UHGV virus genome: UHGV-0430895 | Strand: one strand, 5' to 3' | DNA length: 27,017 nucleotides | DNA from: a virus | In this document: positions 1 to 27,017 of the stretch, in pieces | Layout: every line of letters begins with the position of its first letter | How positions within the stretch are numbered: the first letter of the stretch is position 1 | Notes under the pieces: model-generated | Databases searched by the model: none | The model's input: the letters and a program-made list of their open reading frames with translations, nothing else | What the model was told of the DNA's origin: nothing | Program-made: the position numbers and the translations under genes

Positions 1-366
1 TCACAGTCCGATGATATCGTCTGCCCTGCCATGACCTCCGGACACTTCCGGCAACGTCGGGTCCGGCATACCACTCGCCGTTTCACTGACTGACTTCTGG
101 CGATGGCATTCGGTACAGAGCGTCCAGAGATTCATTTCCTCATTACCGCCACCAAACTGAAGTGCAATGCGGTGATCGAGTTCACTGTCACAAAGGTCAA
201 CCACGCGTCCACAAAGACAACAGTGTCCGGCATCCCTCAGCCAGATACGACGTTTGAGGGAAACCCGGGCACTGCCACTGACACGACGCTGTTCACCCTT
301 CAGGACATTTATCCGCCGGGTGTTCAGCGTTTTGATTCTGCCCGGTAACGTACGAAGCACAGCCAT
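1..366 (-). CDS. HNH homing-type endonuclease (phage, typically adjacent to terminase)
   Basis: Complete 121-aa ORF with His/Cys-rich HNH signature (HCCLCGR...DHRIAL...LWTLCTECHRQK). Position at the edge of the late region is typical of terminase-associated HNH proteins. Confidence 0.75.
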   Translation of the reverse strand: MAVLRTLPGRIKTLNTRRINVLKGEQRRVSGSARVSLKRRIWLRDAGHCCLCGRVVDLCDSELDHRIALQFGGGNEEMNLWTLCTECHRQKSVSETASGMPDPTLPEVSGGHGRADDIIGL

Positions 367-407
367 GTAAAATCCTCGCTATATAGCTTGTCACCCGAGG
401 AAAGAAA

Positions 408-608
408 ATGTCATCGAAAAACCGGACCCGCAGAACCACAACCCGCAATATCCGTTTCCCCAATCACATGATTGAACAGATCAATATCGCCCTTGAACAT
501 AAAGGTTCCGGTAACTTTTCAGCGTGGGTTATTGAAGCCTGCAGGAGAAGGCTGGCAACAGATGCAACGCATCTGCGCCCGGTCAGCATGACAAATAACG
601 AGAAATGA
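408..608 (+). CDS. ylcI: DUF3950/YlcI-like small prophage protein
   Basis: 66-aa ORF MSSKNRTRRTTTRNIRFPN...NFSAWVIEACRRRL resembles the E. coli YlcI family as I recall it. RBS GAGGAAAG lies upstream of the ATG. Confidence 0.55.
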   Translation: MSSKNRTRRTTTRNIRFPNHMIEQINIALEHKGSGNFSAWVIEACRRRLATDATHLRPVSMTNNEK

Positions 609-740
609 ACGTTCGGTTACAGGAGCAGATAACCACTGTCCTCCAACAATATTTCATCGTCATATCCGGCGGAACAAGACTTTACCTGCCGGGATGTACA
701 GAATCACAACACAGTGATAATTAGTTTCTGTTAAAAATAA

Positions 741-1067
741 TCAGGGCGCAGAAGGACTAAAGATAAATGTTTTATTCACGCCTTTACGCGGCTTGCCCTC
801 CTCAAATCGCCATTTTGCCATCGCCTTTACAACCTGGTCATCAAACAGATGGTGCGGTTCTGAACGGATAAACTCAATTCGGGTGACAGTACCATCAGCA
901 CCAATATCAAACTTCACATCAACCCGTCCCTTTATATAATTTGCCGCTGCATAGGCCGGATATTGTGGTAATGCCTTAACCAACTGTCGGGGCATATCTG
1001 TTTTATGTTGCGTACAGCCCATAACCAGAGAAGACAACAAAATAATTAACGGAAGATTTCTTTTCAT
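741..1067 (-). CDS. Lipoprotein with TonB C-terminal-like domain (prophage moron)
   Basis: Signal peptide with lipobox LVMGC. The mature part (LPQYPAYAAANYIKGRVDVKFDIGADGTVTRIEF...AMAKWRFEEGKP) aligns with the TonB C-terminal domain motif (PxYPxxAxxxxIEGxVxVxFDVxxDGRV...AxxxWRYEPG). ATG at 1067 chosen; the ORF-track start at 1076 is a GTG. Confidence 0.65.
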   Translation of the reverse strand: MKRNLPLIILLSSLVMGCTQHKTDMPRQLVKALPQYPAYAAANYIKGRVDVKFDIGADGTVTRIEFIRSEPHHLFDDQVVKAMAKWRFEEGKPRKGVNKTFIFSPSAP

Positions 1068-1081
1068 TCCCGGCACAGATA

Positions 1082-1098
1082 AGAATAAGTCTTATTCT
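1082..1098. promoter_or_regulatory. Perfect palindrome AGAATAAG-N-CTTATTCT immediately upstream of the TonB-like lipoprotein gene (candidate operator)
   Basis: 8+1+8 inverted repeat read directly from the sequence, about 15 nt upstream of the start codon. Confidence 0.4.
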
Positions 1099-1405
1099 AA
1101 CAATGCCACCCTGTCGGTCATCAATCCTCTGCTTAATGGCAACGACAATTGTCCGACTTAAATCACAAATCAGACACATGACATAACAGGGCTTGCGAGG
1201 TAACACATCGTCCGGCTTCTTCCACCATCGCACCGGACCAGCGACCATGAGGGGACAACGCCGCGCTCCGTTAACGCGGTAAACCCCGGTGTGTATCGTT
1301 TTTGATTACCCCCGCACACTCGCGCAGAGGAGTCTCCCTGTCGGGCTGCGGTCTCTGTTAATGCAGGAATACGGCGACAATACCGCGCATGGATAATAAG
1401 GTCAC

Positions 1406-1630
1406 TCAACACACTGGCTGTAATGCAGCGGATACCATGCGGCATTTAGCGGCATTCATCGTACACTCAACGGTTAGCGCTTCATTCGTGGCATTCACCT
1501 GAAAGGTCCGGGTGTGTAATTGCGTACATTTACCACTGAACGAACCTTCAACAAGAACACGACCACGCTGCAAAATACGGAACGGAATTGTTCCCTGAAA
1601 AGGCTTTACGGTTACCAGTAATTTCTTCAT
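1406..1630 (-). CDS. 74-aa hypothetical protein (paralog A), translationally coupled to Rz
   Basis: ATG overlaps the Rz stop (ATGA overlap) and a GGAGG SD precedes it. N-terminal 45 aa resemble the ORF at 8150..8374 (MKKLxVTxxPF...FRxxQ...VLVE..F.GK.T...AT.E...V). Confidence 0.6.
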
Positions 1631-2121
1631 GTATCCTCCGGATAATAAAAAGCCAGCTTAGTGCACTGAGTGCGGATATATTCCTGCGCCCCTTCCAGCT
1701 GCTTCTGCATTGTCATCAACCGTTCTCTGAGGATGAAATAATCCCGTTCAGCGGTGTCTGCCAGTCGGGGGCCGGTTGCATTATCCACGCCGGAGGTGCC
1801 GGTGGCTTCACGCACGGTACCGGGGCAGGTGGCGTTGATCCGCAGGCGCTTACGACCAGCGGCAACATCAGCACGCAGAGTTTCATTTTCAGCTCTCGCA
1901 TCGGCTAATTCCCTCGAGTATTTTGCATCGAGCGCAGCAACATCGCGCTGGCGCTGCTGCATATCAGTAATGGTTGCGTTTGCCAGTTTCAGCTCACTGA
2001 CTTTTTTATCGCGCTGCGCTTTGTAGGTAATGGCGTTATCGCGGTAATGATTCAGCCCCAGACTAAGCGCACCACAGGCCACCAGCAGGGCAATGATGAC
2101 CACACACAGAACGCGGTTCAT
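1627..2121 (-). CDS. Rz: Rz i-spanin (inner-membrane spanin subunit)
   Basis: 164 aa with N-terminal TM segment and coiled-coil periplasmic domain. Contains an embedded +1-frame proline-rich lipoprotein ORF (Rz1), the classic Rz/Rz1 architecture. Sits downstream of endolysin. Confidence 0.85.
1716..1886 (-). CDS. Rz1: Rz1 o-spanin (outer-membrane lipoprotein, embedded in Rz)
   Basis: [17 protein letters not shown] lipobox followed by a proline-rich sequence ([16 protein letters not shown]), entirely inside Rz in another frame. Confidence 0.8.
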
Positions 2122-2128
2122 ATCCCCC

Positions 2129-2260
2129 TCACCCCACCAGCCCTGCCGAAGTCAACGCCATCCAGGCTACGGAAAGAAAAAGAGCAACCAGCATTAGTGA
2201 AAATGAAATGCCGACAATCACACAAATGGTCTTTGTCAGCGTTATGAGTTTGTCTGACAT
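2129..2260 (-). CDS. Candidate 43-aa small membrane protein upstream of Rz (below ORF-track cutoff)
   Basis: ATG at 2258-2260 (complement) preceded by AAGGGG. Translation [43 protein letters not shown]. Its stop lies 7 nt before the Rz ATG and overlaps the Rz SD. Confidence 0.4.
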
Positions 2261-2354
2261 CTTTACCCCTTAATAGCAGTAATTAACCGGGCAACCACCC
2301 ATAAAAACGGAATCAGCCAGACCAGCAAAAATTTCCAGTCCATTTTTATCATCT

Positions 2355-3050
2355 TCATGCTGCGGTAGCTCTCCATGCAGCAAGCAGACCAGCAATCCAC
2401 TGAACACCTTTTGGGGTGAATTTAACCTGCGTAAAAGCATGACCATTGCCCGCCTCGCCCGTTTTCACGCTAAACCGCCCCGCATCCAGGTGATGCGAGT
2501 AAGGCGTCATTTTTCCAGCGAGGCGATACATTATTCCGTTCTCCAACAAAAACAGCCGGAAATCGGTTTCTTTGATACCGAATAACTTAGCAACTTCCCG
2601 GAATCCCATCAGACCAGATGCTTCAACATAGTTATCAACAAATTCAGCCTTCGGCGCTGCTATTGCCAGTTGATTTTCCAGCTCTGCTTTCTGTTCTGCC
2701 AGTTTTGCCGCAAATCGCAACGCCTCAGGTAAAGTCCGGGGGATCTGAATACCATGCATCGCTTTGAGTCTTGCCAGCACAGAACGACGAACGGCCTTTG
2801 ACTCCCTCATGCCAACGAGCATCATCTGGTCAAAATCCAGATCATAGTATGCCGTTCTTGTCTGGTTATTGTTTAACCGGAATTTTTTCCAGGTTACCTC
2901 AAGCTCAAGTTCGTCCTCAATTTTTGCAAGGAACTTACGCGGTTCATGAGGTGGTTTCCCTGCCTCAACCCGGATGGGGTTAATAATGTTATTCAGAAAA
3001 TCCAGACTACTCATGGATATTTCATGATCGACAGAAATCATCTCTTTCAT
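2355..3050 (-). CDS. Phage antirepressor-like protein with KilA-C (ANT) domain
   Basis: The central/C-terminal region (LPEALRFAAKLAEQKAELENQLAIAAPKAEFVDNYVEASGLMGFREVAKLFGI) matches the KilA-C antirepressor domain pattern. A gene at this position between R and Rz is known in Stx-type phages. Confidence 0.6.
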   Translation of the reverse strand: MKEMISVDHEISMSSLDFLNNIINPIRVEAGKPPHEPRKFLAKIEDELELEVTWKKFRLNNNQTRTAYYDLDFDQMMLVGMRESKAVRRSVLARLKAMHGIQIPRTLPEALRFAAKLAEQKAELENQLAIAAPKAEFVDNYVEASGLMGFREVAKLFGIKETDFRLFLLENGIMYRLAGKMTPYSHHLDAGRFSVKTGEAGNGHAFTQVKFTPKGVQWIAGLLAAWRATAA

Positions 3051-3322
3051 GGTTGATTCCTTTTAGTGATGAACCCTGCGCACAGGAATAACCAGCCCAA
3101 AGAGGGTTAACCAAACCACTGCCGGTTATCCACCAGGGCTCATCCTGAAAGGTTCTTTGGTTTATTTACGCTTGTGCGAAGCGCAGAAATGACAAAGGCA
3201 CCATTACGGTGCCTCTGCGTGAAATAATGATCATGACTTTATCCACTTACATTTTGCCAGTTCGCAGGATTTCGTGTTATCCGTCCGCGTGAGTAAACGT
3301 CATTTTTCAGCAAAATATTCTG

Positions 3323-3856
3323 CTATCTGTCGATGTCCCAGCACGCCAGCGCACTTTCCTGGTCACGACGGGATACCTGACCGTAGCAGTTATTTGAGCG
3401 GATACGGCAGTCTCTGCCACCGTCCTTAATCCACCAGCGAATCGCTTCGCAGGCACCTTTTCGATCACCTGCATTAATTCGTTTATAAAACGTCGACGGA
3501 AAACACTTACCGGGGCCAATGTTGTACGGACAGAATGACGCGATCCCCGCTTTCTGGGGTTCGGTCAGTGGCACTTTGATGTTTTTCTCCACCCATGCCA
3601 GCGCCTTATCACGTTCAATGCCATTAACCTGGTCGCATTTTTCCTCCGACAACTTCATGCCCGGAACGACAGGTTTACCATCCACCAGGATGGCACCGCG
3701 GCAGATAGTCCAGATACCCGCACCATCACGGTATGCCGTGGTGTGGTTACCTTCCTTTTCATCCAGAAACTGGTCAAGAATGTCAGGCGCAGAAGCACCT
3801 GCGGCAATCAGCGCCAGAACCGCAGCCGATAAACCATAACGGACTTTCTGACTCAC
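3323..3856 (-). CDS. R: SAR endolysin (T4-lysozyme-like muramidase, phage 21 R-type)
   Basis: N-terminal G/A/S-rich signal-anchor-release segment (GLSAAVLALIAAGASA), then an E...D...T catalytic motif (EKEGNHTTAYRDGAGIWT) as in P21 lysozyme. Immediately downstream of the pinholin. Confidence 0.85.
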   Translation of the reverse strand: MSQKVRYGLSAAVLALIAAGASAPDILDQFLDEKEGNHTTAYRDGAGIWTICRGAILVDGKPVVPGMKLSEEKCDQVNGIERDKALAWVEKNIKVPLTEPQKAGIASFCPYNIGPGKCFPSTFYKRINAGDRKGACEAIRWWIKDGGRDCRIRSNNCYGQVSRRDQESALACWDIDR

Positions 3857-3860
3857 CGTC

Positions 3861-4076
3861 TCACTCTCCCCGGGCTGCCTTACGACGATCCTCTCTGATT
3901 TTGAAATACAGATTAGTGAGGTATGTCAGCAAACCAAAAAACAGACTCCCCAGCACTCCAATAGCCGTCCACTGTGAGGGCGTGACATTATCCAGTATCT
4001 GAAACAACCAGTATCCCGTCCCCGCCGCCGATGTGCTGTACGACACACCCGTTGCTATTTTTTCCATCTGATACAT
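3861..4076 (-). CDS. S: Pinholin, S21-type, with dual start (antiholin 71 aa / holin 68 aa)
   Basis: [26 protein letters not shown]...[12 protein letters not shown]...[22 protein letters not shown] is near-identical in pattern to phage 21 S21-68/71. Met1 and Met4 give the dual-start motif. Confidence 0.85.
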
Positions 4077-4156
4077 GCCCTCGCCTCCCGACTGACGGAA
4101 GTCCGCAGAAACAACAGGGTCACCCGCCTCCTGACCGGTGACCTGCATATCACCCC

Positions 4157-4381
4157 TTACTGAGGCATGAAAGGGTCAGCTGCCGGTTGTTCCGGCTCAG
4201 GCAAGCCCCCTGACGCTTCAGCTGGCGCACCTGTCAGCTCTGCCAGAATCGCATCCACCTCCGCATCTATCTGCGCCTCAAAGGTTGCACGAATTTTTTG
4301 TTTCAGGACGCTGCTCACTTCTTCAGAGCGCAGCGCATCCTTCACTGCTTCTGCAGTGACCAGTTTATTAATATCACTCAT
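4157..4381 (-). CDS. 74-aa hypothetical acidic protein upstream of holin
   Basis: ORF from internal Met [22 protein letters not shown]...; the long ORF-track version has an implausible Cys-rich N-terminus. No family recognised. Confidence 0.4.
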
Positions 4382-4406
4382 GAGATTTTCTCGTTTACGG
4401 GAAAGG

Positions 4407-4571
4407 TTACTGAAGGGAACTGTCCTGCTGCCCGGCACTGATTTTTTCAGCGGCCCTTTTGTCAATCTGGCTACGCCAGAAATTACGGACAGCTTTAAAA
4501 CCACCGGAAAGCAGCACCAGCACACACACCACCGTACAGAAGTACAGCAGGAATTGTTGAATAAAAGTCAT
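4407..4571 (-). CDS. Candidate 54-aa small membrane protein (below ORF-track cutoff)
   Basis: ATG at 4569-4571 (complement) with GGTGGA SD. Translation MTFIQQFLLYFCTVVCVLVLLSGGFKAVRNFWRSQIDKRAAEKISAGQQDSSLQ has an N-terminal TM helix and a charged tail. Confidence 0.4.
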   Translation of the reverse strand: MTFIQQFLLYFCTVVCVLVLLSGGFKAVRNFWRSQIDKRAAEKISAGQQDSSLQ

Positions 4572-4655
4572 CGTTCCACCGTATTGTGCATAATGATGAA
4601 AAACGTCAGAATAAACATGACTTCATAGACACTAATGTCATTTGCTTTCTTCTTT

Positions 4656-4687
4656 GCCCCTCCCGGGACACCGGAGGGGCTTTTTTT
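4656..4687 (+). terminator. Intrinsic terminator oriented for the plus strand (GCCCCTCC-loop-GGAGGGGC + T7)
   Basis: Perfect 8-bp GC stem followed by TTTTTTT on the plus strand only. It lies at the 3' end of minus-strand nanS-p, with no plus-strand gene upstream. Confidence 0.5.
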
Positions 4688-4695
4688 GCTTACCG

Positions 4696-6609
4696 TCAGG
4701 CTGCCGGGCTGTTCACTTCCACTGTCAGCGTGTCAATCCACGTTTCATACGTGGCTGTATTCGACGCATCCGTCAGAATAAGCGTGTTTTCCTGTCCTTC
4801 ATATTTAAAACAGGACAGCTGTGTGGTCGGGGCTTTTACCGTATCCACGTATGGCGTCACCGTGTTCTGGCCTCCTCCCGGATATACCAGCTCCAGTGTG
4901 TGCCATTCACTGTTCAGCGTACCGTATCCCGCAACACGCGTCTGCGCTGCACCATTGTGCATCAGACTGAGTTTGCCATCCGTTTCTGTCTGCAGATAGA
5001 ACGCCACCAGGAACGGATGGGTACCGTCCGCCTTATTGGCAAATTCCACACCTTCCGGGATATCGTTTTCCTTCAGCTGCAGATACATCGCCAGGGCTAT
5101 CTGTTTTCCGTTCGCACTCCCTGGTATTTTAAAGCGACAGGTGATTTTGCCGCCGTTTTTCAGCAGTTCCGCCGCATTTGCCACTTCACGGGTCAGCTTC
5201 AGGTTCATTGCTTCATCCTGGCTCAGTTTCAGCGCCCGCCCGGAAGTACTGCTTTCATCCTGTACCACTTCCGCCTTACCTTCGCTCAGCGTCCAGCCCT
5301 GTTCGGCATAAGCACCTTCACTTTCTGCACCGCTGTACAGGGTGGTAACGTTACTCTTCGGTTTTGCCGGTTCCGGATAGTTTTCCGTTATATCTCCACC
5401 GGCAAGGAACGGTCCGTTACGCCCTGCATGGGTCAGGATTGCGGTGGCTATACGGTCCGGCAGGATGCCGCGACGGGCCCAGGAACTGAAATGCATGGCG
5501 CGTGTCGGGTTCGTCCAGTTACCCGCCGTGCGTGATGCTGCACCGTAATAATTTGCTTCGGGCACATCCGGATCTTCTGCCGGGTTATTGGTCGGAACAT
5601 TCGCACCGGTCTCATCCTTCATGAGTTCGACAAAATGCACATTCGGCTCACTGTTTTTACGGTACGCGCCATAAACCAGGCTGTATTGTGTCGGGTACTG
5701 CTGCTTCCACCAGAAGGTGGTATCACCACATACCCACGGTACGCGGGCCGCATCACCACCCAGACACTGACCGGCATATGCCGCCAGATCGGTACGGAAC
5801 TGCTTCACCATGGCCGTAAACAACGCCGGATGCCCCGTGTAACCTGAAGACATACAGTCACCCTCGCCCTGCATCCAGTACACGGCCAGCAGGACGTTTT
5901 TCGCGTTCTTTTCAAGGGCGGCCTTCGTGCGGGCAATTAAATCCATGTACAACGGTTTACCCACACCCCAGCGGGAGGAATCCGCTGTTGCCCCCGTCTC
6001 CGGGTTATAGGTACCCTCATCACGATCGGTAAACGCAGAGCCGCCACGACTGCACGGCACAATCAGGATCCCCGCATTAACCGGAATATAGGGCAGAAGA
6101 CGTTTGGCAATATGCAGGCCGTGCCCGACACAACCATACTGACCACGGGAAAGGTCCGCGTTGGGGTGATTTTTGGCACTCATGTCTTCAACGTCATGGA
6201 GACAGTGATCGGCCTCAATCACATCGTTGTATTTACAGGCAGCACCACCCGGTCGGACCACACTGCGGCGGGCCAGCTGCTTAATGCGTGGATCGGGACG
6301 GTCGTAGCTGTCAGGCAGGGGCATACCTTCGCCGGTTGCCATATTGTTGGACTGACCTGCGGTGACCAGCACATAGTAATATTCAGGCTCACGGGTCGGC
6401 TCGCTCACCACCGCACCGCCTTCCTCCGGTGTCACCACGACAGGCGTGGTGACATCCCCTTCTGCGGCAATCGCCTGCATCAGGGTATAAGGGGTAATGG
6501 CGACCGGGCTGCCAAACGGCTGCCAGCCTTCCTTCAGTTTTTGAGTCAGTCGCTCCGCAAGGTCTGACGGCGACGCCGCCCTGACCACGTCATAGTGTTT
6601 AAATGCCAT
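4696..6609 (-). CDS. nanS-p: NanS-p type 9-O-acetyl-sialic acid esterase (DUF1737 N-terminal domain + SASA/SGNH esterase)
   Basis: 637 aa; N-terminus MAFKHYDVV...LKEGWQPFGSPV (DUF1737) and central GQSNNMATG esterase motif. This is the gene normally found between stxB and S in Stx phages. Confidence 0.8.
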   Translation of the reverse strand: MAFKHYDVVRAASPSDLAERLTQKLKEGWQPFGSPVAITPYTLMQAIAAEGDVTTPVVVTPEEGGAVVSEPTREPEYYYVLVTAGQSNNMATGEGMPLPDSYDRPDPRIKQLARRSVVRPGGAACKYNDVIEADHCLHDVEDMSAKNHPNADLSRGQYGCVGHGLHIAKRLLPYIPVNAGILIVPCSRGGSAFTDRDEGTYNPETGATADSSRWGVGKPLYMDLIARTKAALEKNAKNVLLAVYWMQGEGDCMSSGYTGHPALFTAMVKQFRTDLAAYAGQCLGGDAARVPWVCGDTTFWWKQQYPTQYSLVYGAYRKNSEPNVHFVELMKDETGANVPTNNPAEDPDVPEANYYGAASRTAGNWTNPTRAMHFSSWARRGILPDRIATAILTHAGRNGPFLAGGDITENYPEPAKPKSNVTTLYSGAESEGAYAEQGWTLSEGKAEVVQDESSTSGRALKLSQDEAMNLKLTREVANAAELLKNGGKITCRFKIPGSANGKQIALAMYLQLKENDIPEGVEFANKADGTHPFLVAFYLQTETDGKLSLMHNGAAQTRVAGYGTLNSEWHTLELVYPGGGQNTVTPYVDTVKAPTTQLSCFKYEGQENTLILTDASNTATYETWIDTLTVEVNSPAA

Positions 6610-6805
6610 GAATCCTCCAGGTCGGGATAATGTTGTGAGTCAGATGAGGGGCGGGCTGAAGTCCGGAAGTTACAGGACAATGGCAGGAGGAAGACTACAG
6701 CCCGCAATACGAAAAAGGCCGCGCAGTTGCGCAGAGTGATTACTGTCGGGTATTATTCGCCAGCTGAAAAATTGATTACTTCACGTTTTGTTGTTTATTC
6801 CTTGC

Positions 6806-6834
6806 TGCCCGCATCTCACCATGCGGGCTTTTTT
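6806..6834 (+). terminator. Intrinsic terminator oriented for the plus strand (GCCCGCAT-loop-ATGCGGGC + T7)
   Basis: Stem-loop followed by TTTTTTT, read directly. It sits in a 500-bp ORF-free gap at the stx-equivalent position. A second palindrome AGCCCCTCCGGAGAGGGGCT lies at 6847..6866. Confidence 0.5.
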
Positions 6835-7108
6835 TATCCATAAGAAAGCCCCTCCGGAGAGGGGCTGACGCTGCGTATCTGTATCATCATGCGCATGGTG
6901 CCGGGTGCCTCCCGGTGAGTTCAGTATCAGCACCTGAACCCGCACAGAAAGGATAAGGCTAAACGAAAACACCTGTACTGATATGCCCCGCCGCTGAGGG
7001 GGATTCACCATGCGACGCGATTTTTAACAAATTCGCAGTCAGTCAGACAATAATCAACTTGCTGAATTGTGAGGTATTTAAAAATTTCACCAGCTAACTG
7101 ATACCAGG

Positions 7109-7273
7109 CTAACCGTCTGGTGTTTTCTTTTTCAGCAACGGGAAAACAACAACCACAACACCAGCCACCAGCATCCCATCTGCCAGCACTGACATTATCC
7201 GGCTGCTGAAGTCCACCATCACGACAAGAAACAGCAGAACTACCACAATGGCCAGGCGCAGTTTTACCGTCAC
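7109..7273 (-). CDS. Candidate 54-aa two-TM membrane protein, translationally coupled to the TerB-like gene (below ORF-track cutoff)
   Basis: GTG start overlaps the TerB-like stop (GTGA overlap), with GGAG 8 nt upstream. Translation (M)TVKLRLAIVVVLLFLVVMVDFSSRIMSVLADGMLVAGVVVVVFPLLKKKTPDG, verified codon by codon. Confidence 0.45.
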   Translation of the reverse strand: MTVKLRLAIVVVLLFLVVMVDFSSRIMSVLADGMLVAGVVVVVFPLLKKKTPDG

Positions 7274-7701
7274 AGGTGATTCTCCAGACGAAGGCCCAGA
7301 ACACCGGCTATCTCTTCCAGCACCTTGCGCTCTTCCGGCTCAATTTCGCCATCTGATTCCGCAATGGCCACCGCCACATCCAGTACATCTTCCGCTTCTC
7401 GCATATCGTGTTTCACGTCCTCGATCTCACGTAACGCTGCACGACGACCTATTTTGAAGTTGGTGTCCAGCTGACCAGTGATGGTTGCGCTAATCGCATT
7501 AATTTCTGACGTAAACGCTGACAATGCAGGTTGGTTACGCAGTACCTGTTCGATCTTCGCTTTCTCGGAAGCCTCACACTCACCATCTGCATAAGCCACC
7601 AGGTATGCAGCGTTAATCACCGCCTGGGCCAGATCGCGTTTTTCAAACTTTTTAATTTCCGCTGCCGCTCTGCGGGTTTTCTTTTTGAAGATTCCAAACA
7701 T
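7270..7701 (-). CDS. TerB-like (tellurite-resistance TerB domain) protein, prophage moron
   Basis: 144 aa from MFGIFKKK. Helical, acidic, with AAYLVAYADGECEASEKAKIEQVL and IAESDGEIEPEERKVLEEIAGVLGL repeats typical of the TerB fold. Confidence 0.6.
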   Translation of the reverse strand: MFGIFKKKTRRAAAEIKKFEKRDLAQAVINAAYLVAYADGECEASEKAKIEQVLRNQPALSAFTSEINAISATITGQLDTNFKIGRRAALREIEDVKHDMREAEDVLDVAVAIAESDGEIEPEERKVLEEIAGVLGLRLENHL

Positions 7702-7833
7702 CGTGACGTTCCTTTGGGTGGGTGAGCCAACGCCCGGGAGCGATCTGCCCACAGAGAAAGTCACACTGACCACTCCGTAAGCTCACCCCCGAAAGGCTCT
7801 GTGGTTGATATGCGCCGGGCGTGGCGCGGATAC

Positions 7834-7856
7834 AAAAAAGGCCGCCAATAGCGACC
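7834..7856 (-). terminator. Intrinsic terminator (minus strand) downstream of the 68-aa ORF
   Basis: Minus-strand GGTCGC-TATTG-GCGGCC followed by TTTTTT. A near-identical copy lies at 8427..8450. Confidence 0.55.
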
Positions 7857-7890
7857 TCAGTTACGGGATTATTCTGGGGTTAAACGACTG

Positions 7891-8097
7891 TTACTCCCAG
7901 ACAAAATCATCACTTCCTGTTCGATGCGAGCCATAGTGAACCTCGTACTTATCTCCCATCTTTCTTGCTTCCGTTTCTGCGTCTTCCTCTGTCGCAAAAA
8001 CCCCAACAAGATGCCAGGGCGAGCTTCTTACCACAGCCCAACCTTTAACCCATCCTTTGTTGTCCTTATCTTCCATTAACACTTCAGAAACAAACAT
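7891..8097 (-). CDS. 68-aa hypothetical protein
   Basis: ORF MFVSEVLMEDKDNKGWVKGWAVV...; no family recognised. Bracketed by the two terminator copies together with the 8150..8374 ORF. Confidence 0.45.
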   Translation of the reverse strand: MFVSEVLMEDKDNKGWVKGWAVVRSSPWHLVGVFATEEDAETEARKMGDKYEVHYGSHRTGSDDFVWE

Positions 8098-8149
8098 ATT
8101 TATCTCCTTGTGGGTACCCGGAGATATTTTATGATTGCTCCCGGTCAGA

Positions 8150-8374
8150 TCAATAAAGTGGCTTCAATTTTGCCTTAATGATCAAATCAGGGTGATTGAC
8201 GGAATCGTACACCACCTCAATATTTTCATCCGTGGCGTCGATAAGATATTCTTTTACATAAGGACCTGTTGATTTTCCATGAAATACATCTTCAACAAGT
8301 ACACTCTCCCCCTGAACAACACGAAAACTAACTTCTGTTTCGAACGGACCAATCGTCACCATCAGTTTTTTCAC
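8150..8374 (-). CDS. 74-aa hypothetical protein (paralog B of 1406..1630)
   Basis: GTG start with strong AGGAGG SD. Shares the N-terminal motif set with paralog A. Located right after the tRNA cluster, in the slot where stx sits in Stx phages. Confidence 0.55.
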   Translation of the reverse strand: MKKLMVTIGPFETEVSFRVVQGESVLVEDVFHGKSTGPYVKEYLIDATDENIEVVYDSVNHPDLIIKAKLKPLY

Positions 8375-8426
8375 ATAGCCTCCTGATAAGCACTCGATTT
8401 ATTAGTTAATGGTGTAACGCAGATAC

Positions 8427-8450
8427 AAAAAAGGCCCGCAAAAGCGAGCC
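8427..8450 (-). terminator. Intrinsic terminator (minus strand) downstream of the tRNA cluster
   Basis: Minus-strand GGCTCGC-TTTT-GCGGGCC followed by TTTTTT; homologous to the terminator at 7834..7856. Confidence 0.55.
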
Positions 8451-8463
8451 AGGTAAATAAATA

Positions 8464-8540
8464 TGGCGCGTTGTACTGGATTCGAACCAGTGACCGATTG
8501 CTTAGAAGGCAATTGCTCTGTCCGGCTGAGCTAACAACGC
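8464..8540 (-). tRNA. tRNA-Arg (anticodon TCT)
   Basis: Manual cloverleaf: acceptor GCGTTGT/ACAACGC, D-arm GCTC...GAGC, anticodon stem ATTGC/GCAAT with loop CTTCTAA, T-loop TTCGAAT, 3' CCA encoded. Confidence 0.8.
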
Positions 8541-8553
8541 AGGGTACGGATAA

Positions 8554-8630
8554 TGGACCGCCATCGAGGACTCGAACCCCGCGCAACCAGCTTCGAAGGC
8601 TGGCGCTCTATCCCGATGAGCTAATGGCGG
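8554..8630 (-). tRNA. tRNA-Arg (anticodon TCG)
   Basis: Manual cloverleaf: anticodon stem CCAGC/GCTGG with loop CTTCGAA, T-arm CGGGG-TTCGAGT-CCTCG, 3' CCA encoded. Exact ends are uncertain by a few nt. Confidence 0.7.
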
Positions 8631-8637
8631 TATGTGA

Positions 8638-8713
8638 TGGTGGCCCTTGCTGGATTTGAACCAGCGACCTGGCGATTATGAGTCGCTCGCTCTCACCACT
8701 GAGCTAAAGGGCC
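8638..8713 (-). tRNA. tRNA with CAT anticodon (Ile2/Met type, ileZ-like of Stx phages)
   Basis: Manual cloverleaf: acceptor GGCCCTT, D-arm GCTCAGTGGTGAGAGC, anticodon loop CTCATAA, T-loop TTCAAAT, 3' CCA encoded. Same position as ileZ-argN-argO in Stx phages. Confidence 0.75.
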
Positions 8714-8753
8714 GGGCGCAGAATAATAACGGTGCGTCACTGATTCTGCAATA

Positions 8754-9812
8754 TCATCCGTTCTGACTGATAAAATCCTGAACTTCCCTGACTGTCTGCT
8801 CAAAACGTCCGGTCTCCAGCTCAACACCAATCGCCCGACGTCCCAGTGACAGCGCCGCTTTTACCGTTGAACCTGACCCCATGAAAAAATCTGCAATCAG
8901 GTCACCCGGACGACTGCTCGCACTGATTATCTGCCGCAGCATTTCTGCCGGTTTTTCGCACGGATGTTTCCCGGGATAGTACTGCACCGGTTTATGCGTC
9001 CACACATCCGTGTACGGCACCTGCGCCGTCACGCCAAAATACCGCCGCAGATGCTTATATTCACTCTGCAGTTCCGCATACTGCCGGTTCAGTGAAGTAT
9101 ACGTCTCCAGCAGCTGGTGGTGGGGCTTTTCCAGTTCACCCCGCTGATGCTTCTCTTCTGCCACCCGGGCAAACAGCGCCTGTAATTTCAGATAATCACT
9201 TTCGTCCGGTAGCTGCCACTGACTGGCACTGAACCAGTGCGACACCATGTTTTTCTTTCCTGTGGCATCCACTATCTGTTTTGCCGTTATCCCCAGGGCA
9301 GCGCGCGCATCACGAAAGTAAGCAATCAGCGGGGCCATCACATGCTGTTTCAGTGCCCTGCCCTTCGCCTCATACCCGGCATCTTTCGGACGATACGGCC
9401 CCTGATAATGTTCCGCGAACAGAATGCGCTCTGTGGCGGGGAAATACGCCCTCAGGCTTTCCTTGTTGCACCCGTTCCAGCGTCCGGACGGCTTCGCCCA
9501 GATGATATGGTTCAGTACGTTAAACCGCTCACGCATCATGATTTCGGTGTCAGATGCCAGGCGATGCCCACAGAACAGGTAAAGGCTTCCGGCAGGTTTT
9601 AACACCCGCCAGAACTGCGCCAGACACTGGTCCAGCCACTTCAGGTAATCATCGTCGCCCTTCCACTGGTTATCCCAGCCCTCAGGCTTCACTTTAAAGT
9701 ACGGCGGGTCCGTGACTATCAGGTCAACAGAATTTTCGGGTAACGACCGGATAAATTCCAGGCAGTCGGCGTTGATTAACTCACAACTGGATATTTTTAC
9801 AGTATTAAGCAT
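8754..9812 (-). CDS. Orphan DNA N6-adenine/N4-cytosine methyltransferase (beta-class, DPPY)
   Basis: 352 aa; N-terminal catalytic motif IV (LIVTDPPYF) and C-terminal SAM-binding motif I (DFFMGSGST). No adjacent restriction endonuclease. Confidence 0.8.
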   Translation of the reverse strand: MLNTVKISSCELINADCLEFIRSLPENSVDLIVTDPPYFKVKPEGWDNQWKGDDDYLKWLDQCLAQFWRVLKPAGSLYLFCGHRLASDTEIMMRERFNVLNHIIWAKPSGRWNGCNKESLRAYFPATERILFAEHYQGPYRPKDAGYEAKGRALKQHVMAPLIAYFRDARAALGITAKQIVDATGKKNMVSHWFSASQWQLPDESDYLKLQALFARVAEEKHQRGELEKPHHQLLETYTSLNRQYAELQSEYKHLRRYFGVTAQVPYTDVWTHKPVQYYPGKHPCEKPAEMLRQIISASSRPGDLIADFFMGSGSTVKAALSLGRRAIGVELETGRFEQTVREVQDFISQNG

Positions 9813-9949
9813 GGATCATTAAGCCTGTCTCTGATAGGCTCATTCTGCTTTTGCGCAAAGCAGTGGGCCTGAGGTTTGCTTGTGATCCGGACGCATGAGC
9901 AGATGGCTGGTGAGTGCCCCTAACACCCACCAGCCGCCCATTTACCACA

Positions 9950-9977
9950 AATAAAAAAGCCTTCAGGACTGAAGGCG
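9950..9977 (-). terminator. Intrinsic terminator (minus strand) overlapping the 3' end of the 65-aa ORF
   Basis: Minus-strand GCCTTCAG-TCC-TGAAGGC followed by TTTTTTATTT. Confidence 0.55.
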
Positions 9978-10160
9978 TCTGTAACAACCAAACTGATAGT
10001 CTGCCAGACCCGCCATAACCAGCTGGGTCAGTATTAACTGGCAGCGTTCGCGTGAAAGGTAAGTATTCTGCGCAATCTCCCCGACTGTCGCCGGGTCGGT
10101 AACGCTTAATTCATTAAACACCACTCTGGCGGTTTCTGTCATATCCTGCTGTTTTAGCAT
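9963..10160 (-). CDS. 65-aa hypothetical protein, first ORF after the late terminator
   Basis: ORF only; weak RBS; no family recognised. Confidence 0.35.
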   Translation of the reverse strand: MLKQQDMTETARVVFNELSVTDPATVGEIAQNTYLSRERCQLILTQLVMAGLADYQFGCYRRLQS

Positions 10161-10282
10161 GCCTTTTTTCCCTTTTCCGGTTAACGTGACATACCAATAA
10201 CTCTTGTCGAAAAAGCCAGCAAGCTGAAAGAACGGTATTAATAACCACCAGCGAATTTATTGCGCTGCTGTATATTACGGAC

Positions 10283-10305
10283 ACAAAAAAACCACCTTCC
10301 GGTGG
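10283..10305 (-). terminator. Intrinsic terminator downstream of the Q-like gene (tR'-like)
   Basis: Minus-strand CCACC-GGAA-GGTGG followed by TTTTTTT, about 100 nt downstream of the Q-like stop. This is the position of lambda tR'. Confidence 0.6.
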
Positions 10306-10403
10306 CTTCCTTGTGCGAAAAAAACTTGCGTTTCGCCTCGCGATACAGCTTTGCGAAGCTTACAGGAATTCAAGCTGTTTCTGCGTAAAAAAGCAAGCTT
10401 TTT

Positions 10404-10946
10404 TTATCGAAATGAATCATGCATAGGTACATAAAGCATGTGTTCAGCCACGGCTAACCAACCTGCAATACGTTTCTCACATGTGCTGAAGCACCATTCC
10501 GGGTGAGTACGATTTAAACATTCTGCCATTTTTCTCTTACTCATTCCCCGTCCTTCGTACCTTTGCCGGAGAATATTGATTAGCCCGGGATATTCCCCAA
10601 GCACCTCACTGATGACGCGATCAATAATCAACGCCTCTGTGTCTGTACAATGTGACAACCAGCTCTTCTGCTTCCCTCTGGTCATATCCCGAAAAAATGC
10701 CTCAAGTTCCGGTTTATCCAGCCCGGATTTCTTCATTCTGCGTAAAACCTCATTAACTGCTGTTTTTGTCAGCTTCTTCGAAACCAGTAACCGGTTAAAC
10801 ATATTTCCGGATTTACCCCCACCTATATACGACCACCGCCCCCACATCCGTAATTTCCCCTGGATCCAGACTGCTTCCAGCGTGTTCAGGCGTAAATGTT
10901 CGCCGCTTTTGCCTGTAATTTCCGGATATATCATATTTACGCTCAC
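10404..10946 (-). CDS. Putative late-gene antiterminator (Q-like)
   Basis: 180-aa ORF immediately upstream of the terminator/late region and downstream of rusA, the canonical Q position. The family assignment is by position and recollection of prophage antitermination proteins, not by a recognised motif. Confidence 0.5.
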   Translation of the reverse strand: MSVNMIYPEITGKSGEHLRLNTLEAVWIQGKLRMWGRWSYIGGGKSGNMFNRLLVSKKLTKTAVNEVLRRMKKSGLDKPELEAFFRDMTRGKQKSWLSHCTDTEALIIDRVISEVLGEYPGLINILRQRYEGRGMSKRKMAECLNRTHPEWCFSTCEKRIAGWLAVAEHMLYVPMHDSFR

Positions 10947-11302
10947 TCACTCTCAATTTTGTAAATCTTCACACCCAGCCGTCCACCAGATACTGGCTGA
11001 CCACGTACAATATTGATTTCATCAAACTGCTCGTCATCAATGAGCACTCCCGCATGCGTCAGCGCATCCAGCGGTGCTTTCAGAATATTGTCCAGGTCGC
11101 GACGGCGCTTATCCGGTGGCTCTGCAATCACCTTTATCGCCAGCCTTCCGGACAGGCTTAATTTCAGCCGCTGCTGGCGAACAATAAGCGCCACTGCCCG
11201 GCGATAACGCTCCCCGGCTTTTGATACAAAATATGTGCTGCCACGGCGTCGCCAGTAAGTGTTCACTGTCGGCGGATAAGGTAAAACCAAATCTATGAGC
11301 AT
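10943..11302 (-). CDS. rusA: RusA Holliday-junction resolvase
   Basis: 119 aa; PYPPTVNTYW...RRRDLDNILKAPLDALTHAGVLIDDEQ matches the RusA family signature, including the catalytic DxD region. Confidence 0.85.
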   Translation of the reverse strand: MLIDLVLPYPPTVNTYWRRRGSTYFVSKAGERYRRAVALIVRQQRLKLSLSGRLAIKVIAEPPDKRRRDLDNILKAPLDALTHAGVLIDDEQFDEINIVRGQPVSGGRLGVKIYKIESE

Positions 11303-11314
11303 CAGTCACCTCTT

Positions 11315-12418
11315 TTACCCGAGCACGCCAGTTGCAAAGGCGTGATCAAGAAAACGAAAAATTAACTCAACCTGGGAGCCGTACTTTTTCTCAAACTCCA
11401 GCGGGTCAGCATGAAGTTCGTTGTGATGTTCCCGGCACAACGGTAGCGTGAAAATATCGTGGGCCTTTGTTCCCATTCCCCCCTGACCATGACCAATCAG
11501 GTGATGCGGATCGTCAGCTGGCTTACCACAACACGCACACGGCTGTGTCTTTACCCAGCGCGTGTATTTCTCATTAACCCAACGGCGACGTTTAGGCCGC
11601 CTCATGAACGATTCAGGAGACTCCGGATCAACGGCGATACTGACAACCGTTTTTTTCTGTGGTGGATTTTGTTGCTGGTGGACGTGAAGTGGCAGCGCAA
11701 TATTTTTTGTGCGCTGCTTCAGTATGCTGATGGCTGTCTGTTCTCCCGGTACGATGTCACTCTCACGGTATACGGAGCGGATTTTTTCCGCTGGTAATCC
11801 CAGCGAACGACGCGCTACTGCCTCAGGTAGTGCATCCACCACCTGATTGCAGGCCGCCCACCAGGATAATTCGGCCAGCGATAACTCCCTCTCCTGCGTA
11901 CCGCTTATTGCGTGACGGATGACGTCAATCATCCAGGCAACCAGATTCTGTTGAGCAAGTAGCTCCAGTGAATCAGATGTCTGCTCCCGCAGGTGGTTGT
12001 CGCAGTGCCAGCACAACACCATCGCGCCGGTACCGTAACGGTGAATGACGGTTTCGCTGTGATGATAATCGCCGTGTGGCCACTGGCAGGATTTCACGTG
12101 ACGTAATAACCAGTCAGACAGTGCACCAGCGCCACCCGCAGCACGGATCACCCGCTCATCGATGAAAAATGGCAGTAATGATTTATCTTCCGCCAGCGGC
12201 TGGCGAACGGCAGGTACAACCCCGGACGGCAGAGCACGCATGCTTTTCGGTTCCGGCTCCACCAGCACCCTGCCGCAATGAAAAACCGGCAGTGATTCAC
12301 GACCGGGCGTAAGGACCACCAGCCCGAGTTCCGGAACCAGAACAGGTCGAAGTAATACCCGCACATTACCTCCAGACGCGCTGACGGTAGCAGGCATGTG
12401 TCCGTGGCAGATGTGCAC
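11315..12418 (-). CDS. DUF968 (YdfU-like) prophage protein with HNH-like Cys/His C-terminus; true start probably internal
   Basis: C-terminal PCACCGKPADDPHHLIGHGQGGMGTKAHDIFTLPLCREHHNELH motif. The 5' extent overlaps the 12366..12701 ORF, so the start is uncertain. Confidence 0.6.
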   Translation of the reverse strand: MHICHGHMPATVSASGGNVRVLLRPVLVPELGLVVLTPGRESLPVFHCGRVLVEPEPKSMRALPSGVVPAVRQPLAEDKSLLPFFIDERVIRAAGGAGALSDWLLRHVKSCQWPHGDYHHSETVIHRYGTGAMVLCWHCDNHLREQTSDSLELLAQQNLVAWMIDVIRHAISGTQERELSLAELSWWAACNQVVDALPEAVARRSLGLPAEKIRSVYRESDIVPGEQTAISILKQRTKNIALPLHVHQQQNPPQKKTVVSIAVDPESPESFMRRPKRRRWVNEKYTRWVKTQPCACCGKPADDPHHLIGHGQGGMGTKAHDIFTLPLCREHHNELHADPLEFEKKYGSQVELIFRFLDHAFATGVLG

Positions 12419-12701
12419 GAACAGGAAGATATACAGAAACGGTCCAGGTCAGACGGTCAGCGTTCAGGCTCCGCTCCACACGGACACCGCGACGCCAATA
12501 CGCCTGTTGAAGCATATCGGCCTCATCGGTCGAACAGAACAGATAATGAAACCAGCCATACTGAGGCACACGGAAACGCCGCCCCTGCTTAGTAGTCGGG
12601 GCGGCTTCGGAATTGTGGGATTTTATATGTTGCGCCATCGGCTTCTCCGGTGACGCAGCAGGTGCCAGTTGTTCAGGCTGACGGCGCGAATTGTAAGGCA
12701 A
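12366..12701 (-). CDS. Hypothetical protein (nin-region)
   Basis: ORF only; overlaps the DUF968 ORF's upstream extension, so one of the two starts is wrong. Confidence 0.3.
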   Translation of the reverse strand: MPYNSRRQPEQLAPAASPEKPMAQHIKSHNSEAAPTTKQGRRFRVPQYGWFHYLFCSTDEADMLQQAYWRRGVRVERSLNADRLTWTVSVYLPVRAHLPRTHACYRQRVWR

Positions 12702-12758
12702 TACGCCGGAATGTACAAACAGAAAACCCGTCAGTAAGACGGGGATAACCAGAACCGG

Positions 12759-13106
12759 TTACTTTAATAATTTCAGCGTTTTTACATCCAGTTCAACACT
12801 GTTCAGGTCTTTATCAAGTTCACCCTCGATTATTACCTTATCTTCCGGAGACACATTCTGCCCGGCCCATACACTTTCATCGATATCCGTGACAATGGTT
12901 CCGCTACTGTCGCGAAACTCATAACGATCATCACCCAATTTTTTAACGATGTGCCCTTCAAGGATAACCCATGCCTCGTCCTTCTGTTCTTTTGCCTGCA
13001 CTACTGTTGTTGAACGCTCTGCTTCAGACCCCAGAAAACCTCCCTGTTGTGCAAAAACGCCAAAAGACACGCAGGAAAAAAGGGCTGCGATTAATACTTT
13101 TTTCAT
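12759..13106 (-). CDS. YgiW/YdeI-family periplasmic OB-fold (BOF) protein
   Basis: Signal peptide MKKVLIAALFSCVSFGVFA, then QGGF...VVQAKEQKDEAWVILEGHIVKKLGDDRYEFRDSSGTI...VELDVK, matching the YgiW family pattern. Confidence 0.75.
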   Translation of the reverse strand: MKKVLIAALFSCVSFGVFAQQGGFLGSEAERSTTVVQAKEQKDEAWVILEGHIVKKLGDDRYEFRDSSGTIVTDIDESVWAGQNVSPEDKVIIEGELDKDLNSVELDVKTLKLLK

Positions 13107-13223
13107 TATCGTCCTCTTCAAGAAATTAACATGAACACTTGCATTGCAGCATATAAAATGCGGGTGCGTTGAGGATGCCTGACACATCAGAGGTGGCGAG
13201 GGATTTCTCCCTCGCCTGGTCTC

Positions 13224-13379
13224 TTACTTCTCAGATTCGTAGTCTACGAAGACAGCGACCTCCGTCTGGCCGGTTCGGATTCGTACCTCGCAGAGGTCTT
13301 TCCTCGTTACCAGTGCCGTCACTATGACGGTTAAACAGATGACAATCAGGGCGATTAACATCGCCTTTTGCTGCTTCAT
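13224..13379 (-). CDS. hokD: Hok/Gef-family type I toxin (HokD/RelF-like)
   Basis: MKQQKAMLIALIVICLTVIVTALVTRKDLCEVRIRTGQTEVAVF... is essentially the HokD sequence as I recall it. The upstream region is strongly structured (9-bp inverted repeat CTGTCTGCC/GGCAGACAG). Confidence 0.8.
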   Translation of the reverse strand: MKQQKAMLIALIVICLTVIVTALVTRKDLCEVRIRTGQTEVAVFVDYESEK

Positions 13380-13624
13380 AGCCTGCTTCTCCTTGCCTTT
13401 CGGCACGTAAGAGGCTAACCTACATGTGCAAAGCATGAAATTGGCCTCAGATTAATGTTAAGCGTCTTGCCGGACGCGTAATGTTAACTGGGGCTTTTCT
13501 CTGTCTGCCTTACGGTGGCATGCCCGAGGCAGACAGCCTCAAGCACCCGCAGCAATTCTACTTAACTCTCGCTTTACCGCAAACCGTTTTTACCCGATAT
13601 GGGAATCCCCATATCGCAATGAAA

Positions 13625-13729
13625 TCAGTTTCCCATCCGATCCATCAAAAACACAACCAGGCAGTAAACGCCCACAACAGAAATAACGGCCAGCGCGCCT
13701 TCCATTGCCAGTGAAAGATCATCCGACAT
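13625..13729 (-). CDS. Candidate 34-aa hydrophobic peptide (below ORF-track cutoff)
   Basis: Strong SD AAGGAGGG, 5-nt spacer, ATG. Translation MSDDLSLAMEGALAVISVVGVYCLVVFLMDRMGN. Confidence 0.45.
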   Translation of the reverse strand: MSDDLSLAMEGALAVISVVGVYCLVVFLMDRMGN

Positions 13730-13844
13730 ATTCCCTCCTTTGGTGTGAATCCCGGCGAACGTTTTTACTCCCACCGACAAATAACATATACTAAAAAAGC
13801 GATAGCCATAGCAACGCCTGTAATTGCAAAGGCTTCAGGCCAGT

Positions 13845-14150
13845 TCATCGTAAAACATCCTCCACACTTATCAGTCCATTTCGCTTCAGATAGTCCATCG
13901 CCTTATCCGGTAATTTGCAGTCCAACTTCGCTTTCTTCAGATGCCTGGCTAACTGCTTTACCAGCATGGTTAACTCGTAGACCGAACGTTGATACTCCAC
14001 TGGTTTGTATTCATGCAATTTACCAACTGGCTCTGCTTCCAGCAATGCCAGTGCAATCCGTGCCAGTTCCATTTGTTCGCCACGGGTAAGTCCGTTATCA
14101 AGCGGATTTTTAATGAATAATTCGATACGTTCTTTGGTAATAGAATTCAT
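13845..14150 (-). CDS. 101-aa hypothetical protein
   Basis: ORF packed tightly (1-nt gap) after the 14152..14400 ORF; no family recognised. Confidence 0.45.
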   Translation of the reverse strand: MNSITKERIELFIKNPLDNGLTRGEQMELARIALALLEAEPVGKLHEYKPVEYQRSVYELTMLVKQLARHLKKAKLDCKLPDKAMDYLKRNGLISVEDVLR

Positions 14151-14151
14151 G

Positions 14152-14400
14152 CTATTTCACCTTAATCTCAACATTTCGCAGCTTTAACTCTATTGGTAGG
14201 TCTGACTTTCCTGTTAATGCTAATGCGAGATTTTCAGGAGTAATGAGAGCAGTTATTGTTTTCCCCATCGCCAGACGAATAATCATTCGTATTTCGCGAT
14301 CGTCACATGCTCCTGGTCGAACAATTGATATTTGTCCGTTCATCTCACTCTCCTTTGATGCGAATGCCAGCGGTAATTGAAGCCTGATAGCTAATTTCAC
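14152..14400 (-). CDS. 82-aa hypothetical protein
   Basis: ORF contiguous with its neighbours in the replication operon; no family recognised. Confidence 0.4.
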   Translation of the reverse strand: MKLAIRLQLPLAFASKESEMNGQISIVRPGACDDREIRMIIRLAMGKTITALITPENLALALTGKSDLPIELKLRNVEIKVK

Positions 14401-14838
14401 TCACAGTACCGCCTCCTGAAAATTACCCTGATAGAAAGCCAGTACACGCCGCATAGCTTCGCTCTTCCGGCACTCGCGACAGATTATGTTCTGTCGTCTG
14501 TTGTAACGACGTATTTCTCCGTCTGGTAATGACCAGATAAGCTCAGGATCAACCACAACCGGTTTCTTCACCTTTGCCCTTGATAGTTTTTTGCGGGCGT
14601 TTTGCCATTCTTTACGCGCCTGCTCAGACGGGAATAATCCGTAGCCTGAATTGTAAACATCACCACTGGCAACCAATTCTCTGGCGAGAGTGCTTATGTA
14701 ATACCTTGATGCACCGGTTTTAGCCTCCAGAGCCCGTAACGTCTCGCGACCGCTCAGACGTACAAGTTCAACAACCTGCCCTTTAATTTTTTCCCGCTCT
14801 TCTGGTGTAAATACTTTTTCCATAGGTGCCTCCGGCAA
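14401..14838 (-). CDS. 145-aa hypothetical protein
   Basis: ORF contiguous with upstream and downstream genes; no family recognised. Confidence 0.45.
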   Translation of the reverse strand: MPEAPMEKVFTPEEREKIKGQVVELVRLSGRETLRALEAKTGASRYYISTLARELVASGDVYNSGYGLFPSEQARKEWQNARKKLSRAKVKKPVVVDPELIWSLPDGEIRRYNRRQNIICRECRKSEAMRRVLAFYQGNFQEAVL

Positions 14839-15582
14839 TCACTTTTCCGACACAATACGACTGGAGGAATCGAAAATCTGTCGAACAATATCCCGGTGCG
14901 TGTTCAGCTCCCGCAGCGCAGCACAGACGCGTTCCCACTTCTGGACATCACTTTTCGCCCGGCGCAGCTCGCGGTTAGCCACATGCAGCGATGGTAGAAT
15001 CAGGTCATCTGCTTTCATTTCGCTGAGCGATGGCTGTAACTTCACAATGTCTTCCACGATTTCTGTTTTCATTTCCTCCTGTGCCGTCGTTTCCTGGACT
15101 GGTAACGCAACACCTGCTGGCTGAGGAAAGGCTTTACCCTCCGTTTCCGCTACGGATGCAGCTTCCGGCTCTGCCGGTAAATCAGCGCCCGGTATGCAGT
15201 AACGAAATTTACCGCCCTGATTCACGCGAATCAGACGCCCTTTGCTGATTGCCATCGCCAGCGATGAATTCGCCCGGCGGGAGGTAATTCCGAACATCAG
15301 TGCCAGTTCATCCGCCGTTTGTGGGCCATGTTGTTCAATCGCCTCTGTCAGCATTTGCGCAGTCACTTTCGGTACCGGTGACACCGATTCACTTTCACCA
15401 GCCTGAGTCAGCCACCACATCGACCCCTTGTTATCCGCTTCACCGCGGCGCTTCAGTTTCCACAGTTCGTTGACCGCCTCTTCACGGCTGATTCCAAGGC
15501 GCGATGCCACTACCTGTGAAGAGGCTTTTTTCAGTGCTTTCAGTGCGTCAAATACGGTTTCCATTAAAACGTCCTCCGACAA
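14839..15582 (-). CDS. 247-aa hypothetical prophage protein (possibly winged-helix)
   Basis: ORF immediately downstream of the DnaC-like gene; no confident family assignment. Confidence 0.45.
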
Positions 15583-15585
15583 AAA

Positions 15586-16332
15586 TTACTTCACAACCCT
15601 CTGATTGCTGACATTTGGACGCCAGCTATCCCAGTTAAACGTCACCCATCGACCACCGTTCATGGTCATGCGGTCCATAATCCTCTCACCGAGAAGCGTA
15701 CTCATTGCGGCATGATTCAGGTTTGTTAACATCCCGACACTGCACAGTGATGCTGTCCGGCGATCAATTATCTGGTGCAATACCACCTGCTCGTTTTTCG
15801 TCTCACGCTGAACGCCTATTTCATCCAGGACCAGCAAATCAACCCCGCAAAGCTCCTGTAAAAATTTTTCCCCGGACTGGCCGTTGTCGTAGCTGTCATG
15901 CAACACACTCATGACGTCAGACACGGTGACGATAATCACGCTGCTCCCCTTCGCCATCAGCCGGTTGCCCATCGCCGCTGCAAGGTGATTTTTCCCGGTG
16001 CCGGTTTTACCGCTGAACACAAAATTCGTGCACCCGGTCATCAGTTCGTCAGCGATGGATTTTGCCTGGCTCAGCGCGTGTTTTTGCCCGTCGTTCTGCA
16101 CCTGATAATTCGCAAACGAGCATTTGCTGTGCAGAGGCTGGATGCCCGAACGATTCAGGATTTTTTCCACCCGCAACTGGCGATTCTGGCGGTTAATCTC
16201 CTCGCTGCGTTTTCGTCCTTCAGCAAGCTGCCATTCCCGCCACTCCTCCACCGTCCGGTACGGTGGAACCGCCCCCTGTGGTGCAAGTCTGCGAATACGT
16301 TCAAGAACCCCGGCTGCCGCAATGTTTTTCAT
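15586..16332 (-). CDS. DnaC-like helicase loader (IstB-type AAA+ ATPase)
   Basis: Walker A FSGKTGTGKNHLAAAMG, Walker B LLVLDEIG, and overall collinearity with E. coli DnaC. Confidence 0.85.
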   Translation of the reverse strand: MKNIAAAGVLERIRRLAPQGAVPPYRTVEEWREWQLAEGRKRSEEINRQNRQLRVEKILNRSGIQPLHSKCSFANYQVQNDGQKHALSQAKSIADELMTGCTNFVFSGKTGTGKNHLAAAMGNRLMAKGSSVIIVTVSDVMSVLHDSYDNGQSGEKFLQELCGVDLLVLDEIGVQRETKNEQVVLHQIIDRRTASLCSVGMLTNLNHAAMSTLLGERIMDRMTMNGGRWVTFNWDSWRPNVSNQRVVK

Positions 16333-16338
16333 GCCACG

Positions 16339-17316
16339 TCACCCCCTGAATCCAGGCGGTATTTCAGTGTCCGGTTCAGAAATGTGATTCACGCAACGAT
16401 GCTCGGGCGAACGCCCCAGGCGGATAACCAGTTCATCCCATTTTTCCCGGAGTTTTGCCGGACTCATGATGTTTTTTACCCAGAACGAATCCCGCTGGAC
16501 ACGCCCAAACATTTCACAAATCTGCCGGTGACTACGTCCATCCAGCATCCGCATTGTGCGCACGTCATTGGCCCATGCTGTCCAGTTGGGTTCTTTCGGT
16601 CTCGTGATCTCGCCATCATCGCTGGCCGCCTGCTCGTAAAGACTCACGATTCGTCCCCAGATCCACTGTGCGCACACCAAATCTTCCTGACTTCCCCACT
16701 GGCGTTTTTTCGCACTGAACACAACCGCGTCAGGGTGTCGGGTTAAAAAATCCTGTTCAGCCGTCTGCGGGTCCGGTTGCGAAGCGTCCGGACAAGAAGA
16801 TCTTTTCTCTGACGGATCAGGTTTTAATACTGACGGATCGGGGTCAATCATCGCCCCCCTAATCGGCAGTTTTTTATCAACAGTTGATCCATCAAAATTT
16901 GACGGGTCAACCGTTGAGGGGTCAATATTTGACGGGTCAACTGTTAACGGGTCATTTTTTGCCGGGCTAATTTTTCTTTTCGGTTTATATGCCTCACGCG
17001 CCGCAGTTGCAGCTGCTTCGAGTTTTTCCACATTAAGCCGATAGATATTGCTTACATTACGCCCACCGACCTTACGCTCTTCCTTCGTCAGCCAGCCCTC
17101 TTTCGCCAGTTCTGCAATAGCAGATTTAACGGTGGATTCACTTCTGGCACCGATCTGACGCCGGATAGTTTCAATGGCAGGCCATGACACGCCCTCGTCA
17201 TTGCTGTAGTCTGCTAGACGGGCCATCACTGCCACCCGGGATAAGATCATGCCGGTGAAGGCGCATCCTTCCCAGACAAGACCATGAAGCTTGCTGCTCA
17301 TAAAACCCCCGAACAC
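16339..17316 (-). CDS. Replication initiator (lambda O-like) containing the origin iterons
   Basis: N-terminal HTH region and a central repetitive peptide DPLTVDPSNIDPSTVDPSNFDGSTVD encoded by DNA iterons. Followed by the DnaC-like gene. Confidence 0.75.
   Translation of the reverse strand: MFGGFMSSKLHGLVWEGCAFTGMILSRVAVMARLADYSNDEGVSWPAIETIRRQIGARSESTVKSAIAELAKEGWLTKEERKVGGRNVSNIYRLNVEKLEAAATAAREAYKPKRKISPAKNDPLTVDPSNIDPSTVDPSNFDGSTVDKKLPIRGAMIDPDPSVLKPDPSEKRSSCPDASQPDPQTAEQDFLTRHPDAVVFSAKKRQWGSQEDLVCAQWIWGRIVSLYEQAASDDGEITRPKEPNWTAWANDVRTMRMLDGRSHRQICEMFGRVQRDSFWVKNIMSPAKLREKWDELVIRLGRSPEHRCVNHISEPDTEIPPGFRG
16899..16990. repeat. Origin of replication: four 15-bp-periodic iterons TT(G/A)A(C/G)GGGTCAA plus adjacent AT-rich tract
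   Basis: Direct repeats at 16899, 16914, 16929 and 16944 followed by TTTTTTGCCGGGCTAATTTTTCTTTT. This is the lambda ori-within-O arrangement. Confidence 0.7.
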
Positions 17317-17323
17317 CGTGCTG

Positions 17324-17749
17324 TTAGTGCATCACCACGGCATTTCCTGCCGGGCCGCCGCGATTCATCTGGTCATACAAAACAACCGCTGACGCAACAA
17401 AATCGTCGACATCCTTCACCAGCCGATCACGCCGTTCGACAATCTCCCGGTAATACTCAGAACTGTGACTGCGCATACGGGCCACCAGCAAAGGCGGCAT
17501 CGCCTTTTCGATCGCTGGTAACAGAGCCTGAATTTTTTCAACAGCATCAGGGGTGTCTTTATCCAGCCAACGGAAAATTTTCTGGGTATTACGGGCCAGG
17601 GCTTCCGGATGACTGTCGTCGTACAGTTCCGGGAACGTCATCCCCAGCTCGAAATACGCTTTGGTAATTTTCGCAGCCGGTACTTTTTCGCCGTCCGGAT
17701 GCGCCCAGGCATTCATCGCCATGCGGATGTGCTCATGCTTGATTTTCAT
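17324..17749 (-). CDS. ydaT: YdaT-like (CII-like) prophage regulatory protein
   Basis: N-terminus MKIKHEHIRMAMNAW resembles Rac YdaT as I recall it. Its start overlaps the Cro-like stop. Confidence 0.6.
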   Translation of the reverse strand: MKIKHEHIRMAMNAWAHPDGEKVPAAKITKAYFELGMTFPELYDDSHPEALARNTQKIFRWLDKDTPDAVEKIQALLPAIEKAMPPLLVARMRSHSSEYYREIVERRDRLVKDVDDFVASAVVLYDQMNRGGPAGNAVVMH

Positions 17750-18048
17750 GAATCAACTCCATCAGATAAGCATGTACTACAATCACCTTCAGCATGAACT
17801 GCATGCGTTTGCCCCAAACGAATTCCGTTCGCATACTCAGGCCAAATAAGCTCCCAATCATGGGGTCGTAGCTCCGCCCTACTTACTTGGCCTTCTGTCG
17901 CAGATTCGATCATAAGGGCGCGGGTTGGAGATATAGCTGCTCGTCCAGACGCCATTTGCGATAAGTAAGATGGCGATACACCAAGTCTGGCCGCGAATTT
18001 CTTAGCGTCACCAACCTTCAATGATTTAATAAACTCTTTTAATGTCAT
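17746..18048 (-). CDS. Cro-like HTH regulator (DicC/YdaS analogue)
   Basis: HTH (FAARLGVSPSYLSQMASGRAAISP); first gene of the rightward operon, divergent from the repressor; strong SD GAGGAAGG. Confidence 0.7.
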   Translation of the reverse strand: MTLKEFIKSLKVGDAKKFAARLGVSPSYLSQMASGRAAISPTRALMIESATEGQVSRAELRPHDWELIWPEYANGIRLGQTHAVHAEGDCSTCLSDGVDS

Positions 18049-18144
18049 ACCTTCCTCGGTTTAGTGTTTTTTTTGAGTTTAGTGTTTAATAAACCATTAA
18101 GTCAAGTATTTGCTTGTTTAGTGATTACTAAAGATAATTACCGC
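18049..18144. promoter_or_regulatory. Divergent immunity promoter/operator region with three TTTAGTG operator motifs
   Basis: TTGCTT-17 nt-GATAAT promoter whose spacer is the palindrome TTTAGTGATTACTAAA (18117..18132); the -10 ends 6 nt before the repressor ATG, suggesting a leaderless mRNA like lambda cI from PRM. Opposite-strand -35 TTGACT faces the Cro-like gene. Confidence 0.6.
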
Positions 18145-18516
18145 ATGCAAAAAAAAGAAATTCGCCGTTTACGTCTCAAGGAGTGGTTTAAAGATAAAAC
18201 TCTGCCACCCAAAGAGAAGAGCTACCTATCTCAACTAATGAGCGGGAGAGCCTCGTTTGGAGAAAAGGCTGCCAGAAGAATAGAGCAAACATACGGGATG
18301 CCGGAAGGGTATTTGGATGCGGAATACGCAGAACAACCGGAGGTTTCTCCGCCACATGCAGGGTTAACGTCTAATCAACTGGAATTATTGCAGATTTTTT
18401 CAGCCTTCCCTGAGGATGAGCAACGCCAGATAATCAGCGAGTTAAAACAGAAAAAAGAATCAATGGAAGATCTCATAGCGAGATGGATTGCGGCGCAAAA
18501 ATGCCGCCGCGCCTAA
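18145..18516 (+). CDS. dicA: DicA-like prophage repressor (XRE HTH, no S24 peptidase domain)
   Basis: HTH (LSQLMSGRASFGEKAARRIEQTYGMPEGYL) and a C-terminal LTSNQLELLQIFSAFPEDEQ motif paralleling DicA's LSPKELELLELFNALPESEQ. Confidence 0.7.
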   Translation: MQKKEIRRLRLKEWFKDKTLPPKEKSYLSQLMSGRASFGEKAARRIEQTYGMPEGYLDAEYAEQPEVSPPHAGLTSNQLELLQIFSAFPEDEQRQIISELKQKKESMEDLIARWIAAQKCRRA

Positions 18517-18536
18517 GTTATAAAACCGGAGGAAAC

Positions 18537-18728
18537 ATGAATAGAGCCCTTTCACCAATGGTTTCTGAGTTTGAAACCATTGAACAAGAAAACAGTTACA
18601 ACGAATGGCTGCGTGCGAAAGTAGCAACGAGCCTTGCAGATCCGCGCCCAGCAATTCCCCATGACGAAGTTGAGCGCAGAATGGCAGAACGCTTTGCTAA
18701 AATGCGCAAGGAACGGAGCAAGCAGTAA
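18537..18728 (+). CDS. ParD-like type II antitoxin
   Basis: 63 aa with GGAGG RBS; C-terminal LADPRPAIPHDEVERRMAERFAKMRKE resembles ParD-family antitoxin tails. Its stop is 1 nt from the toxin start. Confidence 0.6.
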   Translation: MNRALSPMVSEFETIEQENSYNEWLRAKVATSLADPRPAIPHDEVERRMAERFAKMRKERSKQ

Positions 18729-18729
18729 A

Positions 18730-19008
18730 ATGTTACCCGTGTTATGGCTTGAAAGCGCAGATACCGACCTAGATGATATAACTAGTTATATTGCTCGTTT
18801 CGACATAGATGCGGCAGAACGCTTATGGCAGCGATTAAGGGGTTGTGTGCTGCCGTTATCCGAACATCCGTATTTATACCCACCAAGCGACAGAGTACCT
18901 GGCTTGCGTGAGATTGTGGCCCACCCTAACTATATAATTCTATACCGCGTAACAACATCAAGCGTTGAAGTAGTAAACGTGATCCACGCAAGACGCCAGT
19001 TTCCCTAA
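18730..19008 (+). CDS. ParE/RelE-superfamily type II toxin
   Basis: 92 aa; C-terminal YIILYRVTTSSVEVVNVIHARRQF matches the ParE signature (YRI...V.I.RV.H.R). Confidence 0.7.
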   Translation: MLPVLWLESADTDLDDITSYIARFDIDAAERLWQRLRGCVLPLSEHPYLYPPSDRVPGLREIVAHPNYIILYRVTTSSVEVVNVIHARRQFP

Positions 19009-19079
19009 CTTTCACTACCAATAGAAACACAACAACCGCAACGACTTTATCAAAAGCGTTGTGTTTGTTGCGCCTCTTG

Positions 19080-19130
19080 GTTTAGTTTTTACTTGACTTG
19101 AGTTTAACATTTATTAAACTATAAGTGCTA
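19080..19130 (+). promoter_or_regulatory. Candidate leftward-operon promoter/operator (pL/dicBp analogue) with TTTAGT operator motifs
   Basis: TTGACT-16 nt-TAAACT with operator-like GAGTTTAACATTTATTAAAC, which resembles GAGTTTAGTGTTTAATAAAC in the 18049..18144 region. Confidence 0.5.
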
Positions 19131-19298
19131 ACCCACCCCGCCCCACAGAACGCAGGGCAATACTTCGAGTTACCCGGCAGTGGTCAGGGGTTAAGTAGCC
19201 AGCCCGAGGCGTATGAACATGACGGCGGGAACACTTTGTATAACAGCGCAGCAGGTTTTTAGTTCCGCGACCCGGCGTTAAGGGGAAATGAGGTCAAC

Positions 19299-19451
19299 AT
19301 GGATACCATCGATCTTGGCAACAACGAATCTCTGGTGTGCGGCGTCTTCCCCAATCAGGACGGCACGTTTACCGCGATGACGTATACCAAAAGTAAAACG
19401 TTTAAAACCGAAGCTGGCGCGCATCGCTGGTTAGCCAGAAACGCCAACTGA
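19299..19451 (+). CDS. ydfA: YdfA-like (DUF1391) 50-aa protein (below ORF-track cutoff)
   Basis: ATG with GAGGT RBS. Translation MDTIDLGNNESLVCGVFPNQDGTFTAMTYTKSKTFKTEAGAHRWLARNAN. First gene of the dicB-type operon, as in Qin. Confidence 0.55.
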   Translation: MDTIDLGNNESLVCGVFPNQDGTFTAMTYTKSKTFKTEAGAHRWLARNAN

Positions 19452-19597
19452 TTAGCGCCAGTAAAAACAGGTTTCCACAGGTTAATGTACCCTGAAAAGT
19501 CATGGCATAACACGAAAGCGCACGGAGAGGTTTCTTTGCATATAAGTCTTGTCGTTAAATTTCTTCGACCGTGCGCTTCCGGTTGTGTAGCCAGTGC

Positions 19598-19657
19598 AAC
19601 CTCGTGGTGTACCCATTGGCGGCATCGGTTTGTTGCTGACTGATGTCCGCCCTTTTT
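19598..19657 (+). ncRNA. dicF: DicF-like sRNA with intrinsic terminator
   Basis: Core UUGGCGGCAUCGGUUU...GCUGACUGAUGUCCGCCC-UUUUU parallels K-12 DicF (UUGGCGGUAUCAGUUUUACUCCGUGACUGCUCUGCCGCCC-UUUUU) as recalled. Lies between ydfA-like and dicB, the native dicF position. Confidence 0.6.
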
Positions 19658-19835
19658 AAAGTGAATTTTGTGATGCGATGAATGCGGCTATGCGCACGCG
19701 GAACAGTTAAAGCAGTAAGGCGGTATTTTACTGGCGTAACAAGCATCAACTAACCCGGCGTTAATTGTTAACTGGTTAACGTCACCTGGAGGCACCAGGC
19801 ACTGCATCACAAAATTCATTGTTGAGGACGCGATA

Positions 19836-20024
19836 ATGGAAACGTTATTACCAAACGTTAATACGTCTGACGGTTGTTTCGATATTGGTGTTCTGCTCAG
19901 TAACCGGGAGTTTACTGAAGATGCCATTAAGATGAGAAAATATGAGCCTTATCTTCTCAATGATAATTCCATACTCTCCAGAATTGCCCTTCTTGAACTT
20001 GGTATTTTCGGAGAATGTCAATGA
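19836..20024 (+). CDS. dicB: DicB cell-division inhibitor (Kil-like)
   Basis: 62 aa; METLLPNVNTSDGCFDIGVLLSN..FTEDAIKMRK... closely parallels K-12 DicB (MKTLLPNVNTSEGCFEIGV...FTEDAINKRK). Confidence 0.85.
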   Translation: METLLPNVNTSDGCFDIGVLLSNREFTEDAIKMRKYEPYLLNDNSILSRIALLELGIFGECQ

Positions 20025-20209
20025 CTTCAGCATTTGCACTGGTGATGACGGTTTTTCTTATAACGGGTGAATCACAGAATGTGATTACCGGAATTTATGC
20101 CAGTAAAGAATCCTGCCATCAGGCAAGAGACGAGCAAAAAATTTCCGGTGAATGTCTCCCGTTAAACAAAGTATCGCTGTACCTGAATAACGAAATACCG
20201 GCTGGATAA
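20015..20209 (+). CDS. ydfD: YdfD-like small membrane protein
   Basis: 64 aa with an N-terminal TM segment (MSMTSAFALVMTVFLITG); overlaps the dicB stop, as ydfD follows dicB in Qin. Confidence 0.6.
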   Translation: MSMTSAFALVMTVFLITGESQNVITGIYASKESCHQARDEQKISGECLPLNKVSLYLNNEIPAG

Positions 20210-20301
20210 CCCGCCAGCCATATTAACACCATACCCGTTGATTAAGTATGCCAGCAATGGCAGGGATTCGTACAACCTTAAAATAGTTATGAGGTTTATC
20301 A

Positions 20302-22791
20302 ATGAGCACTGATAAAGAAGAAATTGCACTGTATTACGAAGCCAAAAATGACAAAGTCAGAAAACGCCTTGGGATTAAAGGCGGTTTTTACTGGCGCACA
20401 GCAAAAAAATTATCGGTTGCAATATCACGGGGTGTTGTCGCAATGGACGATGCTGGATTTGACGAAGAGGATTTCAAAAAACCTGTTCGCGTGAATTTGC
20501 CCATTGTTAATGACCTGCCGCCTGAAGGTGTGTTTGATACCGAATTCTGCAACCGCTATGAAAAAGGCGGGGAAGATGGCATCACCATGATGGCTATACC
20601 CTTCAATGACAACATCAACGGTGAAGATGCCACAACTGCTGGCGATGACAACGATGACCCGGACGGAACTATTCCGGATGATGTGGAGAAAAACGAATCC
20701 CCGGACAGCGACGATGACTGTTCTGAGTGTGAAATTCCCGTCGCCACTCTGAGCCTTACTCATCGCTTCCTTCACCTCTTCTTATTCAGCAAAGATGAAG
20801 ATGGAAAATACCGGCATCATGCCACACCAGAACAACGCAATAACGTGATCCGTATGGAGATGGACACAGAGGACAGTTACCTTCAGAGCCTGCTTACTGC
20901 TGTGCGTTCACATCCAGAACTGGATAAGCTGACGAATTATCATCTGGGAAGACTGGCACAATCCGTTGGAAAGGCATTCTCTCACTCAACAACCCGTCAT
21001 ATCGGCCCGGCCGAATTCGACAAGTTCATCTCCACCTGGATGAAAACAGACTATGTGGATCAGGGATTGCTGACAAAAGAATGGCAGAAAGGAAATTGTG
21101 TTACAGGCATCACCCGTACGCCTTCCGGTGCTAACGCTGGCGGCGGAAATCTTACCGATCGTGGCGAAGGCTTTACCCACAATCAGGCATCACTGGCGCG
21201 AGACATTGCCACTGGCGTTCTTGCCCGTTCAATGGATGTGGATATTTATAACCTGCACCCTGCACATGCAAAACGCGTTGAAGAAATCGTTGCAGAGAAT
21301 AAACCGCCCTTTTCTGTTTTCCGTGACAAATTCATCGCCATGCCCGGTGGGCTGGATTATTCCCGCGCCATTGTGGTGGCTTCCGTAAAAGAAGCACCAA
21401 TCGGCATTGAGGCTATCCCGGCGCGCGTGACTGAATATCTCAACAAAGTGTTGACCGAAACCGATCATGCCAACCCTGATCCGGAAATCGTGGATATTGC
21501 CTGCGGTCGCTCATCAGCCCCGATGCCGCAGCGCGGAACAAAAGAAGGAAAACAGGATGATGAAGAAAAACCGCAGCCATCTGGCGCAATGGCAGATGAA
21601 CAGGCAACGGCTGAAACAATGGCAGCGGATACAGTTGAACATCATCAGGATCCGCAGCCGCTGGATGATAAGTCACAGATAAAAGTTACCGCTGAAGAAG
21701 TAAATAAAATTATGGAGGCAGCAAACATCAGTCGACCAGATGCCGACAAATTGCTTGCCGCTTCTCGTGGTGAGTTTGTTGAAGGGATTAGCGACCCGAA
21801 TGATCCAAAATGGGTGAAGGGGATTGAAACCCGCGATTCGGTGAACCATAACCAGCAAGAAACGGAACAGAAAGGCCATAAAGCGGAACAACACAGTCCA
21901 AATGCGCAACAAAACGAGCCAGAAACGAAACAGCCTGAACCAGTAGCGCAACAGGAACCGGAAAAAGTCTGCACAGCCTGCGGTCAGACCGGCGGCGGCA
22001 ACTGTCCTGACTGTGGCACGGTGATGGGCGACGCAACATACCATGAGACATTCAACGAAGAAAGTCAGGATGAAGCCCGGGAAAAAGATCCGGAGGAAAT
22101 GGAAAGTGCCGGACTCCCGAACAAGGAGTGCACCGAAGGCGATCAACATGCCAATGGCAATAATGAAACAGGCGAGACAGCAAATCTCTTAATTAAGGTG
22201 AACGGTCATCGTGAAATCACATCCACCAGCAGGTTGTGGCACCATCTGATGATTGACCTTGAAACAATGGGCAAAAATCCTGACGCACCAATAGCCTCAA
22301 TAGGCGCTGTATTTTTCGATCCACAAACCGGAGAGCAGGGGCCTGAATTCAGCAAAATAATTGATATGGGTACATGTGGCGGCACTGTCGACATAAGCAC
22401 AATCGAATGGTGGCTGGTACAGTCCAGCGAGGCCAGAACTGCAATTTTGGTAAATCAAATCCCATTAGATGATGCGCTGCTGCAACTCAAGGAATTCATC
22501 AGCGAGCATTCAGATGAAAAATTCGTGCAGGTATGGGGCAATGGTGCAACTTTCGACAACGTGATTTTACGCCGTTCATACGAACGACAGGGTATCCCCT
22601 GCCCGTGGCGCTACTGCAACGATCGCGATGTACGCACAATCGTTGAGCTGGGGAAAGCCATAGACTTCGATGCCAGAACGGCTATTCCATTCGAAGGTGA
22701 GCGCCATAATGCACTTGATGACGCTCGTTACCAGGCAAAATACGTTTCAGCTATCTGGCAAAAACTGCTCCCGAGTCAGGCTGATTTTTAA
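20302..22791 (+). CDS. Large (829 aa) prophage protein with central Cys4 zinc ribbon and C-terminal DEDDh 3'-5' exonuclease domain
   Basis: C-terminal motifs MIDLETMG (Exo I), [10 protein letters not shown] (Exo II) and HNALDDARY (Exo III); [16 protein letters not shown] zinc ribbon; acidic, low-complexity central region. It sits where recE/exo lies in lambdoid phages. Confidence 0.7.
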
Positions 22792-22852
22792 TGTTCAACC
22801 GTCGCCAGTTGTCGTTGGTATTCTGCAACTGGCGCGTTCCGGAGTGATAGCC

Positions 22853-23122
22853 ATGAGCGAACAGTACCTGATAACGCTCGATGAGTGGAAGCCAAAACGG
22901 TTCAGTCTCCCAATAACAAACACTACCCTAGTGAAATACGGAAAACTAGGATACATCGTTCCAAGACCACAAAAAATTCGTGGGCGTTGGCTGATAGATC
23001 GCCGAGCAGTATTTGTTGGACCTGGTGAAACAGGAATTGCGCCGGAAATTCATACTGGCGATGATGATGCACTGAAGGAGATTTTAACTCATGTCACCGA
23101 GGCCACGAAAAAACAGCACTGA
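22853..23122 (+). CDS. xis: Excisionase (Xis)
   Basis: 89 aa from MSEQYLITLDEWKPK with GGAG RBS, directly upstream of and overlapping int. Confidence 0.65.
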   Translation: MSEQYLITLDEWKPKRFSLPITNTTLVKYGKLGYIVPRPQKIRGRWLIDRRAVFVGPGETGIAPEIHTGDDDALKEILTHVTEATKKQH

Positions 23123-24209
23123 CGTAGCCGGACTTTACGAAAAATTTGATCGCAGAACTGGCAGAGTTTACTACCAGTATAAAAACCCTGTGACTGGAAA
23201 ATTTCACGGGCTCGGAACAGACAAAGGTAAGGCAGAAAAAATCGCTTCCACAGCCAATCAGCGAATAGCTGCAGCAGAGGCTGAATATTTCATGCGCAAA
23301 ATTGATGAAAGTCCGTCAGCAACAAAGCGTCGGGGTATCAGATTAAAGGCATGGGTTGATCGATATCTGAAAATACAGGACACGCGACTGAAAAATGGAG
23401 ATATTGCAGCTACAACCCACAAAGAAAAAGTGCGAATGGCTGCATACCTGGTTTCCCGCCTGGGAAACCACCCATTGAAAGAACTGGAGGTAAGAGACTT
23501 TGCATTAATACTGGACGAGTGGATGGATAAAGACATGGTCAGCACAGCAAGAGTAAATCGCGGATTATGGGTTGATATTTATAAAGAAGCACAGCATGCA
23601 GGGGAAGTTCCTCCTGGATGGAATCCTCCGGAGGCTACCCGTAAACCGATCCCTAAAGTGACCAGATCCAGACTCACCCTGGAAGACTGGCAAAAAATTT
23701 ACAACGCAACGCCTGAAAAACACTTTATCCGTAACGCAATGCTTCTTGCGATTGTTACTGGTCAGCGCCGTGATGACATTTGCCACATGCGTTTTTCAGA
23801 TGTGTGGAACGAACACTTGCATATCACCCAGGGAAAAACCGGAATGCGTCTGGCGTTACCGCTTACACTACGCTGTGATGCCATTGGGATAACGTTAAAA
23901 GAAGTTATTGATGGGTGCCGAGACAGAATATTAAGTCCATATCTAATCCATAGTCGGCACCAGAAACAACCAAAGCCGATGAGTAAAGACAACCTGAGCG
24001 ACTACTTTGCCAAAGCACGGGATCTGGCTGGGATAACTCCACCAGCAGGAAAAACTCCGCCAACATTTCATGAACAACGCTCCCTGTCAGAACGACTGTA
24101 CCGCGCGCAGGGTATTGATACAAAAACATTACTGGGACATAAAGTCCAGGCAACCACCGATCGTTATAACGATACTCGTGGTCAGGAATGGGTTAAATTG
24201 GTTGTTTGA
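23091..24209 (+). CDS. int: Tyrosine integrase (lambda Int family)
   Basis: 372 aa with a catalytic C-terminal domain (R...HxxR...Y pattern: AIVTGQRRDD, FHEQRS, LLGHK...DRY). Last prophage gene before a convergent terminator. Confidence 0.85.
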   Translation: MSPRPRKNSTDVAGLYEKFDRRTGRVYYQYKNPVTGKFHGLGTDKGKAEKIASTANQRIAAAEAEYFMRKIDESPSATKRRGIRLKAWVDRYLKIQDTRLKNGDIAATTHKEKVRMAAYLVSRLGNHPLKELEVRDFALILDEWMDKDMVSTARVNRGLWVDIYKEAQHAGEVPPGWNPPEATRKPIPKVTRSRLTLEDWQKIYNATPEKHFIRNAMLLAIVTGQRRDDICHMRFSDVWNEHLHITQGKTGMRLALPLTLRCDAIGITLKEVIDGCRDRILSPYLIHSRHQKQPKPMSKDNLSDYFAKARDLAGITPPAGKTPPTFHEQRSLSERLYRAQGIDTKTLLGHKVQATTDRYNDTRGQEWVKLVV

Positions 24210-24254
24210 CGAAATAAATACAGCTGAAAAATGTTGATATTGCTTTGCTAGTGT

Positions 24255-24277
24255 AAAAACCCCGGCATCAACCGGGG
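24255..24277 (-). terminator. Intrinsic terminator for the DUF2335-like gene, in the probable att region
   Basis: Minus-strand AACCCCGG-TTGATG-CCGGGGTT followed by TTT, 46 bp after the int stop. Confidence 0.5.
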
Positions 24278-24285
24278 TTCGGAGA

Positions 24286-24753
24286 CTAATCTTGATCAGG
24301 TTCCTGCTTAGAATAATGTTTTCCAACAATAAATGCCGTAACCAATGCAACAAGATCTATTGAAACGAGAGTTCCGGCAAGAACTGTCTCCCCCATGACG
24401 CCAAAGACAGTGGCAGCTAAGATGATCAATATTGCCAACCAAAAAGCCTTTGTTTGACCATCTCTGGCAATATCAATGCTATCAGCCACTGTTTTATGGC
24501 GATGAGCCTGCTCTTTTTCGGTCAACTCAACAAGTCGATTTGCAAGCCCAGGCACCAGTTGATCATACTTTTTAAGCATTGAAGGTGGCGGAACAGGCCC
24601 CTGAAAATGCTGGCAAACAATAGCCCGCACCTGCGGACTATCCAAAACCCTGTTTAAGACCTCTGGATTTTCGATTACTCGAGAAACCAGTTCATTATCC
24701 TTTTGTTCTTCACAAGTGAGTTTGGTGTTCTCACTTTCTTTTTGATCTGGCAT
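24286..24753 (-). CDS. Membrane protein (DUF2335-like), outside the prophage or at its edge
   Basis: 155 aa with two C-terminal TM helices (AFWLAILIILAATVFGVMG, LVSIDLVALVTAFIVG). Confidence 0.5.
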   Translation of the reverse strand: MPDQKESENTKLTCEEQKDNELVSRVIENPEVLNRVLDSPQVRAIVCQHFQGPVPPPSMLKKYDQLVPGLANRLVELTEKEQAHRHKTVADSIDIARDGQTKAFWLAILIILAATVFGVMGETVLAGTLVSIDLVALVTAFIVGKHYSKQEPDQD

Positions 24754-24952
24754 TGTTCAGCTTTTCAACGTTAACGGATACCATTGCTTTTTGGAAATCG
24801 CCTCTGATAGCCGCAGCATCCTGACGCAAAGCGGAAACTGGATTCGCTGGCATACCATTTGCTGAAACGACCGTCGGGCTCAGGGCTATAACCGAGCCAA
24901 TGGCTTGTAACAAAGCCACACTTTTACGCTTCATAGTCACTCCTGAGTTCAA
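24731..24952 (-). CDS. Small secreted protein (signal peptide)
   Basis: MKRKSVALLQAIGSVIALSPTVVSA signal-like N-terminus; overlaps the downstream gene start. Confidence 0.4.
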   Translation of the reverse strand: MNSGVTMKRKSVALLQAIGSVIALSPTVVSANGMPANPVSALRQDAAAIRGDFQKAMVSVNVEKLNNARSKRK

Positions 24953-25416
24953 TGGGATTCAAAACGGATTCAAAGTGAATCTTGATAGCTAATTCTAATA
25001 CCACATTATGTGGTTTTTCAACACGAAGAAATCACATCAAAAATCTCATTCGGAAAGCGATATGGGTAAACAAACTGGAATACTTTTCTGTCCTAGTAAG
25101 CTCACCCATGTATAAAAATGCTGTAAAATGCGTGGTCCTGTTTTGGGGAAAAGTTTTGGAGAGATTTTGGAGAAAGGAAAAAATTGAATAAATTCAAAAT
25201 CCTGAAAGTGTCCCGCCTTATGAATAAGAAGGCAACAGAAATAGACGATTAGTGTTTTATATTCAAAAGGTTAATAGCAAATTTGGCATGCTTTTTACTG
25301 TCGAGTAAACTGCATGCCTCTATCCATAAAATCAAACAGTTGCAATCTAATTTTGGAGAACGTTTTTTCTTCTCCCTTTTAGTAAATCGCTATAAAAAAC
25401 AACAAATGATATAAAA

Positions 25417-25748
25417 ATGAACAATCCTAATCCATGCATGACGTGTGGTGCCTGTTGTGCATTTTCCGCGTCTCTTTTTACTGGGCTGAAGCAGATGATG
25501 CTGGCGGCACCATCCCCGTAACGATGACAGAACAAATCTCTCCGTACCATCGATGCATGCAGGGCACTAACCAGAAAAATCCTCGCTGTGTGGCCCTGTT
25601 CGGTGAGCCGGGAGTCAATGCCTGCTGCAGCATTTATGAAAATCGCTCATCCACCTGTAGAGAATTTCCGATGTCCGGCGAGAATGGTGTGATTAATGAA
25701 GCATGTAATCGTGCACGGGCGAAATACAGGCTACCCCCACTTTCCTAA
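25417..25748 (+). pseudogene. ykgJ: YkgJ-family (CxxCGxCC Fe/Zn-binding) gene with a -1 frameshift in a T-run
   Basis: Frame A (25417..25521) encodes [16 protein letters not shown] then stops. Frame B (25434..25748) encodes the rest ([15 protein letters not shown]...[16 protein letters not shown]). One extra T in the T4 run at 25462-25465 fuses them into a 110-aa protein. Confidence 0.6.
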
Positions 25749-26037
25749 ACGCGAGCGGTATCACTGTAATGGATGGTTTTCTATGCGAACATTCTAGATG
25801 TCTTAACAACTCACTTATTGTAATCAAGTTTCTTTCTTCTGGTCGGGGAGCATGTTGCTCCCCTTTTTTTATTGCATCATTACGGCAGCCACTGCACAGA
25901 GCGTTACCACCGTACCCAGCCACACAAAAAGCATGAAACACATCGCTCCTGCTGTGTAGCGCTTCTTTACGTATTTCAGATTTGCCTGTTTCATGACAAT
26001 TTACCAGATTGCTCTTCAGTACCGGATAACAATACGG

Positions 26038-26511
26038 CTATGCCCGTCCCACCAGGTGCTTCACACTCCTGTACCTCAGACCATTTTTACCAAGCCCCAG
26101 ATACAGAAAGGTGTTCACCGTCTTCGTGTTTATCCCCATTTCACGCGCAAGATGACACGGCTTTGACTCACGGTACACATAACCAAACATCACCACCATC
26201 TCGGACATCGTCAGAGGACGCGCATACGTGTTCTGCACCCAGTCACCGTTACGGATTTTCCTGTATGCATCCAGACGCCCCGTCATCTCCTCCGCATCCA
26301 GCTGAAGATAACGGCGTCCCTGAAACATACAGCACATCAGCCTGCCAAGCAGCGCATCACAGATAATCACCCATGATTCATCATGCTCCGGTGTGTGCTT
26401 CCTGTTCTCCGGCATAAAAAACTCCCGGGCCAGTATGACACTGTACCCCTCAAGCATCTGTTGCAGGCCATACTCCAGATAACGGTTGCGGGTCGCCAGA
26501 ATCACCTTCAT
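26038..26511 (-). CDS. LuxR/FixJ-type HTH protein (C-terminal HTH, atypical N-terminal domain)
   Basis: C-terminal LTMSEMVVMFGYVYRESKPCHLAREMGINTKTVNTFLYLG fits the LuxR-type HTH pattern. Confidence 0.5.
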   Translation of the reverse strand: MKVILATRNRYLEYGLQQMLEGYSVILAREFFMPENRKHTPEHDESWVIICDALLGRLMCCMFQGRRYLQLDAEEMTGRLDAYRKIRNGDWVQNTYARPLTMSEMVVMFGYVYRESKPCHLAREMGINTKTVNTFLYLGLGKNGLRYRSVKHLVGRA

Positions 26512-26540
26512 CGCATCTCCTCACTGTCTCTGAACACATG

Positions 26541-26576
26541 AAAAAAAACGGCAGGCCAAAATCCCGCGCCTGCCGT
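26541..26576 (-). terminator. Intrinsic terminator downstream of the autotransporter gene
   Basis: 9-bp stem ACGGCAGGC/GCCTGCCGT followed on the minus strand by TTTTTTTT. Confidence 0.6.
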
Positions 26577-26600
26577 CATGCTTCATGTCACTGTCAGCAA

Positions 26601-27017
26601 TTAAAACTCGAAGTTAACGCCCACGTTGTAAGAAACGTCACCGTCGCTTGCTGCAATACCCGCTTTCGCTGCGGTCTGCTCATTGAAACGGTAGCCAACA
26701 CCGACAGCAACGGCCTGTTTGTCACTGTAACCACCCAGGGCTGCCGTGGCGTTGAATTTGCCCACACTGTACGGCTGGAACAGACCGGCAAGTGCCGCAC
26801 TCTGTGCCGCTGCGCGTTTCATCTCTTCGTGGTTTTCACGAATCTGGCGTTGATGGTCATTCAGACGCGCATTGTGCTCCTGCAGCTGGCGGCTGTTTGA
26901 CTGAATCGCTTTTCTGTTGGTTGCAATGTCCTGGCTGTTAGTTCTTACAGATTTATCAAGGTCAACCACCGCTTCATTTACGCGTTTGGTTGTCTGCGTG
27001 TTACGGGCAGTGGTCAG
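26601..27017 (-). CDS. Trimeric autotransporter adhesin, C-terminal YadA-like membrane anchor (partial; 5' end outside window)
   Basis: Reading frame is open to the window edge. Coiled-coil stalk then anchor ...[41 protein letters not shown]...YNVGVNFEF, typical of YadA/Eib-type beta-barrel anchors. Confidence 0.7.

Follow-up and report, generated by a model that had tools for sequence, protein, structure and literature searches.

A prophage-encoded lipoprotein that carries a TonB C-terminal domain and may act as a TonB decoy

The window analysed here, a 27,017-nucleotide stretch of viral DNA (UHGV virus genome UHGV-0430895), encodes on its minus strand a 108-residue lipoprotein (741..1067, with the stop codon at 741..743) in which a TonB C-terminal domain follows the cysteine predicted to be lipidated after a tether of seven residues; its relatives are annotated as a 108-residue 'TonB family protein'. 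The gene and its family are characterized by the identity and fold of this domain, by the lipobox, by purifying selection, by a conserved slot in prophages and by an enrichment of Fur boxes upstream of the coding sequence. By analogy with known inhibitors of TonB-dependent uptake, the protein could serve as a decoy that jams the entry of TonB-dependent phages and colicins as a lysogenic-conversion function, a reading that is put forward tentatively and regarded as nearly, if not quite, probable.

Lipobox signal peptide and TonB C-terminal domain

The list of open reading frames of the window holds a minus-strand frame at 741..1076 that opens at GTG. Translation almost certainly begins at the ATG at 1067, which gives MKRNLPLIILLSSLVMGC… and a protein of 108 residues, the form that PGAP annotates in relatives; use of the GTG at 1076, by which the protein would be lengthened by MPG, is unlikely. 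Read directly, the N-terminus runs from the signal peptide MKRNLPLIILLSSLVMGC (1014..1067, minus strand) through TQHKTDM to P26, the signal peptide being made up of an n-region with positive charge, a hydrophobic stretch and the lipobox V-M-G-C18; the codon of Cys18, the predicted site of lipidation, is at 1014..1016, and Thr occupies position +2. The lipobox conforms to the pattern [LVI][ASTVIM][GAS]C, and the lipoprotein signal peptide claimed by an earlier, sequence-only reading of this DNA is thereby borne out. Asp at +2, the signal for avoidance of the Lol system, is absent, the residue being Thr in this protein and Ser, Ala or Thr in relatives. In E. coli, lipoproteins that lack Asp at this position are sorted to the outer membrane, and the Thr at +2 therefore leads to the prediction that the protein sits there.

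Only the seven residues TQHKTDM separate Cys18 from the TonB C-terminal domain (residues 26-104; 756..992, minus strand), which is equivalent to residues 153-231 of E. coli TonB and was delimited from Pfam, NCBIfam, a PDB sequence match, an AF2 model and Foldseek. The sequence-only reading had aligned the protein along its length with this domain and had proposed an HMM search and a structure prediction as checks. In the former, Pfam TonB_C (PF03544) matches residues 34-101 with 56.2 bits against a cut-off of 24.6 (E=4.8e-15) and TIGR01352 scores 55.3 bits against a cut-off of 27.1; residues 24-103 moreover align with the solved C-terminal domains of E. coli and Salmonella TonB at E about 1e-17, with an identity to the E. 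coli domain of about 42% over 79-83 residues, so that the alignment is upheld by both profile and PDB matches.

The same reading had noted the loss of the N-terminal anchor and the proline-rich spacer of TonB, and this too is confirmed, because the full-length equivalogs match the C-terminal part only and far below their cut-offs: the NCBIfam TonB models NF008081-NF008084 score 64-76 bits against cut-offs of 265-448, at model positions from about 152 to 240 only, which corresponds to the last 85 or so positions of the full-length models. A cleavable lipoprotein signal peptide takes the place of the N-terminal transmembrane anchor, and of the proline-rich, periplasm-spanning spacer nothing is present between Cys18 and the domain other than the short tether. 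Judged by its sequence, the protein is not a functional TonB energy transducer.

The structure prediction, an AF2 model built from a 17-sequence alignment (pLDDT 86, above 94 over the domain) that superseded one from a 5-sequence alignment (pLDDT 60), has the α/β fold of the TonB C-terminal domain with a free β3 edge strand. When the model was searched with Foldseek, the matches included TonB bound to BtuB (2gsk_B, TM 0.92, rmsd 1.1 Å), TonB bound to FhuA (2grx_C, rmsd 0.9 Å) and 1u07_A (E=1e-8), the TonB-box-bound state being the best structural match. With the E. coli TonB C-terminal domain (residues 153-233; 1u07, 2gsk, 2grx), the lipoprotein thus shares the fold (rmsd 0.9-1.7 Å) in addition to the identity of about 42%, as well as the β3 edge strand and the residues Y163-P164, G186, F180, F202, W213 and F230. 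Differences are that the lipoprotein has neither the anchor that couples TonB to ExbB-ExbD nor the proline-rich rod, is predicted to be lipid-anchored in the opposite (outer) membrane, has Leu for Q160 and Tyr for R166, ends 5 residues after β3 and is encoded by a prophage.

Positions were compared by mapping the PDB alignment onto the family alignment (A1), such that the number of a residue in the protein is its TonB number minus 127. All residues that are invariant in the family equal those of E. coli TonB (P153, P161, Y163, V176, G186, P198, F202, W213 and P220); P164, F180 and F230 are also retained and Y215 is replaced by Phe, so that the YP motif and the aromatic core correspond to Y36, P37, F53, F75, W86, F88 and F103 of the lipoprotein. 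Changed are two positions implicated in contact with the TonB box or FhuA, Q160 (Leu) and R166 (Tyr); Tyr at the R166 position is common to most of the lipoprotein clade, the Q160 position is variable and, within the family, so is the α2-β3 loop (residues 89-99). Given these two substitutions and the retention of the Tyr in most of the clade, the TonB-box specificity of the lipoproteins may differ from that of TonB.

The clade-specific Tyr, the variable Q160 position and the variable loop would also suit a domain that has been re-targeted altogether, be it to the C-terminal domain of the host TonB in a poisoned heterodimer, to one particular receptor used by the carrier phage or to another periplasmic β-strand ligand, and folds of the TonB type do take varied ligands, as illustrated by FusB-ferredoxin (9hi3) and TolA-g3p, which Foldseek lists as well. 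Such re-targeting is nevertheless considered quite improbable, for the β3 edge strand and Y163-P164 are intact, the model is closest to the TonB-box-bound state, and a tether of seven residues confines the domain to the outer membrane, far from most other partners.

Family, selection and prophage setting

Comparison of the subfamily to which the window belongs (subfamily A) with a second one (subfamily B) gave a dN/dS of 0.11-0.18, dS being saturated and comparisons involving phage Lys8385Vzw being left out; by this measure, the 108-residue frame shows itself to be a working gene under purifying selection. The stretch 600..1300 of the window, with the gene inside it, is present to at least 80% in 414 of the complete E. 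coli genomes, which number 5426. Subfamily A is carried by Stx1a-converting phages, in which it is common, and by phages Lys8385Vzw and JLK-2012. Subfamily B, 69% identical to the window type, is found in the lambdoid phage 21, where it is annotated as "TonB C-terminal domain protein", and in ev017, whose annotation was taken over from EDL933.

An exhaustive HMMER search revealed further relatives of 100-135 residues at 35-52% identity, most of them with a lipobox, and the motifs P-x-Y-P-x-Y-A, SEPxHLFD and KWxFExxKP distinguish the lipoproteins from genuine TonB. With motifs and lipoboxes of their own and this degree of identity, the short TonB_C lipoproteins are, on sequence grounds, a distinct clade and no recent fragment of E. 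coli tonB. A lipobox is conserved almost throughout the clade, the E. coli, Klebsiella, Rahnella, Sodalis and plasmid lineages included; a Serratia subfamily consists of a periplasmic TonB_C protein without lipobox that borders a chromosomal hotspot. Among GTDB species representatives the sole match was a contig of 418 bp from a Modestobacter assembly, in all likelihood a contamination, and scans of IMG/VR with P0040, P0177 and P0049 gave no match.

The prophage origin assigned to the DNA by the sequence-only reading is supported by the lysis genes, Q and the integrase of the window, which also contains an HNH gene and a DUF3950 gene, and by the terminase that lies downstream in relatives. On the strand of the lipoprotein gene, the order ahead of it is holin, lysozyme, antirepressor, Rz/Rz1 and a 74-residue ORF, and behind it follow the DUF3950 gene, the HNH gene and then, as seen in relatives, the terminase. 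The lipoprotein gene comes after the lysis cassette and shares the strand of the i-spanin gene Rz (1627..2121, minus strand), in which Rz1 is embedded at 1716..1901 and which is annotated alike in relatives. This position between the lysis cassette and the terminase is also that of the homologues in lambdoid prophages of Escherichia (phage 21 and Stx1a phages among them), Rahnella (36% identity), Sodalis (51%) and Klebsiella. The 74-residue ORF (1406..1630) was considered as the partner of the lipoprotein gene in a conserved module and rejected, having no similarity to the equally placed 74-residue ORF of Rahnella.

This setting raises the question of a role in lysis. PHROG 1267, labelled 'Rz-like spanin' and assigned to lysis, matches the protein over its full length; the gene is the immediate downstream neighbour of Rz/Rz1 and has their orientation, so that late transcripts probably read through it; no terminator was found around the gene (downstream of it none was convincing, with a fold z-score of -0.54). 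The TonB C-terminal domain has, in addition, been proposed to contact peptidoglycan, which would fit an envelope-structural or peptidoglycan-binding lipoprotein as well as a lysis accessory. Identity as a spanin was rejected, however: as a globular TonB_C domain, the protein has none of the features that mark an i-spanin (transmembrane segment and coiled coil) or an o-spanin (proline-rich segment). Since these defining features are missing and the window has an Rz/Rz1 pair of its own, the PHROG label looks like a transfer of annotation by position. A structural or lysis-related function is altogether very unlikely, given that this pair is already complete, that the tether is too short for the peptidoglycan layer, that a promoter of its own and, in relatives, a Fur box would be unexpected for a lysis gene, and that further copies are found on a plasmid and outside lysis cassettes.

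A parallel to the position of the gene is offered by lambda Bor and other morons located between the lysis genes and cos or terminase, with which it shares both the genomic slot and the class of small prophage-expressed lipoproteins; in phage 21, the lipoprotein gene in fact adjoins bor. Bor, which is linked to serum resistance, is unrelated to it in sequence and fold, and the TonB_C gene, as a further difference, runs in the direction of the late operon. Outside prophages, one member of the family is located on a ParM-type plasmid beside a Qat defence system. In some strains, the Serratia hotspot contains a pore-forming colicin together with its immunity gene, and in another strain it contains a SIR2 protein; the colicin is suggestive as a neighbour, but as specific evidence that the TonB_C protein confers extra immunity it was discarded, both because the same gene borders the SIR2 protein in that other strain and because the colicin carries a ColA-type N-terminal domain too.

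Palindrome, promoter and Fur-box signal

A palindrome scan placed the perfect 8+1+8 palindrome AGAATAAG-T-CTTATTCT, which the sequence-only reading had described next to the ribosome-binding site, at exactly 1082..1098, 10 nt upstream of a Shine-Dalgarno-like GGGA. Dinucleotide shuffles predict 0.47 palindromes of this kind in a window of 27 kb, and the one observed is within chance, so that any significance must rest on its position and on comparison with relatives. As to position, it overlaps an extended -10 element detected by a promoter scan (TG-T-TAGAAT in the orientation of the gene; 1094..1102, minus strand), which is conserved across subfamilies as TGn followed by TAGAAT, CAGAAT, TAAAAT or TAGTAT and has, 16 nt away, a weak -35-like hexamer, ATGACC (1116..1121, minus strand; 9/12 overall, a consensus match only). 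As to relatives, of 74 IMG/VR loci of subfamily A about 69 have the palindrome without a mismatch, a conservation that is uninformative because these loci are about 95% identical throughout; subfamily B keeps only the promoter-proximal arm (TGTCAGAATAAGAC…) and a third E. coli-type contig (P0006) has neither arm.

The palindrome largely coincides with a Fur-box-like 19-mer, GATAAGAATAAGTCTTATT (1078..1096, plus strand), which likewise overlaps the predicted -10 element and matches 13 of the 19 positions of the Fur consensus GATAATGATAATCATTATC. Its hexamers GATAAG, AATAAG and CTTATT, with a T before the last, are arranged forward-forward-x-reverse as in a Fur box, each of the three deviating identically from the consensus by a G at position 6. 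The score of 13/19 is the highest in the window and is shared by ten positions. The earlier idea that the palindrome is a sign of regulation finds indirect support in the overlap with the extended -10, in the Fur match and in near-canonical Fur boxes at this position in sister lineages, whereas the dyad itself is not conserved beyond the roughly 95%-identical type A loci. Comparison of the palindrome with the LexA, CRP, FNR and ArgR consensus sequences yielded nothing above background, and a Zur match of 15/23 was attributed to the AT-rich dyad.

For the family, the best match to the Fur consensus within 120 nt upstream was scored, by consensus matching rather than with a weight matrix, and compared to control tiles of 130 nt from which true sites had been masked; at least 13/19 is reached by 4.7% of these tiles (10% of AT-rich ones) and at least 15/19 by 0.27%. 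The best matches are 17/19 in Sodalis (site GATAATGATTCTCATTAAC), 15-16/19 in a prophage group of the P0036 type, 15/19 in the contigs P0177 and P0125, 13-14/19 in a Klebsiella-type group, and 13/19 both in the window type and in the plasmid copy (P0070), all of these sites ending 10-18 nt before the start codon. The P0036-type lineage has a perfect dyad, TTGATAAT-N-ATTATCAA, with the same 8+1+8 geometry, register and position as that of the window, directly after the common TGTTAGTAT element (TGTTAG[A/T]AT), in upstream DNA that is otherwise dissimilar among the lineages compared. Altogether, 3 of 9 lipoprotein lineages score at least 15/19 and 6 of 9 at least 13/19; the binomial probability of the former is about 3.5e-5, with the lineages not fully independent. 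Upstream of the phage 21 (subfamily B), Rahnella and Serratia forms, no Fur-like site above background was found.

Iron-regulated expression is therefore likely for the family and uncertain for the window copy. On our reading of the upstream sequences, Fur control would be a recurrent trait of the family though not a universal one, the phage 21 and Rahnella copies being without a Fur-like site. The 13/19 match of the window is weak when taken alone and gains weight from the near-canonical boxes at the same position in sister lineages; its palindrome may most simply be seen as a diverged version of a Fur operator, while the probability that the site still binds Fur is put clearly below even. 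It is quite possible, on the other hand, that the palindrome arose by chance or is peculiar to its lineage and has no regulatory role, or that it serves some regulator other than Fur; the gene would then be expressed constitutively from the extended -10 and by late read-through. The expectation of 0.47 palindromes per window, the second arm that is unconserved in subfamily B and the P0006 contig, the 4.7-10% of control tiles that equal the Fur score, the G shared by all three hexamers and the comparable match to Zur are all compatible with this alternative. Against it stand the agreement of the palindrome in geometry, register and position with the dyad of the P0036-type lineage, which is a canonical Fur dyad, and the family-wide enrichment, which chance would hardly produce.

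The translation signals of the window copy are unusual for the family. In alignment A3, the GGGA (1071..1068) is followed by a single AATGAA unit (1068..1063; together 1063..1071, minus strand), and in most relatives this unit is tandemly duplicated, to give GGGA-ATGAAA-ATG with a spacing of 6 nt. Across the 74 subfamily A loci the number of AATGAA copies varies from 1 to 3, with three copies in two loci; the single copy, which brings GGGA flush against the ATG, is found in the window and in one IMG/VR locus. Through loss of the 6-nt spacing, the window allele may be weakly translated.

Possible action on TonB-dependent entry

In the mechanism proposed, the lipoprotein gene would be a lysogenic-conversion ('moron') gene, whose product would be held by its seven-residue tether about 2-3 nm below the outer membrane and would present a complete, energy-uncoupled domain beneath the TonB-dependent transporters. 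There the domain would pair by its β-strand, as genuine TonB does, with the TonB boxes of FhuA, FepA, CirA or BtuB or with those of incoming group B colicins and, having no link to ExbB-ExbD, would occupy them unproductively. The agents blocked would be phages of the T1/phi80 type, group B colicins and siderophore-microcins, to the gain of both lysogen and prophage. The gene has a predicted extended -10 promoter of its own, which a putative Fur operator overlaps in several sister lineages, and synthesis of the decoy would accordingly set in as the transporters are derepressed by shortage of iron, a co-regulation that would keep it in proportion to its targets; the degenerate form of this operator in the window would be the palindrome discussed above.

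Competitive occupation of TonB boxes appears the most economical interpretation of a complete box-binding domain that is tethered to the outer membrane and lacks a link to ExbB-ExbD. A decoy is consistent with the short tether, the retained core residues and β3 edge strand and the match to the TonB-box-bound fold; it is also consistent with the recurrence of the gene on prophages, its defence-gene neighbours and the published inhibition by periplasmic TonB fragments. Weighing against it are the substitutions of Q160 and R166 at contact positions, the possibly poor translation of the window copy, in which the spacing between GGGA and ATG is lost, and the consideration that a general blocker of TonB boxes would also starve the host of iron, just when Fur derepresses uptake. 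The defence models of PADLOC gave no match to the protein.

Experimental precedent lends the decoy mechanism plausibility. According to the account given in PMC9841981, synthesis of a periplasmic TonB domain inhibits transport by FecA and FhuA (Howard, Herrmann, Stratilo & Braun 2001), and a pentapeptide corresponding to the TonB box blocks killing by TonB-dependent colicins and infection by phi80 (Tuckman & Osburne 1992). The lipoprotein shares with such engineered, dominant-negative fragments a TonB C-terminal domain in the periplasm that is free of energy coupling; whereas these are soluble laboratory constructs that were overexpressed, it is natural, under purifying selection, predicted to be lipid-anchored and, in relatives, under putative Fur control.

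Action from the periplasmic side is likewise ascribed to Llp of T5 (PMC9586334) and to Cor of phi80, N15 and HK022 (PMC11436027), small superinfection-exclusion lipoproteins of phages that inactivate FhuA. These proteins show that disabling a transporter from within pays as a phage strategy, and the TonB_C lipoprotein resembles them as a small phage-encoded lipoprotein, predicted to lie in the outer membrane, with a proposed action on the periplasmic face of TonB-dependent transporters. There is no homology to Cor or Llp, as Pfam, PHROGs and PADLOC return only families that are of the TonB_C type or unrelated; and unlike the FhuA-specific Llp and Cor, a mimic of TonB could in principle hit every TonB box and hence colicins as well as phages.

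The same binding of TonB boxes could instead serve to adjust how the host itself takes up nutrients or signals through TonB when iron is limiting, for instance by throttling surface signalling of the FecA type or the import of iron, haem or B12, whether in the gut or in an infected host, and the gene would then belong to the conversion genes of the fitness or virulence type. The Fur-box enrichment, which puts the family in the iron regulon, would suit this, as would the abundance of type A in Stx1a-converting phages and the failure of any defence model to match the lipoprotein; a parallel would be the stx1 promoter, which Calderwood and Mekalanos reportedly found in 1987 to be iron-regulated. 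Tuning of uptake is nonetheless judged unlikely, as it is hard to see how a lysogen would benefit from blocked iron uptake during starvation, and protection is the better fit for a slot common to exclusion and serum-resistance morons and for the plasmid copy adjacent to Qat.

Returning to the decoy, its extension to a broad 'import firewall' is conceivable but on balance doubtful. In this view, a family of TonB mimics carried by prophages and now and then by plasmids, and anchored in the outer membrane, would exclude all TonB-dependent phages, group B colicins and siderophore-microcins together; in many lineages the mimics would be derepressed through Fur just as iron starvation crowds the surface with the receptors on which these agents depend. 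The gene is already annotated in public records ("TonB family protein") and its existence is not new. No functional study of it or hypothesis on its function was found in the literature searches made, and exclusion by molecular mimicry of a host energy transducer is not described in the literature searched. The family-wide Fur-box signal is an additional finding and provides a regulatory prediction that is readily testable.

As a major route of entry, TonB-dependent transporters admit phages (T1, phi80 and many recently isolated coliphages), colicins, microcins and siderophore-antibiotic conjugates. If the proposal is true, some 8% of complete E. coli genomes would contain a natural TonB decoy, among them those with Stx1a phages of enterohaemorrhagic strains, and so would Klebsiella prophages. 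It would bear on host range in phage therapy and on competition by colicins and microcins in the inflamed, iron-poor gut, and might alter how susceptible cells are to siderophore drugs of the 'Trojan horse' kind. Nature would, moreover, have supplied a probe for the interaction with TonB boxes, which is described as a pursued antibiotic target (PMC9841981).

Start codon and upstream DNA of the lipoprotein gene

At the start codon of the TonB_C lipoprotein gene (region 1063..1071, minus strand) lies a repeat unit, AATGAA, whose copy number varies from 1 to 3 among the 74 loci compared that carry a window-type (subfamily A) gene. Because the window and one other locus (L032) have a single copy, the 6-nt spacing from the Shine-Dalgarno-like GGGA to the ATG is abolished in both; 14 loci have GGGAATAAAAATG instead. 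This variation in copy number could represent slipped-strand tuning of translation.

Further upstream, the window's top score against the Zur-box consensus (15/23, at 1084..1106) falls in the same AT-rich dyad region as the 8+1+8 palindrome, and is probably a by-product of the latter. About 130-170 nt upstream of the gene, a stretch reading GGTGCGATGGTGGAAGAAAC… (1190..1235, minus strand; L002, L003 and L004) is kept in subfamily A, in the sister subfamily B and in the contig of P0006, a third E. coli-type locus, with flanks that diverge between the three; in phage 21, it lies inside a 45-aa hypothetical CDS.

Setting and origin of the prophage

Other features of the prophage include an STnc100 sRNA match (6836..7043, 133 bits), a gene for a TerB-domain protein at the position where Stx phages carry stx (7270..7773), three tRNA genes (Arg-TCT, Arg-TCG and Met-CAT; 8464..8713) and a hok/sok locus (13374..13548; sok, 117 bits). 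Window positions 1..12000 were found at high coverage in none of 5426 complete E. coli genomes, the best matches in which reach a coverage of 65-77% at about 90-92% identity; the window is therefore part of a mosaic lambdoid prophage unrepresented in that collection, and its source is possibly a neighbouring species.

TonB_C genes on a plasmid and in Serratia

One lipoprotein family member, P0070, is encoded on a ParM/StbA-type plasmid contig (L016, 5348..12124), with DUF6694 and a Qat-like defence cluster (KAP NTPase, QatB, TatD) immediately downstream; the DNA in front of the gene contains the dyad CCTGTAAA-N9-TTTACAGG, with a 13/19 Fur match. The Serratia TonB_C protein (L012-L014, about 8001..10510) is a soluble periplasmic protein of 119 aa that does not carry a lipobox. 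Its gene and a colicin-E1-type immunity gene stand head-to-tail, and the gene of a 575-aa pore-forming colicin is convergent with it. The colicin has both a TonB-box-like DSMTV at N-terminal residues 18-22 and a ColA-type N-terminal domain; in another strain (L018), the same TonB_C gene adjoins a SIR2 gene.

Annotation and variation of the family

Public annotation of the family has problems: PHROG 1267 names it 'Rz-like spanin', and in MT225100 (phage Lys8385Vzw) the CDS Lys8385Vzw_66 is named 'protein TonB' and takes as its start the Met inside the lipobox (MGC…).

Many metagenome-derived variants of subfamily B (P0011, P0013, P0015, P0017, P0019, P0021) have a frameshift at residues 88-92, just N-terminal of beta3, that results in unrelated C-termini; such variants may reflect either faulty assembly or alleles that really are inactivated. 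Amino-acid variation in subfamily A clusters in the alpha2-beta3 loop (residues 90-100; window 768..800), which reads EEGKPRKGVNK, EKDRPCKGVKK or EKDMPRKGVKKK; this loop, next to the TonB-box-binding strand, may be specificity-determining.

Follow-up and report, generated by a model that had tools for sequence, protein, structure and literature searches.

We find that two 74-aa proteins encoded in one prophage belong to a family that is probably best explained as portable, non-essential, late-expressed, moron-like cargo, and not as lysis machinery. The identity of this family and the modular history of its two copies, termed A and B here, we hold with high confidence. The window, meaning the whole 27,017-nt stretch of UHGV virus genome UHGV-0430895 that was analyzed, is a lambdoid prophage resembling Stx phages, and the minus strand encodes its late operon. 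Our gene assignments are consistent with the RefSeq annotation of a prophage that is 94% identical. In order of transcription, the late operon includes the following features.

10404-10946 (-), antiterminator Q, first in late-operon transcription order
8754-9812 (-), DNA methylase, between Q and the tRNA genes
8464-8713 (-), tRNA cluster (Met/Ile-type CAT, Arg-TCG and Arg-TCT; ARAGORN and Rfam), upstream of B
8150-8374 (-), paralog B, predicted 74-aa beta-sandwich of PHROG 2571 with a GTG start, opening a two-gene cassette
7891-8097 (-), partner gene, 68-aa acidic protein of PHROG 4280 (phrog_4280, E=2e-40), predicted alpha/beta
7270-7773 (-), TerB, next after the 68-aa partner ORF
4696-6609 (-), nanS-p-type esterase, after TerB and before the holin region
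3323-3856 (-), lysozyme, after the holin region
2355-3050 (-), KilAC antirepressor, between lysozyme and Rz
1627-2121 (-), Rz i-spanin, 164 aa (Pfam Phage_lysis, E=7e-50; phrog_13; junction alignments)
1406-1630 (-), paralog A, predicted 74-aa beta-sandwich of PHROG 2571 (ORF list, phrog_2571, AlphaFold)
741-1076 (-), TonB_C lipoprotein, after paralog A

Beyond the lipoprotein gene lie a YlcI/YnfO gene on the opposite strand and then an HNH endonuclease gene.

A preliminary description of this DNA had proposed that A and B are diverged paralogs of equal length with a common N-terminal motif set and different C-termini, and the alignment bears this out. The two minus-strand ORFs encode 74 residues each and align by BLASTP without gaps at 26 of 74 identical positions (35%, E=2e-17); counted from that alignment, 23 of 54 N-terminal positions are identical compared with 3 of 20 at the C-terminus. 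Both proteins match the profile of PHROG 2571, a group of unknown function (A at E=9.9e-28, B at E=1.9e-26), and a family HMM search of the window recovers these two copies only. The phrog_2571 profile spans 291 positions, having been built around a longer protein with three parts, and A and B match only its central 73 positions. Its other matches include HK225 gp20, XSB42772.1 of PhiR46_1, and proteins of Klebsiella and Phytobacter, and its RefSeq members are named ‘hypothetical proteins’ (e.g. WP_000736380.1 and WP_000735807.1). In PhiR46_1 (locus L007, 3701-4561), a 286-aa protein encoded after Rz consists of three parts, and the beta-sandwich lies between the other two.

A HMMER search against 1.8 billion representative sequences returned 53 relatives, many of them about 80 aa long with a common motif pattern. 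Those with a named source come from Escherichia, Salmonella, Klebsiella, Phytobacter and other Enterobacteriaceae, and none is annotated beyond ‘hypothetical’. Scans of A and B with Pfam, NCBIfam and PADLOC gave no match, the PADLOC scan assigned no family to the relatives, and profile searches against PDB sequences gave chance-level matches only. No paper on these proteins was found in a literature search that used protein accessions and family names, and a comparative genomics paper on Stx phages does not discuss the genes after Rz (PMC8136144). The ratio pN/pS between A and its 64%-identical Salmonella-type relative is about 0.4, and we conclude that A and B are real, constrained, fast-evolving genes. 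In all, 23 loci were examined in detail. Locus L002 was rejected as a family carrier: its weak match (E=5e-4) is confined to the C-terminal extension found in one chimeric member and does not involve the beta-sandwich.

Structure prediction places the family among all-beta proteins. The alignment-based AlphaFold model of A is a compact beta-sandwich (pLDDT 90.9) in which the N-terminus forms the first strand. The fold resembles carbohydrate-binding modules and lectins at low Z, and a Foldseek search with the model returned no match at E<=0.001. Sequence identity to CBM6/35/36, LecB and a beta-sandwich domain of lambda gpJ is 6-16%, and the similarity is generic for beta-sandwiches. Neither a membrane-spanning segment, a signal-anchor nor a lipobox was found in A or B. 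Their maximum Kyte-Doolittle values in a 15-residue window are 0.80 and 0.75, compared with 3.15 for Rz and 2.19 for Rz1 as controls. Unlike these controls, A and B have no hydrophobic segment and are therefore soluble, and the proteins of the family are presumably cytoplasmic. The two copies differ strongly in charge: A is basic (pI 10.0, net charge +6.6) with four cysteines, and B is acidic (pI 5.0, net charge -4.3) with none. Net charge ranges from about -5 to +7 across the family and does not track the presence of a partner gene. Taken together with the model, PHROG 2571 is predicted to be a phage-restricted family of soluble single-domain beta-sandwiches of 74-81 residues.

Paralog A begins at the 3' end of the spanin gene, where the following features were located.

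1716-1901 (-), embedded ORF of 61 aa with a lipobox-like LVVSAC, putative Rz1 o-spanin (ORF list and translation)
1635-1639 (-), Shine-Dalgarno GGAGG of A, 4 nt before its ATG and inside the extended Rz frame (sequence)
1627-1630 (-), ATGA overlap between the A start and the extended Rz stop, read from the sequence
1210-1390 (-), conserved non-coding block directly after A (alignments with O157 strain 2571, SMN013SH2 and locus L015)

The assignment of the embedded ORF as Rz1 follows by analogy with established Rz/Rz1 architecture. The plus strand reads TCAT at 1627-1630, with the ATG of A at 1630-1628 and the TGA of Rz at 1629-1627, and so the ATGA overlap described previously is present. A is co-transcribed with Rz. 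Its Shine-Dalgarno site is kept as GGAGG in the prophage of strain E110019 and reads GGAGA in that of YZ_2_1. The coupling to the spanin gene is real in this prophage but does not extend to the family. The Pfam Phage_lysis match covers residues 29-153 of the 164 residues of Rz, which runs about nine codons past the usual end of its family. In YZ_2_1 and locus L015, Rz stops at a TAG 23 nt upstream of the family gene's start codon. The window and E110019 have CTG in place of this TAG, and nine more codons lead to the TGA within ATGA. Among 30 evenly spaced E. coli hits, the A-type gene overlaps an annotated lysis gene in 15 and does not in the other 15. The coupling is a by-product of Rz stop loss, an allele-specific accident and not a family trait. 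The extra codons (1627-1657) extend the periplasmic C-terminus of the i-spanin, and the same extended Rz is annotated in a Stx2a phage as a 495-nt ‘endopeptidase’.

Where a prophage lacks A, Rz is directly followed by the non-coding block, which thus defines the downstream boundary of the A insertion. In comparison with two A-less prophages, this insertion is a clean addition of about 260 bp between the end of Rz and the block. No T-rich terminator was detected downstream of A before position 1077. We also looked for a degenerate partner gene downstream of A and found no match, as A joins the non-coding block directly. The block itself (~180 nt) separates the lysis and packaging regions and is common to O157:H7, other E. 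coli and a Salmonella-type prophage; it was rejected as a small RNA, as it matches no Rfam family and its folding energy shows no excess (z-score 0.58).

The A type is common. It occurs in 1244 of 5426 complete E. coli genomes (~23%), with up to six copies per genome, and yet it has no Pfam family, name or literature; copies are intact in 1189 of the 5426. Carriers include O157:H7, O127:H6 (EPEC) and ST131 strains. The location after Rz extends to other phages, with an A-type copy at the 3' end of Rz in all 26 phage records containing one, and more distant members are found after spanin genes in mEp237 (gp60) and in prophages of Klebsiella oxytoca, K. michiganensis, Phytobacter and Salmonella. 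The commonest site of the family is immediately downstream of the spanin genes; the others are the I-J tail junction and the stx slot. The post-spanin members are accompanied by three terminase types and four types of lysis cassette (class II holin/lysozyme/Rz, holin_3_1/GH108, holin_8/GH19 and DUF2514).

This distribution bears on the possible lysis role raised in the preliminary description. As a lysis accessory factor, the beta-sandwich, with or without its partner, would modulate the last steps of lysis, either together with the spanins or by passing through holin lesions to the cell wall and binding glycan there. Such an accessory factor would fit a family found in most contexts directly downstream of spanin genes, across four genera, as well as the translational overlap between A and Rz, seen in this prophage and in roughly half of the sampled alleles. 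It would also fit the low-Z resemblance to carbohydrate-binding modules and lectins, and a SPOR/DamX-like stretch in the partner that stays below threshold at E=0.2-0.7 (Pfam SPOR at 12.4 bits against a gathering score of 21, E=0.21; PDB DamX, E=0.74). However, neither the SPOR nor the CBM similarity is significant, the Rz overlap is the stop-loss accident described above, and the post-spanin region is the genome end beside the packaging genes and a general cargo hotspot, where lambda carries bor. With no transmembrane, signal or lipobox segment, a cytoplasmic protein would be unable to reach the periplasmic parts of Rz and Rz1. In addition, the family lacks the constant linkage to one type of lysis gene that would be expected of a phage lysis protein: the holins, endolysins and spanins encoded with it are of unrelated types, and it is also found at I-J junctions and at the stx slot upstream of the holin. 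We consider a part in lysis unlikely, and favor moron-like cargo as the reading of these positions.

A further alternative is that the family encodes an accessory protein of the virion or of tail assembly, for instance a decoration protein or a chaperone. HK225 gp20 and SaltyDalty CDS0065, which belong to the family at E of about 1e-12 (family HMM) and 7.5e-20 (PHROG), lie between I-like and J-like tail genes, where they overlap the upstream stop codon and are followed by a terminator. Ending in a terminator of their own, these members look like insertions, most members of the family are far from tail genes, and the capsid, portal and terminase types found with the family vary. Many unrelated beta-sandwiches are structurally at least as similar to it as gpJ is, and a virion role is very unlikely.

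Paralog B occupies a different cargo site, for which the additional features are listed here.

8433-8450 (-), intrinsic terminator that follows the tRNA genes and bounds the B cassette on its upstream side (terminator scan)
8411-8447, upstream copy of a 37-nt direct repeat (repeat search)
8379-8384 (-), Shine-Dalgarno AGGAGG of B, 4 nt upstream of its start (sequence)
7838-7858 (-), intrinsic terminator closing the B cassette (terminator scan)
7818-7854, downstream copy of the 37-nt direct repeat (repeat search)

As stated previously, B follows the tRNA cluster, with its GTG start at 8374 located 90 nt after the last of the three tRNA genes. The B protein is identical in four E. coli loci and corresponds to the RefSeq hypothetical protein WP_000735807.1. 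The 37-nt repeats are 81% identical and 593 bp apart; they flank the B cassette and duplicate the tRNA terminator. In E110019 there is one repeat copy and no B cassette between the tRNA terminator and TerB. The same terminator junction precedes stx2A in the Stx2a phage Stx2_EH1846, where the gene order is methylase, tRNAs, stx2AB, esterase, holin, endolysin, Rz and an A-type gene. Aligned to this phage, the window shares 53 nucleotides past the last tRNA, and the B cassette and stx2AB part from this common sequence at one and the same position. The B cassette thus shares with the stxAB locus both its junction and its surroundings, with methylase and tRNAs upstream and nanS-p esterase and holin downstream. 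It differs in having no relation to Shiga toxin in sequence or fold, in lacking signal peptides, and in being small (593 bp) and closed by its own terminator. In Stx phages the stx slot is strongly transcribed upon induction. The B cassette is a clean natural example of cargo exchange at a toxin locus. In E. coli YZ_2_1 (locus L008, 9437-12052), an IS66-family element lies between the tRNA cluster and the B cassette and separates the cassette from the late promoter.

Both copies sit in cargo slots of the late operon, and their presence at cargo positions of one prophage had previously been taken to suggest a functional role, possibly lysis-related or as an effector pair. Duplication in place followed by divergence would account for the equal length and the same fold family of two proteins within one prophage, and the prophage of YZ_2_1 also has both. 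The comparison with other genomes points elsewhere: the two proteins are 35% identical to each other, compared with 64-97% between A and relatives elsewhere and 97-100% for B. A is found without B in E110019 and B without A in two other prophages, and each copy has clean insertion boundaries of its own. Since each occurs alone, A and B are independent mosaic acquisitions that arrived by separate recombination events, and not the products of duplication in place; a cooperating paralogous pair that arose by duplication is extremely unlikely. A role as type III effectors is also improbable. Such effectors of lambdoid prophages would be restricted to hosts with a type III secretion system, whereas the family is present in prophages of Klebsiella and Phytobacter and in the K-12-type coliphages mEp237 and HK225, and some of its hosts are, to our knowledge, not known to carry a LEE-type secretion system.

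The analysis also identified a conserved companion of B that is absent from the preliminary description. This partner gene (7891-8097) has the Shine-Dalgarno sequence AAGGAG 6 nt upstream, and its product is 65% identical to mEp237 gp61, which follows gp60. A homologue is found directly downstream of the family gene in eight other loci beside that of B in the window; loci with the partner include L015/L016, L017-L019, L021, the E. coli B loci and mEp237. Across the same pairs, the partners are 59-82% identical and the beta-sandwich proteins 25-51%. The single-sequence AlphaFold model of the partner has the order strand-strand-helix-strand-strand (pLDDT 77). The two-gene cassette, closed by a strong intrinsic terminator, recurs in five lineages, and equivalent terminators follow it in mEp237, L012, L017, HK225 and L015. 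The recurrent unit comprises a fast-evolving beta-sandwich gene, a better conserved alpha/beta partner of 68-73 residues and a terminator. Family members without the partner are A, the Klebsiella forms of 118-126 aa, the Phytobacter form and the I-J forms. With about 600 bp, the two-gene architecture is a concrete and small experimental target.

The partner family, phrog_4280, is also present in Pseudomonas siphophages, where the homologue follows an unrelated 83-aa gene and sits in a ~2.7-kb insertion among tail genes. In Pseudomonas phage YMC11/02/R656 (locus L022, 3686-4204), the partner ORF is only partly annotated. The gene upstream of the Pseudomonas homologue, gp054, was ruled out as a family member.

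The layout of the cassette is compatible with a two-gene counter-defence or defence locus, in which the beta-sandwich would bind, neutralize or sense a variable immune or phage component. As in acr-aca loci, a small variable upstream gene precedes a conserved small downstream gene, and the partner can also follow an unrelated gene, as the Pseudomonas homologue does after the 83-aa gene in its tail-gene insertion. The proteins are small, fast-evolving and located in accessory hotspots, and the net charges of A and B differ strongly. The resemblance to acr-aca loci is nevertheless one of architecture only, with no match to defence libraries: in contrast to toxin-antitoxin and known defence systems, A and B have no PADLOC, Pfam or NCBIfam match, and the sole PADLOC match of the partner is at chance level (E=0.014). 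The partner has no helix-turn-helix Pfam match, and its model, with only one helix, contains no such motif. The partner is missing from many loci of the family. The genes lie in the late operon, with no promoter detected, whereas many anti-defence genes that have been characterized are expressed early. A defence or counter-defence function is, on this evidence, doubtful. We give a similarly small chance to the broader proposal that the cassette is a previously unrecognized two-component host-interaction module of temperate phages, most plausibly for counter-defence or defence, with the beta-sandwich as a diversifying specificity subunit, solo copies as partner-independent derivatives, and B residing here in the highly expressed slot of Shiga toxin. 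Should the cassette prove to act in host interaction or immunity, those systems would gain a widespread family; otherwise it is one more uncharacterized moron-type cargo gene.

Expression of the two genes can be considered from their surroundings. A sigma-70 consensus scan upstream of A, B and four relatives detected no promoter, a result that applies to consensus promoters, as weak or non-sigma-70 promoters may escape such a scan. No promoter being detected, and the cassettes lying downstream of terminators in a Q-antiterminated late transcript, the proteins are probably made only in the late phase of lytic growth. They may also be expressed in the lysogen, as a classic moron would be.

Combining these results, we propose that lambdoid phages of Enterobacteriaceae carry this family as portable accessory cargo, and that its members enter as clean insertions at non-essential late-operon junctions, most often after the spanin genes, at the I-J tail junction, or, for B, at the stx junction that follows the tRNA terminator. 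B is paired with its partner and would probably act in complex with it, A is a solo copy, and both would function in the cytoplasm. B is expected to be dispensable for plaque formation. The beta-sandwich may be a non-catalytic binding module. Because its members occur alongside unrelated lysis, tail and packaging modules, a target in the host, or one that is general in some other way, is more likely than a neighboring phage protein; that the target belongs to the host is a tentative suggestion, with somewhat less than an even chance of being right.

The comparison with morons, in the Juhala/Hendrix definition for lambdoid phages (e.g. lambda bor and lom, and HK97 gp15), supports the general class. 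Members of the family are extra genes between genes that are adjacent in relatives, as with A between Rz and the non-coding block and B between the tRNA terminator and TerB. They use the same hotspots as morons and are independent of the neighboring modules, and the B cassette (7838-7858) and the cassettes in five other loci have their own terminators. On the other hand, A has no terminator and overlaps Rz, the consensus scan detected no promoter belonging to the genes themselves, and the classic morons bor, lom and HK97 gp15 encode envelope proteins whereas the A/B family is soluble.

Several further observations were made in and around the window. The lipoprotein encoded at 741-1076 has a TonB C-terminal domain (Pfam, E=5e-15) and sits where lambda has bor. 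It matches phrog_1267 at E=4e-40, for which the PHROGs label ‘Rz-like spanin’ looks questionable. The KilAC-type antirepressor gene splits the lysis cassette between endolysin and Rz, and downstream of the cassette in locus L015 (5500-5740) there is a 3' remnant of a KilAC antirepressor gene followed by a 3' remnant of Rz; these remnants and the split lysis cassette look like recombination scars. A full-length match to the small RNA STnc100 (133 bits, E=2e-29) lies at 6836-7043 (-), between TerB/DUF3927 and the nanS-p esterase gene. The tRNA at 8638-8713 (-) is called Met (CAT) by ARAGORN and tRNA-Ile in the RefSeq annotation of related prophages; this would fit a lysidine-modified CAT anticodon of the ileX/ileZ type. 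Finally, a sok RNA match (117 bits) at 13374-13548 (-) overlaps the ORF at 13224-13436 (-), whose product has a Hok-like peptide end, and the region 13224-13548 is a hok/sok-type toxin-antitoxin locus.

Follow-up and report, generated by a model that had tools for sequence, protein, structure and literature searches.

What does a lambdoid prophage carry in the place where Stx2a phages hold stxAB, and how might the expression of such cargo be controlled? The question is raised by positions 8374..7109 (minus strand) of the virus genome UHGV-0430895, analysed here as one stretch of 27,017 nucleotides (the window). Four ORFs, p74, p68, tciA and tciB, occupy this place, all of them genuine and all on the minus strand. 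The interval and its flanks are laid out as follows.

8713..8464: tRNA trio, upstream flank of the cargo interval
8433..8450, minus strand: terminator-like hairpin copy 1, GGCTCGCTTTTGCGGGCC followed by a T-run, directly after the last tRNA
8374..8150, minus strand: p74, 74 aa, GTG start, AGGAGG Shine-Dalgarno sequence, PHROG 2571
8097..7891, minus strand: p68, 68 aa, ATG start, GGAG Shine-Dalgarno sequence, PHROG 4280
7838..7858, minus strand: terminator-like hairpin copy 2, a degenerate duplicate of copy 1
7701..7270, minus strand: tciA, 143 aa, ATG start, AAGGA Shine-Dalgarno sequence, TerB domain
7273..7109, minus strand: tciB, 54 aa, DUF3927 two-TM peptide, GTG start
6609..4696, minus strand: nanS-p, downstream flank of the cargo interval

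Two gene pairs in the stx slot

The first-pass annotation placed these genes in the stx slot, between the tRNA trio and nanS-p, and the synteny of Stx2a phage LC567818 agrees: its flanks are the same (methylase, tRNA-Met, tRNA-Arg, tRNA-Arg ... nanS-p), with stx2A and stx2B between them. The small ORFs are also conserved among relatives: of 5426 complete E. coli genomes, 93 have the four genes annotated in this arrangement. This recurrence, together with a pN/pS of 0.046 for tciA over 47 distinct alleles, shows that the ORFs are not products of chance; p74, p68 and tciB have too few substitutions for a meaningful pN/pS value. The mechanical ORF 7773..7270 is overextended, and the real tciA ATG at 7701 agrees with the 432-nt PGAP genes of relatives.

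The description of the four genes as one cluster gives way to that of two separate pairs. tciA and tciB occur without p74 and p68 in roughly 1000 E. coli genomes, O157:H7 86-24 among them, and tciAB is present in about 1150 of the 5426 complete genomes. Counted by locus type, 59 loci have the order tRNA-tciAB and 17 the order tRNA-p74-p68-tciAB. In this lambdoid late operon, the stx slot contains two cargo cassettes of two genes each, unrelated to one another. Hairpin copy 1 is the left junction of the p74-p68 insertion and copy 2 the right junction, the latter also marking the upstream edge of the tciAB cassette. Relatives that lack p74-p68 have a single hairpin copy, between the tRNA and the tciA leader, and homology with relatives breaks at window position ~7857. 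The terminator hairpin behind the tRNAs would have been the recombination site through which the p74-p68 pair entered.

A classic 'moron' would have a sigma-70 promoter upstream of the cargo gene and a terminator downstream; here each cassette is bounded by terminator-like hairpins, and promoter matches are no commoner than in shuffled sequence (4 observed against 4.3 expected). The sole promoter-like site on the right strand lies at 8153..8126, ahead of p68, and a sequence scan found no sigma-70-like promoter between the hairpin and tciA.

p74 and p68 are two small predicted soluble proteins that form an insertion separate from tciAB. The first-pass annotation had called one of them a small paralog, and a second p74 copy, 43% identical, is indeed present at 1630..1406 (minus strand), directly after Rz in the post-lysis cargo slot, where an ATGA overlap couples its start to the end of Rz. 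The pair recurs outside the stx slot in phage mEp237, whose Rz gene is followed by neighbouring p74-like and p68-like genes. Conserved motifs of p68 are SPWHLxGV and YGSxRxGSDDF. Neither protein matches a Pfam family above cut-off, p68 giving only a weak DUF7336 match (E=0.005), and no sequence relatives of either were found in the PDB. An AlphaFold model of p68 built with 13 homologs is too poor for a fold search (pLDDT 57). An exhaustive profile search for p74 yielded 49 clusters only; large 'multi-repeat' matches to its profile were set aside as repetitive or low-complexity proteins and uninformative.

Homology to several relatives ends at the end of tciB. An STnc100 element upstream of nanS-p is a neighbouring, separately mobile module and not part of tciAB.

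7043..6836, minus strand: STnc100-family sRNA (related to PasD), Rfam 133 bits against a cut-off of 47
6866..6847, minus strand: terminator of the sRNA, within the STnc100-family element

A 2026 preprint describes PasD/STnc100 upstream of a sialate esterase gene, the arrangement seen here.

TciA and TciB, a known phage pair

TciA matches the TerB family PF05099 over residues 26-138 (E=6.6e-16, 59.1 bits against a cut-off of 24.4), PHROG 632 over its full length (E=9.7e-69), and, by sequence, the solved TerB structure 2JXU over residues 14-137, 124 residues in all (E=5e-8, 36.6 bits), which confirms the TerB domain proposed at first pass. DUF533 and the DjlA model are also matched, though only weakly and below the family cut-offs (E=5e-5 and E=2e-6, respectively). 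A single-sequence AlphaFold model is all-helical and too poor for a fold search (pLDDT 55), so that the TerB fold is a prediction from sequence. Two acidic DGxxxxxE motifs stand out, D39/E46 in AYADGECEASE and D117/E124 in AESDGEIEPEE, and these four residues are invariant in six phage homologs with identities down to 28%. Such paired DG-x5-E motifs form what we take to be the predicted divalent-cation or metal site of the TerB family.

The coupled hydrophobic two-TM ORF of the first-pass annotation is also supported. The tciB start GTG and the tciA stop codon share the sequence GTGA, GGAG stands 8 nt upstream of the start, and TciB belongs to DUF3927 (PF13064, E=5.8e-22) and to PHROG 1470 'TciB-like'. 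Its hydropathy has two maxima, at residues 7-21 and 33-47. Among 94 distinct sequences, K4, R6, D21, F22, D32, G33, P45 and K48 are each kept in 91% or more. TciB directly follows TciA in about 105 of 112 loci (viral contigs plus 22 species genomes), the spacing between stop and start ranging from an overlap of at most 4 nt to a gap of at most 3 nt. No TerB-DUF3927 fusion occurs among the best 120 of 420 DUF3927 matches.

The tciA-tciB module is not new, being the P1-type TciA/TciB pair that was reportedly named in phage P1 in 2004; the names, given by homology since the P1 genome, are used in PHROGs and GenBank. In P1, a TerB protein of similar length (~141-143 aa, 41% identical to TciA of the window) is followed by a stop/start-coupled DUF3927 two-TM peptide (50% identical), and tRNA genes adjoin the pair in both genomes. 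P1 differs in having tciC, for which tblastn found nothing better than E=0.9 in the window and which is also absent from lambdoid relatives, and in lacking a structured leader. Its pair lies in the C1-controlled ban region, whereas that of the window lies in a Q-dependent late operon. In P1, the ban promoters and operator are annotated as being under C1 control, and tciAB lies downstream of them in the orientation of ban. From this arrangement we infer that it belongs to the repressor-controlled ban operon.

The pair is also found in N4-like Pollock and SP-076, a Klebsiella phage and Erwinia jumbo phages, with Escherichia, Klebsiella, Salmonella, Erwinia and Pantoea as host genera; Pollock, SP-076 and the Erwinia jumbo phages are strictly virulent. 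Compared with the window, Pollock TciB is 53% identical and Pollock TciA only 28%. A survey of P1-like phage-plasmids in 2022 described tciABC as one of their hypervariable regions, lost by roughly half of the tested phage-plasmids of P1 subgroup 1, and called its role unclear (PMC9603915). P1 tciA, tciB and tciC were scored as non-essential by CRISPRi knock-down (PMC10695390). Beyond this essentiality screen, no functional test of TciA or TciB was found in the searchable literature.

Two other groups of TerB-type proteins invite comparison. TerB of the terZABCDE(F) operons (IncHI2 R478, the O157 tellurite island, Klebsiella) shares PF05099 and the paired acidic motifs with TciA, although the match of TciA to 2JXU is modest, no terC, terD, terE, terZ or terA lies near tciA, and the partner is a 54-aa peptide rather than the multi-pass TerC. 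Several genes are required for the phenotypes associated with ter operons (tellurite, colicin, phage inhibition), and we know of no instance in which these have been shown for TciA. In YebE/DUF533 and the N-terminal domain of DjlA, a TerB-type domain is held at the inner membrane face, as TciA may be; there the TM segment is fused to the domain, whereas the candidate anchor TciB is a separate coupled peptide.

A structured leader before tciA

The space between hairpin copy 2 and tciA holds a conserved leader, and a diverged copy of it is found elsewhere in the window behind a hairpin of its own.

7833..7702, minus strand: leader RNA class A, ~135 nt, from the terminator hairpin to the tciA start codon
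About 3215..3196, minus strand: terminator-like hairpin before the class B leader
3190..3048, minus strand: leader RNA class B, the diverged copy, ending at the ATG of the KilAC antirepressor gene
3050..2355, minus strand: KilAC antirepressor gene, directly behind the class B leader

The class A leader is composed of helices P1 and P2, an apical hairpin, the sequence CCUUU and a pairing of GGGGUGAGC with GCUCACCC. The conserved CCUUU is complementary to the ribosome-binding site AAAGG and is pairable in 99% of cells. In a pattern search, 119 of 120 leader matches were followed by tciA or a frameshifted tciA. About one in six of the tciA copies behind the leader are frameshifted, and tciA is therefore often dispensable in prophages. 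A covariance-model search overturned the view of the leader as a TciA-specific element, in that diverged copies also precede antirepressor genes (two Ant types) and orphan genes. No plausible match at E<=10 was obtained from Rfam 15 for 7600..7950 or 2990..3280, and a scan of the whole window at gathering thresholds returned STnc100, sok and tRNAs only. The leader is strongly conserved and apparently undescribed.

The helices change in a concerted manner. Six of the seven pairs in the P1 core have changed on both sides (95.7% paired), as have six of the eight in P2 (93.3% paired), with partner segments about 110 nt apart; the tally of pairs changed on both sides is 14 of 23. P1 occurs as CGCCCG/CGGGCG, CGCUCG/UGAGCG, CGCACA/UGUGCG and UCUCAC/GUGAGA, and P2 as CCACAGAG/CUCUGUGG, CCGTAGAG/CTCTACGG and CCAAAGA/UCUUUGG. 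In alignment A8, which was fitted to the model, covariation is 0.339; shuffles give 0.131, none of 500 attaining the observed value, and sliding the partners gives at most 0.081. RNAalifold chose the same helices P1 and P2 on independent MAFFT alignments. The minimum-energy fold of the window leader differs from these comparative helices, and sequence conservation by itself renders several helices that cross one another more than 90% pairable. Kept by compensatory changes across diverged copies, the helices apparently fit a structured cis-regulatory RNA.

A leader of this kind resembles those that sequester the ribosome-binding site, translational riboswitches and RNA thermometers among them: its helices covary, the start codon follows it directly, a conserved pyrimidine stretch in it is complementary to the site, and it could adopt alternative or pseudoknotted pairings. 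It departs from them in matching no Rfam family at E<=10 and in preceding genes for TerB, two Ant types and orphans. A metabolite riboswitch would seldom precede such a range of unrelated genes, which speaks against a gene-specific metabolite as the ligand; a generic expression gate or processing signal fits better. A yybP-ykoY-type Mn2+ riboswitch, considered by analogy with TerC genes, was rejected on the lack of an Rfam match and on the unrelated genes that also follow the leader.

The leader could instead be primarily a DNA-level element: a homologous-recombination linker through which cargo cassettes are exchanged, like the promoter-early stem-loops of T4, a promoter or operator, or an RNase processing site. 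It is 98-100% identical where third-codon positions of tciA are only 67-80% identical, and such near-identity beside a diverged gene is more readily explained by recurrent recombination than by selection acting on each base. Its position coincides exactly with mosaic junctions, unrelated cargo genes follow it, an IS110-family element inserts into it, and its palindrome GCGCC-N6-GGCGC could be an operator. The compensatory changes in P1 and P2 speak for RNA instead, as do the absence of comparable covariation from all 500 shuffles, the confinement of G-U pairs in the helices to the sense strand, and the fixed register to the ribosome-binding site and ATG, and we regard a primarily DNA-level explanation as unlikely, even though DNA and RNA roles are not mutually exclusive. 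The reading of both leader copies as members of an undescribed, pseudoknot-capable cis-RNA family, a portable translation or processing gate that travels with the cargo cassettes of enterobacterial phages, lambdoid and jumbo alike, is a tentative one to which we would give somewhat less than an even chance. Such a gate might open or close access to the ribosome-binding site under the influence of an ion, temperature or a phage factor.

Possible roles of TciA and TciB

A Ter-like stress role in lytic growth, exerted by TciA anchored at the membrane by TciB and gated by the leader, with the two cassettes kept apart, seems to us about evenly poised between right and wrong. What is shown is that translation of tciA and tciB is coupled. 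In the proposal built on this, TciB would insert in the inner membrane as an N-in/C-in helical hairpin, with the conserved K4/R6 and K48 predicted to be cytoplasmic, D21 in the turn and D32 within TM2. There TciB may recruit or regulate TciA at the cytoplasmic membrane face, and TciA would act through its TerB domain and the two invariant motifs with their predicted cation site. TerB has been reported in complex with the membrane protein TerC (PMC11003894). Expression of the pair would fall mainly in lytic growth, when late transcripts antiterminated by Q pass through the flanking hairpins, and the leader would gate translation of tciAB by occluding the ribosome-binding site. In the infected cell, the pair may buffer or sense membrane or ion stress in a Ter-like way, and it would probably not be a stand-alone abortive-infection defence.

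The first-pass annotation suggested a membrane-associated defence or stress module, and a cluster that guards the lysogen, as a lysogenic-conversion defence or superinfection-exclusion module by analogy with phage inhibition by ter operons, would suit a slot known as a classic site for cargo. The Shango defence system includes TerB-like domains, and tciABC is hypervariable in P1-like phage-plasmids, as the 2022 survey noted. However, none of the four proteins has a meaningful match in PADLOC-DB v2, the best being partial (E=0.0038 and 0.014). Other ter genes are absent, the flanks being the methylase, tRNAs and nanS-p, and tciAB has a terminator upstream and no recognisable promoter. The virulent N4-like and jumbo phages that carry the pair form no lysogens, which argues against a purely lysogen-protective role, and the P1 copy, behind the C1-controlled ban promoters, is probably silent in the prophage. 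Virulent carriage and the position behind the ban promoters in P1 point to a role in lytic growth rather than to service to the lysogen, and a lysogen defence is improbable.

Carriage by virulent and temperate phages alike, in host genera where ter islands are common, could also reflect counter-defence, with the phage TerB protein as a decoy or dominant-negative form directed against host Ter inhibition or against membrane immune sensors with TerB domains. To our knowledge laboratory K-12 has no ter island. The non-essentiality of tciAB on that host (PMC10695390) and the reported partnership of TerB with TerC would suit such a role; yet TciA matches the operon TerB only modestly, and simple mimicry leaves the strictly conserved partner TciB unexplained. 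Counter-defence is quite improbable. Class II holins are small two-TM, N-in/C-in proteins, a size and predicted layout that TciB resembles, and in lambdoid phages tciAB precedes the lysis cassette within the late operon. A holin- or antiholin-like TciB, linked by TciA to the ionic state of the cell so that early holin triggering is prevented, might set the timing of lysis. Against this, the pair is away from the lysis genes in P1, N4-like and jumbo phages, its knock-down in P1 gave no plaque defect (PMC10695390), and TciB matched no holin family in Pfam or PHROG searches; the prophage has its own holin elsewhere (4148..3861). A function in lysis timing is very improbable.

Significance

The gene content of the slot is ordinary, both small gene pairs being already catalogued. 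TciA and TciB are among the most widely shared accessory modules of enterobacterial phages, and their strict coupling, their carriage by virulent phages and the absence of other ter genes narrow the functional hypotheses for the pair. The leader RNA is the new part and more important than the gene content. It sits in the slot that controls Shiga-toxin-type cargo. If it is a true regulator, phages would have in it a reusable expression signal for varied cargo, antirepressors included, and RNA family databases would gain a new entry.

Layout of the late region

The late-region features of the prophage are arranged as follows.

Late-region features in the window
10946..10404, minus strand: Q-like gene
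9812..8754, minus strand: DNA methyltransferase gene
8713..8464, minus strand: tRNA-Met(CAT), tRNA-Arg(TCG) and tRNA-Arg(TCT)
8450..8433, minus strand: terminator-like hairpin, first copy
8374..8150, minus strand: p74
8097..7891, minus strand: p68
7858..7838, minus strand: second hairpin
Between the second hairpin and the TerB gene, minus strand: non-coding stretch of 135 nt
From the ATG at 7701, minus strand: TerB gene (tciA), 143-aa product
7273..7109, minus strand: 54-aa ORF (tciB), overlapping the TerB gene
7043..6836, minus strand: STnc100-family sRNA (Rfam, 133 bits; cut-off 47), terminator at 6866..6847
6609..4696, minus strand: nanS-p
1630..1406, minus strand: p74 copy overlapping the Rz end (43% identity)

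The first-pass annotation placed four of these genes in the stx slot, a location that is correct because Stx2a phage LC567818 carries stx2A and stx2B between the same methylase-tRNA trio and nanS-p. That observation as a whole is confirmed. The first tRNA, 8638..8713 (-), is called Met with anticodon CAT by ARAGORN; a near-identical gene is tRNA-Ile in RefSeq relatives and ileZ in the GenBank record of phage Lahn2, and the tRNA is probably of the lysidine-modified Ile2 type. The STnc100-family sRNA at 6836..7043 (-) separates tciB from nanS-p. According to a 2026 preprint, STnc100 is related to the PasD sRNA, whose place is upstream of the sialate esterase gene. In the early region, a sok antitoxin RNA (Rfam, 117 bits; 13374..13548 (-)) indicates a hok/sok-type type I toxin-antitoxin locus.

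TciA and TciB, a coupled pair

A mechanical call begins the TerB ORF at the GTG at 7773; the ATG at 7701, preceded by AAGGA, yields the 143-aa product that PGAP annotates in relatives. This protein matches the Pfam TerB family well above the cut-off, PHROG 632 over its full length and, in sequence, the solved TerB structure 2JXU, which bears out the TerB domain first proposed. The coupled membrane peptide likewise stands, as the 54-aa ORF has its GTG start within the GTGA at the end of the TerB gene, a GGAG lying 8 nt before it, and encodes a DUF3927 protein (PHROG 1470, ‘TciB-like’). Homologous genes are already named tciA and tciB in GenBank, for example in phage JLK-2012, and the products from the window are 41% (TciA) and 50% (TciB) identical to those of phage P1. 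Taken alone, the genes are unremarkable: one more TciAB-family member, in cassettes already catalogued.

About 105 of 112 loci have a DUF3927 ORF right behind the TerB gene, with a stop/start overlap of at most 4 nt or a gap of at most 3 nt. The paired loci span Escherichia, Franconibacter, Pantoea, Pseudescherichia, Citrobacter, Enterobacter, Erwinia, Buttiauxella and others, and the pairing extends to P1, the virulent N4-like phages Pollock and SP-076, a Klebsiella phage and Erwinia jumbo phages. The overlapping ORF of Pseudomonas phage Lana encodes a different small hydrophobic protein, and such a partner is absent from Pseudomonas phage AF and Vibrio phage K479. Purifying selection on tciA is strong (pN/pS = 0.046, pS = 0.38), and both DG-x5-E motifs are kept by TciA in all homologs compared. 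Of 94 distinct TciB sequences, at least 91% share each of the residues K4, R6, D21, F22, S24, D32, G33, P45 and K48. With its two hydrophobic maxima, TciB would fit an N-in/C-in hairpin carrying acidic residues in the turn and within the second helix. This pattern, the TciA motifs and the coupled pairing suggest that TciA-TciB may be a split, membrane-tethered TerB module; no TerB-DUF3927 fusion protein occurs among the best 120 DUF3927 proteins.

Frameshifts affect 19 of 120 leader-linked tciA genes (in viral contigs such as L116, L120 and L125), one form being shortened to MFGIFGKKSPQSGNGN, and a K-12-like strain has only a truncated DUF3927 remnant left, adjoining iraM; tciAB therefore decays often in resident prophages. 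tRNA genes adjoin tciAB in unrelated phage types, examples being P1 (locus L004), the Erwinia jumbo phage ChrisDB (L005), the lambdoid JLK-2012 (L002) and the window (8464..8713). The tRNA sets differ among the lambdoid phages with this arrangement, and the adjacency may mark a shared cargo hotspot or a functional link.

The p74-p68 cassette

The four genes were initially described as one cluster, but they form two independent cassettes, with tciAB frequent in the absence of p74-p68. All four occur together in 93 of 5426 complete E. coli genomes, and the segment 7857..7124 (hairpin, leader, tciA, tciB) is found without p74-p68 in roughly 1000 further E. coli genomes, O157:H7 strain 86-24 among these. 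Most of the p74-p68 segment is present in 93 E. coli genomes, the same number as the four-gene layout. The 112 related loci with a TciA match include 59 with tRNA-tciAB, 17 with tRNA-p74-p68-tciAB and 29 with tciAB without a nearby tRNA. Where relatives lack p74-p68, one hairpin separates the last tRNA from the leader; in the window it is doubled, one copy on each side of p74-p68. The doubling is a signature of recombination at the terminator hairpin, by which p74-p68 would have been inserted.

The two proteins belong to PHROG 2571 (p74) and PHROG 4280 (p68), and Pfam, PHROG and PDB sequence searches assigned neither a function nor a fold; p74 and p68 are two orphan small genes. The description of p74 as a small paralog agrees with its 43% identity to the copy at the Rz end. 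In mEp237, a p74 relative (35% identity, E=1e-14) and then a p68 relative (65% identity) directly follow Rz, the pair being a conserved unit in its own right. The p74 family is small (49 clusters), its relatives in isolated phages lying mostly at the Rz end or just after Rz, and homologs of p68, aligned with 24 invariant columns, come from phages of Salmonella, Xenorhabdus and Pseudomonas.

A sigma-70-like site (TTGATC, 16-nt spacer, TAAAAT) lies at 8126..8153 (-), at the end of p74 before p68. Together with the 7858 hairpin, this site would turn p68 into a self-contained moron, but such matches are equally frequent in shuffled sequence. In L102, a Citrobacter braakii locus, a P1-type tciA with leader has a p68 homolog (1198..1416, 52% identity) 1.6 kb upstream of it, a recurrence that may merely reflect a shared cargo region because the genes between are unrelated.

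A leader RNA shared by several cargo genes

Many loci share 98-100% identity over the 131 nt from hairpin to ATG even though the third-codon positions of their tciA genes are only 67-80% identical. Recombination at the junction may account in part for leaders so alike in front of diverged genes; a role as recombination linker is a rival reading, one that could coexist with a role as RNA. Identity of the leader stays at 74-82% even with saturated third positions (Franconibacter, Erwinia jumbo phage), and the leader can be recognised in front of TciA proteins that share only about 41% identity with that of the window. It occurs in 41 phage records, the full-length matches among them having nothing annotated beneath. 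Of 120 pattern hits in viral contigs, 119 are followed by tciA or frameshifted tciA. A covariance search of Rfam returned no matching family, and a limited literature search found no description. PPompW-type prophages (LC567818, LC567822 and others) match the first 49 nt only; the annotation at leader position ~49 in these is the IS110-family element ISEc20, for which the leader may be a preferred insertion target.

A covariance model derived from the leader helices finds a second, diverged copy in the window (70.5 bits) at 3190..3048 (-), here class B, the tciA copy being class A. Class B ends at the ATG of a KilAC antirepressor gene (ant, 2355..3050 (-)), an insertion that parts the endolysin gene from Rz. 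A terminator-like hairpin of its own lies ahead of this leader copy, at about 3215..3196. Further classes precede a Bro-type antirepressor, a 246-aa orphan and mEp237 gp62.

RNAalifold, run on two MAFFT alignments (17 and 66 sequences), picked the long-range helix P1 and helix P2 on both, and an apical hairpin in the 17-sequence alignment. Pair counting bears the leader helices out: 97% of cells are paired, against 33-48% with slid partners. At position 27/134, 41 sequences have C-G and 23 have U-A. Across classes, helix P1 reads CGCCCG/CGGGCG, CGCUCG/UGAGCG, CGCACA/UGUGCG or UCUCAC/GUGAGA, and helix P2 reads CCACAGAG/CUCUGUGG, CCGUAGAG/CUCUACGG or CCAAAGA/UCUUUGG. Compensatory changes keep the helices across classes: 14 of 23 pairs are changed on both sides and 0 of 500 shuffles reach the observed covariation, with the caveat that the model had guided the fitting of this alignment. 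Only the gene's strand shows G-U pairs.

CCUUUCA is retained in every class, as is AAAAGGAA directly before the start codon. CCUUU is able to pair with AAAGG in 99% of cells, and GGGGUGAGC with GCUCACCC next to AAAGG (class B form GAUGAGCCC/GGGUUCAUC). Both pairings cross P1 and P2, so the leader RNA either forms a pseudoknot or alternates between folds. The minimum-energy fold computed for the window's leader alone differs again from the comparative helices and the crossing pairings, and any exact architecture is therefore tentative. The G-run at the start of GGGGUGAGC, window about 7784..7788 (-), varies from 4 to about 12 G in otherwise near-identical leaders (loci L003, L044, L137 and L194), which could be slipped-strand variation altering pairing beside the ribosome-binding site.

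Timing and possible role

The tciAB cassette opens with a terminator-like hairpin, and a promoter scan of the region recognised no promoter for it; lambdoid tciAB would therefore depend on Q-antiterminated late transcription. P1 has tciAB on the ban strand, downstream of the ban promoters and operator that are annotated as C1-controlled, and virulent phages also carry the pair. These three features favour a role in the infected cell over lysogen defence. The first-pass interpretation of a membrane-associated defence or stress module is partly right: its TerB domain, coupled membrane peptide and cargo slot stand, the single cluster does not, and a defence function finds no support. None of the four proteins matches a PADLOC defence model.

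CRISPRi scored P1 tciABC as non-essential (PMC10695390), and a survey of P1-like elements calls its role unclear (PMC9603915). TerB of the ter operon is reported in complex with the membrane protein TerC (PMC11003894). Counter-defence, lysis timing and lysogen defence were considered as rivals; the preferred reading is that, in lytic growth, tciAB would sense or buffer membrane or ion stress in a Ter-like manner. Interest in the locus is raised by its conserved, covarying leader RNA, which precedes several different phage cargo genes.

Follow-up and report, generated by a model that had tools for sequence, protein, structure and literature searches.

On the minus strand of the viral genome UHGV-0430895, of which we analysed a stretch of 27,017 nucleotides (the window), a frame of 54 codons at 7109..7273 begins on the stop codon of a gene for a TerB-domain protein. 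Is so short a frame a gene, and if it is, what would a small hydrophobic protein do beside TerB? TerB domains are now appearing in anti-phage systems without a known mechanism, and a system of two proteins and 197 residues would offer a convenient way to learn how TerB works at the membrane. The original prediction, made from the sequence, was of an unannotated membrane protein translationally coupled to the TerB gene. We asked whether the frame belongs to a family, whether it is conserved and selected as a coding sequence, how tightly it is tied to its neighbour, where the pair occurs, and which of several possible roles fits best.

The frame is the DUF3927 gene tciB

The frame runs from GTG (7273-7271) to TAG (7111-7109) and its product, MTVKLRLAIVVVLLFLVVMVDFSSRIMSVLADGMLVAGVVVVVFPLLKKKTPDG, is strongly hydrophobic, with a GRAVY of +1.48. 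Its charged residues are K4 and R6 at the N-terminus, D21, R25 and D32 in the centre, and K48-K50 near the end. It had been described as an almost entirely hydrophobic product with a KKK tail, too short for the 60-residue cutoff used in listing frames, and so it is. What did not hold was its status as unannotated. Pfam PF13064 (DUF3927) matches residues 4-53 of the 54 with 77.9 bits against a cutoff of 25 (E 5.8e-22), and PHROG 1470, “TciB-like”, matches residues 1-51 (1.1e-23). The records of P1, D6 and Escherichia phage JLK-2012 use the names tciA and tciB for the same pair; the P1 gene was named tciB in 2004, the annotation of the P1 tci genes being “by homology”. RefSeq homologues in E. 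coli are called “DUF3927 family protein” and “tellurite resistance TerB family protein”, their genes also overlap by 4 nt, and the extent RefSeq gives to the tciB homologue is that of the frame at 7109-7273. The identical 54-residue protein is already in NCBI, on 61 contigs, and several draft assemblies of E. coli have it in the same setting. Both genes therefore already have names in public data: tciB and its TerB neighbour entered the record with the annotation of the P1 genome, and PGAP, Pfam and PHROGs name tciB automatically. In the literature on TciA/TciB, DUF3927 and phage TerB we found annotation-level mentions and no functional study.

DUF3927 proteins are recognised by a length of about 50-55 residues, a basic N-terminus, the pattern D-F-x-S-(R/K)-x-x-S-x-x-x-D-G, and (W/F)-P near a basic C-terminus. 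All the hallmarks are in TciB: K4, R6, D21, F22, S24, R25, S28, D32, G33, F44-P45 and K48-50. In an alignment of 24 diverse members (A4), D21, S28 and D32 are each kept in at least 90%, and the signature shared family-wide comprises R6, D21, F22, S24, S28, D32 and W/F-P. The frame at 7109-7273 is tciB, a DUF3927 member and the second gene of a phage tciA(TerB)-tciB module. Two of our searches were less useful: an NCBIfam scan of TciB gave nothing informative, and tblastn of the 54-residue protein against the phage collection gave no match, probably through the low-complexity filter or the short query, so a DNA search was used in its place.

The partner gene, tciA, occupies 7270..7701 on the same strand, from ATG 7701 to TGA 7272-7270, and encodes 143 residues beginning MFGIFKKK. 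A mechanical list of frames starts it at GTG 7773; we set this start aside because the homologues and RefSeq begin at ATG 7701. Pfam PF05099 (TerB) matches TciA with 59.1 bits (cutoff 24.4), phrog_632 matches it over its full length (9.7e-69), and the TerB structure PDB 2JXU matches residues 14-137 (E 5e-8). Our alignment A5 shows no variation in two DGxxxxxE motifs, D39-G40..E46 and D117-G118..E124, and the hydrophobic, polybasic N-terminus has an invariant M1, G3 and K7. By profile, structure match and duplicated DGxxxxxE motif, the upstream partner is a member of the TerB family. Judged by identity, TciB is the more conserved of the two proteins: between the window and phage Pollock TciB is 53% identical and TerB 28.5%.

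tciB is under purifying selection and is joined to tciA

At the junction, GTGA at 7270..7273, the GTG of tciB lies over the TGA of tciA. A Shine-Dalgarno-like GGAG (7282..7285), inside conserved Leu-Glu codons of tciA, precedes the start by an 8-nt spacer, aatcacct; related junctions have CTGGAG or CTGGAA at this position. The GTG overlapping the TerB stop, and the GGAG 8 nt before it, were thus correctly read in the original prediction.

We collected 8 genome loci and 80 IMG/VR loci with relatives, together with P1, D6, JLK-2012 and others, and 76 copies could be scored. The tciB frame is open in all 76, and hence is not interrupted in related prophages. It begins with GTG and the 4-nt GTGA overlap in 65 copies and with ATG and a 1-nt overlap (TAATG or TGATG) in 10; the remaining locus has a 1-nt deletion in the junction, so that 75 of the 76 starts are joined to the stop before them. 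The GTG start is supported by homologues that begin with ATG, whose first residue aligns with that of TciB. When the frames of the same strand were compared in 14 representative homologues, only that of tciB was free of stops in all 14. An overlapping frame of 99 residues, at 7005-7304, was rejected as a gene because it has stops in most homologues.

The pattern of substitution is that of a coding sequence. Pairwise dN/dS against the window, for diverged pairs, is 0.15-0.67; pN/pS is 0.27 in core residues 13-36 and 0.60 elsewhere; and the variable sites at the three codon positions number 36, 25 and 47 of 50. tciB is a conserved protein-coding gene under purifying selection, and at the codon level too the analysis sides with the original prediction.

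The joining of the two genes extends to distant members of the family. P0216, P0190 and P0208, metagenomic proteins at 33-40% identity, are the most divergent members that could be placed on contigs. Two immediately follow a TerB gene and overlap it by 1 nt; the third shares 8 nt with an upstream gene which runs off the contig and hence is not identifiable. The gene arrangement makes the TerB and DUF3927 pair an obligate, start-stop coupled unit. Ribosomes finishing tciA would begin tciB, so that both proteins would be made together. Of the proposal that TerB has a coupled small membrane partner, the coupling stands and the idea of a partner is well founded, because the coupling is conserved family-wide; the sensor and effector roles that the proposal gave to the two proteins fare less well, and are weighed below.

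The pair occurs in temperate and virulent phages

In 1.84 billion representative proteins a profile search turned up only 106 DUF3927 clusters, nearly all of 50-60 residues. None of the 106 is a natural TerB-TciB fusion; three long matches considered as fusions (P0127, P0159 and P0177) were rejected as chimeric or frameshifted calls. TciA-type TerB proteins are present in 130 phage genomes. Klebsiella prophages have the order Q, TerB, DUF3927 (with the 4-nt overlap), then holins, and in the virulent N4-like phages Pollock and FSL SP-076 the start of a canonical TciB abuts the stop of TerB (TAA-ATG). Temperate and virulent phages alike carry the two genes together.

A membrane partner of TerB is a recurring theme. 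In the Erwinia jumbo phage ChrisDB a hydrophobic protein of 59 residues, gp7, follows TerB and matches DUF3927 weakly (E 0.053). The Pseudomonas phages AF (L109 1132-1353) and Ebordelon (L112 1143-1346) have TerB with a different small protein, with a single TM helix at its N-terminus and a conserved C-terminal part, C..YG.QTERET.Y..FVGCMV, and in AF its gene shares the GTGA overlap. From these features it looks like a second, unrelated family of small membrane partners of TerB. In Vibrio phage K481 TerB has no such small membrane neighbour.

Of 5426 complete E. coli genomes, 1097 (about 20%) have matches to the 593-bp module, at a median of 3 places per genome; no complete RefSeq E. coli genome carries it at more than 90.9% DNA identity to 7109-7701 of the window. 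Many of the copies are decaying. In 48 of the 76 sampled prophage copies, which come from a few redundant EHEC-type lineages, tciA is broken and tciB and the GTGA junction are intact; the breaks are a lost start, a stop at E46 or a 5' truncation (IMG/VR loci L013-L057 and L086-L092). That tciA can be broken with tciB open in so many copies indicates that the pair is dispensable in resident prophages. Some 300 complete E. coli genomes (for example H82-H90) have only a 3' remnant of tciB, without a TerB gene. The remnant, also present in loci L067-L077, runs from SSRIMSVLADG onward and is without the first hydrophobic segment; RefSeq still calls it “DUF3927 family protein”. CRISPRi knock-down of tciA, tciB or tciC in P1 left plating unaffected (PMC10695390), and we conclude on this ground that the tciAB module is accessory and not essential.

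The module occupies a cargo slot in a late region

This part of the window is the late region of a lambdoid prophage. Its order on the minus strand is HNH/DUF968, RusA, Q, DNA methyltransferase, three tRNAs, two small frames, tciA, tciB, STnc100 sRNA, esterase, holin and endolysin. The Q-like antiterminator is at 10404..10946 (phrog_753, 8.5e-75) and the methyltransferase, between Q and the tRNAs, at 8754-9812. The tRNA array, at 8464..8713 (ARAGORN and Rfam), holds a CAU tRNA of “Met” or Ile2-like type, Arg-UCG and Arg-UCU. Between it and tciA are the small frames, 7891-8097 and 8150-8374, which match phrog_4280 (2.3e-40) and phrog_2571 (1.9e-26), two PHROGs with no assigned function, and a terminator-like hairpin at 7838..7858, found by a consensus scan, parts them from tciA. 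Past tciB, an STnc100-family sRNA gene at 6836..7043 (Rfam RF02076, full length, 133.4 bits against 47) begins 65 nt after the stop and terminates in a hairpin at 6866-6847. It is followed by a SASA-type esterase at 4696-6609, with the holin (3861-4148) and endolysin (3323-3856) about 3 kb downstream of tciB.

With Q upstream on the same strand, tciAB falls in the presumed late transcription unit. Consensus scans, which are weak evidence either way, found no sigma-70-like promoter between the hairpin at 7838-7858 and the ATG of tciA, and, again as weak evidence, none between Q and the methyltransferase gene. The STnc100 gene comes after tciB in loci of E. coli and Klebsiella and after stx2B in phage Min27, which makes it the constant boundary, on the downstream side, of a slot whose cargo varies; it adjoins the tciAB module and is not part of it. 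In many loci tciA is preceded by an equivalent tRNA array, and in the Stx phage Min27 it is stx2AB that fills the interval between the tRNA array and STnc100 (L003 2215-3455). As stx2AB and tciAB lie in the same interval, tciAB occupies the Shiga-toxin cargo slot. Taken with the place of the pair in the P1 ban operon and its presence in virulent phages, this position downstream of Q points to a role in lytic growth.

The tRNA genes and the early region gave some further observations. The CAU tRNA is called Met(CAU) by ARAGORN and tRNA-Ile in the RefSeq homologue, and that of P1 is Ile2 (ileX-like). TerB or tciA genes lie beside or inside tRNA arrays in lambdoid prophages, P1 (L093 14349-16009), D6 and Erwinia jumbo phages; in ChrisDB (L094 976-3367) the tRNA array flanks the tciA-type TerB gene. 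At 13374-13548 on the minus strand of the window, Rfam finds a sok antitoxin RNA (RF01794, 117 bits), which implies a locus of the hok/sok type in the early region of the prophage.

Membrane topology and the proposed mechanism

Two stretches of TciB are hydrophobic, residues 7-20 very strongly (summed Hessa dG -5.0) and residues 34-47 marginally (-0.85), and hydropathy and charge together suggest a protein with two TM segments. The AlphaFold2 monomer is one continuous helix of 48 residues (3-50, pLDDT 85.6), which does not settle the topology. TciB would insert in the inner membrane, probably as a helical hairpin, and as both ends are basic (K4/R6 and K48-50) both would lie on the cytoplasmic side (N-in/C-in). 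The spacing of the near-invariant D21, S28 and D32, at i, i+7 and i+11, would put them on one face of a helix, near the outer leaflet. This conserved Asp/Ser face may offer a polar or cation-binding site.

The reading we favour, and regard as on balance the probable one, is that tciB encodes a coupled membrane partner of the TerB protein, and that the two act in lytic growth as an accessory function. TciB would hold or regulate the soluble TerB-domain protein at the membrane, to which the latter would bring its polybasic N-terminus (MFGIFKKK) and two DGxxxxxE motifs of a metal-binding type. The complex would act during lytic growth; its genes would be read here from the late transcript that depends on Q, and in P1 from the ban operon under C1 control. 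Most likely it would sense or buffer a disturbance of the membrane or of cations, for example by stabilising the membrane of the infected cell, or by excluding other phages and colicins.

A more specific form of this, which we put forward as speculation and think unlikely, is a minimal phage-borne device for membrane surveillance or ion handling. Oligomers of TciB would bind or conduct a cation through D21, S28 and D32, and TerB would gate them, so setting the membrane potential, the timing of lysis or the exclusion of competing phages and colicins. If true, this would define a biochemical role for the first time, both for a TerB domain and for the cargo found in place of Shiga toxin in many non-Stx lambdoid prophages.

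Other readings of the pair

Could TciB act alone, as a small membrane-active protein that times lysis in the manner of a holin, antiholin or pinholin, or that excludes other phages by blocking injection, its link to TerB being one of gene order? Its size, two hydrophobic segments and basic C-terminus do resemble class II holins in outline, but neither Pfam nor PHROGs gave a holin match. Its position upstream of the lysis cassette in lambdoid and Klebsiella loci would suit such a role; in P1 and the N4-like phages, however, the gene is away from the lysis genes, and the window has a holin and endolysin of its own. The integrity of tciB where tciA is broken, and its greater conservation, are arguments for a protein that works without TerB. 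Yet in the loci examined we never found an intact DUF3927 gene without a TerB-frame ORF directly upstream, and we consider an autonomous TciB unlikely.

A second possibility, equally doubtful in our judgement, takes up the sensor and effector arrangement of the original prediction: the pair would protect the lysogen from other phages, with TerB as the sensor of membrane surveillance and TciB as the membrane-disrupting effector of abortive infection. TerB domains do occur in the validated Bunzi, Shango and Dionysus systems, paired with TM or pore-forming proteins, but PADLOC found nothing for TciB, and for TerB only PDC-S48 at E 0.0038. The module lies in a cargo slot of the moron type and is highly variable among P1-like elements, as a defence system might be. 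Its expression context argues the other way: no sigma-70-like promoter was seen between the terminator-like hairpin and tciA, and the P1 genes are behind a C1-repressed promoter. Strictly virulent N4-like phages and jumbo phages also carry the pair, and a system that purely protects lysogens is disfavoured because virulent carriers have no lysogen to protect.

The name tci suggests a third reading, a trait of lysogenic conversion that gives resistance to tellurite or to pore-forming colicins. The ter operons of IncHI2 plasmids confer tellurite resistance, colicin resistance and phage inhibition, and the upstream protein here belongs to the TerB family. The name, though, was given solely by homology, those neighbours that could be identified are genes of phages, with no adjacent TerC or TerD homologue found, and the arguments from expression context against a defence role apply equally; we find resistance less likely than either of the two roles just discussed.

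That the tciB frame is a non-functional passenger in this prophage, open only because it is short and recently acquired, we regard as very improbable: many prophage copies have a decayed tciA or a truncated tciB, and the tci genes are non-essential in P1, but here both genes are intact with junction, Shine-Dalgarno motif and start codon preserved, and purifying selection and the motif hold across phages with 28-50% TerB identity.

To the existing record of these genes the analysis adds the obligate coupled pair, its spread through lambdoid, P1-like, N4-like and jumbo phages, its prevalence in E. coli, its place in the stx2AB slot, and the greater conservation of TciB relative to TerB.

Comparison with known systems

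The closest known relatives are the tciA-tciB pairs of P1, D6 and JLK-2012. In these a TerB protein of 141-144 residues is followed by a DUF3927 protein of 54, with an overlapping start; the central VDF(T/S)S(R/K)xMSVLADG is conserved, and tRNA genes adjoin the pair. The JLK-2012 pair is in the identical lambdoid slot, with 88% DNA identity. P1 and D6 differ in having a third gene, tciC, of 35-36 residues; no tciC-like gene follows tciB in the window or in 75 other loci scanned, and we found one in P1 and D6 only. P1 differs too in expression context and junction, since its genes lie in the early C1-controlled ban operon (Pban with the C1 operator, tRNAs, tciABC, trnI, ban) and not downstream of Q, and are joined by TGATG and not GTGA. 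In D6 (L004 2791-2904) the tciC-like frame, of 36-37 residues, MDFWTYIDKNPGWSLLFLLVIVYGVEQVAKNLRRRK, overlaps the stop of tciB and is missing from the D6 annotation; it is directly followed by tRNA(CAU), as in P1.

The ter operon (terZABCDE) likewise has a TerB-family protein and, after terB, a gene for a membrane protein, terC. TerB has been reported to associate with the inner membrane. The membrane proteins themselves are unlike, TciB having 54 residues and TerC being multi-pass, and TciB gave no TerC match at E<=1; genes for TerZ, TerA, TerC, TerD and TerE are absent from the neighbours of the pair in its phage context.

In DjlA, which has a TM segment, a TerB-like domain and a J domain, and in YebE/DUF533, the TerB-like domain is tethered by the protein's own inner-membrane TM segment. 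In outline, tciA and tciB would divide such a tethered TerB between two genes. The anchor, however, is here a separate polypeptide, and TciA is not a member of either family, its matches (DjlA NF006948, E 2e-6; DUF533, E 5e-5) being weak and far below the cutoffs.

The defence systems offer a looser likeness. The TerB domains of Bunzi and Dionysus are combined with TM proteins, by fusion or as pairs, and the role proposed for TerB in Bunzi, Shango and Dionysus is membrane surveillance. They share with tciAB the combination of a TerB domain with membrane proteins. The pair differs in being phage-borne, in its presence in virulent phages, and in lacking a PADLOC match; no gene for an ATPase, a helicase or a pore-forming toxin is adjacent to it.

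The last comparison is with stx2AB, to which tciAB is linked by position. The cargoes differ, tciAB here and Shiga toxin there, with no sequence relationship between them, but the slot that holds them is the same: Q, the tRNA array, the cargo, STnc100, an esterase of the SASA or nanS-p type, DUF1378, DUF826, holin and endolysin.

What the first reader, a model, noticed from the sequence alone, without database searches (positions are those of the whole stretch)
13224..13729. Hok-family toxin gene preceded by a separate SD-driven 34-aa hydrophobic peptide instead of relBE
The hok ORF matches HokD, but its upstream neighbour is not relE/relB as in the K-12 relBEF operon as I recall it; it is a 34-aa hydrophobic ORF with a near-consensus SD. 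The hok leader retains long inverted repeats. It is unclear whether a sok-like antisense RNA exists here, so hok control may be non-canonical, or the peptide may be a second type I toxin.
Basis: partly seen in the sequence, partly recalled or inferred. Interest (0 to 1): 0.55.

Follow-up and report, generated by a model that had tools for sequence, protein, structure and literature searches.

The report
Ordinary hok/sok plus tiny membrane-protein gene
The toxin gene is a complete, ordinary hok/mok/sok toxin-antitoxin module, with a toxin identical to the already characterised HokW of Shiga-toxin phages, and the 34-codon gene in front of it is a real but uncharacterised tiny membrane-protein gene carried on a 175-bp cassette, not evidence of unusual hok control.

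Summary
All features are on the minus strand: a 51-aa Hok ORF (13379..13224), a 34-aa hydrophobic ORF with an AGGAGG Shine-Dalgarno (13729..13625), and no relBE. The interpretation mostly fails.

The hok locus is a full canonical hok/mok/sok module.
- Its leader scores 117 bits on Rfam's sok model (gathering score 59).
- It is collinear with the annotated mokW/hokW/sokW of phage 933W.
- Hok is 100% identical to HokW and Mok is 69/70.
- The sok -10 (TAACCT), which was mutated experimentally in Sp5, is intact.
- The 386-nt mRNA pairs its 5' end with its 3' end (z = -8).

The 34-aa ORF is a genuine gene. dN/dS is about 0.35, polymorphism is biased to third codon positions across 32 alleles, and none of 132 copies has an internal stop. 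It belongs to a tiny family seen almost only in E. coli sequences (29-34 aa, ..YCLxVxLMDRL..) with no Pfam, PHROG, NCBIfam or PADLOC match.

It lies on a 175-bp cassette flanked by 9-bp direct repeats, between a 27-aa ORF and the hok promoter. It nearly always sits next to hok (110 of 116 copies), but most hok loci lack it. I found no conserved antisense promoter and no structured mRNA, so a second type I toxin is not supported. Interest is low to moderate.

The parts
13224..13379 (-). hok toxin CDS (51 aa, including stop); protein identical to HokW of 933W/Sp5
   Evidence: Pfam HOK_GEF 4e-23; PHROG 251 1e-32; alignment to hokW
13224..13436 (-). mok ORF (70 aa), in frame with hok and sharing its stop codon, as annotated for mokW
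   Evidence: ORF list; 69/70 identical to MokW; the mokW/hokW annotation shares its stop
13374..13548 (-). hok mRNA leader, from the inferred +1 (GGGUGCUUGAGG, tac element) to the hok AUG; contains the Sok target
   Evidence: Rfam RF01794, 117.2 bits against a gathering score of 59, E = 1.6e-27, model positions 1-157
13555..13582 (-). hok promoter-like site: -35 TTGCGG (13582..13577), 16-nt spacer, -10 TAGAAT (13560..13555)
   Evidence: Read from the sequence. The -10 and downstream bases are invariant in six loci. The homologous TTGGCG-17-TAGAAT is flagged in Tritos. Not flagged in the window by the 9-of-12 scan.
13393..13421 (+). sok promoter: -35 TTGCCT (13393-13398), 17-nt spacer, -10 TAACCT (13416-13421)
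   Evidence: The -10 is identical to the one mutated (TAGGTTAG to CCGGCTCG, primers YO-421/422) to silence sokW in PMC8621323; sequence
13428..13498 (+). Sok-like antisense RNA (about 71 nt): single-stranded 5' tail, long hairpin, U tract
   Evidence: Coordinates transferred from the sokW annotation of 933W through a gap-free alignment; fold -30.2 kcal/mol, z = -4.7
13162..13174 (-). fbi element (CCUCAACGCACCC) at the 3' end of hok mRNA, pairing with the 5' tac element
   Evidence: The MFE fold of 13548..13163 pairs the 5' end with the 3' end: -164.6 kcal/mol, z = -8.0; conserved in 933W, Tritos and K-12
13625..13729 (-). 34-aa micro-protein gene (type A allele): acidic N-terminus, one transmembrane-length hydrophobic stretch, C-terminal ..YCLVVFLMDRMGN
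   Evidence: dN/dS about 0.35 against type B; pS 0.19 against pN 0.03-0.06 within type A; polymorphic sites by codon position [5,1,10] and [7,3,15], no internal stop in 132 copies; profile search finds only its own tiny family
13734..13739 (-). Shine-Dalgarno AGGAGG of the 34-aa ORF
   Evidence: Sequence; an independent AGGAGG plus GTG start in type B; an ATG-to-GTG start variant in 4 copies
13585..13768 (.). 175-bp cassette carrying the 34-aa gene, bounded by 9-bp direct repeats CGTTTTTAC (13585-13593 and 13760-13768)
   Evidence: the repeat finder family D2; otherwise collinear loci (L012, L007, 933W) lack exactly this segment
13595..13616 (.). 22-bp palindrome CGATATGGGGATTCCCATATCG between the peptide stop and the hok -35
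   Evidence: also upstream of hok promoters in L021, L023, L037, L041 and L060
13765..13848 (-). 27-aa hydrophobic ORF (MNWPEAF..VYVICRWE) whose ATG overlaps the stop of the upstream 101-aa gene (ATGA)

Best explanation
There are two separate things side by side in the rightward early operon of a Rac/Qin-like lambdoid prophage.

(1) A complete hok/mok/sok type I toxin-antitoxin module of the hokW-sokW kind.
- hok mRNA starts at about 13548.
- It is held inactive by pairing of its 5' end (tac) with its 3' end (fbi).
- Hok translation depends on the overlapping mok frame.
- Translation is blocked by the roughly 71-nt antisense Sok RNA made from a promoter inside the mok 5' region.
- Shown by sequence: all of these elements are present.
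- Shown for the identical HokW protein and the 92% identical locus in the literature: toxicity, the antitoxin activity of Sok, and help with phage release.
- Inferred: that the same behaviour holds here.

(2) A 175-bp cassette inserted between a 27-aa ORF and the hok promoter.
- It encodes a 34-aa protein with one hydrophobic, transmembrane-length segment.
- Inferred: it is translated from its own strong Shine-Dalgarno on the early-operon transcript. Its diverged type B relative (29-30 aa) has its own promoter-like site.
- I take it to be an independent moron-like small inner-membrane protein that travels with hok because it sits 45-79 nt from the hok start.
- It is neither a regulator of hok nor a toxin with its own RNA antitoxin.
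- Its cellular role is not known. A membrane-level accessory function during lysogeny or lytic growth is a guess.
For: hok module:
- Rfam leader hit of 117 bits.
- Collinearity with the annotated mokW/hokW/sokW and with Tritos, from the -10 through fbi.
- Mok 69/70 and Hok 51/51 identical to 933W.
- sokW -10 conserved.
- tac-fbi fold with z = -8 and Sok-like fold with z = -4.7.
- hokW-sokW is experimentally a type I TA system (PMC8621323).
- K-12 homology starts only at the hok Shine-Dalgarno.

Peptide is a real gene:
- dN/dS is about 0.35, and both other frames hold stops.
- Third-position bias is [12,4,25] over 32 alleles, with no internal stop in 132 copies.
- Shine-Dalgarno and start are kept in both allele types.
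- PGAP calls it.
- It is present in 674 of 5426 complete E. coli genomes.

Peptide is separate from hok:
- 93 of 105 hok loci with a canonical leader show no peptide motif. Two of those 93, L003 and L132, carry motif-escaping LMDH alleles.
- Collinear loci lack just the repeat-flanked cassette.
- Relics with a broken ORF sit next to an intact hok module.
- 6 copies have no hok.

Context genes: YdaS/YdaT, an HTH-domain (PF13730) ORF at the replication-initiator position, DnaC-like, DUF1627, DUF977 ... BOF, DUF968, RusA, Q, all on the same strand.
Against: - The peptide-to-hok linkage is very strong: 110 of 116 assessable copies. It holds for two alleles that diverged past dS = 1 and lie in different flanking contexts. 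That is more than a purely incidental neighbour would suggest.
- No expression, localisation or toxicity data exist for the peptide.
- The transmembrane assignment is read from the sequence only.
- The type B promoter is only an 8-of-12 consensus match. It is inferred from conserved hexamers with a diverged spacer.
- The window's own hok and sok promoters fall below the 9-of-12 scan threshold.
Confidence: 0.65

Rival explanations
1. The 34-aa peptide is a functional partner of Hok. It could modulate Hok insertion or toxicity (co-toxin, antiholin-like or immunity peptide). Alternatively its transcription or translation could feed into the hok promoter and leader, making the pair one extended module.
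For: - 110 of 116 peptide copies have the hok leader 38-79 nt downstream.
- Both deeply diverged alleles keep this position in different contexts.
- There is no terminator between the peptide stop and the hok +1.
- HokW acts at the inner membrane during lysis.
Against: - 93 of 105 hok loci with a canonical leader show no peptide motif, including the experimentally functional hokW-sokW of 933W/Sp5.
- Relics show the ORF destroyed next to an intact hok module.
- 6 copies exist without hok, and their homology ends exactly at the hok -35.
- A gap of 45-79 nt is short enough for linkage without selection.
Confidence: 0.15
2. The 34-aa peptide is a second, new type I toxin repressed by its own antisense or trans-acting small RNA.
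For: - It is small and hydrophobic and lies next to a type I TA module.
- Type B has an autonomous promoter-like site.
- Weak antisense promoter-like matches exist: window 13705-13732 (+) and Tritos 2116-2087 (-).
Against: - The antisense matches are not conserved between allele types, or even within type B (sequences). They are no more numerous than shuffles give.
- No terminator is available for such an RNA.
- The mRNA region is unstructured (z = -1.0 and -1.5), against z = -8 for hok.
- The Shine-Dalgarno is strong and is not occluded in the centroid fold.
- The peptide has net negative charge.
- It matches no toxin family in Pfam, NCBIfam, PHROGs or PADLOC.
Confidence: 0.08
3. The 34-aa ORF is not translated. 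The segment is only non-coding DNA upstream of the hok promoter (UP region, palindrome, recombination boundary), and the ORF is incidental.
For: - There is no family and no experimental evidence.
- Annotators disagree on its length (34-74 aa) and even on strand: HannyBb has reverse-strand calls.
- Short ORFs abound by chance.
Against: - Third-position polymorphism bias and dN/dS of 0.15-0.4.
- Synonymous codon changes at identical residues between types A and B.
- The frame is open in all 132 copies, while the other frames carry stops.
- Shine-Dalgarno plus start are conserved, including an ATG-to-GTG variant.
Confidence: 0.07

Closest known systems
hokW-sokW (mokW/hokW/sokW) of Stx2 phage 933W / Sakai prophage Sp5
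   Same: - The Hok protein is identical and Mok is 69/70.
- DNA is 91.6% identical from the hok promoter to the start of the downstream BOF (YgiW-like) gene (window 13100-13592).
- The sok -10 (TAACCT) is the same.
- The leader architecture, tac and fbi are the same.
- The same BOF (YgiW-like) gene follows downstream.
   Different: - Here an extra 175-bp cassette with the 34-aa gene sits between the 27-aa ORF and the hok promoter.
- Several substitutions lie in the 5' hairpin loop and in the Sok 5'-tail/mok-start region.
- The module lies in the early-right operon of a Rac/Qin-like prophage. In 933W it lies near the end of the record.
relB-relE-hokD (relBEF) of the K-12 Qin prophage
   Same: - It occupies the same slot in the prophage map, between the replication region and DUF968/Q.
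- Hok is 92% identical.
- The 3' fbi region is retained.
   Different: - K-12 lacks the whole leader, mok and sok. Homology begins about 15 nt before the hok ATG, and relBE occupies the upstream position.
- The window has no relBE there. Its only ParE-family (PF05016) ORF is about 5 kb away, and BLASTP gives no alignment with RelE.
hok/sok of plasmid R1
   Same: The regulatory design is the same: a mok-coupled hok, antisense Sok, and 5'-3' fold-back. These are captured by the Rfam model and the fold.
   Different: The toxin is distant: HokW and R1 Hok are 44% identical according to PMC8621323. The setting is a prophage, not a plasmid.
Small hydrophobic type I toxins of enterobacteria (Ldr, TisB, ShoB, Ibs, ZorO, DinQ; recalled from memory)
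   Same: Size (about 30 aa) and a single hydrophobic helix.
   Different: - No sequence match to any of them.
- No conserved antisense gene.
- No structured, translation-blocking mRNA.
- Acidic rather than cationic ends.
Phage 'moron' cassettes encoding small membrane proteins (for example HK97 gp15; recalled from memory, not tested)
   Same: - A short autonomous insert that is present or absent between otherwise collinear phages.
- A single-pass hydrophobic product.
- Its own promoter-like site in type B.
   Different: No sequence similarity and no known phenotype. Type A has no recognisable promoter or terminator of its own.

Membership tests
[quoted passage not shown] | Hok/Gef-family toxin ORF of about 50 aa | tested here: met
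   PF01848 E = 4.3e-23; identical to HokW
[quoted passage not shown] | Overlapping mok reading frame that starts in the Sok target region | tested here: met
   70-aa ORF from 13436, in frame with hok as in the mokW annotation; 69/70 identical
[quoted passage not shown] | Cis-encoded antisense Sok RNA gene with its own promoter opposite the leader | tested here: met
   -10 TAACCT identical to the experimentally mutated sokW -10; coordinates transferred from the sokW annotation; tail-hairpin-U-tract fold. Transcription itself was not testable.
[quoted passage not shown] | Conserved structured leader and long-range 5' tac / 3' fbi pairing | tested here: met
   Rfam RF01794, 117 bits, full length; the MFE fold pairs the 5' and 3' ends, z = -8.0
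[quoted passage not shown] | Toxicity of Hok and neutralisation by Sok | not testable with these tools
   Shown for the identical HokW protein and its sokW in PMC8621323
relBEF operon arrangement (K-12 Qin) | relB and relE directly upstream of and co-transcribed with hokD, which has no mok or sok | tested here: not met
   The upstream sequence is the hok leader and small ORFs; K-12 homology starts at the hok Shine-Dalgarno; nothing RelE-like lies nearby
Type I toxin (for the 34-aa peptide) | Small hydrophobic membrane peptide | tested here: met
   A run of about 20 hydrophobic residues (ALAVISVVGVYCLVVFLM), read from the sequence
Type I toxin (for the 34-aa peptide) | Cognate antisense or adjacent small-RNA antitoxin gene | tested here: inconclusive
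   Only weak antisense promoter-like matches, not conserved between alleles and at the frequency of shuffles; no terminator. A trans-acting sRNA cannot be excluded.
Type I toxin (for the 34-aa peptide) | Highly structured mRNA that limits translation | tested here: not met
   z = -1.0 (window) and -1.5 (Tritos), against -8.0 for hok mRNA
Type I toxin (for the 34-aa peptide) | Sequence membership in a described toxin family | tested here: not met
   No hit in Pfam, PHROGs, NCBIfam or PADLOC
Type I toxin (for the 34-aa peptide) | Toxicity on expression | not testable with these tools
   Needs inducible expression
Phage moron-like small membrane-protein cassette (for the 34-aa peptide) | Discrete insert present or absent between otherwise collinear phage genomes | tested here: met
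   L012, L007 and 933W lack exactly the 175-bp segment, which is flanked by the 9-bp repeat CGTTTTTAC
Phage moron-like small membrane-protein cassette (for the 34-aa peptide) | Protein-coding under purifying selection | tested here: met
Phage moron-like small membrane-protein cassette (for the 34-aa peptide) | Own promoter and terminator allowing expression from the prophage | tested here: inconclusive
   Type B: TTGAAK-17-CATATT conserved with a diverged spacer, but only 8 of 12 consensus matches. Type A (the window): none found on the coding strand.

The most novel reading that the evidence does not exclude
The micro-protein is not a passenger but an accessory component of prophage hok modules. 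It could be a membrane partner that tunes Hok-mediated membrane damage or lysis timing. Alternatively it could be a translated upstream element that couples early-operon read-through to hok/sok. That would explain why two alleles diverged beyond dS = 1 both sit 45-79 nt from the hok start in 110 of 116 copies.
Probability: 0.13. Interest if true: 0.55.

Novelty: new member of a known kind. Interest (0 to 1): 0.27.

Why it matters
The hok part adds nothing new. It is another copy of hokW-sokW, already shown to be a working type I TA system that helps Sp5 phage release. It does make clear that the K-12 relBE-hokD arrangement is the truncated exception.

The modest new point is the micro-protein family. 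It is 29-34 aa long, evolutionarily constrained, and seen almost only in E. coli sequences. It is present in about 12% of complete E. coli genomes, often in several copies and including O157:H7. It sits almost always at the hok promoter, is unnamed in every family library searched, and its sequence did not appear in the papers searched.

If it modulates Hok or membrane events during induction, it would bear on how prophage TA modules affect lysis and Stx-phage release. If not, it is one more small prophage membrane protein awaiting a phenotype.

Tried and rejected
I re-ran it with the 51-aa TTG-extended ORF.
- Pfam, PHROGs, NCBIfam and PADLOC gave no family for the 34-aa or 27-aa peptides.
- Hok homology of the peptide was considered because of the shared ..V.CL.V.. 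stretch. I rejected it: there is no HOK_GEF hit at E <= 1.
- A literature search for the peptide sequences found nothing. The Pas-sRNA preprint only cites the hokW paper.
- The weak second Rfam 'sok' hit on the plus strand (16.9 bits, E = 0.68) and the CsrC and Hrs1 hits are chance or hairpin-only matches.
- Antisense promoter candidates in the window (13705-13732 and 13764-13792, plus strand) and in Tritos (2116-2087) were rejected because they are not conserved.
- The idea that hok-less type B loci keep a decayed hok leader was rejected. Homology ends at the hok -35, and only an 11-mer with E = 0.65 follows.
- The palindrome as an intrinsic terminator was rejected: no U tract follows it on either strand.
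- The 77-aa plus-strand ORF 13481-13714 overlaps the hok leader and the peptide gene, and I judged it spurious.
- The ParE-family ORF was compared with RelE, and BLASTP gave no alignment.

Full report
**What is in the sequence.** Everything relevant is on the minus strand.
- The Hok ORF runs 13379..13224 (51 aa). It is extended in frame to a 70-aa ORF starting at 13436.
- The 34-aa ORF runs 13729..13625. AAAGGAGGGAAT precedes its ATG.
- A 27-aa hydrophobic ORF runs 13848..13765. Its ATG overlaps the TGA of the upstream 101-aa gene (ATGA).
- Hok matches Pfam HOK_GEF at 4e-23 and PHROG 251 'MokW-like host killing' at 1e-32. The small peptides match nothing.
- The observation as written is therefore correct.

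**Genomic context.** The same strand carries these genes in order:
1. YdaS- and YdaT-like regulators.
2. An HTH-domain (PF13730) ORF at the replication-initiator position, then a DnaC/IstB-like ATPase.
3. DUF1627, DUF977, an 82-aa gene and the 101-aa gene.
4. The 27-aa and 34-aa ORFs, then hok.
5. A BOF/YgiW protein, DUF968, RusA and a Q-type antiterminator.

This is the rightward early operon of a Rac/Qin-like lambdoid prophage. A 98% identical locus in E. coli A30 lies next to ompW and is annotated the same way, with the 34-aa ORF called 'hypothetical protein' WP_077779993.1.

**The hok locus is canonical.**
- Rfam's sok family is modelled on the hok-sense strand and ends at the hok AUG. It matches 13548..13374 over its full length at 117.2 bits against a gathering score of 59 (E = 1.6e-27).
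- Phage 933W carries annotated mokW, hokW and sokW. It is 91.6% identical to window 13100..13592.
- A four-way alignment shows gap-free collinearity of the window, 933W and phage Tritos. It runs from the -10 TAGAAT through GGGTGCTTGAGG (tac), the Sok region, mok, hok and CCTCAACGCACCC (fbi).
- Mok is 69/70 identical and Hok 51/51 identical to 933W.
- Takada et al. (PMC8621323) showed three things: HokW is toxic; sokW RNA expressed from its own promoter counteracts it; and the locus promotes Sp5 release.
- Their promoter-less mutant changes TAGGTTAG to CCGGCTCG (primers YO-421/422). That defines the sok -10 as TAACCT on the antisense strand.
- The window has exactly this at 13416-13421 (+), with TTGCCT 17 nt upstream.
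- Transferring the sokW coordinates gives Sok at 13428..13498 (+). This folds as a 5' single-stranded tail, a long hairpin and a U tract (z = -4.7).
- The 386-nt hok mRNA (13548..13163) folds with its 5' end paired to its 3' end (-164.6 kcal/mol, z = -8.0).

**K-12 is the exception.** In MG1655 homology to these loci begins only about 15 nt before the hokD ATG. Everything upstream is relE. The relBEF arrangement is a truncated hok joined to relBE. The window shows the complete form. A recent survey reports hok enriched in prophages and does not mention upstream small ORFs.

**The 34-aa ORF is a real gene.**
- tblastn found diverged copies (39-46% identity over 28 aa) in the Escherichia phages Tritos, Evi, mEp460_ev081 and HannyBb. 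In the two inspected, Tritos and HannyBb, the copy lies directly upstream of hok. In Tritos this 'type B' allele is MVLVLKCALAIAAVMAIYCLAVVLMDRLSD, with AGGAGG and a GTG start.
- Nei-Gojobori counts give pS about 0.19 against pN 0.03-0.06 within type A.
- Between types A and B, dS is about 1.1 and dN about 0.4, so omega is about 0.35. The other two frames hold stops.
- A degenerate DNA motif retrieved 120 IMG/VR contigs.
- Over 32 distinct alleles in 132 copies, polymorphic sites by codon position are [5,1,10] for type A and [7,3,15] for type B. There is no internal stop. By my own calculation, chi-square on the pooled [12,4,25] is about 16.
- Four copies carry GTG in place of the ATG.
- A profile search of 1.84 billion representatives found 13 proteins, all of this family and 20-73 aa long, including fragments. 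Some are type-B-like 29-30-aa forms.
- The named hits are all E. coli.
- Type A occurs in 674 of 5426 complete E. coli genomes, 1469 copies in all, always annotated 'hypothetical protein'.

**How the peptide relates to hok.**
- Of 105 hok loci with a canonical leader, a motif screen found the peptide upstream in about ten. Two more Tritos-type loci, L003 and L132, carry LMDH alleles that escape the motif.
- 24 loci have the 27-aa ORF abutting the hok promoter, including 933W. The others have unrelated sequence.
- Loci that share the window's upstream gene (L012) lack exactly the 175 bp between two copies of CGTTTTTAC, at 13585-13593 and 13760-13768. The 34-aa gene is therefore a small cassette, inserted there or deleted from there.
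- Relics of the ORF's 3' end survive upstream of intact hok modules (L034 cluster, L008, L048, L060).
- In the other direction the linkage is strong. Of 116 assessable peptide copies, 110 have the hok leader 38-79 nt downstream. At least two of these (L170, L196) have hok cut by inserted, unrelated sequence at its Shine-Dalgarno.
- Six type B copies have no hok, and their homology ends at the hok -35.
- So hok does not need the peptide, and the peptide can persist without hok, yet they are rarely separated.

**Is it a second type I toxin?** I found no support.
- The peptide mRNA region is no more structured than shuffles (z = -1.0 and -1.5).
- Antisense promoter-like matches occur at chance frequency and are not conserved between or within allele types. 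No terminator is available for an antisense RNA.
- The peptide is acidic and matches no toxin family.
- Type B has a sense-strand promoter-like site, TTGAAK-17-CATATT. Its hexamers and start region are conserved across 80%-identical loci while the spacer diverges. This suggests autonomous expression.
- Type A in the window has none and is presumably read from the early-operon transcript.
- Toxicity cannot be judged without experiment.

**Verdict.** The finding is a known, complete hokW-sokW-type module plus an unrecognised but ordinary-looking micro-membrane-protein cassette. The 'non-canonical control' reading is refuted. The 'conserved separate peptide' part is upheld. The tight peptide-hok linkage is the only feature that remains unexplained.

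Noticed in passing
window 13765-13848 (-); L002 (933W) about 2424-2504; L007 and L012 clusters: A 27-aa hydrophobic ORF family (M[TN]WPEAF...VY.ICRW.). Its ATG overlaps the stop of the upstream gene (ATGA) behind at least three different upstream genes. It abuts the hok promoter in 24 of 105 loci, including 933W, where it is unannotated. The hokW-sokW clone of Takada et al. starts at its ATG region (primer YO-432). Codon-position bias is weak: [10,9,17] over 12 alleles, with 44 of 46 copies intact.
   Followed up: partly
window 13595-13616: A near-perfect 22-bp palindrome (CGATATGGGGATTCCCATATCG) lies between the peptide stop and the hok -35. No U tract follows it on either strand. The same palindrome sits upstream of hok promoters without an intact peptide ORF in L021, L023, L037, L041 and L060. 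Its function is unknown (protein-binding site, RNA 3' hairpin or recombination boundary).
   Followed up: partly
window 18483-19008 (+), next to the repressor-like ORF 18064-18516 (+): A ParE-family (PF05016) toxin ORF (124 aa as listed, 5e-16) is preceded by a small overlapping ORF (PHROG 3936). It is probably a type II TA pair beside the immunity region. BLASTP gives no alignment with K-12 RelE.
   Followed up: partly
L034 cluster (E. coli, Shigella flexneri, E. albertii), L008, L048, L060: Relics of the micro-protein ORF's 3' end (..LMDRLSD*, GHLSD*, GN*) lie directly upstream of intact hok promoters. This shows that recombination junctions fall inside the ORF.
   Followed up: partly
L170 and L196 (IMG/VR contigs): hok homology breaks at the hok Shine-Dalgarno (..GGCAAGGAGA|TGTATGGGTCCACC..), and unrelated sequence that looks like an insertion element follows. 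The type A peptide gene and the hok leader stay intact.
   Followed up: no
window about 13239-13241 (-), Tyr47 codon of hok: The Tyr codon lies in GAC-UAC-GAA. This is the UACG context reported as a TadA A-to-I editing site that recodes Tyr to Cys in hokB, hokC, hokD and hokE (introduction of bioRxiv 10.1101/2025.08.07.668861). Editing here is only inferred.
   Followed up: no
L073 cluster (11 loci, several on contigs of 90-99 kb) and L051 cluster (6 loci): Other, unrelated hydrophobic ORF tails end just upstream of hok promoters (..IFFGAVWPLGIMFAATFLLMWIF.., ..GVFMAVMCIEYWR). Small membrane ORFs next to hok may be a recurrent pattern or may be chance.
   Followed up: no
window 13374-13548: Rfam family 'sok' (RF01794) matches the hok-sense strand and ends at the hok AUG. 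A hit therefore marks the hok leader, not the strand of the Sok RNA itself.
   Followed up: yes
L003 (phage HannyBb) 1908-2197: The deposited annotation places two reverse-strand 'hypothetical proteins' over the micro-protein gene and the hok leader. These are probably miscalls.
   Followed up: no

Follow-up and report, generated by a model that had tools for sequence, protein, structure and literature searches.

The gene pair behind the repressor of a lambdoid prophage encodes PaaA2 and ParE2 of Escherichia coli O157:H7

We show here that two small genes located directly behind the repressor gene of a lambdoid prophage, within a 27,017-nucleotide stretch of viral DNA (UHGV-0430895; the whole stretch is called the window), encode the PaaA2 antitoxin and the ParE2 toxin already known from E. 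coli O157:H7. With its neighbors considered, we regard it as all but certain that the locus is a paaR2-paaA2-parE2 three-component type II toxin-antitoxin (TA) operon, and that the prophage in whose immunity region it lies is of the CP-933P/Sp12 kind. The pair is arranged as follows:

18537..18728, plus strand: paaA2, antitoxin of 63 aa without a DNA-binding domain (PDB, Pfam and NCBIfam matches)
18730..19008, plus strand: parE2, ParE-family toxin of 92 aa (PDB 5CW7_B/5CZE/5CZF, Pfam PF05016)

The first-pass annotation had placed genes of 63 and 92 aa, 1 nt apart, downstream of the repressor gene and on its strand, and these coordinates proved to be exact. The paaA2 frame opens with an ATG at 18537, with GGAGG 4 nt ahead of it, and closes with TAA at 18726-18728; a single nucleotide (18729) separates it from the parE2 frame (ATG at 18730, stop at 19006-19008), and a gap of 20 nt separates it from the end of paaR2 (18516) on the same strand. 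The list of open reading frames gives longer starts for both genes (18483 and 18634), and the shorter starts were adopted because they match the crystallised proteins. All 92 residues of ParE2 are identical to PDB 5CW7_B, named 'ParE' (E 7e-60), as well as to 5CZE and 5CZF, while residues 2-63 of PaaA2 are identical to PDB 3ZBE, named 'PaaA2' (E 5e-37), with 5CW7 and 5CZE as further matches. Judging from this identity to crystallised proteins, the two frames are real genes and not chance ORFs.

A profile search, as proposed at first pass, returned a significant ParE match for the 92-aa protein (PF05016 ParE_toxin, 60.9 bits against a cutoff of 23) and was empty for RHH and ParD families. The sole Pfam match of PaaA2 is PF21217 (PaaA2, 70.7 bits against a cutoff of 27), with no HTH, RHH or ParD family at E<=0.01; in NCBIfam it matches NF050103 (84 bits), the model from which the NCBI label 'RelB family antitoxin' stems and which here names a PaaA2-type antitoxin. 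Hence the initial description as ParD/ParE-like was right for the toxin, on Pfam and PDB evidence, and wrong for the antitoxin, which is PaaA2-type and resembles ParD in its toxin-neutralising role only. Likewise, of the wording ParE/RelE-like only ParE stands. A RelBE assignment was rejected, with TIGR02385 (RelE_StbE) reaching 21.4 bits, under its cutoff of 27.9, while the ParE model scores well above its own; an assignment to canonical ParDE was rejected as well, given the absence of an RHH DNA-binding domain from the 63-aa antitoxin.

The gene ahead of the pair and the two genes divergent from it encode the proteins of a published genetic switch:

18145..18516, plus strand: paaR2, CI-analogue repressor of 123 aa, first gene of the operon, leaderless (PDB 7NKV/8C3K, O157:H7 comparison)
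17746..18048, minus strand: ydaS, Cro analogue (Pfam PF15943 and HTH_3; function from PMC8630535)
17324..17749, minus strand: ydaT, CII analogue activating PRE (PDB 8BT1, Pfam PF06254; function from PMC8630535 and PMC9986795)

Over 17300-19288 an O157:H7 genome is 96.5% identical to the window at the nucleotide level, with identical gene order. PaaR2 agrees with the O157:H7 protein at 121 of 123 residues, both substitutions (E66G and V67G) falling in the linker; its first 65 residues match PDB 7NKV/8C3K, named 'phage repressor protein CI', without a change, and its N-terminus MQKKE agrees with that of the sequenced protein (PMC8630535). YdaS differs from its O157:H7 counterpart by 5 substitutions in 100 aa, and YdaT by 2, as it also does from PDB 8BT1 over 140 aligned residues. 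The repressor had at first been called DicA-like. A weak resemblance to DicA does exist in the C-terminal ~50 aa, but an identity with DicA was rejected, as NF007257 (NCBIfam) reaches 28.8 bits, its cutoff being 101, and aligns with residues 70-119 alone. In the published account PaaR2 takes the position of DicA and CI but has little sequence similarity to them (PMC8630535). The C-terminal ~50 residues (~70-123; 18352-18516) are conserved at 40-52% among heteroimmune prophage repressors, and they also weakly match the DicA C-terminus and the repressor of the TA-less E2348/69 prophage. This distribution suggests that the repressor C-terminus may serve oligomerisation in all of these proteins, joined to DNA-binding domains that can be swapped.

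The regulatory sites surrounding these genes are equally recognisable:

17739..17756: OM, high-affinity operator of YdaT, TTGATTTTCATGAATCAA, at the ydaS/ydaT junction
18049..18144: divergent control region OR/PR/PRM of 96 bp, with repeats and hexamers, 97.9% identical to O157:H7
18055-18133: OR operators, GTTTAGT-type repeats
18105-18100 (-35 TTGACT) and 18081-18076 (-10 TAAACT), minus strand: PR, from a hexamer scan
18133-18138 (-10 GATAAT), plus strand: putative PRM, +1 at the A of the paaR2 ATG, read from sequence
19028..19072, plus strand: hairpin between the parE2 stop and PL, candidate operon 3' end or insulator
19076..19120, plus strand: OL and PL (-35 TTGACT 19093-19098, -10 TAAACT 19115-19120), driving ydfA-dicB-exonuclease-xis-int

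The 18-bp GTTTAGT-type repeats lie at 18077-18094 and 18116-18133 in OR and at 19080-19097 and 19102-19119 in OL; the window holds 5 matches where 0.8 are expected, a count not attained in any of 100 shuffles. The repeats at 19080-19119 match those at 18077-18133 and are followed by the dicB operon, bearing out the earlier claim of an operator-bearing promoter downstream of the pair. The PL hexamers (19093-19120, plus strand) are identical to the PR hexamers (18105-18076, minus strand). The operators and both promoters occupy the same places relative to the genes as in the published system. PL933P and PR933P of CP-933P likewise share the same -35 and -10, PL933P is repressed about 100-fold by PaaR2 and by YdaS, and footprints, 5'-RACE and a leaderless paaR2 have been published for that prophage (PMC8630535). 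The GATAAT located 6 nt ahead of the A of the paaR2 ATG would be the PRM -10, which fits the published leaderless transcript. OM shows zero mismatches to the published 5'-TTGATTN6AATCAA-3' site (PMC9986795), exactly at the published position, while the pattern alone is no more frequent in the window than expected (2 matches with <=2 mismatches against 2 expected).

Co-transcription of the pair with the repressor gene, as initially proposed, agrees with the published control of the operon from PRM and PRE (PMC8630535) and with our terminator scan, in which no plus-strand terminator-like site appeared between paaR2 and parE2. The same scan gave no canonical plus-strand terminator after parE2. 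It missed the hairpin at 19028-19072 because no T-run directly abuts the stem. The 96-nt stretch 19000-19095 containing this hairpin folds with an MFE of -24.5 kcal/mol (z = -4.6 versus shuffles), and its pair C19030:G19070 is replaced by T:A in two E. coli relatives, which amounts to one compensatory change. The hairpin may end the operon or insulate it from PL, and is a possible analogue of the lambda cI-rexAB transcript end.

The biology of this locus has been worked out experimentally in PMC8630535, PMC9986795 and PMC8138530, and in Hallez 2010 and Sterckx 2016 as cited there. According to the account of Hallez 2010 given in PMC8630535, paaR2-paaA2-parE2 was defined as a three-component TA in which ParE2 is toxic, nucleoid-associated and SOS-inducing, and PaaR2 represses its operon; by the account in the same paper, PaaA2 neutralises ParE2, lacks a DNA-binding domain and is degraded by ClpAP/ClpXP. 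Jurenas 2021 (PMC8630535) identified PaaR2, YdaS and YdaT as analogues of CI, Cro and CII, with the operon controlled from PRM and PRE, PRE activated by YdaT, and the region bistable. The TA genes were found to be transcribed in both states of the switch, and single-cell work detected no ParE2 activation in either. Post-segregational killing by the whole region keeps a mini-F plasmid as stable as ccdAB does, and the authors proposed that the TA, inserted in the immunity region, guards it against rearrangement or replacement (PMC8630535). YdaT function and the OM site were described by Prolic-Kalinsek 2023 (PMC9986795). The window presents all sequence-testable features of the PaaR-PaaA-ParE family, namely the toxin, the short antitoxin and a separate upstream regulator; toxicity, neutralisation, repression by PaaR and post-segregational killing are reported for identical or near-identical proteins in PMC8630535 and its reference 8. 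The suggestion of an addiction module made at first pass agrees with the mini-F stabilisation by these identical proteins.

The literature on identical or near-identical proteins shows the following circuit. PaaR2 is translated from a leaderless mRNA starting at PRM, and it represses PR and PL by binding the operator repeats between ydaS and paaR2 and those at PL, with PRM stimulated by low and repressed by high PaaR2. YdaS, competing for the PaaR2 sites, makes the switch bistable, and YdaT, upon binding OM, switches on PRE to give a second transcript through paaR2-paaA2-parE2. In this scheme paaA2 and parE2 ride on the repressor transcript. PaaA2, intrinsically disordered and degraded by ClpAP/ClpXP, wraps ParE2 in a tight complex, and free ParE2 associates with the nucleoid and induces SOS, presumably via topoisomerase poisoning. 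Upon loss of the cassette the labile antitoxin decays and ParE2 kills the cell, which on a plasmid amounts to post-segregational killing. Because every protein and site is conserved, we infer the same circuit for the window, and nothing in its sequence speaks against this. The pay-off would presumably be retention of the immunity cassette and of the prophage, for instance by preventing its exchange for a heteroimmune one. The bacterial DNA flanking the prophage is ~88.5% identical to E. coli, so that the Clp proteases or the toxin target could differ in this host.

The position of the pair invites a second reading, in which its main or a further role is abortive infection or superinfection exclusion in the manner of rexAB, with an incoming phage disturbing the synthesis or stability of PaaA2 and setting ParE2 free. 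The pair does sit where lambda has rexAB, flanked by the repressor gene and OL/PL, and it is transcribed in lysogens; its occurrence behind at least three repressor types is typical of prophage accessory cargo ('morons'). However, it has no sequence relation to RexA or RexB, and PMC8630535 reports addiction, proposes cassette stabilisation and contains no phage challenge data. In addition, PaaA2, ParE2, PaaR2, YdaS and YdaT have no match in PADLOC-DB v2 at E<=0.01, and membership in a defence system thus gains no support. We consider this reading unlikely. There is likewise only an outside chance that the pair also acts as a Rex-like exclusion device, or as a lock that kills cassette-swapped recombinants, in this prophage, which seems more complete, and in a host that is not a typical Escherichia. 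The rexAB-like placement in an immunity region, pointed out at first pass, is in print for identical proteins (PMC8630535, PMC9986795). In fact, the first-pass interpretation, including the rexAB analogy and addiction, has in essence already been published (Hallez 2010; PMC8630535; PMC9986795).

A survey of related loci bears on where the three-component arrangement comes from. In E. coli prophages the pair is found behind at least three different repressor types. With a 132-aa HTH repressor the TA proteins are 91-94% identical to those of the window (L005, L007), and with a 133-aa HTH repressor (L006) they are 67-70% identical; the latter repressor is presumably the PaaR1 type. E. coli MFDS1001074 (L007:3318-4629) carries tandem repressor genes ahead of the TA, one PaaR2-like (73%) and one of a second HTH type, and looks like a recombination intermediate between heteroimmune cassettes formed via the conserved repressor C-terminus and the TA.

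Outside these prophages, a scan of one genome per species returned ParE2 homologues of 47-74% identity at ~80 loci (L008-L087) in Alpha-, Beta- and Gammaproteobacteria, with no Escherichia species representative among them. At nearly all of these loci the gene immediately upstream encodes a PaaA2-like antitoxin of 62-66 aa. No PaaR homologue was found beside the free-standing loci by tblastn, and 40 upstream same-strand ORFs scanned in Pfam are unrelated genes (MutS, RadC, Rep3, DksA, HU and others), with one HTH protein. By this comparison, a short antitoxin without a DNA-binding domain is a family-wide trait, and the pair also occurs on its own as a two-gene module. Both observations favor the view that prophage repressor operons took up a pair that was already complete, and enteric prophages have probably acquired the module in this way. 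Loss of a DNA-binding domain from the antitoxin following insertion, the alternative put forward in PMC8630535, fits the survey less well. The capture reading is a modest addition to a question raised in the discussion of PMC8630535.

These free-standing pairs also bear on whether the window simply holds a canonical two-gene parDE, self-regulated through its antitoxin and merely adjoining a repressor gene. The toxin is a bona fide ParE-family member, and homologous pairs do stand alone without a PaaR-like neighbor in many other Proteobacteria. Yet the 63-aa antitoxin, without an RHH or ParD family match, is also reported to lack a DNA-binding motif (PMC8630535), the 20-nt gap to paaR2 contains a ribosome-binding site only and no promoter-like match, and the published control is by PaaR2, YdaS and YdaT (PMC8630535). 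Self-regulation of this kind is therefore highly improbable, and the three-component operon is the reading we retain.

The pair had also been described as inserted in the immunity region, and here the claim holds in part. Among 5426 complete E. coli genomes, 3818 have partial matches to window positions 17300-19300 and 591 cover at least 80% of it, so that the pair is not universal in the ydaT to ydfA backbone. The cassette itself (17761-19129) is present at >=80% coverage in 609 of the 5426 genomes (~11%), with identities mostly of 95-99% and 99.4% at best. In the relatives E2348/69 and ETEC1730 the TA is indeed absent. However, homology to these relatives ends at 17760 and resumes at 19130, indicating that the immunity cassette is exchanged in its entirety, ydaS through PL; a clean insertion of two genes into an otherwise identical interval is ruled out by this break. 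The repressor of the two TA-less relatives is a distant PaaR2 homologue with 23% identity. A PaaR2-type repressor without the pair was not seen in a distant blastn search with the cassette, for which 40 of 844 E. coli records were listed, a spread sample and no census. In these 40 records, matches with 81-100% coverage span the pair, and those with lower coverage comprise one or both TA genes (the antitoxin gene or the two together) and reach no further than the 3' end of a repressor gene. The cassette also occurs in a phage record (LR597642). In this genome, Escherichia phage Evi (LR597642.1, L090:3970-4250), the full cassette is 97.4% identical and parE2 is unannotated, the CDS features being only paaR2 and paaA2. 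The K-12 Qin prophage, as stated at first pass, has no such insert, its dicA-ydfA gap being 166 bp without an annotated gene; in Rac, racR is followed by ydaF with no TA.

The prophage around the cassette has genes for lysis (holin, lysozyme and Rz) and replication as well as a Q-like antiterminator; it further contains three tRNAs, a methylase and hok/sok besides the immunity region, the dicB operon and xis/int. Downstream of the cassette and in the late region the following features were located:

19299-19451, plus strand: DUF1391 gene, ydfA-like (Pfam)
19836-20024, plus strand: dicB, in the PL operon
8754-9812, minus strand: DNA methylase, late-region cargo
8467-8713, minus strand: three tRNAs, late-region cargo
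7270-7773, minus strand: TerB-domain protein, late-region cargo
6836-7043, minus strand: sRNA STnc100, late-region cargo
4696-6609, minus strand: NanS-p-like esterase, late-region cargo

DUF1482, exonuclease, xis and int follow dicB on the plus strand. Between the ydfA-like gene and dicB (19452-19835), where K-12 Qin has dicF, no match to DicF was obtained at the Rfam gathering threshold. The late-region cargo (4696-9812, minus strand) resembles that of Stx-converting phages, and no ORF of Shiga-toxin size is present between the tRNAs and the esterase. A second TA, of type I, is indicated by a sok antitoxin RNA (13374-13548, minus strand; Rfam RF01794, 117 bits), with hok presumably adjacent. 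The flank 3' of the integrase (24250-27017), with a DUF2335 gene and a ykgJ-like CxxCxxCC gene, has the ~88.5% identity to E. coli mentioned above over the roughly half of it that aligns. No complete E. coli genome covers >=80% of window positions 14000-27017. This copy therefore lies in another mosaic than CP-933P and probably in another host, most likely a divergent lineage of Escherichia or a member of a related genus.

That the pair might be a decaying, non-functional remnant in a cryptic prophage can be set aside as extremely improbable: CP-933P has been described as cryptic and ParE2 activity was undetected at steady state (PMC8630535), but both frames are intact, paaA2 and parE2 differ from an O157:H7 genome by 2 nt each with all 4 differences synonymous and 0 aa changes (which points to purifying selection) while the non-coding DNA 3' of parE2 is only ~90% identical, the identical proteins are toxic, neutralising and plasmid-stabilising (PMC8630535), and the window prophage has kept its genes for Q, holin, lysozyme, Rz, replication, xis and int.

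As a three-component TA wired into a lambdoid lysis-lysogeny switch, the locus is a textbook case, for which crystal structures of all four proteins and a regulatory model have been published. For annotation, its value lies in fixing the immunity region of the prophage and in naming the proteins and sites of the switch. The cassette circulates in about a tenth of the complete E. coli genomes, as counted above, and beyond typical E. coli.

The closest known system is paaR2-paaA2-parE2 of CP-933P (EDL933), the same as Sp12 (Sakai), with identical gene order and spacing, 100% identity for PaaA2 and ParE2, and 98% for PaaR2. It shares with the window the divergent ydaS-ydaT genes, OR/PR, OM and OL/PL, at ~3.5% nucleotide divergence. 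The two differ 3' of PL, where the window has the ydfA-like DUF1391 gene directly and the O157 locus has other small genes, and in their integration sites, the O157 locus lying by ompW, close relatives by potC and the window by a ykgJ-like region. The presumed paaR1-paaA1-parE1 type (CP-933M type) and a third repressor type in E. coli strain bR_120_Kylling have the same order as the window, with a repressor, a 62-63-aa antitoxin, a 93-95-aa toxin, PL and the dicB operon. The repressors share the C-terminal ~50-80 aa at 40-52% identity and differ in the N-terminal DNA-binding domains, and the cassettes are thus heteroimmune.

Canonical ParD-ParE systems (RK2, Caulobacter ParDE1, Vibrio ParDE2) have the ParE-fold toxin in common with the pair, Caulobacter ParE1 (PDB 3KXE) being matched at E 3.6e-5, and are alike in that the C-terminal part of the antitoxin wraps and neutralises the toxin and in their role in stabilising plasmids or other elements. 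In contrast to them, PaaA2 has no RHH, and control is exerted by a separate repressor and the phage switch instead of conditional cooperativity. The K-12 regions dicA-ydfA of Qin and racR-ydaF of Rac resemble the window in their divergent Cro-like and repressor genes followed by a DUF1391/ydaF gene and an operon with a cell-division inhibitor, but they have no TA after the repressor, and their repressors and operators are different. Finally, lambda cI-rexA-rexB displays the same layout, from PRM/PRE through the repressor gene and two accessory genes to OL/PL. However, the accessory proteins share no sequence similarity, and Rex is an infection-triggered exclusion system, whereas PaaA2-ParE2 is an addictive type II TA.

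Follow-up and report, generated by a model that had tools for sequence, protein, structure and literature searches.

A lambdoid prophage gene that joins the RecE N-terminal region with a DEDDh exonuclease of the DexA/Rv2179c-like family

Introduction

What might a 3'-5' exonuclease do when it carries the N-terminal region of RecE, occupies the place of recE ahead of the excision and integration genes and has no annealing partner beside it? The question is raised by an ATG-started open reading frame of 829 aa (20302..22791, plus strand) in virus genome UHGV-0430895, of which a stretch of 27,017 nucleotides (hereafter the window) was analyzed. The window is only part of a prophage and holds about 24 kb of prophage sequence. 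An initial annotation described the product as a multidomain protein with a zinc ribbon and a DEDDh exonuclease in the recE/exo position, lacking a recT/bet partner, and suggested a regulatory or anti-defence role.

Judged from its sequence, the product is a chimeric phage protein composed of a RecE N-terminal region and a DexA/Rv2179c-like DEDDh exonuclease. The architecture is already catalogued (PF06630 + PF16473), RefSeq labels the protein a 3'-5' exonuclease, and the gene is not new; literature searches found no characterized RecE-N/DEDDh fusion. To our knowledge, the RecE N-terminal region (roughly 600 residues) has been without an assigned function for decades, and the fusion amounts to a natural domain-swap experiment on RecE.

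Position of the gene in the prophage

The gene, whose product has a computed pI of 4.7, is the final one ahead of xis-int in a Qin/Rac-like lambdoid prophage. The genes of this region are as follows.

19836-20024, plus strand: dicB, upstream of the exonuclease gene
20015-20209, plus strand: DUF1482/ydfD-like gene, between dicB and the exonuclease gene
20302..22791, plus strand: open reading frame for the RecE N-terminal region fused to a DEDDh exonuclease (Pfam, NCBIfam, BLASTP)
22853-23122, plus strand: xis (excisionase), downstream of the exonuclease gene
23091-24209, plus strand: int (lambda-type integrase), after xis

The recE/exo position proposed initially was borne out, the gene lying between DUF1482 (ydfD-like) and xis-int. 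Because the gap from its stop codon to xis is 61 bases, no further gene lies between them. The genes for dicB, DUF1482 and the exonuclease probably form one operon, and the same gene order is also seen at E. coli loci. A promoter and terminator scan of the region from 17.6 to 24.4 kb returned promoter-like sites at no higher frequency than shuffled sequences did and gave no support for a promoter of the gene's own, and an Rfam scan found no match to the DicF sRNA at the gathering score. The window also contains rusA (Pfam), and the prophage carries three tRNA genes.

The C-terminal nuclease domain

Residues 647-819 match the Pfam family PF16473 (Rv2179c-like 3'-5' exonuclease) with an E value of 3.5e-67 and a score of 226 bits (gathering cutoff 27), and the match spans the full model (positions 1-177 of 177). 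The catalytic pentad consists of D652 and E654 in a MIDLET motif, D752 in ATFDN, and H802 and D807 in HNALDD.

22240..22758, plus strand: DEDDh 3'-5' exonuclease domain, residues 647-819 (PF16473, catalytic residues, fold)
22255-22257, plus strand: catalytic codon D652
22261-22263, plus strand: catalytic codon E654
22555-22557, plus strand: catalytic codon D752
22705-22707, plus strand: catalytic codon H802
22720-22722, plus strand: catalytic codon D807

All three DEDDh motifs reported at the C terminus were recovered, and in alignments the five residues are kept by 170-171 of the 171 homologues with the fusion and by 44-45 of the 45 that stand alone. The PF16473 match, together with the lack of a Pfam match to PF12684, also agrees with the earlier assignment of the nuclease to the DEDDh type rather than to the lambda-Exo-like PD-(D/E)XK type of RecE. 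On the basis of an AF2 model of the domain (pLDDT 88.7), an RNase H-like DnaQ fold is predicted. As the initial annotation had anticipated, the model matches DnaQ-fold exonucleases; the best PDB fold match in Foldseek is T4 DexA (8KEL, E 3.2e-11, TM 0.72), ahead of RNase T, the Cas2-DnaQ domain, REXO2 and Orn. T4 DexA is also the sole PDB match by sequence (E 8.6e-7). Homologues of the domain were found in 726 phage records, including those of large Vibrio, Acinetobacter and Pseudomonas phages, and the Acinetobacter homologues are annotated 'exonuclease A'. We argue for a phage DNA-metabolism role of the DexA-like DEDDh family.

The name-giver of the PF16473 family, Rv2179c, is an exoribonuclease, and the Pfam call of a 3'-5' exoribonuclease domain is made after it. 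An RNA or nucleotide enzyme could thus be envisaged, with a regulatory or anti-defence role in degrading RNA 3' ends, nanoRNAs or immune signalling oligonucleotides; phage tRNA precursors and the xis-int message are example targets. The three tRNA genes and the structural nearness of RNase T, Orn and REXO2 are in keeping with such an enzyme, but DexA, a DNA exonuclease, is the closest relative in sequence as well as in structure, and a DNA context is favoured by the fusion to a module that belongs to a DNA recombination nuclease. Known anti-defence genes are not co-localized in the window, and no homologue was reported as an anti-defence protein in the literature found. We therefore regard this reading as very unlikely, and the regulatory or anti-defence role suggested initially was left unsupported, the characterized relatives of the nuclease domain (DexA and EcD) acting on DNA. 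An RNA or short-oligonucleotide substrate as such is conceivable, given the structurally close RNase T, Orn and REXO2.

The RecE-derived N-terminal module

Comparison with RecE showed that residues 1-631 are the RecE N-terminal module, composed of two folded domains, acidic disordered linkers and a four-cysteine ribbon. These residues match positions 1-602 of 877 in the NCBIfam exonuclease VIII model (NF007259) with 810.8 bits, which is under the equivalog cutoff of 1269, and Pfam PF06630 matches residues 56-197. In BLASTP against K-12 RecE, residues 58-631 align to RecE 50-591 at 54% identity, ribbon and acidic linkers included, and nothing aligns past RecE residue 591; by eye, the identity is about 85% from about residue 246 onward. 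The initial statement that the protein differs from RecE is correct for the C-terminal nuclease but not for the N terminus, which is that of RecE down to the ribbon.

20302..20601, plus strand: alpha/beta domain A, residues 1-100 (AF2 pLDDT about 73-92; overlaps PF06630)
20602..20724, plus strand: acidic linker, predicted disordered, residues 101-141, about 40% D/E (composition, AF2)
20734..21531, plus strand: all-helical domain B, residues 145-410
21112..21168, plus strand: glycine-rich loop in domain B, residues 271-289 (two alignments; low pLDDT)
21535..21966, plus strand: E/Q/P-rich region, low-confidence or disordered, residues 412-555; weak, short helices within 464-505 (AF2)
21970..22014, plus strand: zinc-ribbon-like motif CTAC-x7-CPDC with C557, C560, C568 and C571 (K-12 RecE: CNAC...CPDC)
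22015..22239, plus strand: acidic disordered linker with the swap point (BLASTP, alignment, AF2)

Domain B is the most conserved portion of the module, and six residues of its glycine-rich loop (T273, A279, G280, G281, D286 and R287) do not vary between divergent clades. The CxxC...CxxC ribbon noted earlier is present as C557-x2-C560 and C568-x2-C571, with all zinc-ribbon Pfam matches sub-threshold and low AF2 confidence for this motif. The long acidic region was likewise found, at residues 101-140 (40% D/E) and 561-620 (28-33% D/E). Fold and sequence searches with the N-terminal module gave no detectable relative. The swap point is set by the end of RecE homology at residue 631 (nt 22194), and standalone DEDDh proteins start at the equivalent of residues 645-649.

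Distribution of the fusion

DEDDh-coding DNA at 80% identity or more was found in 4,057 of 5,426 complete E. coli genomes, with up to 7 copies each; the fusion gene is among the commonest E. coli prophage nuclease genes, with related copies in about 75% of complete genomes. The fusion, annotated "3'-5' exonuclease", is likewise present in Enterobacter, Kosakonia, Atlantibacter, Scandinavium and Citrobacter, and three loci in species-representative genomes were matched by the N-terminal part only (query residues 21-631 and 1-489). The tails attached to the N-terminal region vary: among its 150 best 50%-identity representatives, 15 have DEDDh tails, 21 have PD-(D/E)XK tails and 45 long ones have other tails.

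In intact Qin-site prophages of other strains, the fusion sits in the slot of K-12 ydfE. Two K-12 genes considered as candidate derivatives were rejected: ydfE (Qin), a candidate remnant of the fusion gene, has no similarity to it (BLASTP E 3.4), and exoD (DLP12), a candidate DEDDh fragment, has none either.

The survey bears on whether the gene is a decaying, functionless relic, left when a deletion fused a truncated recE with the DEDDh gene lying downstream. Many E. coli copies are indeed truncated or IS-interrupted, and the junction lies in a disordered linker exactly at the start point of the standalone DEDDh proteins. However, intact open reading frames of 814-847 aa are very widespread, the architecture is maintained even where the N-terminal region is only about 30-35% identical to that of the UHGV-0430895 protein (clades of Enterobacter, Kosakonia and Atlantibacter), and the catalytic residues are kept almost throughout the aligned fusions as described above. 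A relic was already unlikely, and we find it hardly credible.

Nuclease type and the annealase gene

At all 10 DEDDh-fusion loci compared, the window included, the gene order is DUF1482/ydfD (or a remnant), exo, xis and int, with no recT, whereas recT is the next gene at 3 of 3 PD-(D/E)XK recE loci. The type of C-terminal nuclease tracks recT at all loci examined, PD-(D/E)XK occurring with recT and DEDDh without it. The lack of an adjacent recT/bet gene in the initial annotation is upheld by the 61-base gap to xis and by the lack of annealase Pfam matches in the window. A wider search for such a homologue in this partial prophage gave no Pfam match to RecT, Bet, Erf or Rad52-type proteins among 31 open reading frames (those of the early-left operon and the larger ones of the window), and no Gam was found among the Pfam-scanned frames of the window. 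Two further carriers agree, as no annealase is annotated in the related prophage PPompW_132418, which was deposited as complete, or in vB_EcoS-813R8, a partial phage record that extends from the tail genes to int.

An adjacent recT combined with a RecE-like N terminus had been named as evidence against the initial reading; the N terminus is RecE-like, and no adjacent recT was found. With a DEDDh instead of a PD-(D/E)XK nuclease and with no recT/bet gene next to it, the protein does not belong to a classical exonuclease/annealase pair. Since the N-terminal module is kept where RecT is missing and the attached nuclease has the opposite polarity, the fusion indicates that this module works independently of RecT and of 5'-3' resection.

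Chi sites and recombination

The window contains 13 Chi sites, compared with 1.06 expected from shuffles, and 11 of them are on the minus strand. One lies within the exonuclease gene, in the orientation shared by 10 of the 12 other sites.

22223..22230, minus strand: Chi site GCTGGTGG within the exonuclease gene, antisense to it

Zheng et al. 2025 (PMC12315714) describe a class of lambdoid phages with 'no Rec module, high Chi'. Over its roughly 24 kb in the window, the prophage fits this class, being Chi-rich and strand-biased and giving no annealase or Gam match. Chi enrichment was also considered as a general companion of the fusion and rejected; it holds in the window and at two other loci (L001 and L042) but fails in PPompW_132418, a fusion carrier with 4 Chi sites in 43.7 kb.

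A role in annealase-independent recombination or end joining would have the RecE N-terminal module hold DNA ends for the 3'-5' exonuclease, which would either blunt 3' tails for RecBCD loading to Chi or bare 5' single strands that anneal without an annealase. The scheme is inferential throughout, and we consider it quite unlikely. It accords with the strand-biased Chi content of a window that has RusA and is without Gam or an annealase, and with the module held in common with RecE, full-length RecE having been reported to boost linear-linear recombination (review PMC11611040). In PMC12153337, T4 DexA is moreover said to participate in intron homing, which is a form of double-strand-break repair. 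Yet at least one carrier prophage has no Chi enrichment, a standalone DEDDh form fills the same slot without the RecE module, and Zheng et al. (PMC12315714) exclude int-proximal DnaQ-type nucleases from recombination modules and state that such nucleases usually inhibit recombination.

A possible role in defence

The gene block and strand are held in common with dicB, which has been linked to phage resistance. The fusion could be imagined as a superinfection-exclusion or defence nuclease that degrades incoming phage DNA, for example the 5hmC-modified DNA of T-even phages, and so shields the lysogen. Such a function, which we judge unlikely, would be analogous to that of the E. coli DexA homologue EcD or 'HREX'; according to Kang et al. 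(PMC12153337), the standalone EcD degraded T4 DNA and left unmodified dsDNA undigested, and its expression from a plasmid protected cells.

The fusion shows homology to DexA with an intact catalytic site, and its presence, counted as intact, in 4,057 of 5,426 E. coli genomes with up to 7 copies could reflect a benefit to the host. However, the residues proposed for recognizing 5hmC are not conserved, as W152 of DexA aligns to C772 and D169 to A786, in an alignment of about 28% identity whose register is uncertain. Across the family, the W152-equivalent position is T in 96, W in 40, Y in 19 and C in 5 sequences, and the D169-equivalent is A or V. For EcD, we used a proxy that is not the published sequence but matches the forward primer exactly and is one base off the reverse primer at its 3' end. 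This proxy is merely 39% identical to the DEDDh domain of the fusion and is encoded among the early lytic genes of a P2-like prophage, in one operon with the adjoining Dam and gpA genes. The fusion lies at the end of an early-left operon that, by synteny, would be repressed in the lysogen. Because of these early-operon positions, neither is expected to be present in an uninfected lysogen. The DexA-like family is also common in virulent-looking phages, and PADLOC, which has no specific model for the protein, returned a single generic Cas-associated DEDDh match (E 1.7e-5). Judged from its close proxy, EcD itself, for which host defence has been claimed, looks like a phage early gene.

Favoured explanation and wider meaning

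We favour, at about an even chance, an early-operon 3'-5' exonuclease of DNA ends that is positioned by its RecE-derived N-terminal part and serves a prophage rich in Chi sites but without a recombinase of its own. The DEDDh domain would be an active two-metal 3'-to-5' exonuclease, and its substrate would be DNA 3' ends, as judged from T4 DexA and its E. coli homologue EcD. Going by the gene order shared with the K-12 dicB operon, it would be made with the early-left (dicB) operon upon induction or infection and not in the repressed lysogen. Conjecturally, the N-terminal module would serve as a targeting or scaffolding platform that brings any attached nuclease to one place, probably double-strand DNA ends or replication/recombination intermediates. 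The exonuclease would act alone in trimming ends or degrading DNA, and phage recombination would use host RecBCD-RecA, with the 13 Chi sites, and the phage's own RusA. For the fusion, we infer its polarity, its oligomeric state and whether it acts on DNA or RNA.

Against the favoured explanation, high Chi density is not universal among carriers, as PPompW_132418 illustrates, and 3'-5' exonucleases usually inhibit homologous recombination according to Zheng et al. (PMC12315714).

A broader and rather doubtful proposal is that the RecE N-terminal region is a self-contained delivery platform re-armed with varied effectors, of which the DEDDh version serves an annealase-free strategy. The C-terminal options would then be a 5'-3' nuclease accompanied by RecT, a 3'-5' nuclease that has no RecT beside it, or short tails that are not nucleases. 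By trimming 3' ends, on its own DNA or on that of competitors, the phage might allow host RecBCD to load and reach the many phage Chi sites, and the same trimming might also destroy superinfecting DNA.

Comparison with known systems

The fusion resembles RecE of the K-12 Rac prophage in PF06630, the four-cysteine ribbon, the acidic linkers and the early-left operon slot upstream of xis-int. The two differ at the C terminus and in their company: the Pfam architecture of K-12 RecE is PF06630 + PF12684 (residues 615-850), with a PD-(D/E)XK 5'-3' nuclease and recT downstream, whereas the fusion has a DEDDh nuclease and no recT.

T4 DexA (8KEL/8KEN) is a PF16473 member with an identical DEDDh pentad and is the best PDB match by sequence and structure. 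Its identity to the domain is about 23-28%, and it is a standalone protein of 227 aa with extra loops, whose residues proposed for tetramer formation, like those proposed for 5hmC recognition (W152, D169), are not kept in the fusion. EcD/'HREX' (Kang et al., NAR 2025, PMC12153337) is an E. coli DexA-family DEDDh exonuclease and, T4 DexA aside, the one enterobacterial family member for which biochemical data were found; DexA and EcD are both 3'-5' DNA exonucleases according to that paper. Unlike the fusion, which has C772, EcD is standalone and has W at the DexA-W152 position.

Lambdoid int-proximal genes for DnaQ-type nucleases, placed outside recombination modules, and 'RecE-2' proteins, which are RecE relatives without a nuclease domain, are both described by Zheng et al. 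(Genome Res 2025, PMC12315714); the passages on int-proximal nucleases there do not include a RecE-N/DEDDh fusion. Standalone DEDDh genes of 186-189 aa in Salmonella, Klebsiella, Raoultella and Citrobacter prophages are 57-64% identical to the C-terminal domain. Like the fusion, they close the early-left genes ahead of xis/int, in last or second-to-last place, but they are without the RecE N-terminal module. Their neighbours also differ, as a DndB-like (PF14072) gene lies directly before the Salmonella copy and two genes upstream of the Raoultella copy, whereas the fusion is preceded by dicB and DUF1482.

Architecture of the exonuclease gene

The exonuclease gene, an ATG-initiated open reading frame on the plus strand (20302..22791), encodes a protein of 829 amino acids with a pI of 4.7 and lies between a dicB block and the integration genes.

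Genes flanking the exonuclease gene
19836-20024, dicB, upstream
20015-20209, DUF1482/ydfD-like gene, between dicB and the exonuclease gene
22853-23122, xis, starting 61 bases after the exonuclease gene
23091-24209, int, downstream, after xis

The initial annotation described a C-terminal DEDDh exonuclease, a CxxC...CxxC ribbon with an acidic region, and no adjacent recT or bet, and this finding is real and accurately described. A complete PF16473 domain (Rv2179c-like 3'-5' exonuclease) was identified at residues 647-819 (E 3.5e-67, 226 bits against a cutoff of 27), with all five catalytic residues present: D652 and E654 (MIDLET), D752 (ATFDN), and H802 and D807 (HNALDD). The ribbon comprises two CxxC pairs, C557/C560 and C568/C571, and aspartate and glutamate account for 40% of residues 101-140 and 28-33% of residues 561-620. 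A Pfam search of 31 window ORFs, taking in the early-left operon and, outside it, the larger ORFs, gave no match to RecT, Bet, Erf or Rad52-type proteins.

The further claim that the protein differs from RecE, the exonuclease VIII of the Rac prophage, holds for the C-terminal nuclease and fails for residues 1-631. The second Pfam match was PF06630 ("Enterobacterial exodeoxyribonuclease VIII") at residues 56-197, and residues 1-631 matched positions 1-602 of the 877-position NCBIfam exonuclease VIII equivalog, with a total score (810.8) below the cutoff of 1269 because the remainder of the model has no counterpart in the protein. In BLASTP, residues 58-631 aligned with residues 50-591 of K-12 RecE at 54% identity, and identity was roughly 85% from about residue 246 on when the alignment was read by eye. 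The ribbon falls inside this part (CTAC...CPDC, compared to CNAC...CPDC in K-12 RecE). Judged by sequence comparison, the first three quarters of the fusion are RecE. At residues 615-850, K-12 RecE carries a PD-(D/E)XK domain (PF12684), which the fusion lacks. The RecE homology ends at residue 631, in an acidic disordered linker, and standalone DEDDh proteins start at the equivalent of residues 645-649; a clean domain swap has therefore placed the DEDDh nuclease where RecE has its 5'-3' nuclease.

The RecE-derived N-terminal module

This natural swap isolates the unexplained N-terminal module of RecE, which is dispensable for RecET recombination and reportedly enhances linear-linear recombination (review PMC11611040). 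Residues 1-640 were modeled with AlphaFold2 on a 29-sequence alignment (identities 29-85%).

AlphaFold2 model of the N-terminal module
Residues 1-100, confident alpha/beta domain
Residues 101-141, acidic and disordered
Residues 145-410, helical domain, mostly confident (pLDDT mostly 80-94)
Residues 412-640, largely disordered, with the ribbon at low confidence

The helical domain contains a glycine-rich loop (residues 271-289; window 21112-21168) in which T273, A279, G280, G281, D286 and R287 are invariant, even between clades about 30% identical overall. A search for a known motif or fold matching the loop found none; the loop may serve in binding or catalysis within this part of RecE.

An exhaustive HMMER search with residues 1-630 against 1.84 billion 50%-identity representatives matched only 227 clusters. 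Among the best 150 of these, a C-terminal DEDDh domain was present in 15, a PD-(D/E)XK domain in 21 and neither nuclease in 45 long proteins, and one was a RecE-N/RecT fusion. Of the nuclease-less long proteins (among them P0241, P0280, P0302, P0312 and P0353), many end in a common tail of roughly 50 residues with the motif QQLTIAALQGLCANP (LTYxQQLTIAALQGLCANPAY..DDLPxMA), and others carry a tail of one of two different kinds; a Pfam match was obtained for none of these tails. The proteins without a nuclease are probably the "RecE-2" proteins described by Zheng et al. 2025 as having no nuclease domain (PMC12315714). In its architecture, the RecE N-terminal module is a swappable platform.

The DEDDh nuclease domain

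The only PDB sequences matching the nuclease domain were those of exonuclease A of phage T4, DexA (8KEL and 8KEN; E 8.6e-7), itself a PF16473 member. An AlphaFold2 model of residues 632-829 (43 sequences, mean pLDDT 88.7) gave DexA as its top structural match (E 3.2e-11, TM 0.72), followed by RNase T, a Cas2-DnaQ domain, REXO2 and oligoribonucleases. An enzyme directed at RNA or nucleotides, with a regulatory or anti-defense role, is improbable, and the anti-defense role initially suggested gained no support. The five catalytic positions are kept in 170-171 of 171 fusion proteins and 44-45 of 45 standalone proteins in the sets collected here, indicating an active site under selection; that the gene is a functionless relic is scarcely credible.

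By tblastn the domain was found in 726 phage records, many of them large phages of Vibrio, Acinetobacter (annotated "exonuclease A"), Pseudomonas, Rhizobium and Bacillus. The domain is a module of phage DNA metabolism in general, not one specific to lysogens.

Distribution and locus order

The exact protein was found in only one ENA contig. Its nearest relatives, E. coli proteins 84% identical to it, carry the names "exonuclease" or "3'-5' exoribonuclease" and all combine PF06630 with PF16473. Of 5,426 complete E. coli genomes, 4,057 contained matches of at least 80% identity to the 561 bases coding for the DEDDh domain, in up to seven places per genome. Divergent fusions of 721-861 amino acids occur in Enterobacter species, Kosakonia, Atlantibacter and Scandinavium, with one more in Citrobacter farmeri. 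The gene belongs to a prophage family that is ordinary, occurs extremely often and has been annotated before, and the window copy is an 84%-identity variant of it. Among E. coli prophage nucleases it is a very abundant one, with a function that is so far only predicted.

In all ten fusion loci compared (the window, E. coli GE3, vB_EcoS-813R8, PPompW_132418, TUM2802, FORC_081, TKEC21-59, CAU16175, Enterobacter ludwigii and Kosakonia), the fusion gene is followed directly by xis-int, with no recT. The recT annealase gene follows PD-(D/E)XK recE in 3/3 loci (K-12 Rac and two from Salmonella), so nuclease type and annealase presence co-vary in this small sample. No annotated annealase was present anywhere in PPompW_132418, a prophage genome whose record is deposited as complete, or in the partial record vB_EcoS-813R8. 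Several E. coli strains share the order dicA-type repressor, ydfA, ydfB, ydfC, dicB, ydfD, exonuclease, xis, int, placed at the Qin site adjoining rspB or at ompW, with remnants in other strains. In prophages of Salmonella and Raoultella, standalone DEDDh genes (186-189 amino acids, 57-64% identical) take the place that the fusion has near int. In a recurring association (loci L033, 4743-5852, and L039, 4029-5126), a DndB-like gene (PF14072) lies directly upstream of the Salmonella gene and two genes upstream of the Raoultella gene.

Other contents of the prophage

Further features of the window
4699-6609, minus strand, 637-amino-acid protein with DUF1737, SASA (sialate O-acetylesterase-type) and DUF6645 domains
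6836-7043 and 13374-13548, minus strand, Rfam matches to STnc100 sRNA (133 bits) and sok antitoxin RNA (117 bits)
7273-7773, minus strand, TerB-domain protein
8464-8713, minus strand, three tRNA genes (Arg-tct, Arg-tcg, Met-cat), downstream of the Q/DUF1133 antiterminator
8757-9812, minus strand, N6/N4 DNA methyltransferase adjoining the tRNAs (PADLOC type II MTase model, E 6.8e-163)
18483-18728, plus strand, PaaA2-type antitoxin
about 18730-19008, plus strand, ParE toxin
26601-26969, minus strand, one of several small minus-strand ORFs right of int

The PaaA2/ParE pair, between a repressor-like gene and the DUF1391/dicB block, is absent from that spot in the E. coli relatives examined. The sok match implies a hok/sok module; DicF upstream of dicB was not detected at the Rfam gathering score. 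The SASA and TerB-domain genes, which have the tRNAs on one side and the lysis cassette on the other, are probably moron-type cargo. Positions 24286-27017 of the window, a metagenome contig, are presumably host flank, and this integration site differs from the potC, ompW and rspB sites of E. coli relatives. The C terminus of the 26601-26969 product presumably resembles an autotransporter membrane anchor.

Chi sites and a proposed role

The window contains 13 Chi sites (GCTGGTGG; 2079-24046), against 1.06 expected (100 shuffles, maximum 4). The E. coli average is 5.9 sites per 27 kb (about 1,008 per 4.64 Mb), and the excess over this average has a Poisson P of about 0.007. Eleven of the 13 are on the minus strand (binomial P about 0.02), and two of these lie antisense inside plus-strand genes, the exonuclease gene and int, so that the shared orientation is not merely a by-product of coding direction. 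Chi is also enriched in the related loci L001 (0.44 per kb) and L042 (0.36 per kb); PPompW_132418 shows no enrichment (0.09 per kb). With no annealase or Gam, the window matches the lambdoid phages that Zheng et al. 2025 class as "no Rec module, high Chi", which are aided by RecBCD; the same paper places DnaQ-type nuclease genes near int without counting them as recombination-module genes (PMC12315714).

We give about even credence to the following account as a whole. The fusion enzyme would be produced with the early-left (dicB-type) operon once derepressed, would reach the same target as RecE through the RecE N-terminal module, and would remove nucleotides from DNA 3' ends. It would work alone, leaving recombination to host RecBCD-RecA and phage RusA. 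A more specific role in annealase-free recombination, which overlaps this account, is distinctly unlikely.

Comparison with DexA and EcD

Kang et al. (NAR 2025, PMC12153337) solved the structure of DexA, for which they report host DNA scavenging and participation in intron homing. Its E. coli homolog EcD is reported to digest T4 DNA and not unmodified dsDNA, and plasmid-borne EcD to protect cells, a strategy named HREX (PMC12153337). By this analogy the fusion could be an exclusion or defense nuclease, a reading that we consider unlikely. DexA W152 aligns with C772 of the fusion (T in 96, W in 40, Y in 19 and C in 5 fusions) and the DexA D169 equivalent is A or V, so the residues tied to EcD/DexA specificity, as far as alignment can tell, are not kept. 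Moreover, an EcD-like proxy, chosen through the forward primer of PMC12153337 and with its 3' end one base off the reverse primer, lies in a P2-like prophage early operon (locus L030, 6404-6991, minus strand; cox ... DEDDh - Dam - DUF4406 ... gpA). This proxy, which is not the published EcD sequence, is 39% identical to the nuclease domain of the fusion. Judged from it, the published "bacterial defense" gene EcD resembles an early gene of a phage more than one for host defense.
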